Assembly: GCA_016193335.1 (NCBI GenBank)
Contig: JACPSK010000001.1
Span: 585,440-649,439, forward strand
DNA length: 64,000 nt
Source of the DNA: Candidatus Magasanikiibacteriota bacterium
GTDB lineage: Bacteria > Patescibacteriota > Patescibacteriia > Magasanikbacterales > UBA922
Direction of reading: 5' to 3'
Shown here: one piece after another, positions 1-64,000 of the stretch
Layout: each line of letters starts with the position of its first letter
How positions within the stretch are numbered: position 1 is the first letter of the stretch
The notes under the pieces: model-generated
Told to the model about the DNA's origin: nothing
Database searches by the model: none
The model's input: the letters and a program-made list of their open reading frames with translations, nothing else
Program-made: the position numbers and the translations under genes

Positions 1-149
1 TTTTTCCCCACAACAAAGCCAATTTTTAAATCTTCCGGCTTGTAAGATCTACGAGGGTATTTATTTGGATCAATTTTCCAAATTTTCAAATCAAGCAACC
101 GACCTCCAAAAAATCGCCCCTCTTTAAAGAGAATTTCAAAATCTTTCAT
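1..149 (-). CDS. rnpA: Ribonuclease P protein component RnpA, N-terminal part (gene continues beyond the window start)
   Basis: Minus-strand ATG at 147-149. The translation MKDFEILFKEGRFFGGRLLDLKIWKIDPNKYPRRSYKPEDLKIGFVVGKK has the RnpA basic pattern ending in GxxVxKK, and the gene lies immediately downstream of rpmH in the conserved rpmH-rnpA operon order. Confidence 0.6.
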   Translation of the reverse strand, partial: MKDFEILFKEGRFFGGRLLDLKIWKIDPNKYPRRSYKPEDLKIGFVVGK

Positions 150-313
150 GTGTTTTAGGCGCAATTCCTTCGGAATCATACCGTTTCTTAAAAATTACCA
201 GATCCTCAAATATTTTCACCCAAATCCCTAAGAATTTGAGTATACCATAGGGCACAAAAAACCCGCGCATACGATAAGGCGGGCAGGACAAAATTAGGCT
301 AACTTCAGCAAAA

Positions 314-490
314 TTATCTCGTTTTTCTCAATCTCTTTCCTGACCTTTGGTCGCTCACGGTCAATTTTTTCCTTGCCTTGGCTCTGCGACGCTTAAGAAC
401 ATCGCGACCGGTTTTGGTCTGCATTCTCTCTCTAAATCCATGAGTTTTGGCTCTTTTTCTCTTTTTTGGCTGGTAAGTCCGTTTTGGCAT
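314..490 (-). CDS. rpmH: 50S ribosomal protein L34
   Basis: Minus-strand ORF below the 60-aa cutoff of the ORF track: [47 protein letters not shown]... This is the classical L34 sequence (MKRTFQPS..RKRTHGFRARM..GR.VL.RRRAKGRKRL), in the canonical position upstream of dnaA. Confidence 0.85.
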
Positions 491-689
491 ATGATACCCA
501 AAATTTTATGAAAAACGACGTCTGAACTTTATAATCAAAGGATGATTCACTCTTAAACGGGATTAAGTATATATAAATTACTTATATATGTCAATAGAAA
601 CCGTTCAATAAAATATACTTGATTTTTATTCCGCAATGGTATAAAACCAATTCATCCATGGCCGACCTTTTGAAGGGATAGGCCATTAC

Positions 690-719
690 TTATCCACAGA
701 ATCCACAGTCTTTCCACAC
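690..719 (+). promoter_or_regulatory. DnaA-box cluster upstream of dnaA (oriC / dnaA autoregulatory region)
   Basis: TTATCCACA (690-698, perfect consensus), AATCCACAG (700-708) and TTTCCACAC (711-719) lie back-to-back in the AT-rich rpmH-dnaA intergenic region. Confidence 0.7.
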
Positions 720-825
720 ATTACACACCACCACTCTATATCGAGTGTTTAGAAGGGTATTGTTGTATGCTACAATGTAACAACGGCCTGAAAAATTAAA
801 AAAGCATAAGGTACCCAATTGAGCT

Positions 826-2208
826 ATGACAAACTACGAAATCTGGCAAGCTGTCCTCGCTGAGTTTGAGCTCAAACTTTCAAAAGCAAACTTCACGACG
901 TGGTTTAGCAGTACAGGCATTGCCAAATTTGAAAAAGGCGAAGTAATCATTTGCGTACCAAATGCCTTCACCAAAAGTTGGCTTGAAAAAAAATACCATT
1001 CCGGTGTAATAAAATCCCTTGAAGAGATAACGGGAAAACCGGTCCGCAAAATTGATTACACAGTGGAAAGTATAAAAAACATAGATGAGCACGAATGTAC
1101 AATCGGCAAAGAAACGAACGTATCCACTTCCAAAACTCCTCTTTACTCACCCCAACTTAAAACGAATGTTCCTCAAAAATTTGGATTGAACGCCCATTAT
1201 ATTTTTGAAAACTTCATTGTGGGCAAAGGCAACGAATTGGCTCACGCCGCCGCCCAAGCTGTGGCCCAACGTCCGGGACAAGCTTACAATCCTCTGTTTA
1301 TCTACGGAGGCGTGGGACTTGGCAAAACCCATCTTTTACAGGCAATAGGCCAGGCCATGCTCAATTCCAACCCCCAGACCAAAATTCTTTATGTAAGCTC
1401 TGAAAAATTTACCAACGAGTTCGTGGCCTCTATCAAGGAGGGAAGAGCGAAAGAATTTAAAGATAAATACAGAAATGTAGATCTTCTCCTCATCGATGAT
1501 ATCCAATTTATCGGGGGAAAGGAACAAACTCAAGAAGAATTCTTTCATACTTTCAACGAACTTCACCAACAAGGAAAACAGGTCGTTATGACCAGTGACA
1601 GACCCCCCAAAGCAATACCGGCGCTTGAAGATCGCCTGCGAAGCAGATTTGAATGGGGAATGATTGCTGATATTTCCACTCCTGATCTTGAAACCCGTGT
1701 CGCCATTTTGCAATCAAAGGCACAAGAAAAAAATTTCGAATTAGATTCTGAAGTCCTTACCACAATCGCCACAAGCATACAAAGCAATATCAGAGAGTTG
1801 GAAGGCGCTCTTAACAAGGTTATAGCCTATCATCATCTCAAAAATCTCCAGCCCACAAAACAGTCAATAAAACACATTCTGGCCAGTTTTGAAGAACAAA
1901 ATATGCGCCGCTCGGTGACTCCCCGAGAACTTATTTCAGAAGTCTCCATTTTCTATGATATTGGAATCGAAGATGTGTTGGGAAAGAGCAGAGAAAAGCG
2001 TCTTGCCTTTCCAAGACAAATAATCATGTATCTGATGAGAGAGGAATTAAAACTCTCCTACCCGGCCATTGGAGACGAACTTGGCGGACGCGATCACACC
2101 ACGGCCATGCATGCCCACACCAAAATCATTTCAAACATTGAAAATGATCTAAAATTAAAACAAGACATCGACATGATCAAACAGCGGCTCTATACACAAA
2201 ATATGTAA
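826..2208 (+). CDS. dnaA: Chromosomal replication initiator protein DnaA
   Basis: 460-aa ORF with Walker A GGVGLGKTHLL, the AAA+ sensor LLIDDIQF, and a C-terminal DnaA-box-binding domain (RQIIMYLMREELKLSYPAIGDELGGRDHTTAMHAH). Confidence 0.97.
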   Translation: MTNYEIWQAVLAEFELKLSKANFTTWFSSTGIAKFEKGEVIICVPNAFTKSWLEKKYHSGVIKSLEEITGKPVRKIDYTVESIKNIDEHECTIGKETNVSTSKTPLYSPQLKTNVPQKFGLNAHYIFENFIVGKGNELAHAAAQAVAQRPGQAYNPLFIYGGVGLGKTHLLQAIGQAMLNSNPQTKILYVSSEKFTNEFVASIKEGRAKEFKDKYRNVDLLLIDDIQFIGGKEQTQEEFFHTFNELHQQGKQVVMTSDRPPKAIPALEDRLRSRFEWGMIADISTPDLETRVAILQSKAQEKNFELDSEVLTTIATSIQSNIRELEGALNKVIAYHHLKNLQPTKQSIKHILASFEEQNMRRSVTPRELISEVSIFYDIGIEDVLGKSREKRLAFPRQIIMYLMREELKLSYPAIGDELGGRDHTTAMHAHTKIISNIENDLKLKQDIDMIKQRLYTQNM

Positions 2209-2454
2209 AACCTGGGCATAAGCTGTCTAAAACCAAAAAAAAATCTGTTCATAAAAACAAAAGGTATACACACAAAATCAACAAACAATTCCAAACAAAA
2301 AAAATCACACACACATTAAACAAAAATATCCCCACAAATTGTTTAAAAAAAAAGAAGAAAAATTATCTTAACTGAGCCTTTTAAAAAATTTATCCACCGT
2401 ATTCACAGCCCTTATTATATATTACTACTATTTTAAAATTAAATAATATAATAT
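2209..2454 (+). promoter_or_regulatory. dnaA-dnaN intergenic AT-rich region with a DnaA box (candidate oriC DNA-unwinding element)
   Basis: Very AT-rich with poly-A runs. TTATCCACC at 2389-2397 is followed by a short TA-only stretch immediately 5' of dnaN. This matches the classical bipartite oriC layout. Confidence 0.55.
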
Positions 2455-3588
2455 ATGAAATTCATCTGCACCAAAGAAAATCTTATCAGGGCTTTGAATG
2501 TTGTGAGTCCTTTAGCGGGAAAACAAAGCAATCTGCCCATCTTGGATAATATTCTCATACAGGCAAAAGGTTCCCTTATAGAACTATATTCAACCAATCT
2601 TGAGTCAGCAATAAAAACAAGCTCCAGGGCGCGGGTAGAGAAAGAAGGAAGTTTTACCGTACCGGCAAAAACACTCACTGAATATGTTCACCTCCTAAAT
2701 GAGGAACAGGTTGAAGTGACCGTTGATGGAAATGAGTTGTTGATTGTTTGCGGCAGTTCAAGTACAAAAATAAAAGGAACTTCTTCCGATGAATACCCCG
2801 TGATACCGGAATTGGGAGAGCATCAAATTTTTTCTTTTGATTTGGCTTCTTTCAAAAACGCTTTGGCTCGAGTGGTTATAGCTGTGGCAAAAAATGAAAT
2901 ACGTCCCGAATTGTCCGGATTGTATTTTGGATTTGGAATGGAACATTATCCCGAGGGTTTGGTTTTGGCAGCCACGGATTCCTATCGCTTGGCTGAATCA
3001 AAAATACCTTTTAAAAAAAGAGAGAATGGAGACATCTCGAGTATTGTCCCCGCAAGGGTGGTACAGGAGATAATACGTTTACTTTCTTTGGCAGAAAGAG
3101 AGGCAAGCCCGGGAGAAGATCCTCAGTTGTTAATTAGTAAAAACCAGATCGCTTTGCATTTTTTCGGTACACAATTAATAGCCCGTTTGGTGGAAGGAAC
3201 CTATCCTGATTATGTTCAGATAATACCTAAAAATTTTAAGACAAGAGCCGTCGTGCCAGTGGATATAATGATAAACAAAATAAAAGCTGCGAGTCTTTTT
3301 AGCGCCAGTGGTATAAATGCGGTATCTTTTGATTTGAATGTCTCAAATAAAACAATGGGTATTTCCTCAATGAGCAGTCAAACCGGTGAACACAGCTCAG
3401 AAATAGAAAGTGAGTTGGAAGGTGAAGAAAATTCCATTTTACTTAACTTTCGTTATGTACTGGACGGTTTGCAGCATATGCCAGGAGAAACCATCTTTTT
3501 TGGAGTAAACAGCGGGGAGAGTCCCTGTGTGCTTAGACCCTCCAAAGAAGACGGCTACACATACGTGGTAATGCCAATAAGGAAATAG
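2455..3588 (+). CDS. dnaN: DNA polymerase III beta sliding clamp
   Basis: 377 aa with typical DnaN architecture (MKF.C.KE.L...L..V...) directly after dnaA. Confidence 0.95.
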   Translation: MKFICTKENLIRALNVVSPLAGKQSNLPILDNILIQAKGSLIELYSTNLESAIKTSSRARVEKEGSFTVPAKTLTEYVHLLNEEQVEVTVDGNELLIVCGSSSTKIKGTSSDEYPVIPELGEHQIFSFDLASFKNALARVVIAVAKNEIRPELSGLYFGFGMEHYPEGLVLAATDSYRLAESKIPFKKRENGDISSIVPARVVQEIIRLLSLAEREASPGEDPQLLISKNQIALHFFGTQLIARLVEGTYPDYVQIIPKNFKTRAVVPVDIMINKIKAASLFSASGINAVSFDLNVSNKTMGISSMSSQTGEHSSEIESELEGEENSILLNFRYVLDGLQHMPGETIFFGVNSGESPCVLRPSKEDGYTYVVMPIRK

Positions 3589-3611
3589 AAGATAAGCATC
3601 AAAATTTGAGA

Positions 3612-3640
3612 AAAAAGATCCTCTATAAGGATCTTTTTTA
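3612..3640 (+). terminator. Rho-independent terminator after dnaN
   Basis: Hairpin AAAAGATCCTCTATAAGGATCTTTT followed by a T run. Confidence 0.6.
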
Positions 3641-3779
3641 GCAATTTATAGTTTCTATCTAGCGTCTCTTTGGCCTGTGGCCGGTTAGAATAATTCTTTC
3701 TCATTTGTTAGCAAACTCTGGCTTAATCCTTACGCTGATAAATGGTGGAGGAAATATAAAAAGGAGGAGCTTAATCATA

Positions 3780-6665
3780 CTAAAGTATGGAAATTTTAAT
3801 TCGATCACTTTCTTTTGTAGTGCCGTCTTTGAGTTCTATGTAAGCCACCAAATCCCAAGTGCCGGAAAGTTCAGGAGCCTCTTTCCATGAAAAAAGGATC
3901 TGGTTGTCAAACAGCGAATCTGCGGGATTTTTTATGGTTTCTAGGTTCCATTCAAGTAGGTTGCTTTCTTCTTGTTGGATTTGGGCTTTAATGATTATAT
4001 TCGCGATTTGATCCAGTTTCACATGCCGTAAAGTGAGTGAATGCGGGAAAGTACTTTTGTTTAAAGATTGGGGCGGGTTATTCCAGAAAACACCCGGTTT
4101 ATGTTCTTCGGCCTCAAGAATAAAGATGATATCTTCGTTAATTTGGTTTCCTACGTCGTCTTCCACAAGGATACTAAGGATATGTTGCCCGGGGTTTAAG
4201 TCTGCCGCAAAATAATGTAAGTTGAAAGGATGTTCGCGAACCACGCCCACATAGACCCTGTCTATTTTATAGGTTACTTTTGTCACCCCTCTTGGTGCGC
4301 TTACGCGGATGTCGGTATCTATTTGTCGTGAATAAATACTTGAACTTGCTGAAGGATATACGACGGTGAGAGTAGGAATGAGATCAAGAGAGTGCTGATC
4401 ATCAAATTCAGTAGGCGGATCCTCCAGACTTACTTCCCACTCTGGGTTTTCTTCTTTTTTTCTTTTAATCCAGTCTTGGATTGCTTGTTCCCATATTGTG
4501 TATTGTGGGTCATCCTCAGGTTTTTCCGGAGCAGGCCCTTGTGGGTCGTCTTTTATGACATAGTGTAGAATACTATGGGGGAGCAAATACCTGCGTTCTG
4601 TGATATATTTTTCCGGTGTCGAGCTGGTAGCCAATTTCCCGGTTACTTTGTCTATTAAGAGCGTAATAGAACCGCCCGTTGTTCCTTTCAGGACAGGTTT
4701 TTCACTGTTATTTGAAGGGGGGGAAGGAAAATATTCCACGGGGCTATTCTTTAAGGCTTCGCGCATAAATTCGTTCCAGACTGGCGCTGCGACTCCGCTT
4801 CCTCCGAAGCCGCGCGACATTGGAGAATTATTGGTATTTCCGGCCCAAACTGCGGTGGCAAGACTGGGTGTATAGCCAATAGTCCAGGCGTCCACATAAC
4901 TGTTTGTGGTTCCTGTTTTGGTAGCTACCGGTCTCCCCGGCAAAGTTAGCAAACTACCAGCGCCAAAAATATAAGCACGGGCTGCGTCATCACTCAAGAC
5001 GTTGGAGATAGAAGAGGCCGCCTCTTTTGAAATGACTTGGTCTCCATGTTTTTTTTTCCATTCTTGGAGGTTTTTCCCATCTCTATCCTCTACGCGCAAT
5101 ATACTGATCGGGTCATCATACCTAACTCCATTGTTTGCGAACACGGCAAAAGCATTCGCATGTTCCAGCATGTTCACTTCGCCACCTCCTAAGACCAATG
5201 AAAGGCCCACGGTGTCTTTGTTGAAAGTGTTGTAACCAAGTTTTTGGGCAAAGGAAATAGCTTGTTCAATGCCTACCAGATAGAGCGTTTTTACGGCAAC
5301 GATATTAAGAGAACCTTGTAAAGCCTGGCGCATGGTAACAGGTCCATGTTCTGTGAGATCATAATTGCGTGGTTCATAAGATGTTCCTGAAACCGCAAAG
5401 TTAGTTATCACATCAAATAAGATTGTTTCAGGAGTGTATCCTTTATTAAAGGCCGCCGCGTAGATTATTGGTTTGATCGAAGAGCCTGGTTGTCTGCGCG
5501 CCATGGTAACCACATCGAATTTTCCTTTGATTGATTCATCAAAAAAATCTTTTGAACCGACCAGACTGAGTATTTGGTTTGTCTTGGGGTCAATCGCCAC
5601 GAGAGCGATATTGTCTGCCCCCGCCTTTTTGAGAAGTTCATCGGTTTTTTCTACAGCTTGTTCTGCTATATTTTGTTTTTCCCAATCCAAAGTGGTTATT
5701 ACTTTCAGACCGCCGGTGTCCACTAGCGCTTCTCCGTATTCTTTTACAAGAAGTTTTCTTACATATAGCACAAAATGTGGAGCTTTAATGTTTGTGAACT
5801 GTTCTTTTATATTCAATTCTTCGGTTTGAGCTTGTTCTGCTTCTTCTTTGCTTATGTACCCTTCATCTTTCATTCGGCCTAGGACAAAATTCCGTCTGTT
5901 TTTGAGAGCTTCAGAATTATTGAGATAAGTGCTTGGAGCTTTGGGCAAACCTGCCAAAGTGGCGGCTTCCGAAAGCGTCACTTCTGATACATGTTTACCA
6001 AAATAGCTTTGAGACGCCGATTCTACGCCGTAGTTGGTTGAACCGTAGGGTATCTCATTGAAATAAATTTTAAGTATCTGATCTTTCGTATATTTTTGTT
6101 CCAAGCGAATTGATAGAATGGCTTCCTTTATTTTTCTTGAAATGGTTCTCTCGTTCGTAAGTATGGCGTTTTTTACCAGTTGCTGGGTGAGGGTGGAAGA
6201 TCCGCCGACTCTTTTTTTGGTAAAAATTCCGTATACGAAACCACGAATGATGCTTAGAGGCCGTATACCTTTATGTTCGTAAAATTTGGTGTCCTCAGTA
6301 GCTATTACTCCTTGTATTAAATATTCAGGTATTTCATTGAGTTCAACCAGGGTGCGTTTTTCATCGGCGAATATCTCGTATAAGAGATGTTCTCCCGTGC
6401 GATCGTAAATTTTTGTGCTTTGAGCGACTTGTCTGTCGGTGAGTTTGTCGGGATTTGGGAGATCACGGCTGATCCAAGCCACATAGATGGTGCTGAATAA
6501 AGAAACAAAAATAAGAGACATGAGTGTCCACTTTATGAATTTTTGTTTTGACGGGATGAATCTGAAACCGGCCTGCCTCGGAGAATTTCTGTATTTTTTG
6601 TTGTTGTCCTTCCCTGTGTTTCCTAGATATCCGTAAGAGCGTTTTTTCAGCGGGTGTATGGGCAT
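3780..6665 (-). CDS. Class A penicillin-binding protein (bifunctional GT51 transglycosylase / transpeptidase, PBP1A-like) with a long C-terminal extension
   Basis: N-terminal TM segment. GT51 motifs GGSTLTQQLVKN and RKIKEA. Transpeptidase SxxK (SSIKP), SLN and KTGT motifs. 961 aa. Confidence 0.9.
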   Translation of the reverse strand: MPIHPLKKRSYGYLGNTGKDNNKKYRNSPRQAGFRFIPSKQKFIKWTLMSLIFVSLFSTIYVAWISRDLPNPDKLTDRQVAQSTKIYDRTGEHLLYEIFADEKRTLVELNEIPEYLIQGVIATEDTKFYEHKGIRPLSIIRGFVYGIFTKKRVGGSSTLTQQLVKNAILTNERTISRKIKEAILSIRLEQKYTKDQILKIYFNEIPYGSTNYGVESASQSYFGKHVSEVTLSEAATLAGLPKAPSTYLNNSEALKNRRNFVLGRMKDEGYISKEEAEQAQTEELNIKEQFTNIKAPHFVLYVRKLLVKEYGEALVDTGGLKVITTLDWEKQNIAEQAVEKTDELLKKAGADNIALVAIDPKTNQILSLVGSKDFFDESIKGKFDVVTMARRQPGSSIKPIIYAAAFNKGYTPETILFDVITNFAVSGTSYEPRNYDLTEHGPVTMRQALQGSLNIVAVKTLYLVGIEQAISFAQKLGYNTFNKDTVGLSLVLGGGEVNMLEHANAFAVFANNGVRYDDPISILRVEDRDGKNLQEWKKKHGDQVISKEAASSISNVLSDDAARAYIFGAGSLLTLPGRPVATKTGTTNSYVDAWTIGYTPSLATAVWAGNTNNSPMSRGFGGSGVAAPVWNEFMREALKNSPVEYFPSPPSNNSEKPVLKGTTGGSITLLIDKVTGKLATSSTPEKYITERRYLLPHSILHYVIKDDPQGPAPEKPEDDPQYTIWEQAIQDWIKRKKEENPEWEVSLEDPPTEFDDQHSLDLIPTLTVVYPSASSSIYSRQIDTDIRVSAPRGVTKVTYKIDRVYVGVVREHPFNLHYFAADLNPGQHILSILVEDDVGNQINEDIIFILEAEEHKPGVFWNNPPQSLNKSTFPHSLTLRHVKLDQIANIIIKAQIQQEESNLLEWNLETIKNPADSLFDNQILFSWKEAPELSGTWDLVAYIELKDGTTKESDRIKISIL

Positions 6666-6739
6666 TTTTTGGCTTTTTTTAGATAAAAAAGTGTTTGTTT
6701 AGCGTTTAGTATATACAGTATATTCAGTAGTGTACCATA

Positions 6740-7396
6740 TTGACATCGTCTGGAAAATATGCTATTATTCTTGGTTATTTTATGGCGGCCAAATTGACCA
6801 TTTGGCCTTGCGGTAGTATACTATCGCTCGCCTTATTTCTACATATGAAACAGAAAAAAAACCACAGGATTTTACAAGGCTCTATATTTAATGTAGTCAT
6901 GTCTTTGGTAGTAGGTTTTAGCCTTTTTCCCCGTAGCGTTTTTGCCACAGGTTTGGGTTCTTTTATGAGTACTTTTTCTGGCTTTTTTGTCGAAAACAGT
7001 GCAGCGGCGGTTGTTTCTAAGTCTACTTTTCCTCAGATGGCCGATGTAGAGCCTGTTTATGAAATGTGGGTTTTGGCCACTGCGTATTCAAGCGATGTGT
7101 GGCAGACCGATTCAACTCCGTGCAAACCAGCCATGCAGAATTTTGACCTTTGTGAACACTTCAAGCTGTACGGTGTGGCGGATACTATAGCCGCAAATTT
7201 TTTGCCTTTGGGCAAACGCGTTGAATTTATTGACGCCGGGAAATTTGGTCTTGCTGACTCTCAATATGTCGTTCGTGATCGCATGAATGGGAAATATAAT
7301 GGTACCGTACGCATAGACGTATGGATGCCTACTTATGAAGAGGCAAAACTGTTTGGCGCCCGATGGATAAAAATGAAGGTATACCCTTACAAATAA
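6740..7396 (+). CDS. 3D-domain (MltA-like double-psi beta-barrel) cell-wall protein with an N-terminal TM/signal segment; the true start may be the internal Met near 6845
   Basis: C-terminal ATAYSSDVWQTD...GVADTIAANFLPLGKRVEFIDAG...VVRDRMNGKYNGTVRIDVWMPTYEEAKLFG matches the 3D domain with its three conserved Asp positions. Confidence 0.65.
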   Translation: MTSSGKYAIILGYFMAAKLTIWPCGSILSLALFLHMKQKKNHRILQGSIFNVVMSLVVGFSLFPRSVFATGLGSFMSTFSGFFVENSAAAVVSKSTFPQMADVEPVYEMWVLATAYSSDVWQTDSTPCKPAMQNFDLCEHFKLYGVADTIAANFLPLGKRVEFIDAGKFGLADSQYVVRDRMNGKYNGTVRIDVWMPTYEEAKLFGARWIKMKVYPYK

Positions 7397-7424
7397 AAAA
7401 GACCCGGGAAACCGGGTTTTTTTA
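7394..7424. terminator. Bidirectional stem-loop terminator
   Basis: AAAAAAGACCCGGGAAACCCGGGTTTTTTT sits between the 3D-domain gene and the convergent tRNA-Cys. Confidence 0.6.
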
Positions 7425-7432
7425 AATTCATG

Positions 7433-7504
7433 AGGTACCGGTGGGAATCGAACCCACGAATAGAGGTTTTGCAGACCTCTGCCTTACCGCTTGGCTACGG
7501 TACC
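7433..7504 (-). tRNA. tRNA-Cys (GCA)
   Basis: The reverse complement folds as a cloverleaf: acceptor GGTACCG/CGGTACC, anticodon loop CTGCAAA, T-loop TTCGATT, U73 discriminator. CCA is not encoded. Confidence 0.85.
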
Positions 7505-7834
7505 ATTTTTGTAGATTCTTCTCGTAATAGAGTCCTATTTGCTTGTCAGGTTTTTTATTAAAGAATATGTAGGATATTTCCATCTTAAGATATCTTGTGA
7601 GCAGTGTTCTATGGCATTTATTGGTAAAGGCAGACTTGTTTGTTCTGTTGGTAGAGTTTCCTCAGCTTATCATGTATTTTAGTTGATTTCAAGCTCCAGT
7701 GCCGGTTATACCAGGGTAATCCTCCTCGGCCCGAATCTCTCTTAATTTTATTTTAAGTTTTTTGAATTAAAATACATGTCTTGCCACACATTGTTGACAG
7801 CGGTTGATGAATAGAGGATAATAAAGCTTCGAAT

Positions 7835-9226
7835 ATGCATGTTCGATATCTTTTTTACAAGATCCTCTTGTATGTACTTAAGTCCTTTGTTTATTTGAAA
7901 CGAGGCCTTTTTTTTGTTCTCACTAAAATCTGGCGGAGTTTACTGTATATTAATATAAAATACAGTAAAAGTTTGGGGTTTTATTTGTATAAGATATTTT
8001 TTTACATAAACAGATTTGTCAAAAAAAATATTTTACTTCATAAACATGCGCCAATAGAGCTTTTAAGCCAGCGCGCCTTTCTCCAATTTTTTCTTTTTTT
8101 GGTTGTTTTTATCATTATGATTCCTCATAGTAAACTGTATACCAAAGAATATGACTATGTGCCGGGGCGACGGACCTTGTTGTATCAGCTCGTCGGCCCG
8201 GGAGAATCCGACTTTGACACAGAAGAACTTGCCGGGGATATCTCTTTTATCGAGTCGTCTGGCGTTACCGGTTTGTGGAAAGAGGGCGCGGTAGTAGCAA
8301 GGCCAGGACAGTCTGGCGATGAAAAAATTGATGAATCTTTGCAGGAGATTTCAGGGGTTAGCGTGGGAGGAAGCGCGGTGACAAAACCTATCATAGCCCC
8401 CGGAGCTGGTGTTGATTTTAGTTCAGACACCGTTGAAGTGGCAAAACGTAGCTCTGTGATAATCTATGAAGTAAAATCCGGAGATTTGGTGTCTAGAATA
8501 GCCGAGTTTTATGGTATAAGTGTGGATACCATTCTCTGGGCTAATGGACTTTCGGCCAGATCTTATATCCGTCCAGGAGACGCATTAAAGATACTTCCGG
8601 CGGATGGAGTTTTGCATGTGGTTAAATCCGGTAATACGATATCTGGTATTGCCAAGACTTATGGGGCAAAGGCTGAAGATATTGTAAAATTTAATAAACT
8701 CCAATTAGACGGATCTGACATCGTGGTTGGAGAAGAACTCATAATTCCCGGAGGAAAGAAACAAGAATCAGCTAGCCGCTACGTCCAAGTTACGCCTCAA
8801 CAGTTGGCCGCCAGAAATAAAGTAGTGGCTCCGCCTCCTTCTATTTCAGCTCCCGCGGGTTCAGGCTATATCTGGCCGGCCGCCGCTCGGTATATTACTC
8901 AGTACTATGGTTTGAGACACACGGGACTCGATATCGCCGGAGACACGGGAGTGCCGGTTTACGCGTCCAAGTCTGGCACAGTGGTGAAATCCGCTTGCGG
9001 CTGGAACGGAGGCTATGGGTGTTACATCATTTTGGATCATGGCAATGGTATCCAAACCTTGTACGCCCACAATTCACAATTATTTGTATCTGAAGGTCAA
9101 GCAGTATCTCAGGGCCAAACCATTTCTCTGATTGGGTCTACCGGACGCTCCACCGGTCCTCATGTGCATTTCGAGGTGAGAGCCAGTGGCAGACGTCTTA
9201 ATCCTCTCCGTTACGTGAGGCAGTAA
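7835..9226 (+). CDS. LysM-repeat / M23 family peptidoglycan endopeptidase (start codon uncertain; the first ~90 codons of the listed ORF are probably not coding)
   Basis: Two LysM motifs (YEVKSGDLVSRIAEFYGISVDTILWANGL and HVVKSGNTISGIAKTYGAKAEDIVKFNKL). M23 catalytic motifs HTGLDIAG and GPHVHFEVR. A TM helix precedes them. Confidence 0.85.
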   Translation: MHVRYLFYKILLYVLKSFVYLKRGLFFVLTKIWRSLLYINIKYSKSLGFYLYKIFFYINRFVKKNILLHKHAPIELLSQRAFLQFFLFLVVFIIMIPHSKLYTKEYDYVPGRRTLLYQLVGPGESDFDTEELAGDISFIESSGVTGLWKEGAVVARPGQSGDEKIDESLQEISGVSVGGSAVTKPIIAPGAGVDFSSDTVEVAKRSSVIIYEVKSGDLVSRIAEFYGISVDTILWANGLSARSYIRPGDALKILPADGVLHVVKSGNTISGIAKTYGAKAEDIVKFNKLQLDGSDIVVGEELIIPGGKKQESASRYVQVTPQQLAARNKVVAPPPSISAPAGSGYIWPAAARYITQYYGLRHTGLDIAGDTGVPVYASKSGTVVKSACGWNGGYGCYIILDHGNGIQTLYAHNSQLFVSEGQAVSQGQTISLIGSTGRSTGPHVHFEVRASGRRLNPLRYVRQ

Positions 9227-9231
9227 TGTGT

Positions 9232-10755
9232 TTATTGTGTTCTTTTTCTAAACTGCAGGGCCTCTGCCACATGTTCTTTTTCGATGGGTACTTTGCCGGC
9301 GAGGTCAGCGATCGTTCTTGATAATTTTAGTATTTTGAAATAGCTTCTTGCGGATAAATTCATGTGCCTCATAGCGCTACGTAAAAGGTCTATTGAGTCC
9401 TCCCGAAGCCCGCAAAAAGTTTTGATTTCTTTTGTTCCCATTTCACTGTTCGTCTTAAAATGTAGGCCTGGGAATCTTTTGATTTGTATATTTCGCGCTT
9501 TCACGACTCTGGCGCGTATGATTTCGGATGATTCACCCAGATCTTCTGAGGCGAGTTTTTCAAATTTTATTTTGGGGACTTCCACACACATGTCGAAGCG
9601 GTCGAGAAAAGGTCCGCTTATTTTTTTTTGGTAACGAAGAATCGTATGAGGAGAACAGGTACAATTTTGTTCAGGATCTGTGGCAAATCCACAGGGGCAA
9701 GGATTCTGGCTGGCTACTAAAGTAAAACTGGCAGGGTAAGAAACACTGCTTAAAGCTCGGGAGATAGTAACGATTCTATCTTCGAGCGGTTGGCGTAGAT
9801 ACTCTAATACCGAAGAATTGAATTCCGGGAGTTCGTCCAGAAATAATATACCGCGGTGGGCGAGAGATATTTCTCCTGGTTTGGGGAATCTCCCTCCTCC
9901 CACTAAGGCCACGCCACTGCTGCTGTGGTGGGGCGCGCGGAAGGGGCGCTGGGTGATAAGAGGTTGCTTAGCCGGCAGAAGACCTGCCACTGAATATATT
10001 TTTGTGAGTTCTATTCCTTCTGATAAAGTAAGCGGTGGCATGATGGACGGCAGACTGCGTGCTAAAAGAGTTTTTCCTGAGCCTGGCGGTCCGTTGAAGA
10101 GTATATTGTGGCCGCCGCTCGCCGCTATCTCGAGTGCTCGTTTTGCGAATTCTTGTCCTTTGATGAAAGCTATATCCAATTCGTAATGTGTTTTTTGCAG
10201 AAAGGCTTCATAATTTTGGCTTGTACAGAAGGGCTTGATATATGTTTCTCCTTCTATGTGTTTAATGAGTTCGGAAAATGAATGAACCGGCAATATCTCG
10301 ATGCCTTGGGCGAGTCCGGCTTCCTTTGCGTTTATTGCGGGGATAAATAGATGTTTGTAGCCTTGTTCTGCCGCGAATAAAGCTATGGGTAAAATACTGT
10401 TTGTGTAACGGATTTCTCCGTTGAGGGCGAGCTCTCCCACGAATAAAGAATCGGAAAAATCTTTTTTGATTTTGTGATGCGATACGTACATCGCCGTGGC
10501 CATGGGTAAATCGTACAGAGCGCCTTCTTTACGCAAATCAGCGGGCGCGAGATTCGCGGTGATATGGAAGCTGTGAGGGAACTTGAGGCCTGAATTTTTC
10601 CAGGCTGCTTTGATTCGTTCTCTGGCTTCTTGTATGGCCGTGTCTGGCAGACCTACCACTTGGAAACCAGGCCAACCTCCGCCTATAAAGACTTCAACAA
10701 TGACTGTATTGCAATTTAGGCCGGTAAGAGCGGCCGAATGAATTTTTGCAAACAT
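9232..10755 (-). CDS. comM: Mg-chelatase-like AAA+ ATPase, YifB/ComM family
   Basis: 507 aa with the ChlI-type AAA+ motifs NILFNGPPGSGKTLLA and GILFLDELPEF, and a C-terminal ComM domain. Confidence 0.9.
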   Translation of the reverse strand: MFAKIHSAALTGLNCNTVIVEVFIGGGWPGFQVVGLPDTAIQEARERIKAAWKNSGLKFPHSFHITANLAPADLRKEGALYDLPMATAMYVSHHKIKKDFSDSLFVGELALNGEIRYTNSILPIALFAAEQGYKHLFIPAINAKEAGLAQGIEILPVHSFSELIKHIEGETYIKPFCTSQNYEAFLQKTHYELDIAFIKGQEFAKRALEIAASGGHNILFNGPPGSGKTLLARSLPSIMPPLTLSEGIELTKIYSVAGLLPAKQPLITQRPFRAPHHSSSGVALVGGGRFPKPGEISLAHRGILFLDELPEFNSSVLEYLRQPLEDRIVTISRALSSVSYPASFTLVASQNPCPCGFATDPEQNCTCSPHTILRYQKKISGPFLDRFDMCVEVPKIKFEKLASEDLGESSEIIRARVVKARNIQIKRFPGLHFKTNSEMGTKEIKTFCGLREDSIDLLRSAMRHMNLSARSYFKILKLSRTIADLAGKVPIEKEHVAEALQFRKRTQ

Positions 10756-11113
10756 AAAAAAATAGAATATATCAGATATGATTTTACGGTATTGGAGGTT
10801 AATTTTTTCTTAAGACAATTTTTTTGGGTTTTTGCGTACAATGTGGGAGATTGACAGAAAGATAGGATTCTGTTACATTAATTTATCACTTTTTAACTTA
10901 TTCCGGTTGAGAAGTGTTTGTTCTTTACAGGCTTTGAGCATAAGTCTATACAATTATCTATCAAGATAGATGCGTTCTTGACACAACGATAGACGAGGTT
11001 TCGGGCTTTATTTCGTTCCGAGTTATGCAAAAAAATCTGAGATTGTTTTTTCCGTTTTAAAAGGTTTTTTGGCACGACTTGGAACTGAGGCGTTCGAACT
11101 TGGGAGGGGACAA

Positions 11114-11908
11114 ATGGGAGACGCAAAGGTTGTGAGTTTGAGGGGCGAGCAGAATTCCAGCTCAGGTGGGCCGGGGGGACCGGAAAGGCCGTCTTCTTTC
11201 CTTGACAAGAGACGAGTTACCTGGCTGGTTACCGCTTTGGCGGTTTTGACGATGGCTCTTTTGTTTTTCGCCTTCGTTGCGGTCTGGACCAGGCTCAAGG
11301 CTTACGATGAGAGCCATGTCTTGGTGGGCGTTGAGAGTTTTCGCGCCTTGTCTTACCAAGCCTCATTGAGCGAGTCTTTGAGCAAAAACAACATTGTCTT
11401 TTATGAAGCGCTGAAACAGGCTCTGGACGAAAAGAAGTCCCTCGAGCTCCGGATTCAAGCCTTGCAGAAGGGACCCGGCTTTGGGGAAGGCTATGTTGAG
11501 GGCCGTCGGGAGGCCCTTGACCATGTGGCGCTACGTCTCGGCCTGGGAAGCGAGTTTTTCGACCAGCTTCTCTGGACTGCCGAGATTTGCCATGGTGACT
11601 CTAACTTGGTCTGGATGCGGGATCAACTCGCCGGCATCGCGGCCGGCTTTGGCTGCTCCTGCTACTGTTCAGAGCTGGTTAATCTGACAATTAAAGATGC
11701 CAGCCTGGAGCAGGTGCTTGCCTTTCTCGCAAGGGAATCCGGCGTTCCTGTGTTTAACGACGCCAAGATCACAGGAAACGTGACGTTGCGGTTCACAGAC
11801 ATACCCGCAAGTCTCGCGCTTCAGGCCATCGTAGGGCAGTTTGGCGCGGATCTGCGCTTCGAAGACGGCGCATACCATGTCGTGCCCTTTGTTGTAGGGG
11901 GAAAGTAA
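11114..11908 (+). CDS. GC-rich membrane-anchored protein with a C-terminal STN / secretin-N-like domain
   Basis: The ORF opens at TTG 11069. ATG 11114 is preceded by GGGAGGGG, so I prefer it. A single TM helix (LVTALAVLTMALLFFAFVAVW), a coiled-coil-like region, then VNLTIKDASLEQVLAFLARESGVPVFNDAKITGNVTLRFTDIPASLALQAIVGQFGADLRF. This resembles the STN / Secretin_N fold of TonB-dependent receptors and secretins. Codons are GC3-rich, unlike the neighbouring genes. Confidence 0.6.
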   Translation: MGDAKVVSLRGEQNSSSGGPGGPERPSSFLDKRRVTWLVTALAVLTMALLFFAFVAVWTRLKAYDESHVLVGVESFRALSYQASLSESLSKNNIVFYEALKQALDEKKSLELRIQALQKGPGFGEGYVEGRREALDHVALRLGLGSEFFDQLLWTAEICHGDSNLVWMRDQLAGIAAGFGCSCYCSELVNLTIKDASLEQVLAFLARESGVPVFNDAKITGNVTLRFTDIPASLALQAIVGQFGADLRFEDGAYHVVPFVVGGK

Positions 11909-11994
11909 GGACCCTGGACGCCTTGGAAAATATGGCGTTCGGGTTCACCTTCAACCTTTATATAATGTATGTAAGAGTTGAGCAGGGGCGCTTA

Positions 11995-12462
11995 TCATGC
12001 GGATAGGCGCTTATTTTTTTCATGCCGATCTGAGATTAATAGCAAGACTCCAAGTATAATGAGAATATCGGCCATATTGATGACTGAACCCAAAATGCGT
12101 ATATAATCAATAGTCGCCGAATACACAATACGGTCTATCAAATTTGAGATCGCTCCACTTGCGATGAAGGCGAGCGCGTAAAATGAAAGTATCGTTTTCT
12201 TTTCTGATTTTGAAAGATATAGGAAACCAATGAACAGAATAAGAAAACTAAGGGGGATGATCACATAATGGGGGATGGGTATGCCAAAAGCAACACCAGG
12301 ATTTTTTAAATATTCCCATCCGAGCCAGGGCTTGATGTAATAATAACTAAGATTTTGATGATATTCCGCAATATATTTTAAGATTTGGTCTGCTATTAAA
12401 AAAAGTCCACCGATTGCAGGAGCAATCAAGAGGTGGACTTTTTGTTTTTGCATATGCATCAC
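11995..12462 (-). CDS. lspA: Lipoprotein signal peptidase II
   Basis: 155 aa with four TM segments and the conserved blocks NPGVAFGI and INMADILIILGVLLL (FNxAD-like). Confidence 0.8.
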   Translation of the reverse strand: MMHMQKQKVHLLIAPAIGGLFLIADQILKYIAEYHQNLSYYYIKPWLGWEYLKNPGVAFGIPIPHYVIIPLSFLILFIGFLYLSKSEKKTILSFYALAFIASGAISNLIDRIVYSATIDYIRILGSVINMADILIILGVLLLISDRHEKNKRLSA

Positions 12463-12505
12463 GGTTCTCTGTGGTCTATGGTCTCGTTGCGAACAAACGA
12501 GTTGT

Positions 12506-12898
12506 CTAGACTTCGTTGGTAAGCGTTTTTTTGCAACTGACGCAGGAACTGGAGGTCGGCCGAGCCAATAATCTTTTTTCGTCTATGGGTTGATCGCAGT
12601 ATTTACAAATCCCGTAGCTATCTTCTTTTATTCGCTTTAGGGCTGTGTTGACATCACGCAAAGATTTTTCCAGAGTCATTTCCAAAGGTTTATTGCTGAG
12701 ATAGTCCGCGATTTCGCGCGCGTTTTCATCGCTTTCTTCACCATATTCAGGAAAACTTGCGTCAAAATCACCATCCACATGTGGGTTGGGGGTAGAGAAA
12801 CCCAAAAGCTCTTTTTCGAGTTTTTGTTTTGTGGCTTCGAGAGACAAGCGAATTTTTTCTAAAAAATCCGTGCTGAATGCGCTGGCTTTTTTTGCCAT
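12506..12898 (-). CDS. DksA/TraR-family C4 zinc-finger regulator (start placed at the internal MAKKASAF)
   Basis: C-terminal CKYCDQPIDEKRLLARPTSSSCVSCKK four-Cys finger preceded by a coiled-coil region. The upstream 32 codons of the listed ORF look non-coding. Confidence 0.7.
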   Translation of the reverse strand: MAKKASAFSTDFLEKIRLSLEATKQKLEKELLGFSTPNPHVDGDFDASFPEYGEESDENAREIADYLSNKPLEMTLEKSLRDVNTALKRIKEDSYGICKYCDQPIDEKRLLARPTSSSCVSCKKTLTNEV

Positions 12899-13185
12899 AT
12901 GAGTAAACGTATAAAGAAAGCAAAGGGGGAAATGAATCAAATAAAGTGAAGGGATTATACAGTGTGGAAGAACAAAAAGCAAGGTTTCGCGCAAGTCTCT
13001 GAGCTTGGCTAGTACTTGGTTTTAAATCCGGATCAAAGTTGGGGCAAGCGAGTGTCATAATTCTCCCTTGTTTGGTTTTGAAAACAACTTGTCTCAGCTA
13101 AATCGGATTTTTACCGGCCAACTCGGGTGGGAGACATGCTTAGCTATAGATAATATAGTATTTATAGAAAGAAACAATAAAAAAA

Positions 13186-13410
13186 GAGGCAGAGTACGCC
13201 CCAAGGAAGACTATGTGGCTTTCTGCCTCTAGTTATCCCAGGGTGCGGTGGTTCCGAACAATATAGACGTTTAATGAAGATAAGCGTACATATTGTTCGG
13301 AAGCAGCCAGCGTATGCTGGGATAAAGTGCTCTTACACCGCTCCTGCGTGATACGTTCCTACACCGTCCGGTTAGGGATGCAGGTGCGTAAACGGAACGC
13401 CACTGATGCT
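13186..13410 (+). ncRNA. Candidate structured non-coding RNA (identity unresolved; weak SRP-RNA-like GGAAGCAGCC motif)
   Basis: GC-rich island with no ORF inside a 1.3-kb non-coding stretch. Nested helices are GAGGCAG/CTGCCTC, CCCAGGG..CTGGG and CCGAACAATAT..ATATTGTTCGG. GTTCGGAAGCAGCCAG is similar to the SRP RNA helix-8 motif, but the expected GNRA tetraloop is replaced by an insertion. Confidence 0.3.
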
Positions 13411-13697
13411 TAGCCATTCACATATAATTTTAACCTTTGATGTTGGTTTTTGGATATCAAGCGATATCTAAGCGGCTAAGCAAAAGAAGCAGTGAAAAGA
13501 GAAGTACAACATCTGATCCATTATGGTGGAGAGTTGTACGATTTTAAGGATCACAAAAGTAGTATAGCATATTTTAAACATTTTGTCAACGGAGAGGTTT
13601 TTTTGTCTAGATTTAGCTAAAAAACGTTGTTATTTGGCTTATTTTAGCATATTTTTTTGTATACACCTTTATATACAAATATATATTGTGAAAGTAA

Positions 13698-13927
13698 TTA
13701 TCCACAAATTCCTGTATTTTTCCCCATACTTATCCACAGTGTATAGAATATTGTATACAAAAAGCATATTTTTTTGTTGATTTTCTGTGTTTTTCCTCTG
13801 ATTTCCTTGTTTATGTTTTGAATGTGACATTATTAAAGTTTCAGTATGAATGCCTTATGAATATATTTTTTAGTTATTTGGGTAGTTTTTCCACAGAAAT
13901 ATGGAGTTTTCCACCTTTTTATCCACA
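13698..13927 (+). promoter_or_regulatory. Second DnaA-box cluster (three perfect TTATCCACA plus two one-mismatch boxes), 11 kb from dnaA
   Basis: Perfect boxes at 13698-13706, 13730-13738 and 13919-13927. TTTTCCACA at 13887-13895 and TTTTCCACC at 13907-13915. All are on the same strand and flanked by AT-rich TTGTATAC repeats. Confidence 0.6.
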
Positions 13928-14383
13928 TTTGTATAGGTTTTTGTATACTTTTTATTCAATCAACTAATTTTTCGTGGGTTTGCTCCGGAGTTTCCTTTGA
14001 GCTACCTCGCGGCTCTGCTACGGAGTAGCTCATTCGGTCAGAGGCGCCGAGGTTGATAAGAGCTTTTTATTTTCAGCCCTTTTTCCCGCGTTAAGTTGTT
14101 TCCGTTCTTTGAAACAGAAAACCAAACACTGTCGAGTCATTGCGCCATGGTAAAAGGCGAAAGAGCTTGGAGCAGGTGTTTGGTTTTTGTTTTTGTAGGT
14201 GGAATTTTTGATTGATTCGCCCCTTAAAGATAAGTAAGCGGCATTGTTTGGTTCTTATGTGGAGTATTAAGGTATGTTTATCCCCAGCTTTGGATCTGAT
14301 CCTTGAATAAAAAAAATAATGTTGTTATTATTACAAATAACTTCAAACTTGCCTCGGGGCAAGAGGGAAATGGAGGTAGAGAA

Positions 14384-14641
14384 ATGTCTCGGTTCAAGTG
14401 GTTGGCGTTCGCCGCGATCCTCGCGGTGTCCGCCTTCATCATCGCGGCCAGTCCCCCGACGGACGAGGGTAGCACGGCCATCACGCAGAGCACGGGCAAC
14501 GCGCTGACCAACACGGGCCAGATCACGACCACGACGTCGCCGCCGGAGGTCGGTGACATCCCCACGGGCGTGGTCACGAGCGCCGCCGCGACGACGGGCA
14601 ACACCGGCCAGGTGAACACGGGCCCACAGATCGGCCCCTAG
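14384..14641 (+). CDS. Small secreted Thr/Gly/Asn-rich peptide encoded in a sharply GC-rich island
   Basis: SD GGAGGTAGAGAA precedes ATG 14384. Signal peptide MSRFKWLAFAAILAVSAFIIAASPP, then TGNALTNTGQITTTTSPPEVGDIPTGVVTSAAATTGNTGQVNTGPQIGP. Nearly every codon ends in G or C, whereas the flanks are AT-rich. Confidence 0.55.
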   Translation: MSRFKWLAFAAILAVSAFIIAASPPTDEGSTAITQSTGNALTNTGQITTTTSPPEVGDIPTGVVTSAAATTGNTGQVNTGPQIGP

Positions 14642-14709
14642 GCGCTCTCTCGACGTCTCGCCTTCTGGGTCTAGTGCTTCGACCCCCCTCCATTGGCACT
14701 GAAGTGAAG

Positions 14710-14791
14710 ACAACCGCACGCCAGACTACCATTTTTTATACGGCAAAATCGTGTAGAAAGCGGTGGGAGGACTGTGCGGTTGTTTTTTTGT
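14710..14791 (+). terminator. Long-stem terminator downstream of the GC-rich small ORF
   Basis: ACAACCGCAC (14710-14719) pairs with GTGCGGTTGT (14774-14783), followed by TTTTTTT. Confidence 0.45.
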
Positions 14792-14989
14792 TTTATATTT
14801 TTCGAAGCTCATTGAGCCTGGGTTAAAGAAAATTTTATTTGTTTTAAAAACCCCTTAAGAGAGCGGTTTTATTTTATTTTAATTTTGATTTTTGTATGGT
14901 TCTCATTGAACCCTGACCACACCTGTCCGGATAGGGAGCTTTTGCCAGTTTGTTGGAAGAGATTTGATTTATTAGAAATTAAAAATTTA

Positions 14990-15027
14990 AAATTGTTTAA
15001 AAATTATAAATTTTAAATTAAAAATTT
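14990..15027. repeat. Palindromic AT-rich intergenic motif, copy A
   Basis: AAATTGTTTAAAAATTATAAATTTTAAATTAAAAATTT lies immediately upstream of the 15043 gene. Near-identical copies are at 51923-51958 and 46593-46636, with a weaker one at 48733-48762. Confidence 0.5.
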
Positions 15028-15042
15028 AATCAGGGAGGGATT

Positions 15043-18000
15043 ATGGAATATATTTTGTCGCGTTTTTTGAATATGAGTTTGATGGTACTGACCAGTTTGG
15101 CATTTTCATTTCAAACACCGGAAGTATCAATGATCATAAATGAAATAGGCGCTTATGAGAAGAAAGATTATGAATGGATAGAAGTTTTTAATGCTTCAGA
15201 CCATGAGACGGATATGAAGGACTGGAGTTTTTGGGAACAAGACGTGAATCATGGTTTGACGCTGGCCCAAGGAGAAGACAGTATCGTTGGAGTTGGAGAA
15301 TACGCGCTGGTGGTTCAGAATTTTGGAAAATTTAAAGAATTGTATCCGAATGTTACGAGCACTATATTTGATAGTTCCTGGGCTTCGCTTAATGAAGGAG
15401 GAGAAGAAATAGGTTTGAGAGATCCCGAGGACAATCTGGCGGAACATTTTGTGTATATGCCGGCTGAGGAGAAATCACTCGAACGTGTGGAAATTTTTAC
15501 TGATATATACACAGAAGAAAACTGGAAGAAACATCCGGAGTCAAACTCAGCGGGATTTGCCAATTACTGGGCCGCGCAAGAAAGAGCAGAAGATTCCACT
15601 GACATTGATTTTGGTGAAGACTTTCCGGAAGAGCAAACCGGAACTCAAAGTGTTCCGGAATCTGCGGAGGAAGCTGGCACGGAATTTTTTAATAAGACCC
15701 TGGTCGCGCAGATGGAGCTCGGCGCCACGTCCACCTATGTGGGTGTAGCTGTTGTATTTGATGCCTCGGAGTCGTATGACAATGATGGACAAATACTTTC
15801 GTATTACTGGGATTTTGGCGATAAGTCTTTTTCAAGCAGTTCTCTTGCTTCGCATCATTATTCCGCTACAGGCACTTTTATGATTGAGCTCTCGGTAAAC
15901 GATGGATACGCGACAAATACAGCAAGCACGAGTTTGAAAGTGGAAGAGTTGTTTTTAGGAGGAAAAGGCGAAAATTCAAGTTTAGACAGCGGGCCTCAAC
16001 TGGGCGCGGATGCTCTCCCCAATCCTCTCGACCCGCGTGAATATATTTTTATCAATGAATTTGTTTCATATCCTAATGAAGGACAGACAGAATGGGTTGA
16101 ATTGTTTAACGCGGCCAGCTCTTCATTTCAGATTAATGGTTGGAGACTTAGAGATGGCAAGGGACAGATAGCTTTTGTGAGCTCTACCATAAACGGAGGA
16201 GCCTATATCCTTGTTGAATTGGAAAAGAATGTTTTAAATAACAGCGGCGATCTCATACGTCTTGAGGATGAAAAAGCGGTATTGGTTGACCAAGTAGCAT
16301 ACGGCGACTGGGAGAATGAAATTGGATTAACTAAGATGTTCTCAATTCCGCGCGCTTACTCATTGGGAAGGTTTGGAGATTACACAGGGAAAGTATATGG
16401 ACTCAATGTTTTTAAACTTACGTCTTTAACAAGTCCCGGGGCTCTGAACTATTGGAGTGGAAAGGGCGAAGAGCTTCAACCTACGCATCAGTCTTCACTT
16501 GATATCGGCAGTAATTCGGGCGGAGCGGTTCAGAATCCAAAGGGTTTGGAAAATATCTCAAAAGATACGTCTTACACGAAAGATACTTTTGTTTCTTCTT
16601 CAAAAATCATCTATAAAAAGGGTGAGATTGTAATAAGTGAAATTTTTCCCAATCCGAAGGGTTCGGATACGAGTGATGAATTTATAGAATTATATAATTT
16701 GGCTGATAGAAGTATCGATCTGTCGGCGTGGAAACTCGGGGATGGTTCTGCGCGAAGATATGCTATTGATGATGTCTTGCTTGGGCCGGGTGAATACCGG
16801 GCTTTTAAAAGAAGCGAAACTCATATTTCTCTGAACAACACGGGCGCTGAAGAAGTTTTGCTTTTTGGACCGGACGCAGGCCTCTTGGACCAGGTTTCTT
16901 ACGATGGATCGCACGAGGGACAGGCTTACATGCGTAATGACCGCGGAACATGGTTTTGGACGGCAGAGCCAAGCCCCGGGGCTGGCAATATCTTAAAAAA
17001 TTTAGATTCTGTTTCTTCAACGGCTTCAAGTACTATTCAACTTAAAACACAAGAGGAGAAGTCTGAAGAAGAATTTTCGTTTTTCGTTCCTGACGATTTT
17101 ATGTTTATTGAGATTTCAGAAATCTTCCCCAATCCTTCGGGACTTGATGACAAAGAATTTATTGAACTTTACAACAGGGGGAGCGCGGCCATTGATCTCG
17201 CGGGGCTCAAACTTGATGATGAAGAAGGTGGATCCAGACCTTATGAATTCTCGGACAATACGATTATACCCGCGTACTCATTCAGAGTTTTTTATAAAGA
17301 AGAGACCGGTTTGACTTTGAATAATTCGTTTGATTCGGCGCGTCTCTTGCTTCCTGGCGGAGAAATATTGCAGGAGATATTCTTTACAGACGTGATCGAA
17401 GGCGCTTCATTCAGCAGAGCCAATAATGACGCCTGGGACTGGACTATTATACTTACGCCTGGAGCCCCTAACGAGATTGTATTTGGAAATCAGACTTCTC
17501 CAAACACCAAAGCAGGTCTTCGCTCAGCCCTTCCGAAATCTTTCGCTGAAACACAGCTTGGCAGTCTGGCGAATTATGAGGCCGGGGACAGAATTAAAGT
17601 GAAAGGGACGGTTGCCGTGGCTCCCGGCGTGTTTGGATCTCAGTATTTTTATATGGTTGATATGGGACCGCTCGGCTCGGTATCGAGTTCGTTGGGCGGT
17701 GTCCAGGTGTATATGAATAAGAAAGATTTTCCACAATTAATTACAGGAGACTATGTTCAAGTGGCAGGAGAACTTTCTGATGTTCGAGGTGAGCCTCGGT
17801 TAAAAATTTCAGCGAAAGAAGATATTGTGAAACTCGATCATGTTGGCTTGGGTTCTCCAGGGCTTTTGGAGATATCGGAAATAGAAAATAGACAGCTTGG
17901 CGGGATGATTCGCGTGGAAGGCGAAATAACTTCTTTGAAAAGCACGTATATGTTCGTGGATGACGGGACTGGAGAAATAAAAGTGTATTTTAAAAAGGGG

Positions 18001-18273
18001 ACGGGCGTTCATGGTGGAAATTTTCAGGAAGGCTACAAGGTATCTGTTATTGGTTTGCTCGCCAAAGATGATAGCGCGTTACAGATTTTGCCTCGTTCTT
18101 TGGATGATATCGAAGTTATAGATTCAATGTTGAAGGTAGACAATAGCGAAAGGGATTTTTCATTTATCATTAAAGGCAATGAACGCTTGTACCTGTTTAT
18201 TATTTTTTGTTCCATCGCCCTTATTTGCGGGATTATTTATCTGCGTAGGGTGAAAAGCAAAAAAATTCAATAA
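15043..18273 (+). CDS. Large secreted/surface protein with four lamin-tail-like domains, a PKD domain, an OB-fold-like region and a C-terminal TM anchor
   Basis: Repeated LTD signatures (IINEIGAYEKKDYEWIEVFN, YIFINEFVSYPNEGQTEWVELFN, IVISEIFPNPKGSDTSDEFIELYN, IEISEIFPNPSGLDDKEFIELYN). PKD motif WDFGDKSFSSSS..HHYSATGTF. C-terminal hydrophobic LFIIFCSIALICGIIYL followed by RRVKSKK. Confidence 0.75.
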   Translation: MEYILSRFLNMSLMVLTSLAFSFQTPEVSMIINEIGAYEKKDYEWIEVFNASDHETDMKDWSFWEQDVNHGLTLAQGEDSIVGVGEYALVVQNFGKFKELYPNVTSTIFDSSWASLNEGGEEIGLRDPEDNLAEHFVYMPAEEKSLERVEIFTDIYTEENWKKHPESNSAGFANYWAAQERAEDSTDIDFGEDFPEEQTGTQSVPESAEEAGTEFFNKTLVAQMELGATSTYVGVAVVFDASESYDNDGQILSYYWDFGDKSFSSSSLASHHYSATGTFMIELSVNDGYATNTASTSLKVEELFLGGKGENSSLDSGPQLGADALPNPLDPREYIFINEFVSYPNEGQTEWVELFNAASSSFQINGWRLRDGKGQIAFVSSTINGGAYILVELEKNVLNNSGDLIRLEDEKAVLVDQVAYGDWENEIGLTKMFSIPRAYSLGRFGDYTGKVYGLNVFKLTSLTSPGALNYWSGKGEELQPTHQSSLDIGSNSGGAVQNPKGLENISKDTSYTKDTFVSSSKIIYKKGEIVISEIFPNPKGSDTSDEFIELYNLADRSIDLSAWKLGDGSARRYAIDDVLLGPGEYRAFKRSETHISLNNTGAEEVLLFGPDAGLLDQVSYDGSHEGQAYMRNDRGTWFWTAEPSPGAGNILKNLDSVSSTASSTIQLKTQEEKSEEEFSFFVPDDFMFIEISEIFPNPSGLDDKEFIELYNRGSAAIDLAGLKLDDEEGGSRPYEFSDNTIIPAYSFRVFYKEETGLTLNNSFDSARLLLPGGEILQEIFFTDVIEGASFSRANNDAWDWTIILTPGAPNEIVFGNQTSPNTKAGLRSALPKSFAETQLGSLANYEAGDRIKVKGTVAVAPGVFGSQYFYMVDMGPLGSVSSSLGGVQVYMNKKDFPQLITGDYVQVAGELSDVRGEPRLKISAKEDIVKLDHVGLGSPGLLEISEIENRQLGGMIRVEGEITSLKSTYMFVDDGTGEIKVYFKKGTGVHGGNFQEGYKVSVIGLLAKDDSALQILPRSLDDIEVIDSMLKVDNSERDFSFIIKGNERLYLFIIFCSIALICGIIYLRRVKSKKIQ

Positions 18274-18315
18274 AAACTTAGAAATAAATCATTTTTTCTG
18301 GTATACTATGCCCAC

Positions 18316-20001
18316 ATGGATAATATTTTTTTACAAATTAGCATCTTGCTCGCGCTCACCGTGAGTATAGCTTTTGTGGTGCGTCTTTTGAAACAACCGC
18401 TGATTATCGCTTACATTGTGGCGGGGGTGATAGCAGGGCCCGTCTTTTTAAATACCCAAGGAGCGGGTCTTTTTGACGCCTTTGCACAGTTTGGTTTGAT
18501 TCTTTTGTTGTTTGTAGTTGGTTTGAGTCTGAATTTTGACTATATAAAACGCGTTGGCAGAGTGGTGTTCGTAGCAGGGACCATACAATTCATAATCACT
18601 GCCGGTGTTGGTTTTTTCGTCATGAAAGTTTTGGGTTTTGGCCTTGCTTCTTCATTATTCGTGGCAGTCGCCCTTACATTTTCCAGTACTATCATTGTCG
18701 TCAAACTGCTTTCTGACAAAAAAGATCTCGAGACCGTGTATGGCCGATTCGTGATAGGGCTTCTTCTGGTGCAGGATGTGATCGCTATCATTATCATGAT
18801 TTTTTTGAATACCTCGAACACTCTTCAGGGTGTCTGGTATTATTCTCTATTCAGCACTCTTGGGAAGGTTTTTTTGCTTGTGGGTCTTGTTTTTCTTATG
18901 TCCCGTTACGTGCTGACCGTGATAATGGACAGAATAGCCGAGTCCTCTGAATTGTTGTTCATTTTTACCATTGCTTGGTGTTTTGGCGTGGCGAGTTTGG
19001 TCTATTGGTCTGGTTTCAGCATGGAAATAGGCGCTGTGGTGGCCGGCATATCCTTGGGGGCTTCTCCATATCAAAGACAGATAAGCAGTAGAATCCGTCC
19101 TCTGAGGGATTTTTTTATTGTGCTGTTTTTTATTGTTTTGGGCAGTGAGCTTCAGATTGGAAATCTCGGGCCGGCCCTTATTCCGGGTTTGGTACTTTCA
19201 ATTTTTGTTTTGATTGCTGATCCTTTGATTTTGTATGCGGTCATGCGCAAGATGAGATATACCAGACGCAATGCTTTTTTGGCGGGTATCACTGCCGCTC
19301 AAATCAGCGAATTCGGTTTTATATTGGCGTTTAAAGGTAAAGAACTTGGTTATTTGCAGGATGTAGAGTTTGCCATACTGACCATTGTGGCTCTCGTTAC
19401 TTTCGTAGTTTCTTCATATCTCATTGAATATAATGAGCGGATATACCGTTGGCTTTTGCCGTTTTTTCATATTTTTGGCAAGGATAAAGAGCAACAGAAA
19501 GATTCGCGCGGGGAAACGTATCCGGTATGGGTTTTTGGTTATCATCGCATAGGCTGGAAGATTTGCGAGGCTTTGAAAGAAAAAAATATACCGTTTGCCG
19601 TTGTTGATTTTAATCCTGAGATTATTTCGAGATTGCGAAGCAGAAATTTGCCGGCCTATTATGGCGATGCCGCGGATGTGGAGTTTTTGGACACTTTGCC
19701 TTTGACAAAAGCAGATCTGGTAATATCCACCATTCCGGAAGCAGATGATCAAATTACGCTTGTAAGTCATTTACGTTCTTTGTCCAGAAAACCTCGGATA
19801 ATAACGAATCTGTATCATGCTCGTCATTTGGAAGATTTGTACAGAGCAGGGGCTGATTATGTGATTATGCCGCATTTGCTGGGTGGAACCTGGATGTCGC
19901 AGATTTTGAAAGAAAAACCCTGGACTGCTTATACATTTAAAAAACTCAGAAAAGAACAGAAAGAGGAAATGAAATTGCGTTTTACGGTGGGCGTCCAGTA
20001 G
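18316..20001 (+). CDS. Monovalent cation:proton antiporter (CPA2, Kef-type) with a C-terminal TrkA-N/RCK domain
   Basis: 12-13 TM helices followed by a Rossmann-type domain (VWVFGYHRIGWKICEALKEKNIPFAVVDFN...YYGDAADVEFL). Confidence 0.85.
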   Translation: MDNIFLQISILLALTVSIAFVVRLLKQPLIIAYIVAGVIAGPVFLNTQGAGLFDAFAQFGLILLLFVVGLSLNFDYIKRVGRVVFVAGTIQFIITAGVGFFVMKVLGFGLASSLFVAVALTFSSTIIVVKLLSDKKDLETVYGRFVIGLLLVQDVIAIIIMIFLNTSNTLQGVWYYSLFSTLGKVFLLVGLVFLMSRYVLTVIMDRIAESSELLFIFTIAWCFGVASLVYWSGFSMEIGAVVAGISLGASPYQRQISSRIRPLRDFFIVLFFIVLGSELQIGNLGPALIPGLVLSIFVLIADPLILYAVMRKMRYTRRNAFLAGITAAQISEFGFILAFKGKELGYLQDVEFAILTIVALVTFVVSSYLIEYNERIYRWLLPFFHIFGKDKEQQKDSRGETYPVWVFGYHRIGWKICEALKEKNIPFAVVDFNPEIISRLRSRNLPAYYGDAADVEFLDTLPLTKADLVISTIPEADDQITLVSHLRSLSRKPRIITNLYHARHLEDLYRAGADYVIMPHLLGGTWMSQILKEKPWTAYTFKKLRKEQKEEMKLRFTVGVQ

Positions 20002-20149
20002 TTTTTTGTTCTGCGTTTCTTCTTTGTCGTACTTTTTAGCTCCTGTTTTTGGTTGACAGGAGATAGAGCCTTTGTTATACTTTTTCCACTTTCAGGAGTC
20101 TTTTTTCGTTTAGAGGAATGCTTTCTGAATTCTGGTTAATACACAATAC

Positions 20150-20225
20150 GGGCCAGTAGCTCAATTGGTAGAGCGCCTCGTTTGCACCGAGGAGGTAGCG
20201 GGTTCAAATCCTGTCTGGTCCACCA
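20150..20225 (+). tRNA. tRNA-Ala (TGC), CCA encoded
   Basis: Cloverleaf with anticodon loop TTTGCAC, the G3:U70 alanine identity pair, T-loop TTCAAAT and a 3' CCA. Confidence 0.85.
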
Positions 20226-20374
20226 GCCTTCGACAAGGCTTCGGCTGGCACAGCCAGCGAAAAGGTTTGGCGAAGGATCTCCTTCTTCGCTGAAGCTGCG
20301 AAGGGCAGTACAAAACAGATCATATTGTTGCGGTTCGGCAACGCCGTCTCTCGCAGCGCGCCACAATTTAACGA

Positions 20375-20446
<72 letters not shown>

Positions 20447-20521
20447 CATCTTCGTTCCGACAGTAGCCGGAACTTCAAAGTGTGGGCACGACGCTTGCGC
20501 TGTGAAGCTTTAGCGAAGCAG

Positions 20522-20598
20522 CGGGGTGTAGCTCAGTTGGCTAGAGCGCGTGGTTTGGGACCATGAGGCCGTAGGTTCAAGTCCTATCACCCCGACCA
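20522..20598 (+). tRNA. tRNA-Pro (TGG), CCA encoded
   Basis: Acceptor CGGGGTG/CACCCCG, anticodon loop TTTGGGA with G37, T-loop TTCAAGT, 3' ACCA. Confidence 0.85.
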
Positions 20599-20636
20599 AG
20601 TTAGACCATGAATTGTGTGATAAAAGTAGAAACAGA

Positions 20637-20661
20637 AAAGCGCCCAAAAGAGGCGCTTTTC
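20637..20661 (+). terminator. Terminator after the tRNA Ala-Phe-Pro operon
   Basis: AAAAGCGCCCAAAAGAGGCGCTTTT. Confidence 0.6.
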
Positions 20662-20825
20662 ATATTGCCATACAGTATAAGTAGTTAACTTAAAACTGTA
20701 CCATACAGTATAAAAGATTCCTGGGAAATGTCAAATTGTTGGGTTGTGGATTGTGGTTTCAATTAGTTTTGTCCATTAAATAAAAATCCTGTCAGATAGA
20801 CGGGATTTTTGATGATTCTCTAGAG

Positions 20826-20902
20826 TGGAGCGGTAGACCGGATTCGAACCGGCGACCTCCTCCTTGGCAAGGAGGCGTTCTAGCCAACTGAACTACTACC
20901 GC
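20826..20902 (-). tRNA. tRNA-Gly (GCC), CCA encoded
   Basis: The reverse complement GCGGTAGTAGTTCAGTTGGCTAGAACGCCTCCTTGCCAAGGAGGAGGTCGCCGGTTCGAATCCGGTCTACCGCTCCA is a canonical tRNA-Gly. Confidence 0.85.
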
Positions 20903-20981
20903 GTGTATCAACAATTTATGACTCACTTTTGACCGTTAAATTGTCTCAGTGAGCTATTATTAATTGTAAATTGCTGTCTTG

Positions 20982-21054
20982 TTGCGGGACCCGGATTCGA
21001 ACCGGGAACCTTCGGGTTATGGGCCCGACGAGCTGCCAATTGCTCTATCCCGCT
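20982..21054 (-). tRNA. Initiator tRNA-fMet (CAT)
   Basis: The reverse complement has the anticodon stem TCGGG/CCCGA with three consecutive G:C pairs, a CAT anticodon, an unpaired 1:72 position (A1/A72), and an anticodon arm nearly identical to E. coli tRNA-fMet (CTCGTCGGGC.CATAACCCGAAGGT). Confidence 0.75.
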
Positions 21055-21322
21055 ATGGGAGTACGGATAGTACGGATGATACAAGATCTACGGATAATTT
21101 AGAACATAAATTTATGCACATGGGATATGATAACATGTGCATCATTATATTTCAAGTGTCTGTATAGGGCGCAGATCCAAGCTGTTATTGACGAATGGGC
21201 TGTTTTCTGGTTAGATAAAAAATATCCATCGCGGAAGCACATCGGGGCGGAATCAAAACAACCCAATAGATGGGTTGTTTTGATTCTTATCTGTCGTCTG
21301 AGTATAGATCAATGTATGGAGT

Positions 21323-21733
21323 TCATAGCATAGTGTCCAGTTTTAGTTTGGTTTTGACCAACAACATGATGTATGCGTCCAATCCCTTTTTGGTTTTTTC
21401 CTCCAAAGACGCGAAATGCTCGTCCGTACCTGTATCGAGAATCAGTCTCATTTCATTCAGATCCTGTTCCACGGCTTGTTTTGAAAGTCTAAGTTCGTCA
21501 GGAACACGCGCCCACCAATTTCCAAGTTCCGCTTTCTGAGGATGAGTAAGTACCCGGGGCATCATTTCTCTGATAAAGTTATCTGCCGCTTCTGTCGTAA
21601 GATTTATTTGCGCTTGGATATAATCTATTTTGTATTCTTGGGTTTGCGGTTTGCTGGGAAGACCTGCAAGAGAAAATTTGCTTTTATAACTCAATTCACC
21701 CACTTTTTTATTTTTTTCCTCATTTTTTGCCAA
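21323..21733 (-). CDS. Hypothetical protein
   Basis: 136-aa ORF with Lys/Glu-rich hydrophilic composition and no recognisable domain. Confidence 0.4.
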   Translation of the reverse strand: MAKNEEKNKKVGELSYKSKFSLAGLPSKPQTQEYKIDYIQAQINLTTEAADNFIREMMPRVLTHPQKAELGNWWARVPDELRLSKQAVEQDLNEMRLILDTGTDEHFASLEEKTKKGLDAYIMLLVKTKLKLDTML

Positions 21734-22004
21734 TACTGTACCTGAGATCGGAACGGTTTTTTTTTACGAGACTGACGGCTGTCTGGCCTGGCGTTAGTGC
21801 CGGCCGCGCGTATCCGATGTCGTATGCGTATATATTCTCTGAATCGGTTTCAGGAATGATTGATTTGTCGATCTGTATGCTCGTATCGGCGGTATCTTTG
21901 CCCGAGTAAGAAATTTTATCCGCGCATCCTTGGCCCGTGAATATCAGAGCCGCGGAAAACATTAAAAGCGTATACAATGCTTTGCGTTTTGTCGTTTGGT
22001 TCAT
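21720..22004 (-). CDS. Hypothetical small lipoprotein/secreted protein
   Basis: Signal peptide with a lipobox-like LIFTGQGC. 94 aa. Confidence 0.4.
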   Translation of the reverse strand: MNQTTKRKALYTLLMFSAALIFTGQGCADKISYSGKDTADTSIQIDKSIIPETDSENIYAYDIGYARPALTPGQTAVSLVKKNRSDLRYSIGKK

Positions 22005-22355
22005 ATGTTTTAAGATTAAAAATAAAATATATAAATAAGAAATGGCCGTCTATTTCGTGTTCATTTTTTTAAAATAAGCTTTGGCTCAGTAAAAGCGCGG
22101 CCTCTATTTATAGATGACGCAGAAGAGTTTGTTTTCTTACAAGACAGAGATCCATAGGATAAACTTCGTCCTTACTACGCTTGGCGATTTTGAATAGAGA
22201 TCGGAGCGTTTGTATGTAAAATTTTTGTGCGTTTACATATTGGCTAAGCTCGAAGAAGGGAGACCTATCTGTTGTTTGTTGAACGACTTTGAGAACTGGC
22301 GCAGAAACCCTTTTACAAAAAAATCGCCCATGGAAGCGATTTTTTTAGAAAAAAT

Positions 22356-22430
22356 TGGAGCGAGCGACCGGAATCGAACCGGCGTCATCGGTTTGGAAAA
22401 CCGAGATAATAACCATTATACGACGCTCGC
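22356..22430 (-). tRNA. tRNA-Gly (TCC), CCA encoded
   Basis: The reverse complement GCGAGCG...TCGGTTTTCCAAACCGA...GCCGGTTCGATTCCGGTCGCTCGCTCCA has anticodon loop TTTCCAA and T-loop TTCGATT. The D-arm is irregular. Confidence 0.65.
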
Positions 22431-22697
22431 ATTGGTTTTATTTACTAGAGTCCCGGCTCTAGTAAAATGTTCCCGAATATGTATAGTTTTTAGCGTTTGT
22501 CTATATATTCAGCTTCTGAGTTCAGATTTAGCCAGAACCAGGAGATTTCCTCGTTTTGTGCTAGTACTTGCCTATGTATCCTCTCTCGACTTTCGGCGAA
22601 AATTGATTCTCAAAAAATTTTGGAAAATATGAAGTGAGTGTCAGTTTACTTAAATCAGCCTGCCTTGTCAATGTCGGCGGGGAATAGGTTTTTGTTT

Positions 22698-23099
22698 TTA
22701 ATGAAAAAGAGTTTTATCATTGATCGCCAAGATTGTAAAAATTACTCCACTGACTATGATAGCTTCCCAAAGCCATCCCGCTCCTATGGCTGTACCAATA
22801 GCGGCTATAACCCAGAGACCTGCCGCAGTGGTGAGGCCTTCTACGGCATTGCGTTTGTGCAGAATCATCCCGGCGCCTATAAAACCTATTCCTGTTATGA
22901 TTTGCGCGGCCATTCGGCTTGTTTCTCCCTCGCCAAAGGCTTGCATGGATAATATGGTAAACAAGGCAGAGCCAACGCAGACAAGGGCATAGGTTCTCGG
23001 CCCGGCGGCTTTGCCGATATGCTCTCGTTGCCATCCGACCGTTCCTCCCAAAATAACCGCGAGAAAAATTTGCAGAATAAAATAAAGATAATGTTCCAT
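22698..23099 (-). CDS. MgtC/SapB family membrane protein
   Basis: 133 aa with a conserved MgtC N-terminal block (GGTVGWQREHIGKAAGPRTYALVCVGSALFT). Confidence 0.8.
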   Translation of the reverse strand: MEHYLYFILQIFLAVILGGTVGWQREHIGKAAGPRTYALVCVGSALFTILSMQAFGEGETSRMAAQIITGIGFIGAGMILHKRNAVEGLTTAAGLWVIAAIGTAIGAGWLWEAIIVSGVIFTILAINDKTLFH

Positions 23100-23116
23100 A
23101 TATTGGCTATTGATTA

Positions 23117-24163
23117 TTGATGGCTTTTATTATAGCATGCAGTCGTCTGTCACGAAATATGCAACAGATACAACACATACGGGAAAATAAAGAATATTTG
23201 CTCTTACGTTCGCGTATTCTTTCAGTTATGCGGGATTTTTTTAATCAAAGAAGATATATTGAAGCTGATGTGCCCGTGGCGCTTGCCTTCCCCGGCCAGG
23301 AGCCATATCTTAACCCGATGCCGCTTGTGATTCATGATGAGAAAGGCGAAAGCCACCGGATGTATCTGCACACTTCTCCGGAGTATACATTAAAGAAAAT
23401 GTTGGCAGCCGGTTTTGAACGTGTTTTTTCCATAACGAAATGCTTTAGAGACTATGAGAGCTTCGGAGGTAATCATAACCCGGAATTTACTATGCTTGAA
23501 TGGTACTCGGTGAAGACAGATATGTTTGGACTTATGGATGAAATGGATGCTCTTTTTGGCTATCTCAAGGAAAAACTTGGGAATGAATTAAAGGGCTCTC
23601 TGTCTATTGCCAAAAGAATTCGGATGCGGGATCTTTGGTTTGAAATTATAGGTGTTGATTTGGACGATTACTTAGAATCTGGATCGCTTTTTGATCTTTG
23701 CCGTGATTTTGGCTTTAATCCTTCTCAAGAGGAAAGTTATGAAGATTTGTTTTACAGGATTTTTCTTAACAAAATTGAGCCGCTTCTTAAAAATATGGGG
23801 ACTGTTTTTGTTCATCATTATCCAGTACAAATGGCCGCTTTATCCAAAATTTCTATGAATGATCCGCGCTACGCCGAGCGGGTGGAGGTCTATCTTGAGG
23901 GCACCGAGCTTGCCAATGGATTTTCAGAGTTGACTGATTCCAAAGAACAATTGCGGCGTTTGGAAGCCGAGAAGGAAAGACGGAAAGAAATGAACAAAGA
24001 AACGTATGATATTGACCGAGAGTTTGTGGAAGCAGTGGGTTTGATGCCTGAATCTGCCGGCATTGCCCTTGGTGTAGATCGTCTCGTGCAGTATTGCGCG
24101 GCTTGTAAAGACATAGATAATGTGTTAGTCTTACCAATGTCAAAATTAACTTCTGGACTTTAA
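23117..24163 (+). CDS. epmA: Elongation factor P--(R)-beta-lysine ligase (EpmA/GenX/PoxA; LysRS class II paralog lacking the anticodon-binding domain). The start may be the internal MQQIQ.
   Basis: Class II aaRS core motifs (FTMLEWY, motif 3 GIALGVDRLV) without an N-terminal OB domain. Directly upstream of efp. Confidence 0.8.
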   Translation: MMAFIIACSRLSRNMQQIQHIRENKEYLLLRSRILSVMRDFFNQRRYIEADVPVALAFPGQEPYLNPMPLVIHDEKGESHRMYLHTSPEYTLKKMLAAGFERVFSITKCFRDYESFGGNHNPEFTMLEWYSVKTDMFGLMDEMDALFGYLKEKLGNELKGSLSIAKRIRMRDLWFEIIGVDLDDYLESGSLFDLCRDFGFNPSQEESYEDLFYRIFLNKIEPLLKNMGTVFVHHYPVQMAALSKISMNDPRYAERVEVYLEGTELANGFSELTDSKEQLRRLEAEKERRKEMNKETYDIDREFVEAVGLMPESAGIALGVDRLVQYCAACKDIDNVLVLPMSKLTSGL

Positions 24164-24172
24164 TGTTCTCAT

Positions 24173-24739
24173 ATGGGTGGTACCACGGACATAAAAAAAG
24201 GGGCCGTTATCAAACATCAAGGCGATCTGTATGTGGTGAGCAGTTTCCAATTTGTAAACCCGGGTAAAGGATCCGCTTTTACAAAGACAAAAATGAAAAG
24301 CATTTCTTCGGGGAAAACGATAGAAATAACGTATAAAAGCGGAGAGACTATTGATACGGTACAGGTTCAAAGACAGACCTTTCAGTATCTGTACAAGAGC
24401 GGCGGCACCTATTCTTTCATGGATAAAGATAGTTATGAAACTCTGGAAGTGAACGCGGAAATCTTGGGTGATGACGCTCAATTTTTGAAAGAAGGTTTGG
24501 ATGTGATTGGAATGCTCCATGATGGAAGCGTGGTATCGGTTCAGGTGCCTATAAAAATTCAATATATCGTGAAGGCGGCTCCGCCAGCGGTAAAGGGAGA
24601 TACAGCGAGCGGGAATGTAAGTAAAGAAGTGGAACTTGATAATGGTTTGAAAGTTCAGGTGCCTATTTTTATTAAAGAAGGCGAGAAGATTCTCGTGAAC
24701 ACTGAAGATGCTTCCTACGCAGGAAGAGTGACTGAATAA
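24173..24739 (+). CDS. efp: Translation elongation factor P
   Basis: 188 aa, with a conserved EF-P N-terminus and the modified-Lys loop region (VNPGKGSAFTKTKMK). Confidence 0.93.
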   Translation: MGGTTDIKKGAVIKHQGDLYVVSSFQFVNPGKGSAFTKTKMKSISSGKTIEITYKSGETIDTVQVQRQTFQYLYKSGGTYSFMDKDSYETLEVNAEILGDDAQFLKEGLDVIGMLHDGSVVSVQVPIKIQYIVKAAPPAVKGDTASGNVSKEVELDNGLKVQVPIFIKEGEKILVNTEDASYAGRVTE

Positions 24740-24749
24740 GGATTTATAA

Positions 24750-24785
24750 AGTCGTCCCGATACCCGGACGACTTTTGTTTTTTTG
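24750..24785 (+). terminator. Terminator after efp
   Basis: AGTCGTCCCGATACCCGGACGACTTTTGTTTTTTT. Confidence 0.65.
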
Positions 24786-25026
24786 GATTTCGGATGCAAG
24801 TTTGCAAATTTATCTGGAATACTTTTGCGATCAGCCCAAAGATATTAAATCTCCTTGAATTAAAGGATGTTCTTCTTCTCAACAGAACTCCCGAGGAACA
24901 CGCGTAAAATTCTGCTGGATTTTTACTCAGACTCGTCCCGTCCGTGACCTTTCGTAATTCAGGAAATATTTGGAGAATATTTCTGTATTGGCGAAGTCTG
25001 TGAAAGGTAGAATGTCTGGTCTGTAA

Positions 25027-27012
25027 TTACAGCAAGTTTTTCGTGTATTTTTCGATCCAAGGGGCTGAAATCTCCGCGGCATTGTATAATTCTTCGGCAG
25101 TTCCTGAAAGCTGGTATTGTTTGACTCCTAGTTTTTTGAAAGCCGTGATATGGATACCTTGCTCTGTCAGGTATGATCCCAGCGCGAATCCAAGCCCGGA
25201 GTTTACATTATGGTCTTCAACGCTTATCAGCCGTTTTGTTTTTTGGATCGAGTCAATAAGCGGTTTATCGAACTGTTTGATTGAACTTGTGATAAGTAAT
25301 TCTGCTTTTATGCCTTCTTTTTTCAGTGAGTCAGCGGCTTTCAGCGCTTCGTTGGCCACTCCGCCACAAGCGGCGATAGTAATATCTGTTCCTTTTCTAA
25401 GCACGTCGCAACGACCATAATAGTAGGTGTACTTTTCGTCAAAAAATGGAGAGCCGTCTTCCGCCGTCAGTACCGGTATTTTGTGTCTGCCCATCCGCAT
25501 ATAAAAATTGCCATAGTGAGCCGCAATATATCGAATCATTCGGTCGCAATGATTTGGATCGGCGGGTTCTATTTGCATGGTGTTGAACAGACCGAGCATT
25601 GAATTCATGTCATCTATGGCTTGGTGAGTGGGCCCGTCTTCACCGACTGAAAGACCACAGTGCGTGGCGACCATTTTTACGTTGGTATCATTTATGTCAT
25701 TTACGCGGACCTGGTCTTTTGCTCGGCTGGTCATAAAAGCGCCAAAAGTGGAGCAAAACGGGATCATACCGGAAAGCGAAAGACCCCCGGAGCAAGAAAG
25801 CATCTGCTGTTCGGCAATTCCCACTTCTATATGGCGTTCAGGTATTTGGTCTTTTACATAATCTGTTCTCACTGATCCGGCAAGATCGGCCGTGAGAGCG
25901 ATGATATTTTTATTGAGACGCGCGAGATCGAGCAGGGCTTTGCCATATGCGCTTCTGCAATCGGTAAGTTCTCCGGACTTGTATAAAATCGGCTTGCCGA
26001 TTTTTACCGGCATCGGAGAAAGGAGTCTGGGAAAAGAGGGTTTTTTTGGTTTCCACGTTATAGTTTTGCGAAAGGCTTGGAGTATTTTTTTTTCTTTAGA
26101 GTTTGGCTCCAGCGCAGAGAGGGTTTCTTTTGCTTCGTCGGATTTGGCGGCCTTTCCATGCCAGGTTGCTTTATGAAGCAATCCTTCTTTCTCCATGAAA
26201 TCGACACCTTTGCCCATGATCGTGTGCGCAAATAACAAAGTTGGTATTCCTTTTACATTGTGTGATTTTTTTAAAGCCTCCCATAAGGCGTGAAAATCAT
26301 GTCCATCCACGTCAATTACATTCCAGCCGCCGGCAGTAAAGATTGCTTTAGGATCAAAAGGCATTATTTGTTTCAGGCCATCGCTCAATTGGACTTTGTT
26401 GTAATCCATGAATGCGATGAGATTGTCCAGCTTGTATTTTGCGGCAAAATTCATCATTTCATATACTTGGCCTTCTTCAGATTCTCCGTCACCCAATAGA
26501 GCGTATACGTTTCGCGGTTTTCCTTTTCCGGGGACGAGCGGATTGACACTGGCGTTATATTTTTCAGCGAGCGCGAATCCTGTTGCCGCGGAAATTCCAC
26601 AGCCTAAGGGACCGGTGCCATACCATACACCGGGAACATGGCGGGTGACATGGCCTTCATAGGGCTGTCCGATTTTTCTGAATCCTTTGATAGCCGATTG
26701 TTTTGATGTGTATCCCATTTCCGCGAGCACGGAATACACTGCAGGCGAAATATGTCCATTTGAAACAATAACCGGTTCGCCGGTTTTTGTGATAATCTGC
26801 GTGTAGAGAAGCGCGAGATAATCAATGCAAGAGAGTGAGCCGCCGGGATGTCCGCTTTGCGCGTTTGTGGTCATGGCGAGGATAGAGTGGCGGCAAGATT
26901 TGCTGAAGGCGCGTAGCAGAGTAAGATCTTTGGATGAAAGTTTAGGTTTGTATTTCATATTTTTTCGCGTGCAACATATGGACTTTGATTTACTCTTGAC
27001 GGAAAGGATCAT
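25027..27012 (-). CDS. tkt: Transketolase
   Basis: 661 aa with the TPP-binding N-terminus (HPGGSLSCIDYLALLY, GHISPAVYSVLAEMGY), a Pyr domain and a C-terminal domain. Confidence 0.9.
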   Translation of the reverse strand: MILSVKSKSKSICCTRKNMKYKPKLSSKDLTLLRAFSKSCRHSILAMTTNAQSGHPGGSLSCIDYLALLYTQIITKTGEPVIVSNGHISPAVYSVLAEMGYTSKQSAIKGFRKIGQPYEGHVTRHVPGVWYGTGPLGCGISAATGFALAEKYNASVNPLVPGKGKPRNVYALLGDGESEEGQVYEMMNFAAKYKLDNLIAFMDYNKVQLSDGLKQIMPFDPKAIFTAGGWNVIDVDGHDFHALWEALKKSHNVKGIPTLLFAHTIMGKGVDFMEKEGLLHKATWHGKAAKSDEAKETLSALEPNSKEKKILQAFRKTITWKPKKPSFPRLLSPMPVKIGKPILYKSGELTDCRSAYGKALLDLARLNKNIIALTADLAGSVRTDYVKDQIPERHIEVGIAEQQMLSCSGGLSLSGMIPFCSTFGAFMTSRAKDQVRVNDINDTNVKMVATHCGLSVGEDGPTHQAIDDMNSMLGLFNTMQIEPADPNHCDRMIRYIAAHYGNFYMRMGRHKIPVLTAEDGSPFFDEKYTYYYGRCDVLRKGTDITIAACGGVANEALKAADSLKKEGIKAELLITSSIKQFDKPLIDSIQKTKRLISVEDHNVNSGLGFALGSYLTEQGIHITAFKKLGVKQYQLSGTAEELYNAAEISAPWIEKYTKNLL

Positions 27013-27050
27013 TTTATCTATCTTGTATAAAACGGACGGAGGACAAATTG

Positions 27051-27176
27051 ATGAAAAAGAGGGGAGAAGACTTTTTTGCGTGGTTGAGTTTTGTTTTGAT
27101 TTGTGCGGGATGCGTTACTTTGCTGTTCGTCTGGAAGCCTGCCCCGTCTTTCGTATCATACTATCTATATAATTAA
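27051..27176 (+). CDS. Possible 41-aa small membrane protein (below the ORF-track cutoff)
   Basis: ATG preceded by GGAGGACAAATTG. Translation MKKRGEDFFAWLSFVLICAGCVTLLFVWKPAPSFVSYYLYN has one TM helix. Confidence 0.25.
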   Translation: MKKRGEDFFAWLSFVLICAGCVTLLFVWKPAPSFVSYYLYN

Positions 27177-27353
27177 CAATCCCCGGAAGGGATTGTTTGT
27201 ATTGTAGCATATAACAGAGTGTTGGCAACTTTTTTGTTTGTCCGGTCTCAGCGGATCGTGGCAGGAGAACCTTGTGGCCGAGTTCTTCGATTTTTGGCTT
27301 TAGTATTCATGTGGTCTATGAATGAGAGAGAACCGCGGATAGTTGTGGCCATA

Positions 27354-28718
27354 TCATTTCATCCAAACGGTTTTGGTATTCACGAATTCTTTGATGCCAT
27401 AGTGTGACAGCTCTCGTCCATAGCCGGATTTTTTTATGCCGCCAAAGGGCAGACGAGGGTCAGATTTTACCATGCTGTTTATAAACACGGCTCCGGCTTC
27501 TATGTCTGCGGCAAGCTGTTCCGCAAGATTCATATCTGAAGTCCATAAAGAAGCGCCAAGCCCAAAGCGGGAATCATTGGCTACGCGAATTGCTTCGCTG
27601 GCATCTTTTACTTTTATAATAGAAGCCACTGGCCCAAAGATTTCTTGTTCATAAGCCGGCATGCCTGGGGATACGTCTCCCAAAATGGTGGGCTCAAAGA
27701 AATATCCCGGGCACTTTATGCGTCTGCCTCCGCACAGAATACGCGCTCCCTTGGCGACGCTGTCGTTTATTTGTTTTTGGATTTCATTGAGGCTTTGTTC
27801 ATTTACGAGAGGTCCGAGGTCTGTGTTTTCATTCATTGGATCACCCACTGAGAGAGATTCGAACTTTTTAATATATAAATCAACAAATTGTTCGGCAATG
27901 CTTTCAACCACAATAAATCGTTTTGCCGCGATACAACTTTGGCCATTGTTTTGCAAACGCGCGTTTACCGCGGCCGAGCAGGCTTCTTCGAGCTTTGCGT
28001 CGGCGAGCACGATAAACGGGTCAGAACCGCCGAGTTCCAACACTGAATGTTTGATTTCGTCGCCAGCGATTTCCGCCACTTTGCGTCCCGCCCATTCGCT
28101 GCCCGTAAGCGTAACGGCTTTTACGCGCGGATCGCGAAGCACGGACTCAACTTTTGGAGAGCTGATGTACAGATTTTGGAATACCCCTTCAGGGAATCCG
28201 GCTTTTGCGAATACATCTTCAATGGCGGCGGCGCATTGGGGAACGTTTGAAGCGTGCTTGAGCAAACCGACATTGCCGGCCATGCTTGCGGGCGCGATGA
28301 AACGGAATACTTGCCAGAACGGAAAATTCCATGGCATAACCGCGAGCACAATGCCGAGCGGATCGAAGCGGACATAGCTTTTTGTACCATCGGTTTTAAT
28401 ATACTCCGGTGAGAGCATGCGCTCGGCTTCATGAGCATAGTACTCACAAACCCAGGCGCATTTTTCCACTTCTGCGATTGCTTGTTTGATGGGTTTTCCC
28501 ATCTCGAGTGTCGCCAATTCGCCGTAGGTTCGTGAGTTTGTTTTTAAGACTTCAGCGGCTTTTTGTAATTTCGCGGCGCGGCTTGAGTAATCATTTCCGC
28601 GCCAATGCTCAAAAGTGGCTTGGGCGATTTCAAGCTTGGTTTTCAGCTCATCGTCAGTAAGCTCACTGAAGGTTTTTGCTATTTCACCGGTCGTAGGATT
28701 TCGCGATTGGATGGGCAT
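27354..28718 (-). CDS. NAD(P)-dependent aldehyde dehydrogenase (succinate-semialdehyde dehydrogenase-like)
   Basis: 454-aa ALDH fold with a catalytic Cys region (QNNGQSCIAAKR) and Glu (LELGGSDP). Confidence 0.88.
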   Translation of the reverse strand: MPIQSRNPTTGEIAKTFSELTDDELKTKLEIAQATFEHWRGNDYSSRAAKLQKAAEVLKTNSRTYGELATLEMGKPIKQAIAEVEKCAWVCEYYAHEAERMLSPEYIKTDGTKSYVRFDPLGIVLAVMPWNFPFWQVFRFIAPASMAGNVGLLKHASNVPQCAAAIEDVFAKAGFPEGVFQNLYISSPKVESVLRDPRVKAVTLTGSEWAGRKVAEIAGDEIKHSVLELGGSDPFIVLADAKLEEACSAAVNARLQNNGQSCIAAKRFIVVESIAEQFVDLYIKKFESLSVGDPMNENTDLGPLVNEQSLNEIQKQINDSVAKGARILCGGRRIKCPGYFFEPTILGDVSPGMPAYEQEIFGPVASIIKVKDASEAIRVANDSRFGLGASLWTSDMNLAEQLAADIEAGAVFINSMVKSDPRLPFGGIKKSGYGRELSHYGIKEFVNTKTVWMK

Positions 28719-28813
28719 ATATGTAAAAACAACCAGTTATTTAGACCGTGAGACATGAATAAACCAAATTGCTCTTGGTTTATGAATTGATGGATTTTTT
28801 GTCTCCTCTTTTG

Positions 28814-30451
28814 TCATTCCAGTTTGTTATTTTTCAATTCTTTGGTCAGAACTTTGTCATTTTCAGAATAATCAATTGGTACTTCGATGAGTTTTACGCC
28901 GGGTTCTTTTAGGCAAGATTCCAGCAGAGTTTTAAATTCTGCCGTATTTGTGACCCTGTATCCTTTGGCCCCGTAACTTTCCGCGTATTTTACGAAATCC
29001 GGATTTCCAAAATTAAGCCCAAAGTCAGGATAACCCATGGCCTGCTGTTTCCACTGTATCATGCCATAGGCATTGTCTGAGAGGATCAATACAGTGATGT
29101 TCATTTTGTAGCGGATCGCTGTTTCGAGTTCTTGAGAATTCATCATAAAACCGCCGTCCCCGCACACGGAGAGTATCGGTCTATCCGGGTATACCAGGTA
29201 GCTGGCCATGGCCGATGGAAGGCCTGCACCCATGCTTGCAAGCGCATTGTCGAGAAGCAGAGTATTTCGTTCATAGGCTGGATAATGCCGCGCGAACCAG
29301 ATTTTGTACATGCCATTATCAAGTGTTACTATGCCGTTCTCCGGCACAGCCGCGCGTACATCTGCCACTATACGCTGGGGCAAAAGAGGAAAGGATTCCG
29401 CGGATGCGTCACGAGCGATATGCGCGTTGATTTTTTGTTTCGTCTGAATAAATTCTGAAAAATCCCAATTCGCTTGCGGTCTTATATGTTCTTTTATATT
29501 CCAAATTGCGTTGCCAATGTCGCCAATCACTTCCCATTGAGGGAAATACACAGGATCAACTTCGGCCGATGTAAAGTTTATGTGTATAACATTCTGATTA
29601 TTTTGTTTCATAAAAAAGGGAGGTTTTTCGACCACATCATGTCCCACATTGATGATTAAGTCCGCTCTGTTCACTGCTTGATGGATAAAATCATTCGTAG
29701 ACAGGGCGGCTGTCCCAATATAGAGGGGATGGCGTTCATCGATTACCCCCTTTCCCATTTGTGTGTTGAAAAAAGGAATGCCGGTTTTTTCAACAAGTTC
29801 TTTGAGCATTTTTGAAATTAATTTTCTATTGGCGCCTGCTCCTATTAAAATAAGCGGTCGTTTCGCGGCTTCAATCATTCCTATAGCTATCTCTACCGCT
29901 TTTGTTTCAGCAGCCGGCCGTCTTATTTTGTGGAGAGGCAATATATCCAGGTTTGTTTCTTCGGCCGCTATATCTTCCGGGAGTTCGAGGTGAACAGCCC
30001 CGGGACGTTCTTCACTGGCGCGGCGGAAAGCCTCGCGGACTCGCGCGGGGATTGTATTTCCATTGATGATTTGCTTGCTGTACTTGGTTAGAGGGGACAT
30101 CATATTAACGATGTCTATGATTTGAAAATGTCCCTGTTTGCTTGATTTGATAGGTTTTTGTCCGGTAATCATGAGCATGGGCATAGCGCCGAGCTGGGCA
30201 AATGCCGCCGCTGTCACCAAGTTTGTGGCTCCTGGCCCCAAGGTTGATAAGCAGACTCCTACGTTTCCTGTGAGCCGTCCGTAGGTGGCAGCCATAAAAC
30301 CCGCGCCCTGTTCATGGCGCGTTATGATGAGTTTTATCTTAGATGTTCGTAGCGATTCGATGAGATCGAGATTTTCTTCTCCAGGCACGCCGAAAATATA
30401 TTCCACGCCTTCGTGTTCAAGAGCTTTTACAAAGAGGTCAGAGGCTTTCAT
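28814..30451 (-). CDS. Thiamine-pyrophosphate enzyme of the acetolactate synthase large-subunit / IlvB-AlsS family
   Basis: 545 aa with Pyr, central and PP domains and the TPP-binding GDGG...N motif (VCGDGGFMMNSQELETA). Confidence 0.85.
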   Translation of the reverse strand: MKASDLFVKALEHEGVEYIFGVPGEENLDLIESLRTSKIKLIITRHEQGAGFMAATYGRLTGNVGVCLSTLGPGATNLVTAAAFAQLGAMPMLMITGQKPIKSSKQGHFQIIDIVNMMSPLTKYSKQIINGNTIPARVREAFRRASEERPGAVHLELPEDIAAEETNLDILPLHKIRRPAAETKAVEIAIGMIEAAKRPLILIGAGANRKLISKMLKELVEKTGIPFFNTQMGKGVIDERHPLYIGTAALSTNDFIHQAVNRADLIINVGHDVVEKPPFFMKQNNQNVIHINFTSAEVDPVYFPQWEVIGDIGNAIWNIKEHIRPQANWDFSEFIQTKQKINAHIARDASAESFPLLPQRIVADVRAAVPENGIVTLDNGMYKIWFARHYPAYERNTLLLDNALASMGAGLPSAMASYLVYPDRPILSVCGDGGFMMNSQELETAIRYKMNITVLILSDNAYGMIQWKQQAMGYPDFGLNFGNPDFVKYAESYGAKGYRVTNTAEFKTLLESCLKEPGVKLIEVPIDYSENDKVLTKELKNNKLE

Positions 30452-30472
30452 AGGCAGAGGTTCATCATGAAT

Positions 30473-30775
30473 TTACGGCTTATTTTGCAGCAGAAAAATA
30501 GCAATAAGTATCTGGACCGTCAAGATACAGGCCATACCCGCCTGGAAGGAGAGTTTTTTTGTTTTATGTCTGAAGAAATACATCCCAAGCACCGCGCCAG
30601 CCGAGCCTCCGAAAAGAGATAAGAGCCATAAGGTGACTTCGCTGATTCTTCTGTTTTTAAACCGGGATTTTATTTTATCAATTCCAAAATAAAAAAAACT
30701 GAGGGCATTCATTCCCAGAAGATATAGTAAAAATATTTGATTTTCGAGTGAGAGATCGAGAAAAAACGTGAACAT
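30473..30775 (-). CDS. DUF1294-family small membrane protein
   Basis: 100 aa with a pattern typical of DUF1294 (GIDKIKSRF.NRRISEVTLWLLSLFGGSAGAVLGMYFFRHKT). Confidence 0.65.
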   Translation of the reverse strand: MFTFFLDLSLENQIFLLYLLGMNALSFFYFGIDKIKSRFKNRRISEVTLWLLSLFGGSAGAVLGMYFFRHKTKKLSFQAGMACILTVQILIAIFLLQNKP

Positions 30776-30793
30776 ATATTATGCAGTTACCGT

Positions 30794-31357
30794 CTAGCTG
30801 TTTTCCATTTTTTCCTGGTGGTAGTGGTAATGAAATTTGCGATCTTCATCCGCGAGTCGTATTAGTTCTTCTCTAATATGGTCTGGATGTCGGATACTTC
30901 TGAAAACAATGCTCGTATTGGTGGAAGCGGTGCTAATGACGATGTCTCCATAGCGGAGCAGTGTCCTCAGCACGCCGTTAATATGGGCCGTGACGTCTTG
31001 GATTCTGTATAAATCCAGCTCAGTGGTCACGCGGTTGAAAAGTCCGTGCTGTTCTATATCTATAATGCGGTCATTGGTAACAATCCACATGTCCAAGTAA
31101 TAATCGGTAAAACGAACATAGAAAAACAAATAAGCCGATAAATAATATATACTGCCGATAATTACTCCAATTGGAAAAAGCAGAGGGTCTTGCATCAAGG
31201 CCGGCGATAGGCTGTCTAGAAGAATGTAGAGTCCGAAGGGCACTACTAACATGGCCACAAATAATACAAGCACCGGCACAAAGTCCAACCAATGCCGGTG
31301 GAGGGTGTAGACGATTTTTTCGTAAGATTTTTCTTTTATCACCAGGCTCATGTTCAT
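30794..31357 (-). CDS. Membrane protein with a bacterial PH (bPH_2, YdbS/YdbT-like) domain
   Basis: Two N-terminal TM helices followed by the bPH_2 signature (DYYLDMWIVTNDRIIDIEQ...GDIVIST). Confidence 0.65.
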   Translation of the reverse strand: MNMSLVIKEKSYEKIVYTLHRHWLDFVPVLVLFVAMLVVPFGLYILLDSLSPALMQDPLLFPIGVIIGSIYYLSAYLFFYVRFTDYYLDMWIVTNDRIIDIEQHGLFNRVTTELDLYRIQDVTAHINGVLRTLLRYGDIVISTASTNTSIVFRSIRHPDHIREELIRLADEDRKFHYHYHQEKMENS

Positions 31358-31366
31358 AGAATCTGT

Positions 31367-31618
31367 TTATTGGTAAGAAAACCATACCGCGTTAAACACC
31401 GTGATACTCTGATGCCAGTCTGTTCCCTGGAGGAGATACATAGTGCCGTAAACGCTGAGCGCGGCGATGACGACAGTAAATAAAGTAACAGTGAAGGTGG
31501 CAATGGTAAATGAGGCGCTGATGAGTATATGATAGAAATCTATAGCCGCGAAGATGCAAAAAAAGGCGAGAAAAAATATATAGAAGAATAATATAGAATA
31601 AAGAGGAAAGGCGATCAT
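31367..31618 (-). CDS. Small hydrophobic membrane protein
   Basis: 83 aa with two or three TM helices. Confidence 0.4.
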   Translation of the reverse strand: MIAFPLYSILFFYIFFLAFFCIFAAIDFYHILISASFTIATFTVTLFTVVIAALSVYGTMYLLQGTDWHQSITVFNAVWFSYQ

Positions 31619-31620
31619 AT

Positions 31621-32775
31621 TTATAGCAGATTTTTTTGTTTCGCGTTTCGTGTTTTATTTAAATGTTCGTAGGCTCGTTTGGTTGCCATGCGGCCGCGAG
31701 CGCTACGTTCCAATAGACCTATTTGCAAAAGATAGGGTTCATATACTGATTCAATAGTCTCCATTTCTTCGGCAGTGGCGGCCGCGAGCGTATTCAAACC
31801 CACCGGGCCTCCGTCGAATTGCTCTATAATGATCTTTAAGATTTTGCGGTCGATTTCATCGAGTCCGTATTCGTCTATGTTTAACATGTTCAGGGCTTCG
31901 CTGGTGATGTTTAGATTTATTGATGAATCCGCATGCCGTATTTCCGCGTAGTCGCGCACTCTTTTAAGAAGTCTATTTGCAACACGGGGAGTGCGCCTGG
32001 CGCGTAGGGCAATGTTTTTTGAGGCTTCTGAGTTTATTTTTACGCTTAAAATATCGGCGTTTCTCTCTATAATTTGTTCTATCTCAGGATCTTCATAATA
32101 ATTGAGATGATACACATGGCCAAATCGATCCCTGAGAGGTGACGAAAGAAGATTCAATTTGGTGGTCGCTCCTATCAGCGTAAATTTCTGCAATGGCATC
32201 CTTAGAGTTCGGGCTGTTGGGCCTTTGCCTATAATTATATCTAAGGCAAAATCTTCCATGGCGCTATAGAGCACTTCCTCTATAGTTTTGTTCATGCGAT
32301 GGATTTCATCTATAAATAGAATATCGCCTTGGTTGAGATTGGAAAGTATGGCCGCCAAGTCTCCCACCCGCTCGAGGGCAGGTCCTGAGGTTACGCGGAT
32401 AGAGACCTCCATTTCGCGGGCTATGATATGAGCCAAAGTCGTTTTTCCAAGACCCGGATTACCATATAGGAGAATATGTTCCATGGGTTCTTCTCTTTTT
32501 CGGGCGGCTTGCATTGAGATGGAAAGTGGAATTTTTATATGTTTTTGCCCTATGAATTCTGCAAGCTGTTTTGGTCGCAGGTTTACTTCTACAATTGTTT
32601 CTTCATTATTTTCAGAAACAGCGGGATCTACCACTCTATTATTCAATATATGTTCTGGTATCAATTCTTTGGATTGCATACTTTTGCTATTATACGAGTT
32701 TACATAGCCTGGGGCAAGCAGGCTGTTTTTTTTGGGTTTTTTTATGAATCGTGTTAAGGTGTATCCTGCATACAA
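31621..32775 (-). CDS. ruvB: Holliday junction ATP-dependent DNA helicase RuvB (true start probably the internal MQSKEL, about 32679)
   Basis: Walker A LLYGNPGLGKTTLA, sensor LFIDEIHRM, and a C-terminal winged-helix domain. The palindromic terminator at 32770-32806 overlaps the N-terminal codons of the listed ORF. Confidence 0.9.
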   Translation of the reverse strand: MYAGYTLTRFIKKPKKNSLLAPGYVNSYNSKSMQSKELIPEHILNNRVVDPAVSENNEETIVEVNLRPKQLAEFIGQKHIKIPLSISMQAARKREEPMEHILLYGNPGLGKTTLAHIIAREMEVSIRVTSGPALERVGDLAAILSNLNQGDILFIDEIHRMNKTIEEVLYSAMEDFALDIIIGKGPTARTLRMPLQKFTLIGATTKLNLLSSPLRDRFGHVYHLNYYEDPEIEQIIERNADILSVKINSEASKNIALRARRTPRVANRLLKRVRDYAEIRHADSSINLNITSEALNMLNIDEYGLDEIDRKILKIIIEQFDGGPVGLNTLAAATAEEMETIESVYEPYLLQIGLLERSARGRMATKRAYEHLNKTRNAKQKNLL

Positions 32776-32806
32776 AACACGGGTTCAAATAACCCGTGTT
32801 TTGTAT
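32770..32806. terminator. Strong palindromic (bidirectional) terminator
   Basis: ATACAAAACACGGGTTCAAATAACCCGTGTTTTGTAT, downstream of the ParB-Crp fusion gene. Confidence 0.65.
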
Positions 32807-32895
32807 GCGGACGAATTTTGCAGAGCGTTCGTCCCTTCGCCTTGCCTTTATCTCTACTTGAGATAGAGATTCGGCGCTCCTTTTCGAAGTCTTGG

Positions 32896-34644
32896 CTAGC
32901 TGTCCAGTCTGCTCGGTCTCAGACGAGCCATGTCGTGGACCATGAACCCCCGTCCAGAACCCAGGTCGGAAATGACTCCGGCTTCTTTGATTCTACCCAT
33001 GACTCGGATCACGGTCTCGAGCGTCATCCCGGTGAGCTCGCCGAGCCGTTGCCGGGTAAGATCCAAGGACACGAGGCGTCCACGGCTGTCTCCTTCCACG
33101 CCGAACCTGGTGGCGAGCAAGAAGAACAAGTAGCGTAGTCTCGTCTCCGCCGAGGCGTTGGCCAGCAAGCTTGCACGCAGAGCGTCTCTCTGCGCACGTC
33201 CGCCGAGGCGGCCCCAGAACAAGCTGCGCAATCCCGGGTCTTTCTGGAATTTCTCCCAGAATGTGGCCGATGGAACCCGAATCAATACACCAGGATCCAG
33301 GGTCAGGATAGTTTCCGTGTACTTGGTGGTGCCACAGTACATATCCCCAAGGATTTCTCCACTGCCGTGCACATCGAGAATGCCGGTGTACTCACCGTTT
33401 TCATATTCTCGGACAACGCGGCCAGAGAGCAGGAGGAAAACGTCCTCAGGATCTGCACCCTGTCGGTACACGTGGGCCCTGCGCCGGTAGGCTTCGATCT
33501 CGCCGAGATCAAGCAGGTAGCTGGGCCAAGTTCCGGGGAGTCCGCCTTCCCGCTTGATCTGGCTCGCTACACGGCTGATTCTGGCGTTCGCTTTTTCTCC
33601 GTGCGATTGATAGGCTATGCTGGGCCTAAATGCCGGAGGATCAGGCCGGTCAATAACCAGGGCAGAGGCATCCGTCCGAGTGTAGACAGGGTGTCCAGTA
33701 TCTGGTCTCTTTTTTTCAGTTGCCGCCTCGTCGTCCGGAACACGGGTTTCCTCGTCTTCTCGGCTGTCTTCATGGTCATCATCTTCCCATTCCAGATCAG
33801 CCGGTTCAGGCAAGTCCTCAGGCTTATCAGTGAGAGGCTGGTCGCCCTCAGCTCTTGCTTCTGCGGCCGCTGCTCTAAGGGCGCGTTCGGCCAGTTGCTG
33901 AAAATACTGAATGGCCCCTTTGACCGAGATCTTGGCCATGCCATGGTAAACGTTGTTCAGCTCTCGGAGAGCTGCGCGCATGGCATCGTGAGTAGTACAG
34001 AAACGAATCAGCACTTCTGCCACGCCCAGCTTCAGACGATCGTCTGCTACTGCCTCCTGTAAGTCTTCAGGGAGCTTCAAGAGGTCGAGTCGCTTGCAGA
34101 TATGACCCTGGGAACGGCCCACCTTCTTCCCGAGTTGGCCTTGGGTAAAGCCGCCTTCATCGATCGCTTGCTGGAAGGCGTGGGCTTCCTCAATCGGGTT
34201 GAGGGGCGTTCTGACCAGGTTTTCCACGAGGCCGATCATGTAGGACTGCGGATCAGCAACCCTGATGACCGCGCGGATCAACTTTCTGCCGAGCCTGACG
34301 TGCGCCCGCCAGCGAGTCTCGCCAGCCACTAACATAAACAAACCCGTCTCAGCATGATCAGGCGCTGGCTTCAACACCACGGCGCTGATCAGGCCGTCGG
34401 CCTCGATTGAGTCGGCCATCTGTTGGATAGCCTCCTCCGTGAAACGCTTTCGACCCTGTTTGGGGTCAGCCACAATCCGAGCTACGGGAACCATGTATTC
34501 CCTGCTCGGGGCTTCTTCAACGTCCTCTCGGTGAACGACTTCTGCAAGTGTGCTGATAGACATGCCTAATGCCTCCCGTATCTTGGTTTTCCGCAGGACA
34601 AAAGACCCTGGAATACAATATCTAACTACCAGTTCCATTGTCAA
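32896..34644 (-). CDS. GC-rich fusion protein: ParB/Spo0J-like N-terminal and HTH domains, an acidic linker, then a Crp/Fnr-type cNMP-binding domain with a winged HTH
   Basis: N-terminal ParB motifs (GETRWRAHVRLG, LVENLVRTPLNPIEEAHAFQQAIDEGGFTQGQLGKKVGRSQGHICKRLDLLKLP). Asp/Glu-rich linker. C-terminal cNMP-binding beta-roll (VFLLLSGRVVREYENGEYTGILDVHGSGEILGDM) and Crp-type HTH (TRQRLGELTGMTLETVIRVMGRIKEAG). A likely alternative start is MSISTLAEV at 34563, preceded by GGGAGG. GC3-biased. Confidence 0.7.
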   Translation of the reverse strand: MTMELVVRYCIPGSFVLRKTKIREALGMSISTLAEVVHREDVEEAPSREYMVPVARIVADPKQGRKRFTEEAIQQMADSIEADGLISAVVLKPAPDHAETGLFMLVAGETRWRAHVRLGRKLIRAVIRVADPQSYMIGLVENLVRTPLNPIEEAHAFQQAIDEGGFTQGQLGKKVGRSQGHICKRLDLLKLPEDLQEAVADDRLKLGVAEVLIRFCTTHDAMRAALRELNNVYHGMAKISVKGAIQYFQQLAERALRAAAAEARAEGDQPLTDKPEDLPEPADLEWEDDDHEDSREDEETRVPDDEAATEKKRPDTGHPVYTRTDASALVIDRPDPPAFRPSIAYQSHGEKANARISRVASQIKREGGLPGTWPSYLLDLGEIEAYRRRAHVYRQGADPEDVFLLLSGRVVREYENGEYTGILDVHGSGEILGDMYCGTTKYTETILTLDPGVLIRVPSATFWEKFQKDPGLRSLFWGRLGGRAQRDALRASLLANASAETRLRYLFFLLATRFGVEGDSRGRLVSLDLTRQRLGELTGMTLETVIRVMGRIKEAGVISDLGSGRGFMVHDMARLRPSRLDS

Positions 34645-34755
34645 TTTATTTTTATTTTATACATTGTGTGGATAACTTTTTGATATTTGGTATTTAATGA
34701 TATTTTTTCGCTAGGTTGCGTTTTTTCTCTGGGGTTTGGAGGCCTTTTTGCTTTG

Positions 34756-34764
34756 TGTTATAAT
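34756..34764 (+). promoter_or_regulatory. Extended -10 promoter element for nrdJ
   Basis: TGTTATAAT (TGn-TATAAT). Confidence 0.5.
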
Positions 34765-34784
34765 GATTAAGCCTGTCGTTCAAT

Positions 34785-34828
34785 CCCATATATTGTGGTT
34801 AAAATATATTTGGGCCACTATATATGGG
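34785..34828 (+). promoter_or_regulatory. Pair of NrdR-box-like palindromes
   Basis: CCCATATATTGTGG (34785-34798) and CCACTATATATGGG (34815-34828) match the NrdR box consensus (acaCwAtATaTwGtgt). Their 30-bp centre spacing is close to the usual three helical turns. They sit between the promoter and the nrdJ start. Confidence 0.55.
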
Positions 34829-34835
34829 ATTGTTA

Positions 34836-34872
34836 ACGCCACAGACGAGAGGCAGAAGCGTGGCGTTTTTTT
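34836..34872 (+). promoter_or_regulatory. Terminator-like hairpin with a U-tract in the nrdJ 5' leader (possible attenuator)
   Basis: ACGCCAC-AGACGAGAGGCAGAAGC-GTGGCGT followed by TTTTTTT, 26 nt before the nrdJ ATG. No co-directional upstream gene exists for it to terminate. Confidence 0.45.
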
Positions 34873-34898
34873 AACTTTAGAGATTTACAAAAAACAAT

Positions 34899-37800
34899 AT
34901 GGGGTCAACACAAACGAAGAGTTTCCAAGGTCTTGCTCTCGGGCAAGGGGAAGATACCGAGTTTACATACAATGAGAACGGGCTTAGATTCAAGAGAAAA
35001 TTCAGTGAAGAGGGCAAAAGTCCTTTTGACTTGGTCGAATATGAGTTAAGGACCTCTACGATTCGAGAGCCGGACGGAACCGTGGTGTTTGAAATGAAAA
35101 ATCTGGAGATTCCCAAACAGTGGTCTCAAGTGGCCACGGATATTATCGCTCAGAAATATTTCAGAAAGGCCGGCGTGCCGCAGTATCAAGAAGATGGAAA
35201 CCCAAAATTGAACCCTGACGGATCTACCATGCTTGGATCCGAAACGAGCGCCAAACAGACTATGCATCGTCTGGCCGGCACTTGGCGCTATTGGGGCGAA
35301 AAGTACGGGTATTTCGCGTCTCGTGAAGACGCGCAGATTTTTTATGATGAATTGGTAGTGATGCTGCTCAAGCAAATGGCTGCCCCCAATTCTCCGCAAT
35401 GGTTTAATACAGGGCTCCAATGGGCCTATGGCATAGATGGTCCTGCTCAGGGACACTATTATGTGGATCCTGACACCGGGGCCATGACCCGTTCAAAAGA
35501 CGCTTATACGCATCCACAGCCGCATGCTTGTTTCATTCAGTCTGTGGAAGACGACCTGGTAAACGAAGGTGGAATAATGGATCTCTGGGTTAGAGAAGCT
35601 CGTTTGTTTAAATACGGTTCAGGCACAGGCACCAATTTTTCCGGTTTGCGGGGCAAAGGCGAACCTTTGTCCGGCGGTGGCAAATCAAGCGGCCTTATGA
35701 GCTGGCTCAAGATAGGAGATCGCGCGGCCGGCGCCATAAAATCCGGAGGTACCACCAGACGAGCCGCGAAGATGGTCATTTTGGACTTGGATCACCCTGA
35801 TATTGAAGAATTTGTTAATTGGAAAGTGGGAGAAGAAAAGAAAGTCGCGGCCATGATAGCCTCCGGGTATCCTTCTGATTATGAAGGCGAAGCGTACCAG
35901 ACCGTGTCAGGACAGAATTCAAATAATTCAGTGCGCGTGCCGAACAAGTTTATGGAAGCGCTGGAAAATAGTGGTAGCTGGAATTTTACCTGGCGCACAG
36001 ATGGAACCATTTGCAAAACAATTAAAGCCCGGACACTTTGGGACCAGATCGCTTACGCGGCTTGGGCTTGCGCTGATCCGGGACTTCAATTTGATGACAA
36101 TATAAACGAATGGCATACCTGTCCTGAATCCGGCAAAATTCGCGGCTCCAATCCTTGCAGTGAATACATGTTTTTGGATAATACATCTTGCAATCTCGCT
36201 TCTCTTAACCTTGAACATTTTTTTAATCAGGAAACTCAGACTTTTGACGTTGACTTGTTTAAACATGGAGTGCGTTTGTGGACCGTGGTCTTGGAAATAA
36301 GCGTCCTCATGGCTCAGTTTCCGAGCAAAGAAATAGCCGAGATGAGTTATGAGTTTAGAACGCTTGGTCTTGGCTATGCGAATATCGGTTCTGTATTGAT
36401 GACTGCGGGTATCCCATACGAATCTGAAGAAGCCTACGCGTTTACCGGCAGTGTTACTGCCATTATGACTGCGGAATCCTACAAAGCCAGCGCTGAAATG
36501 GCCAAATTTTTGGGTCCTTTTCAAAAATATGAATTGAATAAATCTGATATGCTTCGGGTGATGAGAAATCATCGGCGCGCATCCTTTAATGTCCCGGACA
36601 ATGAATACGAAAAATTGAGCGTAAAGCCTCAAGGTATCAGGCCAGAGCATGCCCCGGCTTATCTTCTCGCCGCCGCTCGTGAGCTTTGGAATGAAGCCGT
36701 GGATATGGGTGAAAAATATGGATACAGAAACGCCCAAACCACGCTTTTGGCCCCTACAGGCACTATTGGTCTTTTGATGGATTGCGCCACCACGGGGGTG
36801 GAGCCTGATTTTGCTTTGGTTAAATTCAAGAAATTGGCAGGCGGGGGATATTTTAAAATTGTGAATGAAGCAGTGCCAGTGGCGCTTAGAAATTTGGGGT
36901 ATGCCGAAGAGCAGGTAACTGATATCGTAAATTATATGAAAGGGGTGGGAAGCATCAATGAGGCTCCCCACATCAATTCCCTTTCCTTAAAAGAAAAAGG
37001 ATTCACGGATGAGGATATTAAGAGTGTGAACAAAGCTTTGGGCAGTGCGTTTGAAATACAATTCGCCTTTAATGTGTGGACTTTGGGTGAAGACTGTTTA
37101 AAGCGAGTTGGATTTGGCGCGGGAGAATATAATGACCCGAATTTCAATATGCTCAAAGCAATGGGTTTTAGCAGAGAACAGATCGAGGGGGCCAATGAAT
37201 ATGTATGCGGGACCATGACCATAGAAGGCGCTCCTTATCTCAAAGAAGAACATTACCCGATTTTTGATTGCGCGAACAAGTGCGGCAAAAAAGGAAAACG
37301 CTTTATACATTGGAGAGGGCATTTGCGACAGATGGCTTCGGCCCAGCCTTTTTTGTCAGGAGCCATTTCAAAGACGATAAATATGCCGAATGAGGTGACG
37401 GTGGAAGATGTAAAACAAGCATATTGGGAATCATGGGAATTGTGTTTGAAAGCTGTTGCTTTGTATCGTGACGGATGCAAGCTTAGCCAGCCACTTTCCA
37501 CTTCTTCGGACGCGAAAGAAGATGATGATGTTTCGCTTGAGTCTAAACCTTTGGCAAAAAAGGAAGAAGTCATATCAGAAGTCCCGAGTTCTGTCGTTGC
37601 GCCGACCACTTCTCCTCTGTCCGCCGCATCAATTCCTGAATTTGAATACGACGATGCTTCGGATATAGCCCGCGCCATACAAGAGGCCAGTAAATTACTC
37701 AAACAGCATATTCCGGATTCTCACGCTTTGGAGAGTTATAGCAAAGAAGGAGAAGTAACCGATCATCGCATCTATATTCATGGAGAAAAGCGAAGTCTAC

Positions 37801-38435
37801 CGGCCAAACGCAGTGGTATAACGGTTTCGGCTCGGATTGGAAATCAAAAGATATGGCTGAGAACCGGAGAATACCCGGATGGCAAACTCGCGGAGATTTT
37901 TATTGATATGTACAAAGAGGGGGCCGCTTTCAGAAGTTTGTTGAATTTGTTCGCTATTTCAATCTCCATAGGCCTTCAGTATGGAATTCCGCTCGAAAAA
38001 CTCGTGGATAAATTTACTTTCACCCGTTTTGATCCTGCGGGCATGACTGATCACCCGAATGTAAAAATATGCACTTCGGTTATAGATTGGGTGTTTCGTG
38101 TTTTGGGAATGGAATATCTGGGGAGAACCGATTTTGTCCAAGTTTCACCCAAGGGCGTGCAAAAAAATAAATTTGAACAAATGGCCAAGCTTGCGGAAAT
38201 CACCACCAAGCAAACATCTCTCGAGCTTGGGCGTTCCACTGCCCAGGAAGAAATGGATGCTCAAGCGGCATTACCCAGTTTAGAGAATCCCAAGACCATC
38301 GGTGGAGGTATTGACGAGGCCTTGAGTACTATGATGGGAGACGCGCCGGCTTGTCCCACCTGCGGACATATAACCGTTCGGAACGGGAGTTGTTACAAGT
38401 GTCTAAACTGCGGGGATAGTTTGGGGTGCAGTTAA
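34899..38435 (+). CDS. nrdJ: Adenosylcobalamin-dependent ribonucleoside-diphosphate/triphosphate reductase (class II RNR, NrdJ) with a C-terminal Zn ribbon
   Basis: 1178 aa. Class II RNR core with active-site NPCSE(Y) and TLLAPTG. C-terminal CPTCGHITVRNGSCYKCLNCGDSLGC. Confidence 0.92.
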   Translation: MGSTQTKSFQGLALGQGEDTEFTYNENGLRFKRKFSEEGKSPFDLVEYELRTSTIREPDGTVVFEMKNLEIPKQWSQVATDIIAQKYFRKAGVPQYQEDGNPKLNPDGSTMLGSETSAKQTMHRLAGTWRYWGEKYGYFASREDAQIFYDELVVMLLKQMAAPNSPQWFNTGLQWAYGIDGPAQGHYYVDPDTGAMTRSKDAYTHPQPHACFIQSVEDDLVNEGGIMDLWVREARLFKYGSGTGTNFSGLRGKGEPLSGGGKSSGLMSWLKIGDRAAGAIKSGGTTRRAAKMVILDLDHPDIEEFVNWKVGEEKKVAAMIASGYPSDYEGEAYQTVSGQNSNNSVRVPNKFMEALENSGSWNFTWRTDGTICKTIKARTLWDQIAYAAWACADPGLQFDDNINEWHTCPESGKIRGSNPCSEYMFLDNTSCNLASLNLEHFFNQETQTFDVDLFKHGVRLWTVVLEISVLMAQFPSKEIAEMSYEFRTLGLGYANIGSVLMTAGIPYESEEAYAFTGSVTAIMTAESYKASAEMAKFLGPFQKYELNKSDMLRVMRNHRRASFNVPDNEYEKLSVKPQGIRPEHAPAYLLAAARELWNEAVDMGEKYGYRNAQTTLLAPTGTIGLLMDCATTGVEPDFALVKFKKLAGGGYFKIVNEAVPVALRNLGYAEEQVTDIVNYMKGVGSINEAPHINSLSLKEKGFTDEDIKSVNKALGSAFEIQFAFNVWTLGEDCLKRVGFGAGEYNDPNFNMLKAMGFSREQIEGANEYVCGTMTIEGAPYLKEEHYPIFDCANKCGKKGKRFIHWRGHLRQMASAQPFLSGAISKTINMPNEVTVEDVKQAYWESWELCLKAVALYRDGCKLSQPLSTSSDAKEDDDVSLESKPLAKKEEVISEVPSSVVAPTTSPLSAASIPEFEYDDASDIARAIQEASKLLKQHIPDSHALESYSKEGEVTDHRIYIHGEKRSLPAKRSGITVSARIGNQKIWLRTGEYPDGKLAEIFIDMYKEGAAFRSLLNLFAISISIGLQYGIPLEKLVDKFTFTRFDPAGMTDHPNVKICTSVIDWVFRVLGMEYLGRTDFVQVSPKGVQKNKFEQMAKLAEITTKQTSLELGRSTAQEEMDAQAALPSLENPKTIGGGIDEALSTMMGDAPACPTCGHITVRNGSCYKCLNCGDSLGCS

Positions 38436-38498
38436 AAAATAGAACAGGTACTTTATTGCAAAGAGAAGGACATAAAAGTGTCCTTCCCTTAAACTGTT

Positions 38499-39053
38499 AT
38501 GAAGATTTATACCAAAACCGGTGATAAGGGAGACACTTCACTCTTGGGGGGCAAGCGTGTAAATAAGAATTGCGTTGAGATGCACGCTATCGGCGAAGTG
38601 GACGAATTGAACGCAGTCCTTGGTATCCTGTTGAGTTTTTTTTTAGAGAGAAACGAGATGGGACAAACAATTCGGGAGTTGACAAGAGTCCAGCATCGTT
38701 TGTTTACGGTTGGTTCTAACCTTGCCGCTCTCCAAACAGATTTGGTCCAAGTGCCCAAGCTTGTGGAAGAAGACGTGAGAACTTTGGAACAATGGATAGA
38801 TTGCATGCAAGAAGATCTTGAGCCTCTTCGGCATTTTATTCTGCCCGGTGGAGACCGGCTCGCGGCTTATTGTTTTTTTGCTCGGGCGCTGTGCAGGCGC
38901 GCGGAGCGTGAGATCGTTGGATTGTGGGATGAACAAAACAACATGGATCCTCTCTTGCTTCAATATATAAATCGTTTGAGTGATGTCTTATTTGTTCTTG
39001 GAAGGTGGGTGAATAGAAAACAGAATGTAGAGGATGTAAAATGGGAGAAATAG
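38499..39053 (+). CDS. PduO-type ATP:cob(I)alamin adenosyltransferase
   Basis: N-terminal MKIYTKTGDKGDTSL is the PduO/MMAB signature. 184 aa. Confidence 0.88.
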   Translation: MKIYTKTGDKGDTSLLGGKRVNKNCVEMHAIGEVDELNAVLGILLSFFLERNEMGQTIRELTRVQHRLFTVGSNLAALQTDLVQVPKLVEEDVRTLEQWIDCMQEDLEPLRHFILPGGDRLAAYCFFARALCRRAEREIVGLWDEQNNMDPLLLQYINRLSDVLFVLGRWVNRKQNVEDVKWEK

Positions 39054-39143
39054 AGTTGAACAGAAAGGTATCCTATGGTAATCTTGGGGCAGTTGTCATA
39101 GTTTGCAGGCAACGCATAGAGGATTAAATCAAAAAAGAAAAAA

Positions 39144-39229
39144 GGGCTAATGGCGGAATCGGTATACGCGCGACACTTAAAATGTCGTGGCCTCTGGCCT
39201 TGTGGGTTCGAGTCCCACTTAGCCCACCA
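39144..39229 (+). tRNA. tRNA-Leu (TAA), type II, CCA encoded
   Basis: Acceptor GGGCTAA/TTAGCCC, anticodon loop CTTAAAA, long variable arm TGGCCTCTGGCCTTG, T-loop TTCGAGT. Confidence 0.8.
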
Positions 39230-39232
39230 AAA

Positions 39233-40330
39233 TCAATTATTTTCCAACTCGTGTCGGTAATAGTGATGATAAATCGACACGATGGCCAGGAACAGCGCCG
39301 CGATGATAGGGCCGATGATGAAACCCGAAATTCCGAACATAAAAATACCGCCCAAGGTGGAAAACAAAACGACGAGCGGATGCATTTGAATGTCTTTTCC
39401 CACCAAGACGGGACGTATGAGATTGTCAACCGTGCTTATCACCAACACGCCAAAAATGAGTATGGTAAGGCCCTGCCATATATTTCCGAACAAAAGCATG
39501 GCAATCCCGGCCGGCAACCATACCAACCCGGGCCCCATGGCCGGAATGACGGAAAGCATGGTCATGACGAAGCCCCAGACAAAGGCCCCTTCAATGCCTG
39601 TTACCCAAAACATGATCCCTCCAAGGAGACCTTGCACCGCGCCTACCGCGAAGGTCCCTTTGATAGTGGCTCTGGTAGTGGAAGTGAAACGCTCGAAGAG
39701 CATACTTTCGTATGTGTCACCCAAAGGAGAGAGCATCATAAGTTTTTTTATGATTCGTTTTCCGTCTTTAAAAAGATAATACAAAGTATAAAACATCATA
39801 AAGAGCATAAAGAAAAAGCGCAGTGAATTTTGGGTGATGCTCTTTACAGTCTCGAATATATAAGCACTCATTTTTTGAGTCAGAGAACTCGCGTAATTTG
39901 TCCATTGGGCCTGTATATCTTGTATATACGGAGCCAAAGCCGTATTTTGCACCCACTCTGCCAAGTCTCCTACATTGCTCAGCACGCGGTTTTGGTTGAT
40001 TGCGTTATACAAGCTTATTGATTCATTTACCAAGAGCACGGTCATAAGGACGAGGGGAAGAAACAAGATCACAAAAACCAGCACCAAAGAAATAATGGCG
40101 CTTAGCCCGCTTATTTTTATATAACGATGCAAAAAATTGTACATCGGATAAAACAGCACAGCCACAATGGCGGCCCAGAATATGGGATATAGAAATGGAC
40201 GTATAATATAGAGCATGGCAAGAGCCAACATGATAATAAGCCCAAAAAAGAAAGCTGATCTCATGGTGCTGAACCGCACTTTTTCATTGTTTGGCATATA
40301 ATTTTGAGTATATTGATATAATTGTATCAA
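39233..40330 (-). CDS. AI-2E family transporter (UPF0118/PerM-like)
   Basis: 365 aa with eight TM helices and the conserved AI-2E central loop pattern. Confidence 0.75.
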   Translation of the reverse strand: MIQLYQYTQNYMPNNEKVRFSTMRSAFFFGLIIMLALAMLYIIRPFLYPIFWAAIVAVLFYPMYNFLHRYIKISGLSAIISLVLVFVILFLPLVLMTVLLVNESISLYNAINQNRVLSNVGDLAEWVQNTALAPYIQDIQAQWTNYASSLTQKMSAYIFETVKSITQNSLRFFFMLFMMFYTLYYLFKDGKRIIKKLMMLSPLGDTYESMLFERFTSTTRATIKGTFAVGAVQGLLGGIMFWVTGIEGAFVWGFVMTMLSVIPAMGPGLVWLPAGIAMLLFGNIWQGLTILIFGVLVISTVDNLIRPVLVGKDIQMHPLVVLFSTLGGIFMFGISGFIIGPIIAALFLAIVSIYHHYYRHELENN

Positions 40331-40385
40331 TTTGAGAAAGCTTTCACAATCCCGATGAAAAAACCACGGATTTATGCCTGAGTTT

Positions 40386-41420
40386 CTATTTTTTCTTTTG
40401 GGTAAATATACTCCGTATCACATCTTGCACATCAGCCTCATTTATAAGTATGTCATCCACGGGGAAAGAGCTCAGAAGCTCTATGGCAACAGATTTTGCT
40501 TTCGATTTGGGCACTTCGAGCACCACTCTTCTCGGAGTTTGTTCTTTTATGGTTCCAAGGCTTTCTAATTCTTTCTTGGTGATGTCCTTTTTAAAAGTCA
40601 CCTCGAGTATCTTGTGGTCTACATACTCATCCATAAGTTTTTTGAGAAGCCCATCATACATCACAGAACCGTGATTTATGATGATAACCCGTTCGCAGAG
40701 CTCTTCCACGTCTTCCATGTAATGCGAAGTAAGTATGATTGTGATTTTTTTTTCTTTATTATATTTTTTCAAAAATCCTCTGATATTATTTTGGGATACC
40801 ACGTCGAGGCCGATGGTTGGCTCATCGAGGAAAAGCACTTTTGGAGAATGAAGAAGCGCGGCCACGAGTTCGCATTTCATGCGCTGGCCAAGAGACAATT
40901 TTCGAACTTGCACGTCCAGAATATCCCGTATATCCAGAAGTTCGGTGAGTTCATCGATAGTTTCCTTGAATTGCGTATCCGGTACTTCGTAAATTTCTTT
41001 ATTTAAAATAAAGCTTTCCATGGCCGGCAGATCCCACCAGAGCTGGTTTTTTTGCCCCATCACCAAAGCGAATTGTTTTTGGAATTCTTTTTGGCGTTTC
41101 CATGGGGTAAAACCGAGCACTTTGGCTTCACCTGTCGTGGGGTACAGAATTCCTGAGAGCATTTTTAGAGTAGTGGTTTTGCCCGCTCCGTTCGGCCCGA
41201 GGAAACCCACTAATTCTCCTTCTTCAATGGAAAATTTCGCATTTTGCACGGCATGAGTAAAAAGTTTTTCTCTATGAAACAGACTTTTGATTGAATTCAA
41301 GAGCCCGACTTGTTTTTTGTGGTATTCGTAGGTTTTGGAAAGATTTTTTACTTCAATGACGGGCATATTATGATTTTTATGTACTGTGCAGATAGTATCA
41401 AGGAAACGGCATTTTGTCAC
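40386..41420 (-). CDS. ABC transporter ATP-binding protein (the start is probably the internal MPVIEV)
   Basis: Walker A GPNGAGKTT, signature LSLGQRMK, Walker B LFLDEPTIGLD. Confidence 0.9.
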   Translation of the reverse strand: MTKCRFLDTICTVHKNHNMPVIEVKNLSKTYEYHKKQVGLLNSIKSLFHREKLFTHAVQNAKFSIEEGELVGFLGPNGAGKTTTLKMLSGILYPTTGEAKVLGFTPWKRQKEFQKQFALVMGQKNQLWWDLPAMESFILNKEIYEVPDTQFKETIDELTELLDIRDILDVQVRKLSLGQRMKCELVAALLHSPKVLFLDEPTIGLDVVSQNNIRGFLKKYNKEKKITIILTSHYMEDVEELCERVIIINHGSVMYDGLLKKLMDEYVDHKILEVTFKKDITKKELESLGTIKEQTPRRVVLEVPKSKAKSVAIELLSSFPVDDILINEADVQDVIRSIFTQKKK

Positions 41421-41450
41421 GGTTGACGCTACTGTGGGATTGTTTCTATT

Positions 41451-42242
41451 TTAGCTCGAAGCGCTGGAGTATCGCTTGAGGGCGCTGTACCAAAAGCGCC
41501 GGGCGATAGAGAATAAAAGAATAGTAAAAAACAGCGTGTACAGTAAGATATACCAGGGCCAATGTCCGATAAGCAGCGAGGCACTCACCCAGCCATCGAA
41601 CGCGATCGGTATGAGAGTGAGCGTTATGATGCGGATGCTTTTCGGGAACACGTCAAGCGGATATTTGCCCATGGTGTTGAGCGCTTCCCACGCATCATTT
41701 ATATTATCGATGCGCAAGAACCAGAAACTGAGCGTGTTGATGATAAGCGACACTGAGTAGCGGATAATGACCGCGCAGACTATCACGAGTATGGCCGCCA
41801 CTATATATACGGGTCTGACTTCGATGTGGAAACGCGTTATGATCCATGTGAGGACAGGAATATGCAGTAGGAGGAGACGGTAGAGACTTCGCATCACAAA
41901 GGTATGGGTGGAAATGAGAAACAGCGATCCTACAGGACGAGTGAGATACATATCGAGTTTTCCGTCTGTTATAGTGTCCGGAATATTCCACATGTTGTAT
42001 TTCACGAACATGGTAAAAATTTCATCCACGATTACCCAGAGCAAGGTCAAGAGATACACTTCGTGTTTTTCCCAGCCCGCGATCGCGGGGGTGTGCGCGT
42101 AGATTACTTCGATAATAATGGCCATCATGCCGAGCCAAAGCGCGTTCGAAAACATATGGAGCCAGGTATCGGCGCGATACTCGGCTTCGTAGGAAACCGC
42201 GTTTAAAAAAAGGCGGCGGTAGATGCGCGATTGTTTTATCAT
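41451..42242 (-). CDS. ABC-2 family transporter permease, paralog 1
   Basis: 263 aa, six TM helices, conserved C-terminal ...ALKRYSSASS. Confidence 0.7.
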   Translation of the reverse strand: MIKQSRIYRRLFLNAVSYEAEYRADTWLHMFSNALWLGMMAIIIEVIYAHTPAIAGWEKHEVYLLTLLWVIVDEIFTMFVKYNMWNIPDTITDGKLDMYLTRPVGSLFLISTHTFVMRSLYRLLLLHIPVLTWIITRFHIEVRPVYIVAAILVIVCAVIIRYSVSLIINTLSFWFLRIDNINDAWEALNTMGKYPLDVFPKSIRIITLTLIPIAFDGWVSASLLIGHWPWYILLYTLFFTILLFSIARRFWYSALKRYSSASS

Positions 42243-43039
42243 ATTCCCACTCCTTCATATCTTTTTAGTCCGCGTCTCCACATGATCCAGCACAAGAAGC
42301 CAATGGCTCCGACCCAAGCGAGCCCCGACAGGAGTTGTTTTGCCGCTTCCAAAGCTTCCATTTGATTGAGGTATATCTGGGCCGGCACGTAGGCCATAAA
42401 CGCAAAGGGCAATACATCTGCCATGCGCTGAAAAATCGCCGGGAAAAAGGAGAGCGGCGCGATCATGCCGGAAAACACAATGGATACGATTTGAATGGCG
42501 TGCTCGGTGGCCCGTACTTCGCCCAGCCAAAAAGCTCCAATTCCGACGCCCCATTCGATAAGATGTGAAATAAGAAATGAAATTATGAGACTGCCGGCGA
42601 AAAAGAATATTGTCGCAATGTCAGCCGGTTTATGTATATAAGCCGGAGCAAAGAGAAAGACGCCGCTAAGAAGAACCAGAGCGATAATCACTGAAATTAT
42701 TTTGTATGAGGCCTCTGCGATGAATTGCTTAAAAAAATAATTAACCGGTTGGGTAAGCATCACACTCAGATCGCCCTGCATAATATGCAGACGTATGTGT
42801 CTGCCGGTGTGAGAAGTGAATCCCAAGCTTACGAAGGAGAGAATAATATAATAAGTGACGATGTCTTCCCGCGTATAGCCCGCGATTTCAGGTCGTGAGC
42901 CGTAAATGGCGAGCCAAAGAAAAGGAAAAATCAAAAAATGCACCATGTCCACGAGAGCCCAAATAACAAGGCGAGCGCGGTATATAAGGTAGCGTTGGGT
43001 ATAATTCGCGTAGATGTGATAATAGGCTTTGAAGGACAT
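42239..43039 (-). CDS. ABC-2 family transporter permease, paralog 2
   Basis: 266 aa, six TM helices. The 4-nt overlap with paralog 1 suggests translational coupling. Confidence 0.7.
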   Translation of the reverse strand: MSFKAYYHIYANYTQRYLIYRARLVIWALVDMVHFLIFPFLWLAIYGSRPEIAGYTREDIVTYYIILSFVSLGFTSHTGRHIRLHIMQGDLSVMLTQPVNYFFKQFIAEASYKIISVIIALVLLSGVFLFAPAYIHKPADIATIFFFAGSLIISFLISHLIEWGVGIGAFWLGEVRATEHAIQIVSIVFSGMIAPLSFFPAIFQRMADVLPFAFMAYVPAQIYLNQMEALEAAKQLLSGLAWVGAIGFLCWIMWRRGLKRYEGVGI

Positions 43040-43069
43040 GGAGATATGGTATCAAAATTCAGCAAACTA

Positions 43070-43098
43070 AAAAACCCCGCTATGTCGGGGTTTTTTTT
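43070..43098. terminator. Stem-loop terminator
   Basis: AAAAACCCCGCTATGTCGGGGTTTTTTTT. Confidence 0.55.
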
Positions 43099-43111
43099 GG
43101 AGTCTCTATCT

Positions 43112-43267
43112 TTAGGCGGCTTCTTCTAAGCTTTCAGGGTTCGGTACTTTGTCTTTTTTTTCTTCTTCACCCGGTTCCCAATCTTTTTCCCATGTGGCTC
43201 TATTGAGCTCATCTTCCACATCTCCTAATTCATTCGGATTCATGCCTTTTGGTAGACCTTCAGACAT
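43112..43267 (-). CDS. Possible 51-aa acidic small protein (below the ORF-track cutoff)
   Basis: MSEGLPKGMNPNELGDVEDELNRATWEKDWEPGEEEKKDKVPNPESLEEAA. There is no clear SD. It lies between permease paralogs 2 and 3. Confidence 0.2.
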   Translation of the reverse strand: MSEGLPKGMNPNELGDVEDELNRATWEKDWEPGEEEKKDKVPNPESLEEAA

Positions 43268-43336
43268 ATAATTTTGATTAAAAAATAACTAATGAAGTAT
43301 AGCAGAAAAAGCTTATTTTGTCAATGTTTTGACACT

Positions 43337-44128
43337 TCAGCTCGAAGCGCTCGCGTAGCTTCTAAGGGCGATTTTCCAGATTATACGACAGACAATAAAA
43401 CTGAGGACAGCCGCGAGAAGGGCTCCAACGATGAGGAGAATATCAAATTCCTTGGTCAAAAGTTTAACCGGAACCGTAGTCACGAAAACGAGAGGAAGCA
43501 CAAAGGTATAAACAACGCGGGCTATGCCACGGTATATGTCGGTTGGGTAGCGGGCCAGATCCTGGAATCTCCATGAAATGGCATTGGTCGACCAGCCTTC
43601 TATGGATTTGAAGCTGATTGTTTTGACCGAAAGCATGACAGCGTAAAGAACCATTTGTCCGCACATAAGTGTTAGAAAAAATACGGGTAGGCGCAGAATA
43701 GTCTCGAAGAGGGGTGCTTCTCTTAAGCCGGCGAACACAATGAATATTCCCACGATGGAACGCCCGGCGTCTTCCAGATCCATTCTATGAGTGCTTACTA
43801 TGAATTGCGGATCTACCGGTTTTACGAGAAGCCAATCCAAATCCCCGCGTTTTACTAAGCCATCGAGTTCACTTACTCCGCCTTTAAAAAGTATCCATGA
43901 TAAAGAACTGGTAATCATAAATACCCCTATGAGGACCAGCATATCATTATAAGTCCAGCCGGCTATGTTCGTGACATGATTAAATAAAATAACAATAGAA
44001 ACATAGATGCTCAAGGATTCAAGACCGGTTAAAAAGACAAAGAGCCAAAAACGGACGCGGCGGTAAGAAAGCGCGCGCATGGCGTTTGCTTTGAAAAAGA
44101 TGGCGTAGAGTTTGAAATAGCGCGACAT
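43337..44128 (-). CDS. ABC-2 family transporter permease, paralog 3
   Basis: 263 aa, six TM helices, C-terminal ...ALRSYASASS. Confidence 0.7.
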   Translation of the reverse strand: MSRYFKLYAIFFKANAMRALSYRRVRFWLFVFLTGLESLSIYVSIVILFNHVTNIAGWTYNDMLVLIGVFMITSSLSWILFKGGVSELDGLVKRGDLDWLLVKPVDPQFIVSTHRMDLEDAGRSIVGIFIVFAGLREAPLFETILRLPVFFLTLMCGQMVLYAVMLSVKTISFKSIEGWSTNAISWRFQDLARYPTDIYRGIARVVYTFVLPLVFVTTVPVKLLTKEFDILLIVGALLAAVLSFIVCRIIWKIALRSYASASS

Positions 44129-44139
44129 ATGCTTATGGG

Positions 44140-44931
44140 TTACCTTCCGACGGCTTCAAATTTTTTTATGCCTCGTGTCCAAGCGAGTTTGATGATCAGC
44201 ACAAAAATAAGAATCCAAACTGCGGCAGTGGCGAGAAGCCGGGCGTCCAATTCCATACGACCCAAAAATATCTGTATGGGCACATACAATAAGAATTGAA
44301 AAGGCGAATAACGGTTTACGGGCGCGAACCATTCCGGGAAGAGATCGAGAGGGAGGGAATTTCCGTTGAGGAGATTGCTGAAAATGAGAAACATATATAC
44401 TATGGGTCTGCCATTGATCATCCAAAAAGAAGACAAAGCCGCGAAATAATAAATGAGATAATAAAACAAAGCCGCTACTACGGTCATGCCGGAGAAAGCA
44501 ATCCATCCGGCCGTATTTGGGAGCTCTGTATACGCGCCAAACAGCAGAAGCAGTATCGCGATCACAGGAGACAAGAATATCGCGTTGATCGAAACCTTGG
44601 CGAATAATTTTAAGCAGTTTTCAATGGAAAAACTGAAAGGTTTGAGCAGATAATTGCTTATTTCGCCTTGATTGATTTGTTCGCAGACATCAAAACCGAG
44701 TCCTACGCCTTCTGAAACCAACATAAGGAGAAGTGTCAGCAAAACATAATACAAGACAAGATCAGGCAGCGAGTAGGTACCGAGATGCTCTCCGCTTTCA
44801 TAGACTGAAATCCACAGGTACATAATGCCACTCAGGCTCAGTATGTGGCTGATTACCAAGAGACCCAGGTTCAGCCGGTATTGCAGCGCCGCGGAGACTG
44901 CGTTTTTGTAGGAGAGAAAATATTTTTTCAT
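44140..44931 (-). CDS. ABC-2 family transporter permease, paralog 4
   Basis: 263 aa, six TM helices, the same length class and C-terminal pattern as the other three. Confidence 0.7.
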   Translation of the reverse strand: MKKYFLSYKNAVSAALQYRLNLGLLVISHILSLSGIMYLWISVYESGEHLGTYSLPDLVLYYVLLTLLLMLVSEGVGLGFDVCEQINQGEISNYLLKPFSFSIENCLKLFAKVSINAIFLSPVIAILLLLFGAYTELPNTAGWIAFSGMTVVAALFYYLIYYFAALSSFWMINGRPIVYMFLIFSNLLNGNSLPLDLFPEWFAPVNRYSPFQFLLYVPIQIFLGRMELDARLLATAAVWILIFVLIIKLAWTRGIKKFEAVGR

Positions 44932-44955
44932 GCAAAGAAAATTTATTCGGGCGTC

Positions 44956-45696
44956 TTACCTTATCTGTTCCCTTTTAATGTATCTCCATTTTCCTGTCGG
45001 CAAGGTATTAAGTTTTAATTTTCCTATTCTGATCCGTTTCAGGGACAATACATGATAACCCAGTATGCCAAACATTTTTCTGATTTGTTTGTTCTCTTTT
45101 TTTAGGATAATGGTAATAATACTGCGTTTTCCTTTATTCCATTTTTTTGCGATGTGTATGCCTTGGACAAATTCGTTTCCTAATTTCATGCCATGTCCCA
45201 GCACTTTTTCCGCGGGCCTTGAGAGCCGGTTATCTATGCTTATTTCGTACTCTTTTTCAAGCTCATGGCAAGAATGGGCCAATGTTTTGTCATTGCTTAA
45301 AAGAACCAATCCCTCGGATTCTTTGTCCAATTCCTCAACAGAGAAAATATTTTTGTTTGGGTTTTGTTTTGCGTTTCCAATGACGTTGTGAGTACGGAGT
45401 AGATCAAAAATTGAAGCCTCCCGCTCTTTGCCCGCATCGCAGATGTAATCAATGGGTTTGTTGAGTGCGATATATGTGAGTCTTGGCCTTGCTTCAATTT
45501 TATTTTTTATTTTTTGAATTTTTGTTAGGTCCGAATCGGACACTGATACTTTGTCTTTTTCCGGGTCAATCATCACTCCCATACGGGTGATAATTTGACC
45601 GTTTATTGTTATTTTGCCGGCGGCAATAAGCTCTTCTGCCTTGCGACGTGAGGCGATACCGAGATCGGCTATATGTTTTTGGAGGCGAATAAGCAT
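44956..45696 (-). CDS. Pseudouridine synthase, RsuA/RluB family, with an N-terminal S4 domain
   Basis: S4 motif (LQKHIADLGIASRRKAEELIAAGKITINGQ) and the catalytic Asp region of the RsuA family. Confidence 0.85.
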   Translation of the reverse strand: MLIRLQKHIADLGIASRRKAEELIAAGKITINGQIITRMGVMIDPEKDKVSVSDSDLTKIQKIKNKIEARPRLTYIALNKPIDYICDAGKEREASIFDLLRTHNVIGNAKQNPNKNIFSVEELDKESEGLVLLSNDKTLAHSCHELEKEYEISIDNRLSRPAEKVLGHGMKLGNEFVQGIHIAKKWNKGKRSIITIILKKENKQIRKMFGILGYHVLSLKRIRIGKLKLNTLPTGKWRYIKREQIR

Positions 45697-45765
45697 AGAG
45701 ACAGGGGTCTGATAATACGCTGATGAGCGGCTCGGTTGAGTTGAATAAATCGGATTGATAAAGGA

Positions 45766-46467
45766 TCACTTCGCGAGCAAGATTTTTCTTTTTGATTCGG
45801 GGAATTTCTCTATGGCATAGCGCAGAGCCGTGCGTGGCATTTTATTTTTGCGTTTCATCACGAATTCAAAGACTTCTGTGGGGAATACATTACTTGCTTC
45901 TTTGAGCATCCAACCATAGCCTTTTTGTACCATATTGTCTTGATCCATCAAGAGCAAGTCGGCCGCTTTGAGGACGTCATCAAGACATTTTTTCCCCCTT
46001 ACGGAAACAATCAAGCTGACAGCCGATGCCCGTCTGACCCAGCGGTTTTTTGATTTGACCCATTTTTTTATTTGGGGAATAAGTTCGGGAAATTTTGAGA
46101 TCAAATATCCGAGCGCGTGGGTGCACAGATCATCACACATACCCCAGTTTGTAACATAGGTTTTTATCCATTTTTCAAACGTTTTGAATTCAGCCTTCGT
46201 GTAATCAACTCTCAGGCGAAACGCCCAGTCAAAAGCTATGGAAGCTTCTTCATTATAGTTTGAGGCGAGAAGTTGTTCGGATATTTTATATATGTTTTTT
46301 TTAGGAAGATCTTTGAGGAGTTTGAAATAATTTTTGGCGATTTTTTTTACGATAGGAGCGCGCACGCCATAGAGTTTGACCGGTTCTTTGAAAAAACCGA
46401 GAGAACAGGTTTTGTATGCCGGTTCTATATGGGATTTGAGTTCGCGGCGGATCGTGGATAGGGGCAT
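45766..46467 (-). CDS. DNA alkylation repair enzyme, AlkD/AlkC-like HEAT-repeat glycosylase
   Basis: 233 aa. The N-terminus and periodic HEAT-like helices are typical of the AlkD family. Confidence 0.7.
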   Translation of the reverse strand: MPLSTIRRELKSHIEPAYKTCSLGFFKEPVKLYGVRAPIVKKIAKNYFKLLKDLPKKNIYKISEQLLASNYNEEASIAFDWAFRLRVDYTKAEFKTFEKWIKTYVTNWGMCDDLCTHALGYLISKFPELIPQIKKWVKSKNRWVRRASAVSLIVSVRGKKCLDDVLKAADLLLMDQDNMVQKGYGWMLKEASNVFPTEVFEFVMKRKNKMPRTALRYAIEKFPESKRKILLAK

Positions 46468-46592
46468 ATGACGAGAGTATGAATAGTATGAACGCGATGG
46501 ATAGAGGCAAATTGATGTCTGATTTTCAGATGCTCTCTGTATTTAATCGTATTTATGCTTATTTTTCAATAGAGATGAGGGGCATGTGTTAC

Positions 46593-46636
46593 AAATTTAT
46601 AATTTGAAATTTTTAATTTTTAAACAATTTTTAATG
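46593..46636. repeat. Palindromic AT-rich motif, copy C
   Basis: TTATAATTTGAAATTTTTAATTTTTAAACAATTT is the reverse-complement version of the 14990 motif, upstream of the minus-strand AlkD gene. Confidence 0.4.
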
Positions 46637-46840
46637 ATGTGATATCGCGTGAAGAGTTGTTGTTTGTGTGTGGTTTATACTTTCTGTTTAAAGGTTTATC
46701 AAGTCTGGCGCTTGATTTAAATTCATAGCATTAAATGTAAGTTTGGAAGCGTACAGTTATTTGACAAAGATTAACTTATATATTATTTTTCCATGCGTCT
46801 TCGATTTTTGTTTCCATCGACCTTAAGGAGAAAAAAGACC

Positions 46841-46954
46841 ATGCGTTCTTTGGACGACAAGATGGGCAAGGGACAGCGTCCGCCCCGCGGACTGCGTAAG
46901 CACATCCGCCTGAAGAAGGCGGAGGAGAGGAGGGGGCGTAAAGTCGCAGAGTAG
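46841..46954 (+). CDS. GC-rich 37-aa basic peptide ORF. It continues in-frame past a TAG into a Cys-rich Zn-ribbon-like extension ending at 47110.
   Basis: SD AAGGAG precedes ATG 46841. MRSLDDKMGKGQRPPRGLRKHIRLKKAEERRGRKVAE, then TAG, then in the same frame PVSVRYWVCKAEKGPHWHTVTCNHHNRWGDNPCRRCGAARPRSPESIELPA and a second TAG. GC3-rich codons. Below the ORF-track cutoff. Confidence 0.35.
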   Translation: MRSLDDKMGKGQRPPRGLRKHIRLKKAEERRGRKVAE

Positions 46955-47163
46955 CCGGTCTCGGTTCGCTACTGGGTCTGCAAGGCGGAGAAGGGACCGC
47001 ACTGGCACACGGTGACCTGTAACCACCACAACCGCTGGGGGGATAACCCTTGCCGTAGGTGCGGAGCCGCAAGGCCTCGGTCGCCCGAATCGATCGAGCT
47101 CCCGGCCTAGCCGTCTTTGCTCTGAGCCGCACTGGATTTTGACAGGGTCGGCTCGGAGAATTC

Positions 47164-47194
47164 AAAAAATACTCTTTATTAAGAGTATTTTTTG
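47164..47194. terminator. Bidirectional terminator
   Basis: AAAAAATACTCTTTATTAAGAGTATTTTTTG. Confidence 0.6.
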
Positions 47195-47238
47195 TAAGCT
47201 CAGCCCCGTTTCATAGTTCAAAGCATCTCCGTTATTGT

Positions 47239-48651
47239 TTAGTATCTGTATGATTCCGGTTTAAAAGGTCCGTTTTGATCCACGTCTATATACGCGGCTT
47301 GTTCCTGGCTGAGCTTCGTCAGTTTCACGCCGATTTTTTCCAGATGCAATCGTGCCACTTCTTCGTCCAATTTTTTGGGCAGGGTGTATACGCCGATTTT
47401 GTAATCATTTTTCCATAGTTCCAATTGCGCCAGGACCTGATTTGAAAAACTGCTGCTCATTACAAAACTGGGATGACCCGTGGCGCAGCCCAGGTTCATA
47501 AGCCGTCCTTCGGCAAGCATGTATATTTCATGTCCGTCCGGGAATATGTATTTATCAACCTGCGGTTTTATGTTTACGCGTTTTACATCAGATTGCGCAT
47601 TGAGAGGCTCCACTTGGATTTCATTATCAAAATGTCCGATATTCGCGACTACGGTCTGATCTTTCATGCGCTTCATATGTTCAAGCCGAATCACATCTTT
47701 GTTTCCAGTGGCCGTAACATAAATGTCTGCTCGGCCAAGTGTATCTTCCACGGTGGCGACTTCGTATCCTTCCATCGCGGCCTGGAGAGCGCAGATAGGG
47801 TCTATTTCCGTGACAATCACTCGCGCGCCCTGGCCCTTGAGAGCTTGAGCGCAGCCTTTGCCCACTTCGCCGTAACCGCAGACTACTGCGGTTTTGCCCG
47901 CGATCATTACATCCATCGCGCGGTTGAGACCATCCACCACCGAATGTCGGCATCCGTATATATTGTCGAATTTGCTTTTGGTTACCGAGTCATTTACGTT
48001 TATCGCGGGGAATAAAAGTTTTCCTTCTTTGGCCATTTTGTACAAGCGATGAACTCCGGTGGTGGTTTCCTCGGATACGCCTTTTACGTGTTTTGAAATT
48101 TCAGTCCACTTTTTTGGATTTTTTTCGTATTCTTTTTTGAGAAGTTTCATGAGTTCGCGCGTGTCTTCGCCTTCTGTGGAATAATTTTGATCCAGGAGGG
48201 TCGGGTTTTTTTCAGCTTCAAGGCCTTTGTGAATGAGAAGCGTGGCATCTCCCCCATCGTCTACAATAAGATTCGGCCCTTTTTCATTGCCAAAGTCCAA
48301 AGCTCGCTCAGTACACCACCAATACTCTTCCAGGCTTTCTCCTTTCCACGCGAAAACAGGAACGCCGGCTTTGGCGATGGCGGCCGCGGCGTGGTTTTGA
48401 GTGGAAAAAATGTTGCAGGAAGCCCAGCGGACAGAGGCTCCAAGAGCGCAAAGAGTTTCTATGAGGACAGCGGTTTGTATGGTCATGTGCAGAGAACCGG
48501 TGATATTCACGCCTTTGAGAGGCAGCTCTGCCGCGTATTTTTCGCGAATGGCCATAAGGCCGGGCATTTCTTTTTCTGCTATTTCAATTTCTTTGCGGCC
48601 GAGATCCGCAAGAGTGATGTCAGCGATTTTGTAGGATTCAGAACCTGTCAT
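47239..48651 (-). CDS. ahcY: Adenosylhomocysteinase
   Basis: 470 aa with an NAD-binding [10 protein letters not shown] and conserved AhcY blocks ([18 protein letters not shown]). Confidence 0.93.
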
Positions 48652-48833
48652 GTTGTTTGTGTGAATGCCTTAGTATAAATGTGGACTATAGTATATCGTT
48701 TTGAGATTCCGGTCAATCCCGTGTGTATGATTAGTAATTTTCAATTTGTAATTTTTAATTACTGCTTACCTTGTATCCCGCCCGCCTGCTTGCGAGTTTT
48801 TAATTTTTGATGAATGAATCCCTCCTCAGTTTG

Positions 48834-49409
48834 CTATGGAGAACTTGTCCCAAAGGCGTAGCCGGCGAAAACCAATACAAAAATGCCGGCTGTGTTTAAG
48901 AGATAGGTAATGAGCGACAAGTATTTTGGTTTGAAATTCACCAATCCGAAAAGCGCGATGCCTATTTCATCCGGCAGTGGAGAAGCAATAAGCAGACTGG
49001 CGAGAAATGGGACTCCAATGAGAAAAACGCGTTTTTTGGTAAAGCGTTCCATGCGCTGTCGTCTGTGTTTGGGTATGAGCATGGCGGCGATGAGCTTTAA
49101 TTCTTGCAGTATGGTGCCGTTGATGAATCTGAACATTAAAAGATCCGCGATCATGGCTCCAAAACCCCCGAGCAAAGCTGTGATTATAGGGTTTAATCTG
49201 GTTCCCAACTCCATCAAATATAAACCGCCCGCCGCCGCGGTAAAAGTAATGGGAAATAAAAAACCCGCCACTATGGCGCTCGGATAACCCGCTCCATTGA
49301 GAGAGTCTGCCAGCAAATCGAAGACTCCGGTTAGAAACAGAATAAAGGCAAGACAAACAGAGAGGATGAAGCCGATAGTATATTTGTATTGCTTCAAGGC
49401 TTTGATCAT
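48834..49409 (-). CDS. Small integral membrane protein (COG2426-like putative small exporter)
   Basis: 191 aa with four or five TM helices. Confidence 0.4.
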   Translation of the reverse strand: MIKALKQYKYTIGFILSVCLAFILFLTGVFDLLADSLNGAGYPSAIVAGFLFPITFTAAAGGLYLMELGTRLNPIITALLGGFGAMIADLLMFRFINGTILQELKLIAAMLIPKHRRQRMERFTKKRVFLIGVPFLASLLIASPLPDEIGIALFGLVNFKPKYLSLITYLLNTAGIFVLVFAGYAFGTSSP

Positions 49410-49444
49410 AGTAGCACGGATCCGTGAACAAACTGATTATGTGT

Positions 49445-50470
49445 TTATCCGCGGTATAAGACAAAACTCAAATAGCCTATGTACATAAGGATAAAAAGGA
49501 TGCCTTGCCAGCGGTTTATTCTATGTTTGTCGTGAATGAACATAAAGGCGAACAGAAACATGGTGGCCGCGACATTTGCCGCGATGTCCACATTTATACT
49601 CGGGGCGAAAGCCAAAGGCTGCATGGTGGCGGTGAGGCCGAGAATCCAGAATATGTTGAATATGTTAGAGCCAACCACATTGCCTACCGCGATGTCGTCG
49701 TGTTTGTGGATAGCGGCAAGGATCGAAGTTATGAGTTCGGGAAGAGAAGTGCCCACCGCCACTATGGTGGCTCCTATAAGAAGCTCTGAGAGTCCGGCAA
49801 GACGAGCGAGTATAATGGCATTGTCTACTAAGATTTTTCCTCCGATGAACAAGGCGATGATGCCGGCTAAAGTAAAAAGTATCGATTTTCCTTTTGAATA
49901 TAATTTTATCTCATCCCCTTCTGTCTCGTCCGTTTTTCCATGGTCTCCTTTTGCTATTCCAAAGGTGTAATAGAGAAAAATAATAAAGAACGCGAGTAAA
50001 GCGAGCCCGTCAGATCTGGAGAGTTCTGTCGTGATTTTGCCGTCGATGAACGCGTCATTGCCCATGATCAATATAAGGATCGCGGCGAGAAGGGCCATGG
50101 GGATTTCTTTCCACGTTGTCGCGCTTTTTACCTTAAGAGGGAGTATGATGGAGGCGATTCCAAGGATCAAAAGTATATTCGCGATATTGCTGCCGATTAC
50201 GTTTCCGATGGCTATTTCCGTGCTTCCTTTGATTGCTGAAAAAATATTCACGATTAACTCGGGCATTGAAGTGCCAAAAGCCACTACCGTGAGCCCGATT
50301 ACGATGTTTGGGATTTTGAAAATTTTTGCCAGAGAGGCTGAACCTCTCACCAATATCTCTCCGCCGAATAAGAGAATGGCGAGGCCGGTCGTTATAAGAA
50401 CAGCGGGTATTATCATAGTGGAATAGGATAAAATATGGGCTATTATACCAAGCGACAAGATTGGAAGCAA
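49445..50470 (-). CDS. Ca2+/cation antiporter, CaCA family (YrbG-like)
   Basis: Two alpha-repeat motifs (GTSMPELIVNIFSAIKG and GTSLPELITSILAAIHKHDDIAVGNVVGSNIFNI). Confidence 0.88.
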   Translation of the reverse strand: MLPILSLGIIAHILSYSTMIIPAVLITTGLAILLFGGEILVRGSASLAKIFKIPNIVIGLTVVAFGTSMPELIVNIFSAIKGSTEIAIGNVIGSNIANILLILGIASIILPLKVKSATTWKEIPMALLAAILILIMGNDAFIDGKITTELSRSDGLALLAFFIIFLYYTFGIAKGDHGKTDETEGDEIKLYSKGKSILFTLAGIIALFIGGKILVDNAIILARLAGLSELLIGATIVAVGTSLPELITSILAAIHKHDDIAVGNVVGSNIFNIFWILGLTATMQPLAFAPSINVDIAANVAATMFLFAFMFIHDKHRINRWQGILFILMYIGYLSFVLYRG

Positions 50471-50684
50471 TAATTATTTACAAGTTTTTTCCGAAATGTT
50501 ACCGTACTTTGCATGGAGGTGCTTTTATGAGGAGGGTCATAGGAAAGAGTATAGGAAAGAGTTTCGTGCTTGTGAGAACCGTTTTTATAGCGGTTGTCAT
50601 TGTGGGGGTTTTTACAGTCGCGGAATGGCGGCTGCCGGACAGAGCTTTCAAGTTGTTCATCTCGATTTGTCTGAGAGAAAAGTG

Positions 50685-50840
50685 ATGAGGATTCTGTTCT
50701 TTATCGGCGATTGGTTTTTGTTCATGGGCGTCATACAAGGCTATGACTACCATGTTTTTTGGCTGAAGACTTTGGATTTCTTCTTTTTCGTCTTGCTCAT
50801 CTTGGTGAGCTACGATGAACTTTGCGCGGGTGAAGTCTGA
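50685..50840 (+). CDS. Possible 51-aa two-TM small protein (below the ORF-track cutoff)
   Basis: MRILFFIGDWFLFMGVIQGYDYHVFWLKTLDFFFFVLLILVSYDELCAGEV, in the 470-bp gap between two minus-strand genes. Confidence 0.2.
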   Translation: MRILFFIGDWFLFMGVIQGYDYHVFWLKTLDFFFFVLLILVSYDELCAGEV

Positions 50841-50942
50841 ACTCTTGCATTACAAAACCGTCCCCATGCCTCGCGAGTCTCAGAGTTTATTTGAGATTTG
50901 CGAGGAGAACGGACGGTTTTGTTTGTTTTGGATCGTTCGATG

Positions 50943-51884
50943 TTAGAATTTAAAATTTTCTTTGTAGGCGTCTTTGTATCTTTGAGAGAATTCATCAATG
51001 GTGAACGAATGATTTTGAGTGCCGTATTGCTCTATGGCGTAGCTCGCGGCTACGCTGCCAGCTTGCCCGCAGGTTTTAAGATCATGGCCTTTGGCATAGG
51101 CTGCGAAAAATCCGGCGCGATAGGCATCGCCCGCGCCGGTGGGGTCGTCCACCGAATGGGGTTTGCATGCTTGGATTTCTATGGTTTCACTTCCTTTTGC
51201 CACTCTCGATCCTTTTTCTCCGAGGGTCGTTACCAACACATCCACATGTTCCAGCATCTCAGAAGCGTCCCAGCCGGTTTTCTCTTGGATGAGTTTCATT
51301 TCATAGTCATTGGCAATGAGGAAATGGGCCTGTCCCATAAGCATGGCCATTTCGCGGCCGGATAAAGCGGTAATTTGCTGGCCAGGGTCTAGCACGATCG
51401 GTATATTGCGCTCATAAGCTTCTTTGGCATGCTTTATCATGGTTTCTTTTTTTGATGGGGCGATAATGGCGAGCTCCATGTTTTCTGTTATGGTGTCTAA
51501 ACTTAATTCAGGTCCTTCTTCTCCGGCTCCGCTGTAGAAGGCGGTAATTTGGTTGTCGTCTTTGTCTGTAGTGATGTGGGCTGAAGCGCTTAGACGTTGT
51601 TCGGATTTTCGAATCCGCGCTGTTTCAATATTTTGTTTTTTAAGCGCCTCAAGATAATCCTTGGCGTCTGTACCGAGCACTCCAAGGATAAGCGGTTCGC
51701 CTCCGAGAAGTTTCATGGTATAGGCGATATTGCCAGCGGTTCCGCCAAGATTTTTTTTAAGTTCATCCACCACAAAACATACATTCAAGATGTGGATTTG
51801 GTCTGGCAAGATATGATTTTTGAAGCTATCCGGGAAATCCATGATATAGTCGTAGGCGAGAGAGCCGGAGATAAGGATGGACAT
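50943..51884 (-). CDS. PfkB-family carbohydrate/nucleoside kinase (ribokinase or adenosine kinase-like)
   Basis: 313 aa with an N-terminal GG motif and a C-terminal DPTGAGDA anion hole. Confidence 0.85.
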   Translation of the reverse strand: MSILISGSLAYDYIMDFPDSFKNHILPDQIHILNVCFVVDELKKNLGGTAGNIAYTMKLLGGEPLILGVLGTDAKDYLEALKKQNIETARIRKSEQRLSASAHITTDKDDNQITAFYSGAGEEGPELSLDTITENMELAIIAPSKKETMIKHAKEAYERNIPIVLDPGQQITALSGREMAMLMGQAHFLIANDYEMKLIQEKTGWDASEMLEHVDVLVTTLGEKGSRVAKGSETIEIQACKPHSVDDPTGAGDAYRAGFFAAYAKGHDLKTCGQAGSVAASYAIEQYGTQNHSFTIDEFSQRYKDAYKENFKF

Positions 51885-51922
51885 ACTTTGTTAATTTTTA
51901 TTTAGAAATTAAGAATGTGGGA

Positions 51923-51958
51923 TTGTTTAAAAATTATAAATTTCAAATTAAAAATTGT
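51923..51958. repeat. Palindromic AT-rich motif, copy B
   Basis: TTGTTTAAAAATTATAAATTTCAAATTAAAAATTG differs by one base from copy A. It overlaps the last six codons of the aminotransferase gene. Confidence 0.5.
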
Positions 51959-52767
51959 TTCCGTAGGTATTGATCATAGAGCCGGATCAAGTTTTGTATT
52001 TCCGGAGTAATTGATGAAAATGACTTTTGGTCTATTGTCCGTATGGGCACTATTTTCCCTGAAGTATTGGTGAGAAAGGCTCCTTCAAAATCGAATATTT
52101 TATTCAATTTTATGTTTTGTTCTTTTATTTTGTATCCGTTTTGTTTCGCGCAATCTATGACAGTCTGCCGCGTAACTCCATTGAGAACTTTATCAAGAGG
52201 AGGGGTATAGAGGATTTTATCTTTTATGAGAAAGATATTTGAACGCGTCCCTTCGAGCAGACACCCTTTTGAATCTGCTAGGAGCATGTCATAAGCTTTT
52301 TTTTCTCGCGCTTCTCTAAAAAAAAGATAGCTGGGTAGCATGTTGAGCGTTTTCGCTTGAGGAAGGAAACGTTCGTATACTCTACTTGAGACGGCCACGC
52401 CTTGTTTGTAGATTTTTTTGTCGGGGTATGAAGGAGCGAGTAGTATGATATAGAGCCGGGCCTTGTCCGGGTCTTTGTCGCCTATAAGAAGAATTTTTAT
52501 GTTGGCTGTGGGGATTTTATTTTTTTTGATTAGATCTTTGATCCATTGTTCTACATTTTTTTTTGTAAAGCCGTGTTTGAGTTTTATTATTTTTGCCGAA
52601 TCAATCAGACGTTCAGCATGTTTGTCGGGAAAATAGAGTTTGTCGTTTCTCAGACGAATATTTTCGTAGACCCCAAAGCCATAAGAAAATTCTATGTCGT
52701 CAAGATTAATAAAGGCTTTATCGGTTTTGCTGAGAATTCCATTACAAGAAAAATGAGTGCCTAGCAT
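51943..52767 (-). CDS. Class IV (fold type IV) aminotransferase, branched-chain or D-amino-acid aminotransferase-like
   Basis: 274 aa. PLP fold-type IV pattern (FGVYENIR..., catalytic Lys region, EGTRSNIF). Confidence 0.8.
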   Translation of the reverse strand: MLGTHFSCNGILSKTDKAFINLDDIEFSYGFGVYENIRLRNDKLYFPDKHAERLIDSAKIIKLKHGFTKKNVEQWIKDLIKKNKIPTANIKILLIGDKDPDKARLYIILLAPSYPDKKIYKQGVAVSSRVYERFLPQAKTLNMLPSYLFFREAREKKAYDMLLADSKGCLLEGTRSNIFLIKDKILYTPPLDKVLNGVTRQTVIDCAKQNGYKIKEQNIKLNKIFDFEGAFLTNTSGKIVPIRTIDQKSFSSITPEIQNLIRLYDQYLRKQFLI

Positions 52768-52798
52768 ATGAGAACTTTTTTCAAAGTTTTTTTATTTT

Positions 52799-53299
52799 CT
52801 AGATGTTTTTTTTGCTTGGGAGATAAAATAAAATTATCTGTCCGAATATAAAAAGCAGACTTGAACTGAGCGCTGAACCTATACAATATAAACAGATCGC
52901 TTTGATTACGAATACTTGCAAATAAGTAAACCACAGCGAGGCGAGAAGCCCGGCCCAGGTGAAATAGGCTGTGTAACGTAGAAGATTTTCTTTTTTGCGG
53001 TCAAGATAAGCTATCGTTAAAATTAAGATCAGAAAATAGTAGAGAGCCCCGAGCAGAGCTACGGGTAGTCCCAACACATGCGAATATGAGCTCGTTGCCA
53101 CCGTTTCACAGCCTTTGAGAATGGAACAGGATGGTATCTGCCCCATATAATCCTTAAAGCTCAGGTATGAGGCATCCGAGAAGCCAAAGAGGGCGCTTAT
53201 GATCATCGCGAAGGGGAGCCATTTAGGAAGCATTGATTGTGCTTTCGATGAGTTGTTTGAATTGTTCATAAGTCCCTGGATTGCTGATTCGTGTTCCAT
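52799..53299 (-). CDS. Vitamin K epoxide reductase (VKOR) family membrane protein; start uncertain, with candidates at 53299, 53233 and 53203
   Basis: CxxC active site (IPSCSILKGCETV) and a second Cys pair (CLYC) within four TM helices. Confidence 0.75.
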   Translation of the reverse strand: MEHESAIQGLMNNSNNSSKAQSMLPKWLPFAMIISALFGFSDASYLSFKDYMGQIPSCSILKGCETVATSSYSHVLGLPVALLGALYYFLILILTIAYLDRKKENLLRYTAYFTWAGLLASLWFTYLQVFVIKAICLYCIGSALSSSLLFIFGQIILFYLPSKKNI

Positions 53300-53891
53300 T
53301 TAAGAAAAAGGTTGGAGTCCCGGGAATACCCGAAGCAATACCGCTTTTATAATCTCGGTCGACTCGGTTTTGCGTTTCTTTTGATCGCAGATCTGTTTTG
53401 AATGTTTCGAGATCAAGACCAAGAGAAGAAGCGAGATTTATAAAAAATTCCTCAGGATTGTTTAGGCCGGTCCAGTCTGTTTGGGTATTGAACAGACTGT
53501 CGTGCATTTCCCAAAATTTTCCTTGTTTAGCGGCCGCTTCGGCCGCTTCGGCCGCCGGCTGGGCGTTTGGATGGATTTGCTTTAGAGGAAAATGTCGGTA
53601 CACCAGATATAATGTATCGGGCAACTCTTCGGATAATCGTTTGAGTAGCGGATATGTAGCGGCGCAGGCCGGGCATTGGAAATCACTGTATTCCACCAGC
53701 ACGGCAGGAGCTTGCTGATTCCCTTTGCCATGGTCCAACTCATTTATTTCTTCTGCCAGCTTTGCACTTTTTACGTTGGCAGTTTTTTCTCCTGAATTTG
53801 ATCCTAATTTAGCCAAAATAATAAGCAAGAGAACAGTGCCGAGTATGAAACCTCCCCAGAGGAAAATACTTTTTAGGTTATTTGTTTGCAT
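53223..53891 (-). CDS. DsbA-family thiol:disulfide oxidoreductase (secreted/membrane-anchored)
   Basis: N-terminal signal/anchor and the thioredoxin-fold active site FQCPACAATYP. Confidence 0.8.
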   Translation of the reverse strand: MQTNNLKSIFLWGGFILGTVLLLIILAKLGSNSGEKTANVKSAKLAEEINELDHGKGNQQAPAVLVEYSDFQCPACAATYPLLKRLSEELPDTLYLVYRHFPLKQIHPNAQPAAEAAEAAAKQGKFWEMHDSLFNTQTDWTGLNNPEEFFINLASSLGLDLETFKTDLRSKETQNRVDRDYKSGIASGIPGTPTFFLNGTRISNPGTYEQFKQLIESTINAS

Positions 53892-54000
53892 ACTAAATAA
53901 GTAAAATATTGATATTCGAGTTAAAAATATTTTTTTTGAAACTAATGTAGGTCAATCTCATTTTGACACAAAAAGATTCTTCGGGCAACAGAGAGTCTGG

Positions 54001-55281
54001 CTAGGTATTTTTCAATTCAAGAACAGCGAGGCTTTCTATATGAGGTGTGCGCGGGAAAAAGTTGTACAGTTTAAAGAATCGTGGAGTGTAATTTTCGCCC
54101 AGCAATTTTATGTCTCTGGCCTGAGTAGGTATATTGCAAGAAAGGTATATAACACGTTTTGGTTTCTTTGCGTGGAGTGTTTCAATAATTCGTTTATGGA
54201 GGCCTGCCCGCGGCGGGTCGAAGACAACAATGTCGTTTGGGGAAATGAGATCAAGGGCTCGTTCGGCCGGCAGACAGAAAGCCTCAATATTTTTTAAACC
54301 GAGCTTATCTATGTTTTCTTTTGCGTATTCTATGGCCTCTTCATTACTGTCCACCAAGATAGCTTTACTTAGAATATGAGAAAGAGGAATACTTATAGCT
54401 CCCACTCCTGAGTAATAATCGAGCAAAGTGGCTCCCGGATCCACAAAGCTTGAGATGTCTTTGAGCGCTTGTTCGAAAACAGGAATGTTTATTTGAAAAA
54501 AACTGAGTAACCCGAATTTGAGTTTGGTACCCAACAGTTCCGCGTTTAAATGATGGAGTCCTTCATGGTGAAGCAGTTCGGTGGGCACAGAGGCCGGACT
54601 TTTGTGCGTGGAATAATAGAGCTGGAAACCAAGAAAATATTCAGACAAGGTCGGGTATTTGTTAAAGCGGATTCTATCTTTAATAAATAAAGCGGCTATG
54701 CTTTGGCCCTGTCCGTTACTTCGTATAATTAAAGACTTGAGACTTCTGATGGGTATTTTTTCTTCGTTTATCCATTTCAAAATATGAGCTGCGGACTTAT
54801 TTATAATATCCTCAGCCAGGAGAGAACTTTGGATCGGCATTTTGTATTTTTTTCCTCTTTCAAAAAAAGCCAGAGATATTTTTTTATGTTCAAGTTCAGT
54901 AAAACTGAATTCTATTTTATTGCGGTACCCGTAGGAAGCTTCGTTAGCATAGTATTCCAGATTTTTTTCTTCCAAAGCAAGTCCTCCGTTTTTTCTATAA
55001 GCTTCCAAAGCTATGCTTTTTTTCATTTCCGCTTCATATGCCGGATCCATCATTTCCCAAGGCCCGGAAGAAAGAAAATGCGGCTCTTTGGGATTGATTC
55101 TGTGTGGAGAACTTTTGATGATACTTGTGGCGACAGTTTCTATATAATCTTTTTTATTTTTTATAATCTCAAACCCCAGTTCTTCATCCGGGAGCGCGTT
55201 CCACACAAAGGCCACTTTGCCATTGAACCTGCCTAAGCCTTGGCCGCCAAAGACAAGTTTTTCTATATATAAGGTATTCAT
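54001..55281 (-). CDS. Class I SAM-dependent RNA (uracil-5)-methyltransferase, TrmA/RlmD family, with an N-terminal TRAM domain
   Basis: 426 aa. TRAM-like N-terminus, SAM motif LDYYSGVGAISIPL, catalytic region DPPRAGL and C-terminal Cys. Confidence 0.8.
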   Translation of the reverse strand: MNTLYIEKLVFGGQGLGRFNGKVAFVWNALPDEELGFEIIKNKKDYIETVATSIIKSSPHRINPKEPHFLSSGPWEMMDPAYEAEMKKSIALEAYRKNGGLALEEKNLEYYANEASYGYRNKIEFSFTELEHKKISLAFFERGKKYKMPIQSSLLAEDIINKSAAHILKWINEEKIPIRSLKSLIIRSNGQGQSIAALFIKDRIRFNKYPTLSEYFLGFQLYYSTHKSPASVPTELLHHEGLHHLNAELLGTKLKFGLLSFFQINIPVFEQALKDISSFVDPGATLLDYYSGVGAISIPLSHILSKAILVDSNEEAIEYAKENIDKLGLKNIEAFCLPAERALDLISPNDIVVFDPPRAGLHKRIIETLHAKKPKRVIYLSCNIPTQARDIKLLGENYTPRFFKLYNFFPRTPHIESLAVLELKNT

Positions 55282-55523
55282 GTTTTCACAGGATATAGTA
55301 TGGAGGCTTATTGGTCAATGAATGATATATGAGCTTGAGATTGACATCCAAAGCTATCTATGGTATAAAATCTAGTCAAAAGTTTCTCCGACTGTTTTTT
55401 TCTCTTTATTAACACAAAATAAAGGGCAGAAGTCAGTCGGGAGAAACGCCCGACCAGTTGGCGGTCTGGGGCTCCGGCATGGCGCTGGAGTGAGAGGCTG
55501 CCATTGCGTAGGAGGAAGTCCCC

Positions 55524-56399
55524 ATGGGACGACGTAGTAGGAGTGAAATCTCCGCGATCATGAGCGGAGCAGGTGTCGTTACCGCTGTCTGGACCAAGCT
55601 CGACGCCGCCGTGAGGAAGCTCGACAGCGCGGCTGCGGATGCCTGTCTCTATCGGCTGGCGACGGAGGAGGGAGACGATGTCATCCTCGAGATGGCGAAG
55701 GCTGCCGTGGCGGCACAGAAGAAGGGCACGGCGGCTCCTGTGGCGGCGCCGCAACTGCCGCCTCCGTCCGTCATAGACATCTCGAAGTTCTTCGCGCCGG
55801 TCGCGGACAGTGAGGCCATCATCCTGCTCACGCCGCAGTTCGGTAGCGAAGAGGCGGCGCGGATCGTGTACCAGTGCCGTCAGCTCGCCATGGACGAGGG
55901 CTACACCGGCTTCATCTTCTGGCGCGCCGCGGCCGGCTTCCTGTGGCGGACGCACGGTCCGCTTTTCGGCACCTGCCGCGAGAACTGGAAGTACCTCCAG
56001 ACCTGGAGGCTGAAGAACGACCCGACCACGACCGACTCCCTGGCCTTCTTCGTCCCGCGGCTGCTCACTGGCAGCACGGGCAAGGCGGTCACGGACCAGC
56101 GCAAGCTCCTCGTCGAGACGCGAGCCAAGTACACGCTCCCCGAGCCCTTCCTCAAGGACTTTGGTTCGGCCGCGTACGTCGCCGGACTGACGCTCTCGCA
56201 CCACCGCATCACGAGCGAGCGCACGCCGCTCGACCTGCTGTGGGCGCGCTGCGAAACGTTCCGCGAGGATGGCGGTCGCCTCGGCTTCGGCTTCTTCCTC
56301 GAGTCGAGCGGCCTCGGCTGCCTCAACTGGGACGACGGCCTCCCGGTCGACTTCATCGGCATCTTCCCCCTGGGGGTGGTGCCGATCCTCGGTCACTAG
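55524..56399 (+). CDS. DGR target (variable) protein; GC-rich; the C-terminal about 38 aa are encoded by the variable repeat
   Basis: RBS AGGAGG precedes ATG 55524. Strong GC3 codon bias on the plus strand. The C-terminus ...REDGGRLGFGFFLESSGLGCLNWDDGLPVDFIGIFPL is encoded by the VR. Confidence 0.85.
   Translation: MGRRSRSEISAIMSGAGVVTAVWTKLDAAVRKLDSAAADACLYRLATEEGDDVILEMAKAAVAAQKKGTAAPVAAPQLPPPSVIDISKFFAPVADSEAIILLTPQFGSEEAARIVYQCRQLAMDEGYTGFIFWRAAAGFLWRTHGPLFGTCRENWKYLQTWRLKNDPTTTDSLAFFVPRLLTGSTGKAVTDQRKLLVETRAKYTLPEPFLKDFGSAAYVAGLTLSHHRITSERTPLDLLWARCETFREDGGRLGFGFFLESSGLGCLNWDDGLPVDFIGIFPLGVVPILGH
56259..56372 (+). repeat. DGR variable repeat (VR)
   Basis: About 114 bp aligning to 56739-56852 with about 20 mismatches. 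Every mismatch is at an A in the TR copy (e.g. GGC/GAC, TTC/AAC, CTC/AAC, GTC/AAC). The 3' end ATCGGCATCTTCCCCCTG is identical in both (IMH-like). Confidence 0.9.
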
Positions 56400-56738
56400 G
56401 ATCCTCGGTACTGACACGAAGTCGGTACCTTGGTCCATCGGTCTTTGGGCCCCACCCGCAACGCATTTCGGTGCAACGCGCGTGAGGCTTCTTCTTTTAT
56501 ATACAAAATGTGATATACTTTTTTTGCATTATACCGACAGCACCGGCGTCCACGGATGCCGGCCGATAATGTCTGGCAACAGAATTGTAGAATTACAAAA
56601 CGTACGCGTTTTGTAAGAACATCCCTGTTGTTTGTGGGTTCACACACCCCGTGTTGGACGTTAAGAGACAGCGGTTTCACATTCGATACAGCTCGGAGAG
56701 TTTTCAACGAGCAGTGGCACGGACAGCGCTCAACACTT

Positions 56739-56852
56739 TTCCACGAGGATGGCGGACGCCTCGACTTCGGCAACTTCAACGAGTCGAACGGCCTCAACTG
56801 CAACAACTGGAACGACGACAACCCGAACGACAACATCGGCATCTTCCCCCTG
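56739..56852 (+). repeat. DGR template repeat (TR)
   Basis: Carries AAC (Asn) codons wherever the VR has diversified codons. It lies between the target gene and the avd/RT genes. The listed ORF 56556-56885 merely reads through it. Confidence 0.9.
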
Positions 56853-56898
56853 ATGATGTGTGCACCCAAAAGACGATTCCTCTGAATCGTCTTTGACG

Positions 56899-57282
56899 TT
56901 ATTTCAAACTGTGTAGCCACCCGCCGATCATTTTACCGATTACTGCCAGGCGTTCTGACAATTGCGCGTATTTGTTATTGTCCAGTGCTTTGATTTCCCA
57001 AAGAATTTGCAGAAAGAATTTTAACGCGTCAAATTGAGCACTTAATTTTTTAACAATGGCTAGCTTGTTTGTCCGTTCCGCATAACCGGCCGCGAGCGCC
57101 AGTGATAAAATATCGGTAAAAATTGCATCAATTTTTATACCCAATGAATACCGTGTGAGTCGTGGCAAATGAATTAAAAAACTATGCCAGAGTTTATAGG
57201 CGTTACTCAAACCATCAACGATCGGAATGTAGCTCTGGGGGGGGGGATTCCTAGTTTCGGATTGCGTAAGCAATTGCTTCAT
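56899..57282 (-). CDS. avd: Accessory variability determinant (Avd)-like four-helix-bundle protein (start placed at MKQLL; the ORF opens at 57330)
   Basis: About 127 aa. ...LPRLTRYSLGIKIDAIFTDILSLALAAGYAERTNKLAIVKKLSAQFDALKFFLQILWEIKAL...ERLAVIGKMIGGWLHSLK resembles Bordetella-phage bAvd and the 23S-rRNA-intervening-sequence four-helix-bundle family. It is on the strand opposite to the TR and RT. Confidence 0.7.
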   Translation of the reverse strand: MKQLLTQSETRNPPPQSYIPIVDGLSNAYKLWHSFLIHLPRLTRYSLGIKIDAIFTDILSLALAAGYAERTNKLAIVKKLSAQFDALKFFLQILWEIKALDNNKYAQLSERLAVIGKMIGGWLHSLK

Positions 57283-58281
57283 AGCTATGGTGATATTATT
57301 TCTATATCCAATCTTCTTGCCGCTTGGCAAGAGTTTGAAGTTGGAAAGAGTAAGAAATATGACGTTGTTCTGTTTGCGGATAGGTTAATGGACAACATCC
57401 TAGCACTCTATACGGATTTAGTAAACCGGACATATATCCACGGTGGTTATCGTGAATTTCGCATCAACGATCCCAAACCGCGTCTGATTCACAAAGCGAG
57501 TGTGCGCGACCGTTTGCTACATCATGCGGTACATAGAATGCTCTATCCTTTTTTTGATCGAATTTTTATTTTTGATTCCTTTTCTTGTCGGACCAATAAG
57601 GGCGTGCGTGCGGCGATTAACCGATTCAGAAAATGCGCGCACAAGGTCGGGCGCAACCATACACGCACAGTATGGGTCTTGAAATGTGATATTCGAAAGT
57701 TTTTTGCGAATATTGATCATGAAATTTTGTTGCGTATTCTTGATTATTATATTCCGGATAAAAGAATTGTGGATTTGCTGGAGAATATTATTGTAAGTTT
57801 TTCTATGACATCTGGTACTTCAGTTGGTTTGCCGTTGGGAAATTTGACCTCGCAGTTATTTTCCAACATTTATTTAGACCGACTCGATAGATGGGTGAAG
57901 CATCAGTTAAAAGAAAAGCATTATATTCGTTACGCGGATGATTTTGTGTTTTTATCCGCGGACAGAAATTATTTGCTGTCCTTGATTCCACAGGTGCAAC
58001 ATCTTTTATCCTGCACCTTAAAATTAGATCTGCATCCGAATAAATTTTTTTTAAAAACTATTGCGTCAGGTGTGGATTTTTTGGGCTGGATACACTTTTC
58101 AGATCACCGTGTACTTCGAAAAGTGACAAAACGGCGAATGACGAGAAAATTGGCGGAAAATTTCAAACCGGAAGTCCTGCAGTCGTATTTGGGATTACTC
58201 TCGCATGGGAATACGTTTAAGCTGCAAGAGACGATTAAGAATCAATTTTGGTTGGGCGGCACGCATATGTTAATGGGGTAG
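57184..58281 (+). CDS. DGR reverse transcriptase
   Basis: DGR-RT N-terminal block (NLLAAWQEFEVGKSKKYDVVLFADRLMDNILALYTDLVNRTYIHGGYREFRINDPKPRLIHKASVRDRLLHHAV), motif GLPLGNLTSQLFSNIYL and the catalytic IRYADDFVF. An alternative TTG start near 57262 is possible. Confidence 0.9.
   Translation: MPEFIGVTQTINDRNVALGGGIPSFGLRKQLLHSYGDIISISNLLAAWQEFEVGKSKKYDVVLFADRLMDNILALYTDLVNRTYIHGGYREFRINDPKPRLIHKASVRDRLLHHAVHRMLYPFFDRIFIFDSFSCRTNKGVRAAINRFRKCAHKVGRNHTRTVWVLKCDIRKFFANIDHEILLRILDYYIPDKRIVDLLENIIVSFSMTSGTSVGLPLGNLTSQLFSNIYLDRLDRWVKHQLKEKHYIRYADDFVFLSADRNYLLSLIPQVQHLLSCTLKLDLHPNKFFLKTIASGVDFLGWIHFSDHRVLRKVTKRRMTRKLAENFKPEVLQSYLGLLSHGNTFKLQETIKNQFWLGGTHMLMG
57237..57246. repeat. G10/C10 homopolymer tract inside the avd coding sequence and the RT 5' region
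   Basis: CTGGGGGGGGGGATTCC. It encodes GGG in the RT frame (if the ATG at 57184 is used) and NPPPQ in avd on the opposite strand. Confidence 0.85.
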
Positions 58282-58486
58282 TAGAGCTACTATAAGTAAG
58301 TAAGCTTGATAAAGCCGTTTTTTTATTTTATAGTCAAAAGTCAATTTGCGTGAGACGCAAAGACATCGCAATGGATTGCGGCTTTTTTGCGTCTTGCGAC
58401 CGGAATATCGGTTTCGAGACAGACTCGGGCTTTGCTCGGGTTTCAGGACGACAATTGGGTTTGAGAATGAAAAGAGGAGACAGCAA

Positions 58487-59944
58487 GTGAACAGGTTGGC
58501 CAAAATTTTTGTTGTTTTGTTCTATGTGTCTTGTTCCTGTCCTGAAGAGGACGGGGCGGTCATTGCGGATGTTTCGAGTTTTGGCAAGGACGCCGCCGCT
58601 TCCGTTGACACGACCGTGGCCGATATGAACGGCCAACTCGGGTTGTGCTACGTGGCTGAAGATGGCACGCCTTGCGACGATGAGAACGCCTGCACCACGG
58701 GCGATGAGTGCGAGGATGGACATTGCATCGGCGCCACGAGCGTGGTCTGCAAGAGCGACAGCGCTTGCGTGCCGACGAGCTGTGACCCACAGACCGGCTG
58801 TCTTATTGGCGAGACCTTGCCTGATGGCTCGGCCTGCAGCTTGGCTTGCCATGTGGAGGCTTACTGCGAAGCAGGCGACTGCTTGCCTGCCCAAGGCTCC
58901 AAGGTCCAATGTCCGAAGAGCGAGAACCCTTGCGTGGATCACCTGGAGTGCGACTCGGCCAACGGCCAGTGCACGATCCAGATCTTCAAGCCCGAGGGAG
59001 CTTCTTGCGACACGGACGTGAACACTTGCACGTTGGAGACCTGTGACGGTAACGGCCTATGCGCGGCTCAAGGCAAGAACGATTGCGCCGGCCTCAAGGC
59101 CATTGATCCGTGCTGGGCTTACCAGTGTTTGCCGGGCAAGGGTTGCGTGAAGCAACCGGGCGTGTTCTTCTTCAGCCTCTCTTGCGACGACGGGAGTCCT
59201 TGCACGATCAACGACGAATGTCAGCTCTCCGAGGGCGGCCTCGGTGGTTGCAAGGGAACTCCGCTGAAGACGAACGACGGCAACCCCTGCACCAGCGACT
59301 CCTGTGTCGCGGGTGAGGTCTTGCACGAGCCCATCAACGGCGCGCCCTGCGACGACGGCAACCCCTGCAGCGTCTCGGTCTGTGAGGGCAAGATCTGCGT
59401 CTACTACTCGCCGAGCGACTGCACAGACGGCAACCCCTGCACGGACGACGCCTGCAGTGACACCAGCGGCTGCGTCTACTTCGTCAACGACGGCAACCCT
59501 TGCGACGACGGCAACCCCTGCACCAGTGACTTTTGCAAGCAAGGGGTTGGCTGTGAGGCCGAAGTGCTGGTCGCGACGCCCTGTGAGGATGGGAGTCTCT
59601 GTAGCCTCGAGGACTTCTGCTTCGCGGGTGTCTGTCAGCCTGGCGCGAAGAGTCTCGGCTGCACAGACGGCAACCCCTGCACAGACGACGCCTGCCAACC
59701 GGCCAAGGGCTGCGTGTTCACGAACAACGCCAAGCCCTGCGACGACGGCAGCGCCTGCACCGAGGGGAGCTTCTGCAAGAACGGCTCTTGCAGTGGCTAC
59801 GCGGTGCTGAAGACCTGCCTGGACAACAACTCTTGCACCGAGGACATCTGCACCCCGCTGATTCCGGACTGCGTCTTCCCCACGAAGACCGATGGCGTCC
59901 CTTGCGGCGGAGACAAGATCTGTCTCTCGGGCGTCTGCCTGTAG
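58487..59944 (+). CDS. GC-rich secreted cysteine-repeat protein (CDDGNPC / DGNPCTDDAC repeats, Myxococcales-type Cys-rich repeat-like)
   Basis: GTG 58487 is preceded by AAGAGGAG. Lipoprotein-like signal MNRLAKIFVVLFYVSCSC, then at least 12 tandem Cys-rich units (...DGNPCTSDSC..., APCDDGNPCSVSVC, TDGNPCTDDACSDTSGC, NPCDDGNPCTSDFC, TDGNPCTDDACQPAKGC, KPCDDGSACTEGSFC). The ORF opens at TTG 58346. Confidence 0.75.
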   Translation: MNRLAKIFVVLFYVSCSCPEEDGAVIADVSSFGKDAAASVDTTVADMNGQLGLCYVAEDGTPCDDENACTTGDECEDGHCIGATSVVCKSDSACVPTSCDPQTGCLIGETLPDGSACSLACHVEAYCEAGDCLPAQGSKVQCPKSENPCVDHLECDSANGQCTIQIFKPEGASCDTDVNTCTLETCDGNGLCAAQGKNDCAGLKAIDPCWAYQCLPGKGCVKQPGVFFFSLSCDDGSPCTINDECQLSEGGLGGCKGTPLKTNDGNPCTSDSCVAGEVLHEPINGAPCDDGNPCSVSVCEGKICVYYSPSDCTDGNPCTDDACSDTSGCVYFVNDGNPCDDGNPCTSDFCKQGVGCEAEVLVATPCEDGSLCSLEDFCFAGVCQPGAKSLGCTDGNPCTDDACQPAKGCVFTNNAKPCDDGSACTEGSFCKNGSCSGYAVLKTCLDNNSCTEDICTPLIPDCVFPTKTDGVPCGGDKICLSGVCL

Positions 59945-60285
59945 AGAGGCCTTTGTTCTTTTGATGATCCGGACCTGATATTCGTGAACTCAGGTCCTCG
60001 CTTCCCGTCTAGATGAAATATTCCTCTGAACAGGAAGAAAAAAGAAGTTATTTTGGCTTCTTTTTTATTTGAGATGAAAATTAAGTTTCCTTTAAGGAGC
60101 ATCTAAATTTGCTTATGATCTTTGTCGTTAAAGTCTCCTGGATATTTGCTTTTAAACAGGCTAATTTTTTTGTTGGTATGTTAATTGAAGCTTTTTGTAC
60201 TACTATGTTATACTTATTTGGTAGTAATTTCATTATTAGAATATAGGTCGGTTCTAATAATAAATCATTCTTAAAATAATATAGT

Positions 60286-60699
60286 ATGGCTAAAAAAGTC
60301 GTCATGACCTTGGGGGTAGTATTTGTGCTCGTGGGTCTCCTGGGTTTTGTAAACGATCCGGTTCTCGGGCTGTTTGAAGTTGATCTTTGGCATAATCTCG
60401 TTCACTTGGTGAGTGGCGTGCTGGCTCTTCTTTTTGCCATGAAAGGAGAAGAAGGAGCAAAGATGTTCGCGAAAGTATTCGGCGTAGTGTATGCTTTGGT
60501 CGCCGTTCTTGGACTTTTGCTCCCGGGTGACATGCTCCTTGGTCTTATCGAAGTAAATTTGGCAGATGATTTGCTTCATGTGCTTTTGGCTCTTGTATTT
60601 TTGTATGCTGGTTTTGCCAAGGCGTCAGGAGCTCCTTCGATGCCCGCACAGAATCCTCCAATGTCTTCTTCCGGAATGGATTCACACATGCATTCGTAA
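60286..60699 (+). CDS. DUF4383-like small membrane protein
   Basis: 137 aa with four TM helices and the DUF4383-like pattern (GLLGFVNDPVLGLFEVDLWHNLVHLVSG). Confidence 0.5.
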   Translation: MAKKVVMTLGVVFVLVGLLGFVNDPVLGLFEVDLWHNLVHLVSGVLALLFAMKGEEGAKMFAKVFGVVYALVAVLGLLLPGDMLLGLIEVNLADDLLHVLLALVFLYAGFAKASGAPSMPAQNPPMSSSGMDSHMHS

Positions 60700-60726
60700 A
60701 GCCGGGGTTTTGTCCTACGATATTTT

Positions 60727-60760
60727 GAAACCACACTCTATAAATCAGAGCGTGGTTTTT
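60727..60760 (+). terminator. Terminator
   Basis: GAAACCACACTCTATAAATCAGAGCGTGGTTTTT. Confidence 0.6.
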
Positions 60761-61083
60761 GGTCCCAATAAATCAGGTTGGGCCTGCCTGGCCCGAGTTT
60801 CGCATAAATGGTCCATTCGTATTCCACCGGGGCTGTTTGTTTGTCACGGATGGAACGGCGGATAGGTTGATTCTGGCGCGGTAAAATGGGACTTTAACAT
60901 TTAAAGCCCCCACCGGGGAATATATCAAATTCTATGTTAGAATAATCTAAACTGCATATATCCAGGCTTGTATCGGAGATAAAATCGGTTTGAGCGGGCT
61001 TGATTTTCCGCAGCCTGTCGCGGGGATGACTTATTTGTTTTCCCTTAATCTGTCGTCGCTGGGTTGTTTTAGAGTTTCACGCT

Positions 61084-61959
61084 ATGTCACAAAATTTCAT
61101 TAAAAAAATACAGGCACTTGAGAATAAAATAAAAAAAGAAGGCTCCAGTCCCGCTGTCTTGCGTTCATTCAAGAGAATAATATGGGAGTATTATAAGAAA
61201 AATAAACGGGATTTTGATTGGAGAAATACAGATAATCCATATCACATTGCGGTATCTGAAATAATGCTTCAACAAACTCAAACCAAACGCGTGGAGCAAA
61301 AATATCTTGAGTGGATCAATAGTTTTCCGGATTGGCAAAGCTTGTCCTCGGCTCCTCTGAAAAAAATTTTACTGGTCTGGCAGGGCATGGGGTATAATCG
61401 TCGCGCAATAGCGCTCAAAGCCTGCGCTCTTAAAATTATAAAAGAATACAAAGGCTCTTTGCCTTCTGATTCTGAGACTCTCAAGACATTTCCACATATT
61501 GGGCCTAATACAGCCGGTTCCATTCTTGCTTTTGCGTTTAACAAGCCGTCCGTGTTTTTGGAAACGAATATACGCAGTGTTTTTATTTTTTTCTTTTTTT
61601 CAAAAAATAAAAAGGTGCGCGATCAAGACATTTTGACATTGGTGGAAAAAACTTTGGATAAAAAGAATCCCAAAGAATGGTACTGGGCGCTTATGGATTT
61701 TGGAGCTTTTTTAAAGAAAGAATTTCCGAATCCAAGCAGAAAAAGCAAACATTATTCCAGGCAGCCCAAATTTGAAGGTTCAAACAGGCAGCTGAGAGGC
61801 AGACTCCTGAAGCTCTTGTCAGAAGCCGAGGGTCTGAGAGCGGGACAGATCGCGGATGAGTTGAAATTAGATTCAAGACAGATAAGAATGAATTTGGAAA
61901 ATCTGGAAAGAGAGGGATTCATCATTAAAAAACATGGCAGATTTATAATTGTCCCATAA
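61084..61959 (+). CDS. HhH-GPD DNA glycosylase, MutY/A-G-specific adenine glycosylase-like (no obvious 4Fe-4S Cys cluster)
   Basis: Helix-hairpin-helix plus Gly/Pro-rich loop and catalytic Asp region (PHIGPNTAGSILAFAF...). C-terminal extension. Confidence 0.65.
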   Translation: MSQNFIKKIQALENKIKKEGSSPAVLRSFKRIIWEYYKKNKRDFDWRNTDNPYHIAVSEIMLQQTQTKRVEQKYLEWINSFPDWQSLSSAPLKKILLVWQGMGYNRRAIALKACALKIIKEYKGSLPSDSETLKTFPHIGPNTAGSILAFAFNKPSVFLETNIRSVFIFFFFSKNKKVRDQDILTLVEKTLDKKNPKEWYWALMDFGAFLKKEFPNPSRKSKHYSRQPKFEGSNRQLRGRLLKLLSEAEGLRAGQIADELKLDSRQIRMNLENLEREGFIIKKHGRFIIVP

Positions 61960-61961
61960 GT

Positions 61962-62624
61962 ATGCACCGTCATATGCAGTCTCAATTATCCAAAAAACAG
62001 CGGGCGAACATAGTTCTCCGCGAACTCAAAAAGTATGTTCCTAGTTCGAAGACTATTTTGGAATTTTCGAATCATTGGGAATTGCTCGTGGCAGTTATGC
62101 TATCGGCTCAGACCACGGACAAACAGGTTAATGTAGTAACCAGAACTTTATTTAAAAAATATCCGGACTTAAGACATTACCTCAATGCCAAAGCGTCTGA
62201 ATTTGAAAAAGATATTTCATCAGTGAATTATTTTCGCAGTAAAGCAAAACATTTACTTGTCACCGCAGAACTCTTGCATAACAGATTCAATGGCTTGATA
62301 CCCAAAACGGCAAAAGAACTCATGACCCTGCCCGGCGTGGGAAGGAAAACGGCGTTGGTGGTTCTCGGCAATGCCCATGGAATCGTTGAAGGCATAGCGG
62401 TGGACACTCATGTTGAGCGTTTGTCGAGATTGTTTGGTTTGAGCGCTGAAAAAAGCGTTGAAAAAATGGAAAAGGAACTGAGGGAGTGTATACCAAAAAG
62501 AGAATGGTTCCATTTTACAAATAGAATGATTGCATATGGCAGAGCCTACTGTCCTGCGCGTTGTCTTCACGATTCTTGTCCAATATACAACATTATCAAG
62601 AAGACAGGCGCTGTATTCACATGA
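61962..62624 (+). CDS. nth: Endonuclease III (Nth)
   Basis: LVAVMLSAQTTDKQVN, HhH LPGVGRKTALVVL, catalytic VDTHVERL, and a C-terminal Cys cluster (YCPARCLHDSCPI). Confidence 0.85.
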   Translation: MHRHMQSQLSKKQRANIVLRELKKYVPSSKTILEFSNHWELLVAVMLSAQTTDKQVNVVTRTLFKKYPDLRHYLNAKASEFEKDISSVNYFRSKAKHLLVTAELLHNRFNGLIPKTAKELMTLPGVGRKTALVVLGNAHGIVEGIAVDTHVERLSRLFGLSAEKSVEKMEKELRECIPKREWFHFTNRMIAYGRAYCPARCLHDSCPIYNIIKKTGAVFT

Positions 62625-62711
62625 TCGGGATTATAAATAAAAATCCTTTTTTCTCAGTTGTATTATTACATGTAAGAAAAAAGGATTTTGGACGTCTGAT
62701 AGACATCCTGT

Positions 62712-64000
62712 CTAGCTCTCCTTGGACTCGGAGATTGCTCCTTGCAAGATTCTTTGCCCTATGGCCGAAAGCGTGGAAACACGTTCACGGTTGGGCCCGT
62801 CCACATAGAGACGGAGCTTGCCTTCTGTACCGCTGGCTCTGAACATGACGTAGGTGTGGTCGGCCAAGTTGATTCTTGTGCCGTCCATGGTGTTTACGTC
62901 AAGAACGCTTGTGAATGATTTGCGAGCCACTTCTACGGCTCGCGCAAGGACATCCACCTTCGCGGAGTCTGAGACCTCGAAGCCATGCTCTTCGTGGTAG
63001 AAGCGCGGCAGTTCGGCGGCAAGTTCGCTGAGGAGCTTGCCGGTTCTCGCCATGATCTCGAGCATCTTCGCCACGGCAAAGACCCCATCATACCAGATGA
63101 AGCCGCCTTTCACAAAGGCGTACTTTGCCGAGTTCTCATAGGCAAAGGCTGCTCTTTCGCGCTTGATTGCCGTGCCGGTATCCGGCTGGCCAATCTTGCA
63201 GTAGCAGACTCGAGCGCCGAGCTCTTCGCAAACAGCTTCGATGAGCTTGCTGGAGTTTACCGGTGTTACCACGGTCTCGCCGCGTCTTACCAGGTACTTG
63301 GCAAAGATCGCGCCGATCACGTCTTCGCCGACAGCTTCGCCCTTCTCGTTGATGAAGAGGACACGGTCGGCATCGCCATCGAAGCAGACTCCCATGTGGC
63401 AGGAGTCGCCGACAACTCGACGCAGAGCTTCGCCGCAGCTCGAGGCACGGCATTCGCTCTTGCGATCTGGCACTTCCTTCGGCTCAGTAAAGATCTGGAC
63501 CACATCACAGCCCAGGGCTCTGAACAAAGGTCCGGCAACTCCGCCTGCGGTGCCGTTGCCAGCATCCACGAGGAGCTTGGGGGCCTCTTCGCCAAACTTC
63601 AGAGAGCTGATGCCCTCGATGTCCAGTCGTTCAAGCAAGGCCCTCGTATAGATTGTTTCAGAGCGTTCAGTCGACACCCTTTGGCTGTGACCGAGGGACA
63701 AGGGTTTGGCGCTGTGAAGCCTTCCGGATTCGAACCAGCGCTCTATCACACTAGTGACCTCTATGTCACAGTAGGTGCCATCGCCATTCACCAAGATGAT
63801 CCCAATCCGGTTCGGCTCCATGTGAGAACCGGTGATCTCGATGCCCCCATCTACAGCGTCCTCTCCCAGGAAGCTCAGCACGGAGAACATCCCGGTGGAC
63901 ATCTGGCCCAAATCCAGTACATCCGCGCCTGCGGACATGGCGCCAGCCATCGCGGCCGCCGCCAAAGCCTGAGCGCCGTTGCGCTGGTCATGCCCTATGG
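62712..64000 (-). CDS. GC-rich phosphohexomutase (phosphoglucosamine mutase / phosphomannomutase family); the N-terminus lies beyond the window end
   Basis: Active-site-like loop GIEITGSHMEPNRIGIILVNGDG (TASHNP-type) and the four-domain alpha-D-phosphohexomutase layout. The reading frame is open to the window edge. GC3-rich. Confidence 0.7.
   Translation of the reverse strand, partial: IGHDQRNGAQALAAAAMAGAMSAGADVLDLGQMSTGMFSVLSFLGEDAVDGGIEITGSHMEPNRIGIILVNGDGTYCDIEVTSVIERWFESGRLHSAKPLSLGHSQRVSTERSETIYTRALLERLDIEGISSLKFGEEAPKLLVDAGNGTAGGVAGPLFRALGCDVVQIFTEPKEVPDRKSECRASSCGEALRRVVGDSCHMGVCFDGDADRVLFINEKGEAVGEDVIGAIFAKYLVRRGETVVTPVNSSKLIEAVCEELGARVCYCKIGQPDTGTAIKRERAAFAYENSAKYAFVKGGFIWYDGVFAVAKMLEIMARTGKLLSELAAELPRFYHEEHGFEVSDSAKVDVLARAVEVARKSFTSVLDVNTMDGTRINLADHTYVMFRASGTEGKLRLYVDGPNRERVSTLSAIGQRILQGAISESKES

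Follow-up and report, generated by a model that had tools for sequence, protein, structure and literature searches.

Within a 64-kb window of Candidatus Magasanikbacteria DNA (the window is the whole stretch analysed, 64,000 nucleotides), a GC-rich gene packed with cysteine codons follows a DGR reverse transcriptase (RT). The locus raises the question of what this protein is, whether it belongs to the DGR and where the gene came from.

A one-gene GC-rich island

The open reading frame encodes 485 amino acids and a stop codon ending at position 59944 (Table 1), and its product is identical to NCBI protein HYY51_02895 (P0001 among our homologs) from a Candidatus Magasanikbacteria MAG. Cysteine accounts for 64 of the 485 residues (13%), and G, D, S, N and P are also abundant. 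The gene has a GC content of 0.615 and a GC3 of 0.786, compared with a GC3 of 0.421 in the RT and 0.438 in avd. The 46 other ORFs of the window have a mean GC3 of 0.463 (sd 0.076), which places the gene at z = +4.3. The bias was present in all amino acids (AAG 95% versus 17% in the background, AAC 100% versus 34%, GAG 79% versus 23%), bearing out an earlier note on this DNA that had described GC3-biased codon usage unlike that of the RT. Codon choices were alike in this gene and the DGR target.

The sharp GC shift at both ends of the gene could also arise if a piece of Myxococcota DNA had been wrongly joined to CPR sequence during assembly. Besides the NCBI MAG, three independent Logan assemblies of different runs contained both GC-rich/AT-rich junctions, at 99.9-100% identity. 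This recurrence rules out an assembly chimera. In addition, the GC island coincides with a single gene, which brings a Shine-Dalgarno-like site and an AT-rich signal-peptide region of its own; this also argues against mis-joining, and we give contamination practically no credence.

Table 1. Features of the cysteine-repeat gene and its surroundings, in window positions
Feature	Position	Strand	Basis or remark
LspA, lipoprotein signal peptidase II	11995..12459	-	PF01252, E=4.5e-25; putative supporting machinery
VKOR	52799..53299	-	PF07884, E=8e-25; putative supporting machinery
DsbA-like thioredoxin	53223..53891	-	PF13462, E=3.5e-27; PF01323, E=1.8e-17; putative supporting machinery
DGR target gene, 291 aa (context)	55524..56399	+	GC3 0.87; VR at 56259-56372
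DGR template repeat, TR (context)	56739..56852	+	
avd, bAvd / DivGenRetAVD (context)	56899..57330	-	Native composition, GC3 0.44
DGR reverse transcriptase (context)	57184..58281	+	Native composition, GC3 0.42
Promoter-like site, TTGATA-17-TATAGT	58306..58334	+	RT/cysteine-gene intergenic region; consensus scan, 10/12 matches
Long imperfect hairpin	58349..58398	+	Inverted repeat I8
Shine-Dalgarno-like AGAGGAG	58473..58479	+	7 nt before the GTG at 58487; direct reading
CDS, 485-aa Dicty_CTDC cysteine-repeat lipoprotein (predicted)	58487..59944	+	GTG start, stop included
Predicted signal peptide and lipobox, aa 1-18 (MNRLAKIFVVLFYVSC-SC)	58487..58540	+	PROSITE PS51257-type regex
Acidic Ala/Val/Ser-rich linker, aa 19-52, predicted disordered	58541..58642	+	AF2 pLDDT <50, residues 1-50
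Irregular N-terminal Cys-module region, aa 53-288	58643..59350	+	Collinear alignments; AF2 pLDDT 73-94
Regular C-terminal four-Cys array, aa 289-485	59351..59941	+	Regex units
Stem-loop GGACCTGA...TCAGGTCC	59971..59997	+	27 nt past the stop codon; direct reading

The consensus scan found nine promoter-like sites between the RT and the gene against 4.1 expected, so that the site listed in Table 1, a putative promoter, is weak evidence. The long hairpin contains an inner G+C stem followed by CUUUUUU, and the terminator scan called a terminator-like site at this stem (58366-58381). RNA folding of 58282-58490 gave a minimum free energy of -68.9 kcal/mol (z = -4.6). This hairpin could terminate the RT transcript or else serve as a leader structure of the cysteine gene; Rfam gave no match for the region, and a search of 55000-60400 returned sub-threshold chance matches only. 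The stem-loop past the stop codon, which has no T-run and was not called by the terminator scan, could be a transcript-end structure.

The repeats belong to the Dicty_CTDC family

The repeats of the protein belong to Pfam PF00526 (Dicty_CTDC), to which the whole protein matched at 46.8 bits (E = 2.5e-12; gathering cutoff, 27 bits) in four stretches, the best at residues 392-412. Four-cysteine units of the form C-x5-C-x4-C-x5-C were located by regular expression at residues 88-105, 312-329, 339-356 and 392-409. The cysteine columns were invariant in 43 homologs, and nearly all of the best 120 homologs carried PF00526 in their precomputed annotation. The earlier note had instead guessed at TIGR02232/DUF4215-type repeats. 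TIGR02232 (criterion, 20.8 bits) gave no match to the protein at E<=0.1, nor at E<=10; three positive controls (P0011, P0019 and P0035) matched it at 24.6-32.9 bits. Membership in the DUF4215, EGF or furin-like families was likewise rejected, with no Pfam match at E<=0.1; besides PF00526, this search gave only a sub-threshold match to Adt-1 (13.4 bits). TIGR02232/DUF4215 is similar in being an acidic cysteine-rich repeat that is common in Myxococcota and occurs alongside CTDC arrays in the three control proteins, but it is a different repeat, and the annotation is corrected accordingly from Myxococcus TIGR02232 to Dicty_CTDC. A match to another well-known family was what the earlier note had itself named as refuting its guess.

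With Dicty_CTDC the protein shares a four-cysteine unit of ~24 residues, the D-G-N-x-C-T-x-D-x-C core and an extracellular tandem array. It differs in being a bacterial (CPR) lipoprotein, as predicted, in having a second unit that alternates with the first and in the irregularity of its N-terminal half. In the C-terminal array, C-x5-C-x4-C-x5-C units (e.g. CTDGNPCTDDACSDTSGC) alternate with C-x5-C-x5-C-x4-C units (e.g. CDDGSACTEGSFCKNGSC). This array contains an internal duplication with a spacing of 240 nt, whose DNA repeat D1 (59416-59455 and 59656-59695) is 95% identical, and the longer DNA self-match of the gene covers 109 nt at 78% identity. The motif DGNPC occurs six times, every time in the C-terminal ~45% of the protein. 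Thus, the earlier description of a protein built almost entirely of tandem DGNPCTDDAC-type units was right in that cysteine modules run throughout, but it overstated their regularity. The irregular half carries the signatures xPCWxYxC and QCPxSExPCVDxLECDSAxGxCT and defines a subfamily to which GC-rich, Myxococcota-type lipoproteins also belong.

A predicted lipid-anchored rod

The N-terminus combines R3 and K6 with the lipobox match FVVLFYVSCSC at Cys18, in agreement with the secreted, lipoprotein-like signal seen previously. The criterion was a regular expression rather than a trained predictor: an N-terminal K/R, a hydrophobic stretch and [LIVMFWSTAG]2-[LIVMFYSTAGCQ]-[AGS]-C with the cysteine at position 15-35. 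The predicted lipidated residue is Cys18 or, alternatively, Cys16. The same expression matched 43 of 105 Met-starting homologs, including all six of the closest subfamily members as seen by eye, and the N-terminus aligned with that of an Azambacteria homolog (P0099). Acidic linkers comparable to that in Table 1 are also present in homologs.

The AlphaFold2 model had a mean pLDDT of 82, with residues 1-50 disordered and residues 51-485 folded as all-beta hairpins. A search of the PDB by sequence gave no match, and the fold search with the model gave only weak resemblances, to disulfide-rich adhesin or disintegrin modules. Neither search yielded a solved structure or an experimentally characterised bacterial homolog. 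PF00526 itself has no solved structure (PMC8078820). The papers searched mention bacterial Dicty_CTDC only in passing. The Gal/GalNAc lectin of Entamoeba histolytica, with the cysteine-rich region of its heavy chain, and the disintegrin/ADAM cysteine-rich modules are among the closest systems that we could list.

These features suggest the following scheme. The precursor would be exported by Sec, receive a lipid at the lipobox Cys18 and be cleaved by LspA, which is encoded within the window; no Lgt gene was seen in the same 64 kb. The mature protein would then consist of the lipid anchor, an acidic disordered linker of ~34 residues and a rod of ~430 residues, composed of some 16-17 small Dicty_CTDC-type beta-hairpin modules with four cysteines each. 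Its 62 cysteines would form disulfides outside the cytoplasm, plausibly by means of DsbA and VKOR, whose genes lie 5 kb upstream and which could catalyse this oxidation. The rod would act as a rigid surface stalk or adhesin on the Magasanikbacteria cell. Most likely, then, the protein is a lipid-anchored, disulfide-bonded beta-hairpin rod, with the role, the lipidation and the disulfide pairing all deduced from sequence and model.

A cysteine content of 13%, together with many Asp and Asn residues, might alternatively suit a metal-binding or redox-buffering protein of the metallothionein type. However, the signal peptide and lipobox imply an oxidising compartment in which DsbA and VKOR are available, and the strict cysteine spacing in four-cysteine modules is typical of disulfide-knit domains, with which the confident beta-hairpin model agrees. 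We therefore consider a metallothionein-like role very improbable.

The module arrays of relatives end in heads of several kinds (Kelch propeller, LamG, FGE-sulfatase/CLec-like or fibrinogen-like) at the C-terminus, and the protein of the window has none. Large cysteine-rich extracellular proteins with signal peptides have been described in CPR Peribacteria, where a role in attachment or rigidity was proposed (Anantharaman et al. 2016, PMC4736985). Those proteins were noted to resemble Myxococcus cysteine-rich repeats weakly, and an enzyme that forms disulfides is encoded in that genome (PMC4736985). They are much larger than the protein of the window, averaging 1655 aa with about 7% cysteine, and lie in a cluster of 14 genes (PMC4736985). 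The rod described here would be one more example of the CPR cysteine-rich extracellular proteins that are thought to mediate host-cell attachment.

The gene is not part of the DGR

All 20 mismatches between TR and VR fell at TR adenines, and the DGR target family comprised 240 representatives. When the 64 kb were scanned with the non-A positions of the TR, the known VR alone matched (100%), and the best match inside the cysteine gene reached 64-68% over 31-33 positions. The earlier opinion that the gene has no VR copy and is probably not a second target is thus upheld. Similarities to the TR of 23-27 nt (repeat families D2, D6 and D7; 70-78% identity) were rejected as a cryptic VR, being composition effects of AAC, GAC and GGC. 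The protein had no Pfam match to a CLec/FGE-sulfatase-type or other known variable-domain fold, and the modelled beta-hairpin cysteine modules continue to its C-terminus.

A functional partnership with the DGR could still be imagined, in which a stalk or scaffold displays or binds the diversified 291-aa protein and was co-acquired with it. The gene follows the RT on the same strand at a distance of 205 nt, its codon usage is similar to that of the target, and some proteins of other organisms combine CTDC arrays with FGE-sulfatase (CLec-like) domains (P0027, P0029 and a 2549-aa protein at locus L004). However, no RT was found near P0029 on its contig, the DGR target is without a convincing signal peptide, and the promoter-like site and the terminator-like hairpin stand between the RT and the cysteine gene. 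Furthermore, we compared 80 loci whose RTs were 52-64% identical, 45 of which had at least 1.7 kb downstream of the RT. Neither a CTDC homolog nor a real ORF with at least 6% cysteine was found near any of these 80 RTs, including all 45 with the longer downstream sequence, and so the gene seems to stand beside the DGR by chance. The earlier suggestion that it had arrived together with the DGR target module was therefore not supported: RT and avd, with a GC-rich gene on either side, are native in composition, and a GC-rich target is usual throughout the clade (see below) and hence is no mark of co-acquisition. We consider a functional partnership improbable.

The cysteine gene is neither a DGR target nor a conserved DGR accessory gene, and its position after the RT is thus incidental. 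Removing it from the DGR cassette keeps catalogues of DGR targets clean.

Relatives and probable origin

Ranked by local phmmer/blastp among 127 retrieved homologs, the closest collinear relatives were P0082, P0104, P0117, P0111, P0056 and P0080, with 41-45% identity over ~240 aa of the irregular N-terminal half in single-domain alignments. Two of these best relatives, P0056 and P0111, are from Myxococcota MAGs, and 10 of the 16 named homologs were Myxococcota or 'Deltaproteobacteria', in line with the deltaproteobacterial or myxobacterial affinity raised earlier. A scan of genome contigs with the protein gave four loci, three of them in Myxococcales or Deltaproteobacteria, although its patterns were too specific. 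The six relatives form a subfamily of GC-rich genomes that shares with our protein the lipobox, the acidic linker and the ~240-aa region with NPCWxYxC and QCPxPxxPCVDxLxCDSATGxCT. Its members are 556-827 aa long (the record of P0111 is partial), and several run on into a Kelch beta-propeller, LamG-like or other domains, whereas the protein of the window ends in plain CTDC repeats. In genomes of 60-71% GC, the GC content of the homologous genes equalled that of their flanks. For instance, the contigs of P0056 and P0104 have 63-70% GC and the genes are native in composition, in contrast to the gene of the window, which is a GC outlier in a genome of 45% GC.

Of four CPR genomes, three had CTDC genes with outlying GC3. 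Besides the window, these were Azambacteria L005, where four CTDC paralogs had GC3 of 0.70-0.85 versus 0.46-0.53, and Uhrbacteria L006 (0.73-0.77 versus ~0.5). In the fourth, Uhrbacteria L094, the GC3 of the CTDC gene was native (0.485 versus 0.45-0.50), as expected of an older resident. Homologs native to CPR genomes with similar GC content, which the earlier note had named as evidence against a foreign gene, therefore exist in Uhrbacteria L094, but the other CPR copies are GC3 outliers.

Horizontal acquisition is indicated by the GC3-rich codons together with the close relatives, all of them Myxococcota where named. The gene was probably acquired from a GC-rich, Myxococcota-like lineage, with direction and source deduced from this affinity. 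The best non-self identity was 38-45%, which leaves no close donor and does not establish that the gene came recently from any sampled lineage. Searches of plasmids, phages and PHROG gave no match, and the gene had no integrase, tRNA or flanking repeat beside it. A search for the empty syntenic site with eight neighbouring window proteins among the 80 RT loci found none; it gave one unrelated DsbA match only, which was uninformative.

Alternatively, the gene could be a long-term CPR resident whose GC3 is kept high by a gene-specific force, such as GC-biased gene conversion in often-recombining surface or repeat genes, or by a cause shared with DGR targets. Such residence would fit the GC3 anomaly shared by the L005 and L006 genes, the lack of a donor above 45% identity, the collinearity of Azambacteria P0099 from the signal peptide onward, the similar codon choice of the DGR target and the GC3 excess of small targets over their RTs (33 of 34 loci). 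However, the native GC3 of the L094 copy indicates that high GC3 is not an inherent trait of the CTDC family in CPR, and the PCWxYxC and QCPxSExPCVD signatures, which were absent from the retrieved CPR homologs, occur in proteins of GC-rich genomes, two of these proteins being from named Myxococcota. Long-term residence is possible but doubtful. Taken as a whole, we think it rather probable that this is a stand-alone surface-lipoprotein gene that came from a GC-rich, Myxococcota-like lineage and is incidental beside the RT. It would then document likely gene flow from such bacteria to CPR.

GC3-rich targets across the RT clade

In this RT clade, the small DGR target was GC3-richer than its own RT in 33 of 34 loci. 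The part of the target ahead of the VR already showed this excess (mean +0.18; Wilcoxon p = 1.7e-6). A GC-rich target is consequently no evidence of co-acquisition. The 33 of 34 targets, together with the CTDC outliers in three of four CPR genomes, would also fit an unrecognised process that keeps a class of CPR genes for surface or interaction proteins GC3-rich, the cysteine gene and the DGR target included, so that their shared codon usage would be more than a simple HGT scar. This process could be intense exchange between lineages combined with GC-biased gene conversion, or selection acting on mRNA or translation, but we judge the existence of such a class unlikely. In a related reading, the Myxococcota affinity of the cysteine protein would point to a host or gene-exchange partner of the episymbiont. 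The systematically higher GC3 of small targets relative to their own RT and avd warns against taking GC deviation in DGR loci as evidence of horizontal transfer, and this side finding may prove more useful than that on the cysteine gene.

Repeat family and architecture of the cysteine-rich protein

AGAGGAG lies 7 nt before the GTG start (58487) of the cysteine-repeat gene downstream of the diversity-generating retroelement (DGR), and its product has the same sequence as the NCBI hypothetical protein HYY51_02895 (Candidatus Magasanikbacteria MAG). A longer reading from TTG at 58346 is unlikely, because NCBI calls the protein at 485 aa and the alignment with the Azambacteria homolog P0099 begins at residue 1. 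The opposite-strand ORFs 58334-58942 and 59057-59698 were dismissed as shadows of this GC-rich gene.

The product contains 64 Cys (13%), with Gly, Asp, Ser, Asn and Pro also abundant, and four stretches of it match the Pfam family Dicty_CTDC (PF00526, hereafter CTDC; 46.8 bits, cutoff 27). The earlier note had assigned the repeats to the TIGR02232/DUF4215 type. This assignment must be replaced: TIGR02232 gave no match at E<=0.1 or E<=10, the same model in the same search matching three homologs (P0011, P0019 and P0035), and neither DUF4215 nor EGF or furin-like families were among the Pfam matches. The description as a secreted cysteine-repeat protein stands, on a PROSITE-type lipobox pattern that predicts lipidation and on an array of four-Cys units. 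The gene is a further example of an already known protein kind.

In the AlphaFold2 model (mean pLDDT 82), residues 51-485 are predicted with confidence, as a string of beta-hairpins; the pTM of 0.40 is as expected if the protein is rod-shaped. Within the gene, 59416-59524 and 59656-59761 are duplicates at 240-nt spacing (95% identity over a 40-nt core, 78% over 109 nt), which indicates a probable repeat expansion later than the split from its relatives.

Features of the cysteine-repeat gene, its product and the neighbouring DGR
Feature	Position	Strand	Remarks
Cysteine-repeat gene (CDS)	58487-59944	+	GTG start, stop codon included; 485 aa
Signal peptide with PROSITE-type lipobox	Cys18		pattern match
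Acidic linker	aa 19-52		disordered in AlphaFold2 model
Irregular Cys-module region	aa 53-288
Regular array	aa 289-485		C-x5-C-x4-C-x5-C units alternating with C-x5-C-x5-C-x4-C units
VR of DGR	56259-56372
TR of DGR	56739-56852
avd	56899-57330	-
RT of DGR	57184-58281	+
Promoter-like site	58306-58334	+	in spacer between RT and cysteine-repeat gene, just upstream of hairpin
Extended hairpin, 50 nt	58349-58398	+	inner terminator-like stem and U-run

Codon composition

The gene has 61.5% GC and a GC3 of 0.786, compared with 0.421 in the RT gene, 0.438 in avd and a mean of 0.463 (sd 0.076) in 46 other window ORFs (z=+4.3), confirming a GC3 bias unlike that of the RT. AAG accounts for 95% of Lys codons (background, 17%), AAC for 100% of Asn codons (34%) and GAG for 79% of Glu codons (23%), and the bias is not caused by the amino-acid make-up of the repeat. 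An assembly chimera was ruled out because three independent assemblies reproduce both junctions with the AT-rich flanks at 99.9-100% identity.

GC3 is also elevated in the window genes for a ParB_N/HTH_ParB, cNMP-binding and Crp-HTH fusion (32896-34638, -; 0.63), a phosphoglucomutase-family protein (62712-63965, -; 0.69), a 264-aa membrane-anchored protein with no function assigned (11114-11908, +; 0.64) and an ABC-2 permease (41451-42242, -; 0.63). Judged from these genes, the host genome is a compositional mosaic.

Relationship to the DGR

The DGR in the window is real, with 20/20 TR/VR mismatches at TR adenines. P0128, from another assembly, is 99% identical to the target. The two differ at three VR codons only (E248V, G254D and F257N), each at a TR-adenine position, so the DGR is, or was until recently, active in this population. 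The avd gene is opposite in strand to TR and RT, and its maximal ORF meets that of the RT head-to-head, in a 147-nt overlap. In one gene call avd was trimmed to 81 aa, which would remove part of the bAvd domain match (aa 50-141).

The cysteine-repeat gene is not a target of this DGR, nor is it one of its conserved accessory genes, because it has no VR, its adjacency is not conserved, and a promoter-like site and a terminator-like hairpin occupy the spacer. Scanned with the non-adenine TR positions alone, the whole window yielded no second VR, in agreement with the earlier view that the gene is not a target; the best TR match inside it (64-68% over 31-33 positions) is a composition effect. Adjacency was assessed in 80 metagenomic loci with RTs 52-64% identical to the window RT, 45 of them extending 1.7 kb or more beyond the RT on its downstream side and 35-38 with 3 kb or more on either side. 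None of the 80 carried a homolog of the protein or a real Cys-rich ORF. The spacer between RT and gene is 205 nt long, and a 209-nt segment spanning it folds with z=-4.6. The hairpin, for which Rfam gave no match, could act as a leader or attenuator instead of terminating RT transcripts, since the promoter-like site sits just upstream.

Co-acquisition with the DGR target module, which the earlier note had proposed, is rejected: the gene is absent from the related RT loci assessed, and target composition lends the proposal no support. The GC3 of the window target gene (55524-56399) is 0.87, above that of the cysteine-repeat gene and far from that of the RT (0.42). Across 40 related loci with a detectable TR/VR pair, window included, GC3 was on average 0.205 higher in the target than in the RT. 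When duplicate loci and the VR itself were left out, the pre-VR part still exceeded the RT in 33/34 loci (mean +0.18; Wilcoxon p=1.7e-6); avd and flanks were similar to the RT. Extremes were L011 (0.82 vs 0.34), L017 (0.90 vs 0.40), L078 (0.89 vs 0.51) and, taken as a whole gene, the window target (0.87 vs 0.42), and the two loci with large targets of 650-710 aa (L074 and L081/L087) showed no excess. Given the excess in 33 of 34 loci, a GC-rich small target beside an AT-rich RT and avd is the norm in this RT clade, and is therefore no sign of co-acquisition.

P0027, P0029 and locus L004 (1906-9555) combine a lipoprotein signal and a long CTDC array with a C-terminal FGE-sulfatase (CLec-like) domain, a fold typical of DGR variable proteins. 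No RT was found near the P0029 gene on its 7.85-kb contig.

Homologs and origin

The homolog search returned 2416 proteins at E<=1e-3. No close donor is known, the best non-self identity being 38-44%. Among the best 120 of the 2416, 16 non-self matches had named organisms: ten were Myxococcales, Myxococcota or 'Deltaproteobacteria' MAGs, three were CPR (one Azambacteria, two Uhrbacteria), one was Binatia and one Phycisphaerae. Three of four matches in the genome collection were Myxococcales or Deltaproteobacteria.

Because bit scores between repeat proteins are misleading, the irregular N-terminal half was compared on its own. Its alignments with P0082, P0104, P0117, P0111, P0056 and P0080 were collinear and single-domain (41-45% identity over ~240 aa), with the next tier at 34-38%. 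The lipobox, the acidic linker and signature segments such as NPCWxYxC and QCPxPxxPCVDxLxCDSATGxCT are common to all six. P0056 and P0111 come from Myxococcota MAGs, and the suspected Myxococcota affinity was upheld; the surrounding DNA has 63% GC for P0056 and 70% for P0104.

Homolog GC equals flank GC in each of the GC-rich genomes covered (L004, L007-L010, L091 and L092). In CPR, four CTDC paralogs of Azambacteria L005 have GC3 of 0.70-0.85 vs 0.46-0.53 in neighbours, two of Uhrbacteria L006 have 0.73-0.77 vs about 0.5, and the CTDC gene of Uhrbacteria L094 has 0.485, the same as its neighbours. The simplest reading is that the family is native to GC-rich Myxococcota-like bacteria and entered CPR at different times. 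That the GC3-richness of CPR genes is more than a scar of transfer seems unlikely to us; its main ground is the unexplained GC3 excess of small DGR targets. If entry was staggered in this way, the gene in the window would belong with the less ameliorated CPR copies. The original observation is confirmed and its first interpretation partly supported.

A syntenic locus without the gene was not found among the 80 related RT loci, where the search was uninformative. Plasmid and phage searches gave no relative of the protein, and no integrase, tRNA or flanking repeats were found at the gene. The L005 paralogs (423-1184 aa) lie in a ~14-kb GC-rich island (Candidatus Azambacteria JACRAK010000032.1, 7523-21225) that also holds two Ala/Pro-rich membrane proteins (GC 0.63-0.70) and an embedded AT-rich 135-aa ORF (GC3 0.29) and adjoins AT-richer glycosyltransferase genes. 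In L094 (Uhrbacteria RIFOXYB2_FULL_45_11), the annotated CTDC gene is directly followed by a second, uncalled Cys-rich CTDC-type ORF (6152-7950, frame 3), broken by an N run; the GC of the two (~0.47) is native.

Predicted surface role

The protein would be exported by Sec, lipidated at Cys18 and then cleaved; the window encodes LspA (PF01252, 11995-12459). Its 62 mature Cys could be oxidised to up to 31 disulfides, giving a rigid rod that the flexible acidic linker would tie to the membrane. An overlapping pair 5 kb upstream, a DsbA-like thioredoxin (53223-53891, -) and VKOR (52799-53299, -), is a plausible oxidative-folding system for it. In relatives, this array carries varied heads (Kelch, LamG-like, fibrinogen-like and FGE-sulfatase domains), which suggests that the CTDC array is a generic stalk or spacer. 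In the window protein the array stands alone, without a head, and may therefore have a ligand or partner of its own. For CPR Peribacteria, Cys-rich extracellular proteins have already been described, with a proposed role in attachment (PMC4736985). Another large putative surface protein of the window (15043-18273, +; 1076 aa), with four Lamin-tail domains, a PKD domain and an OB-fold, is of native composition (GC3 0.40).
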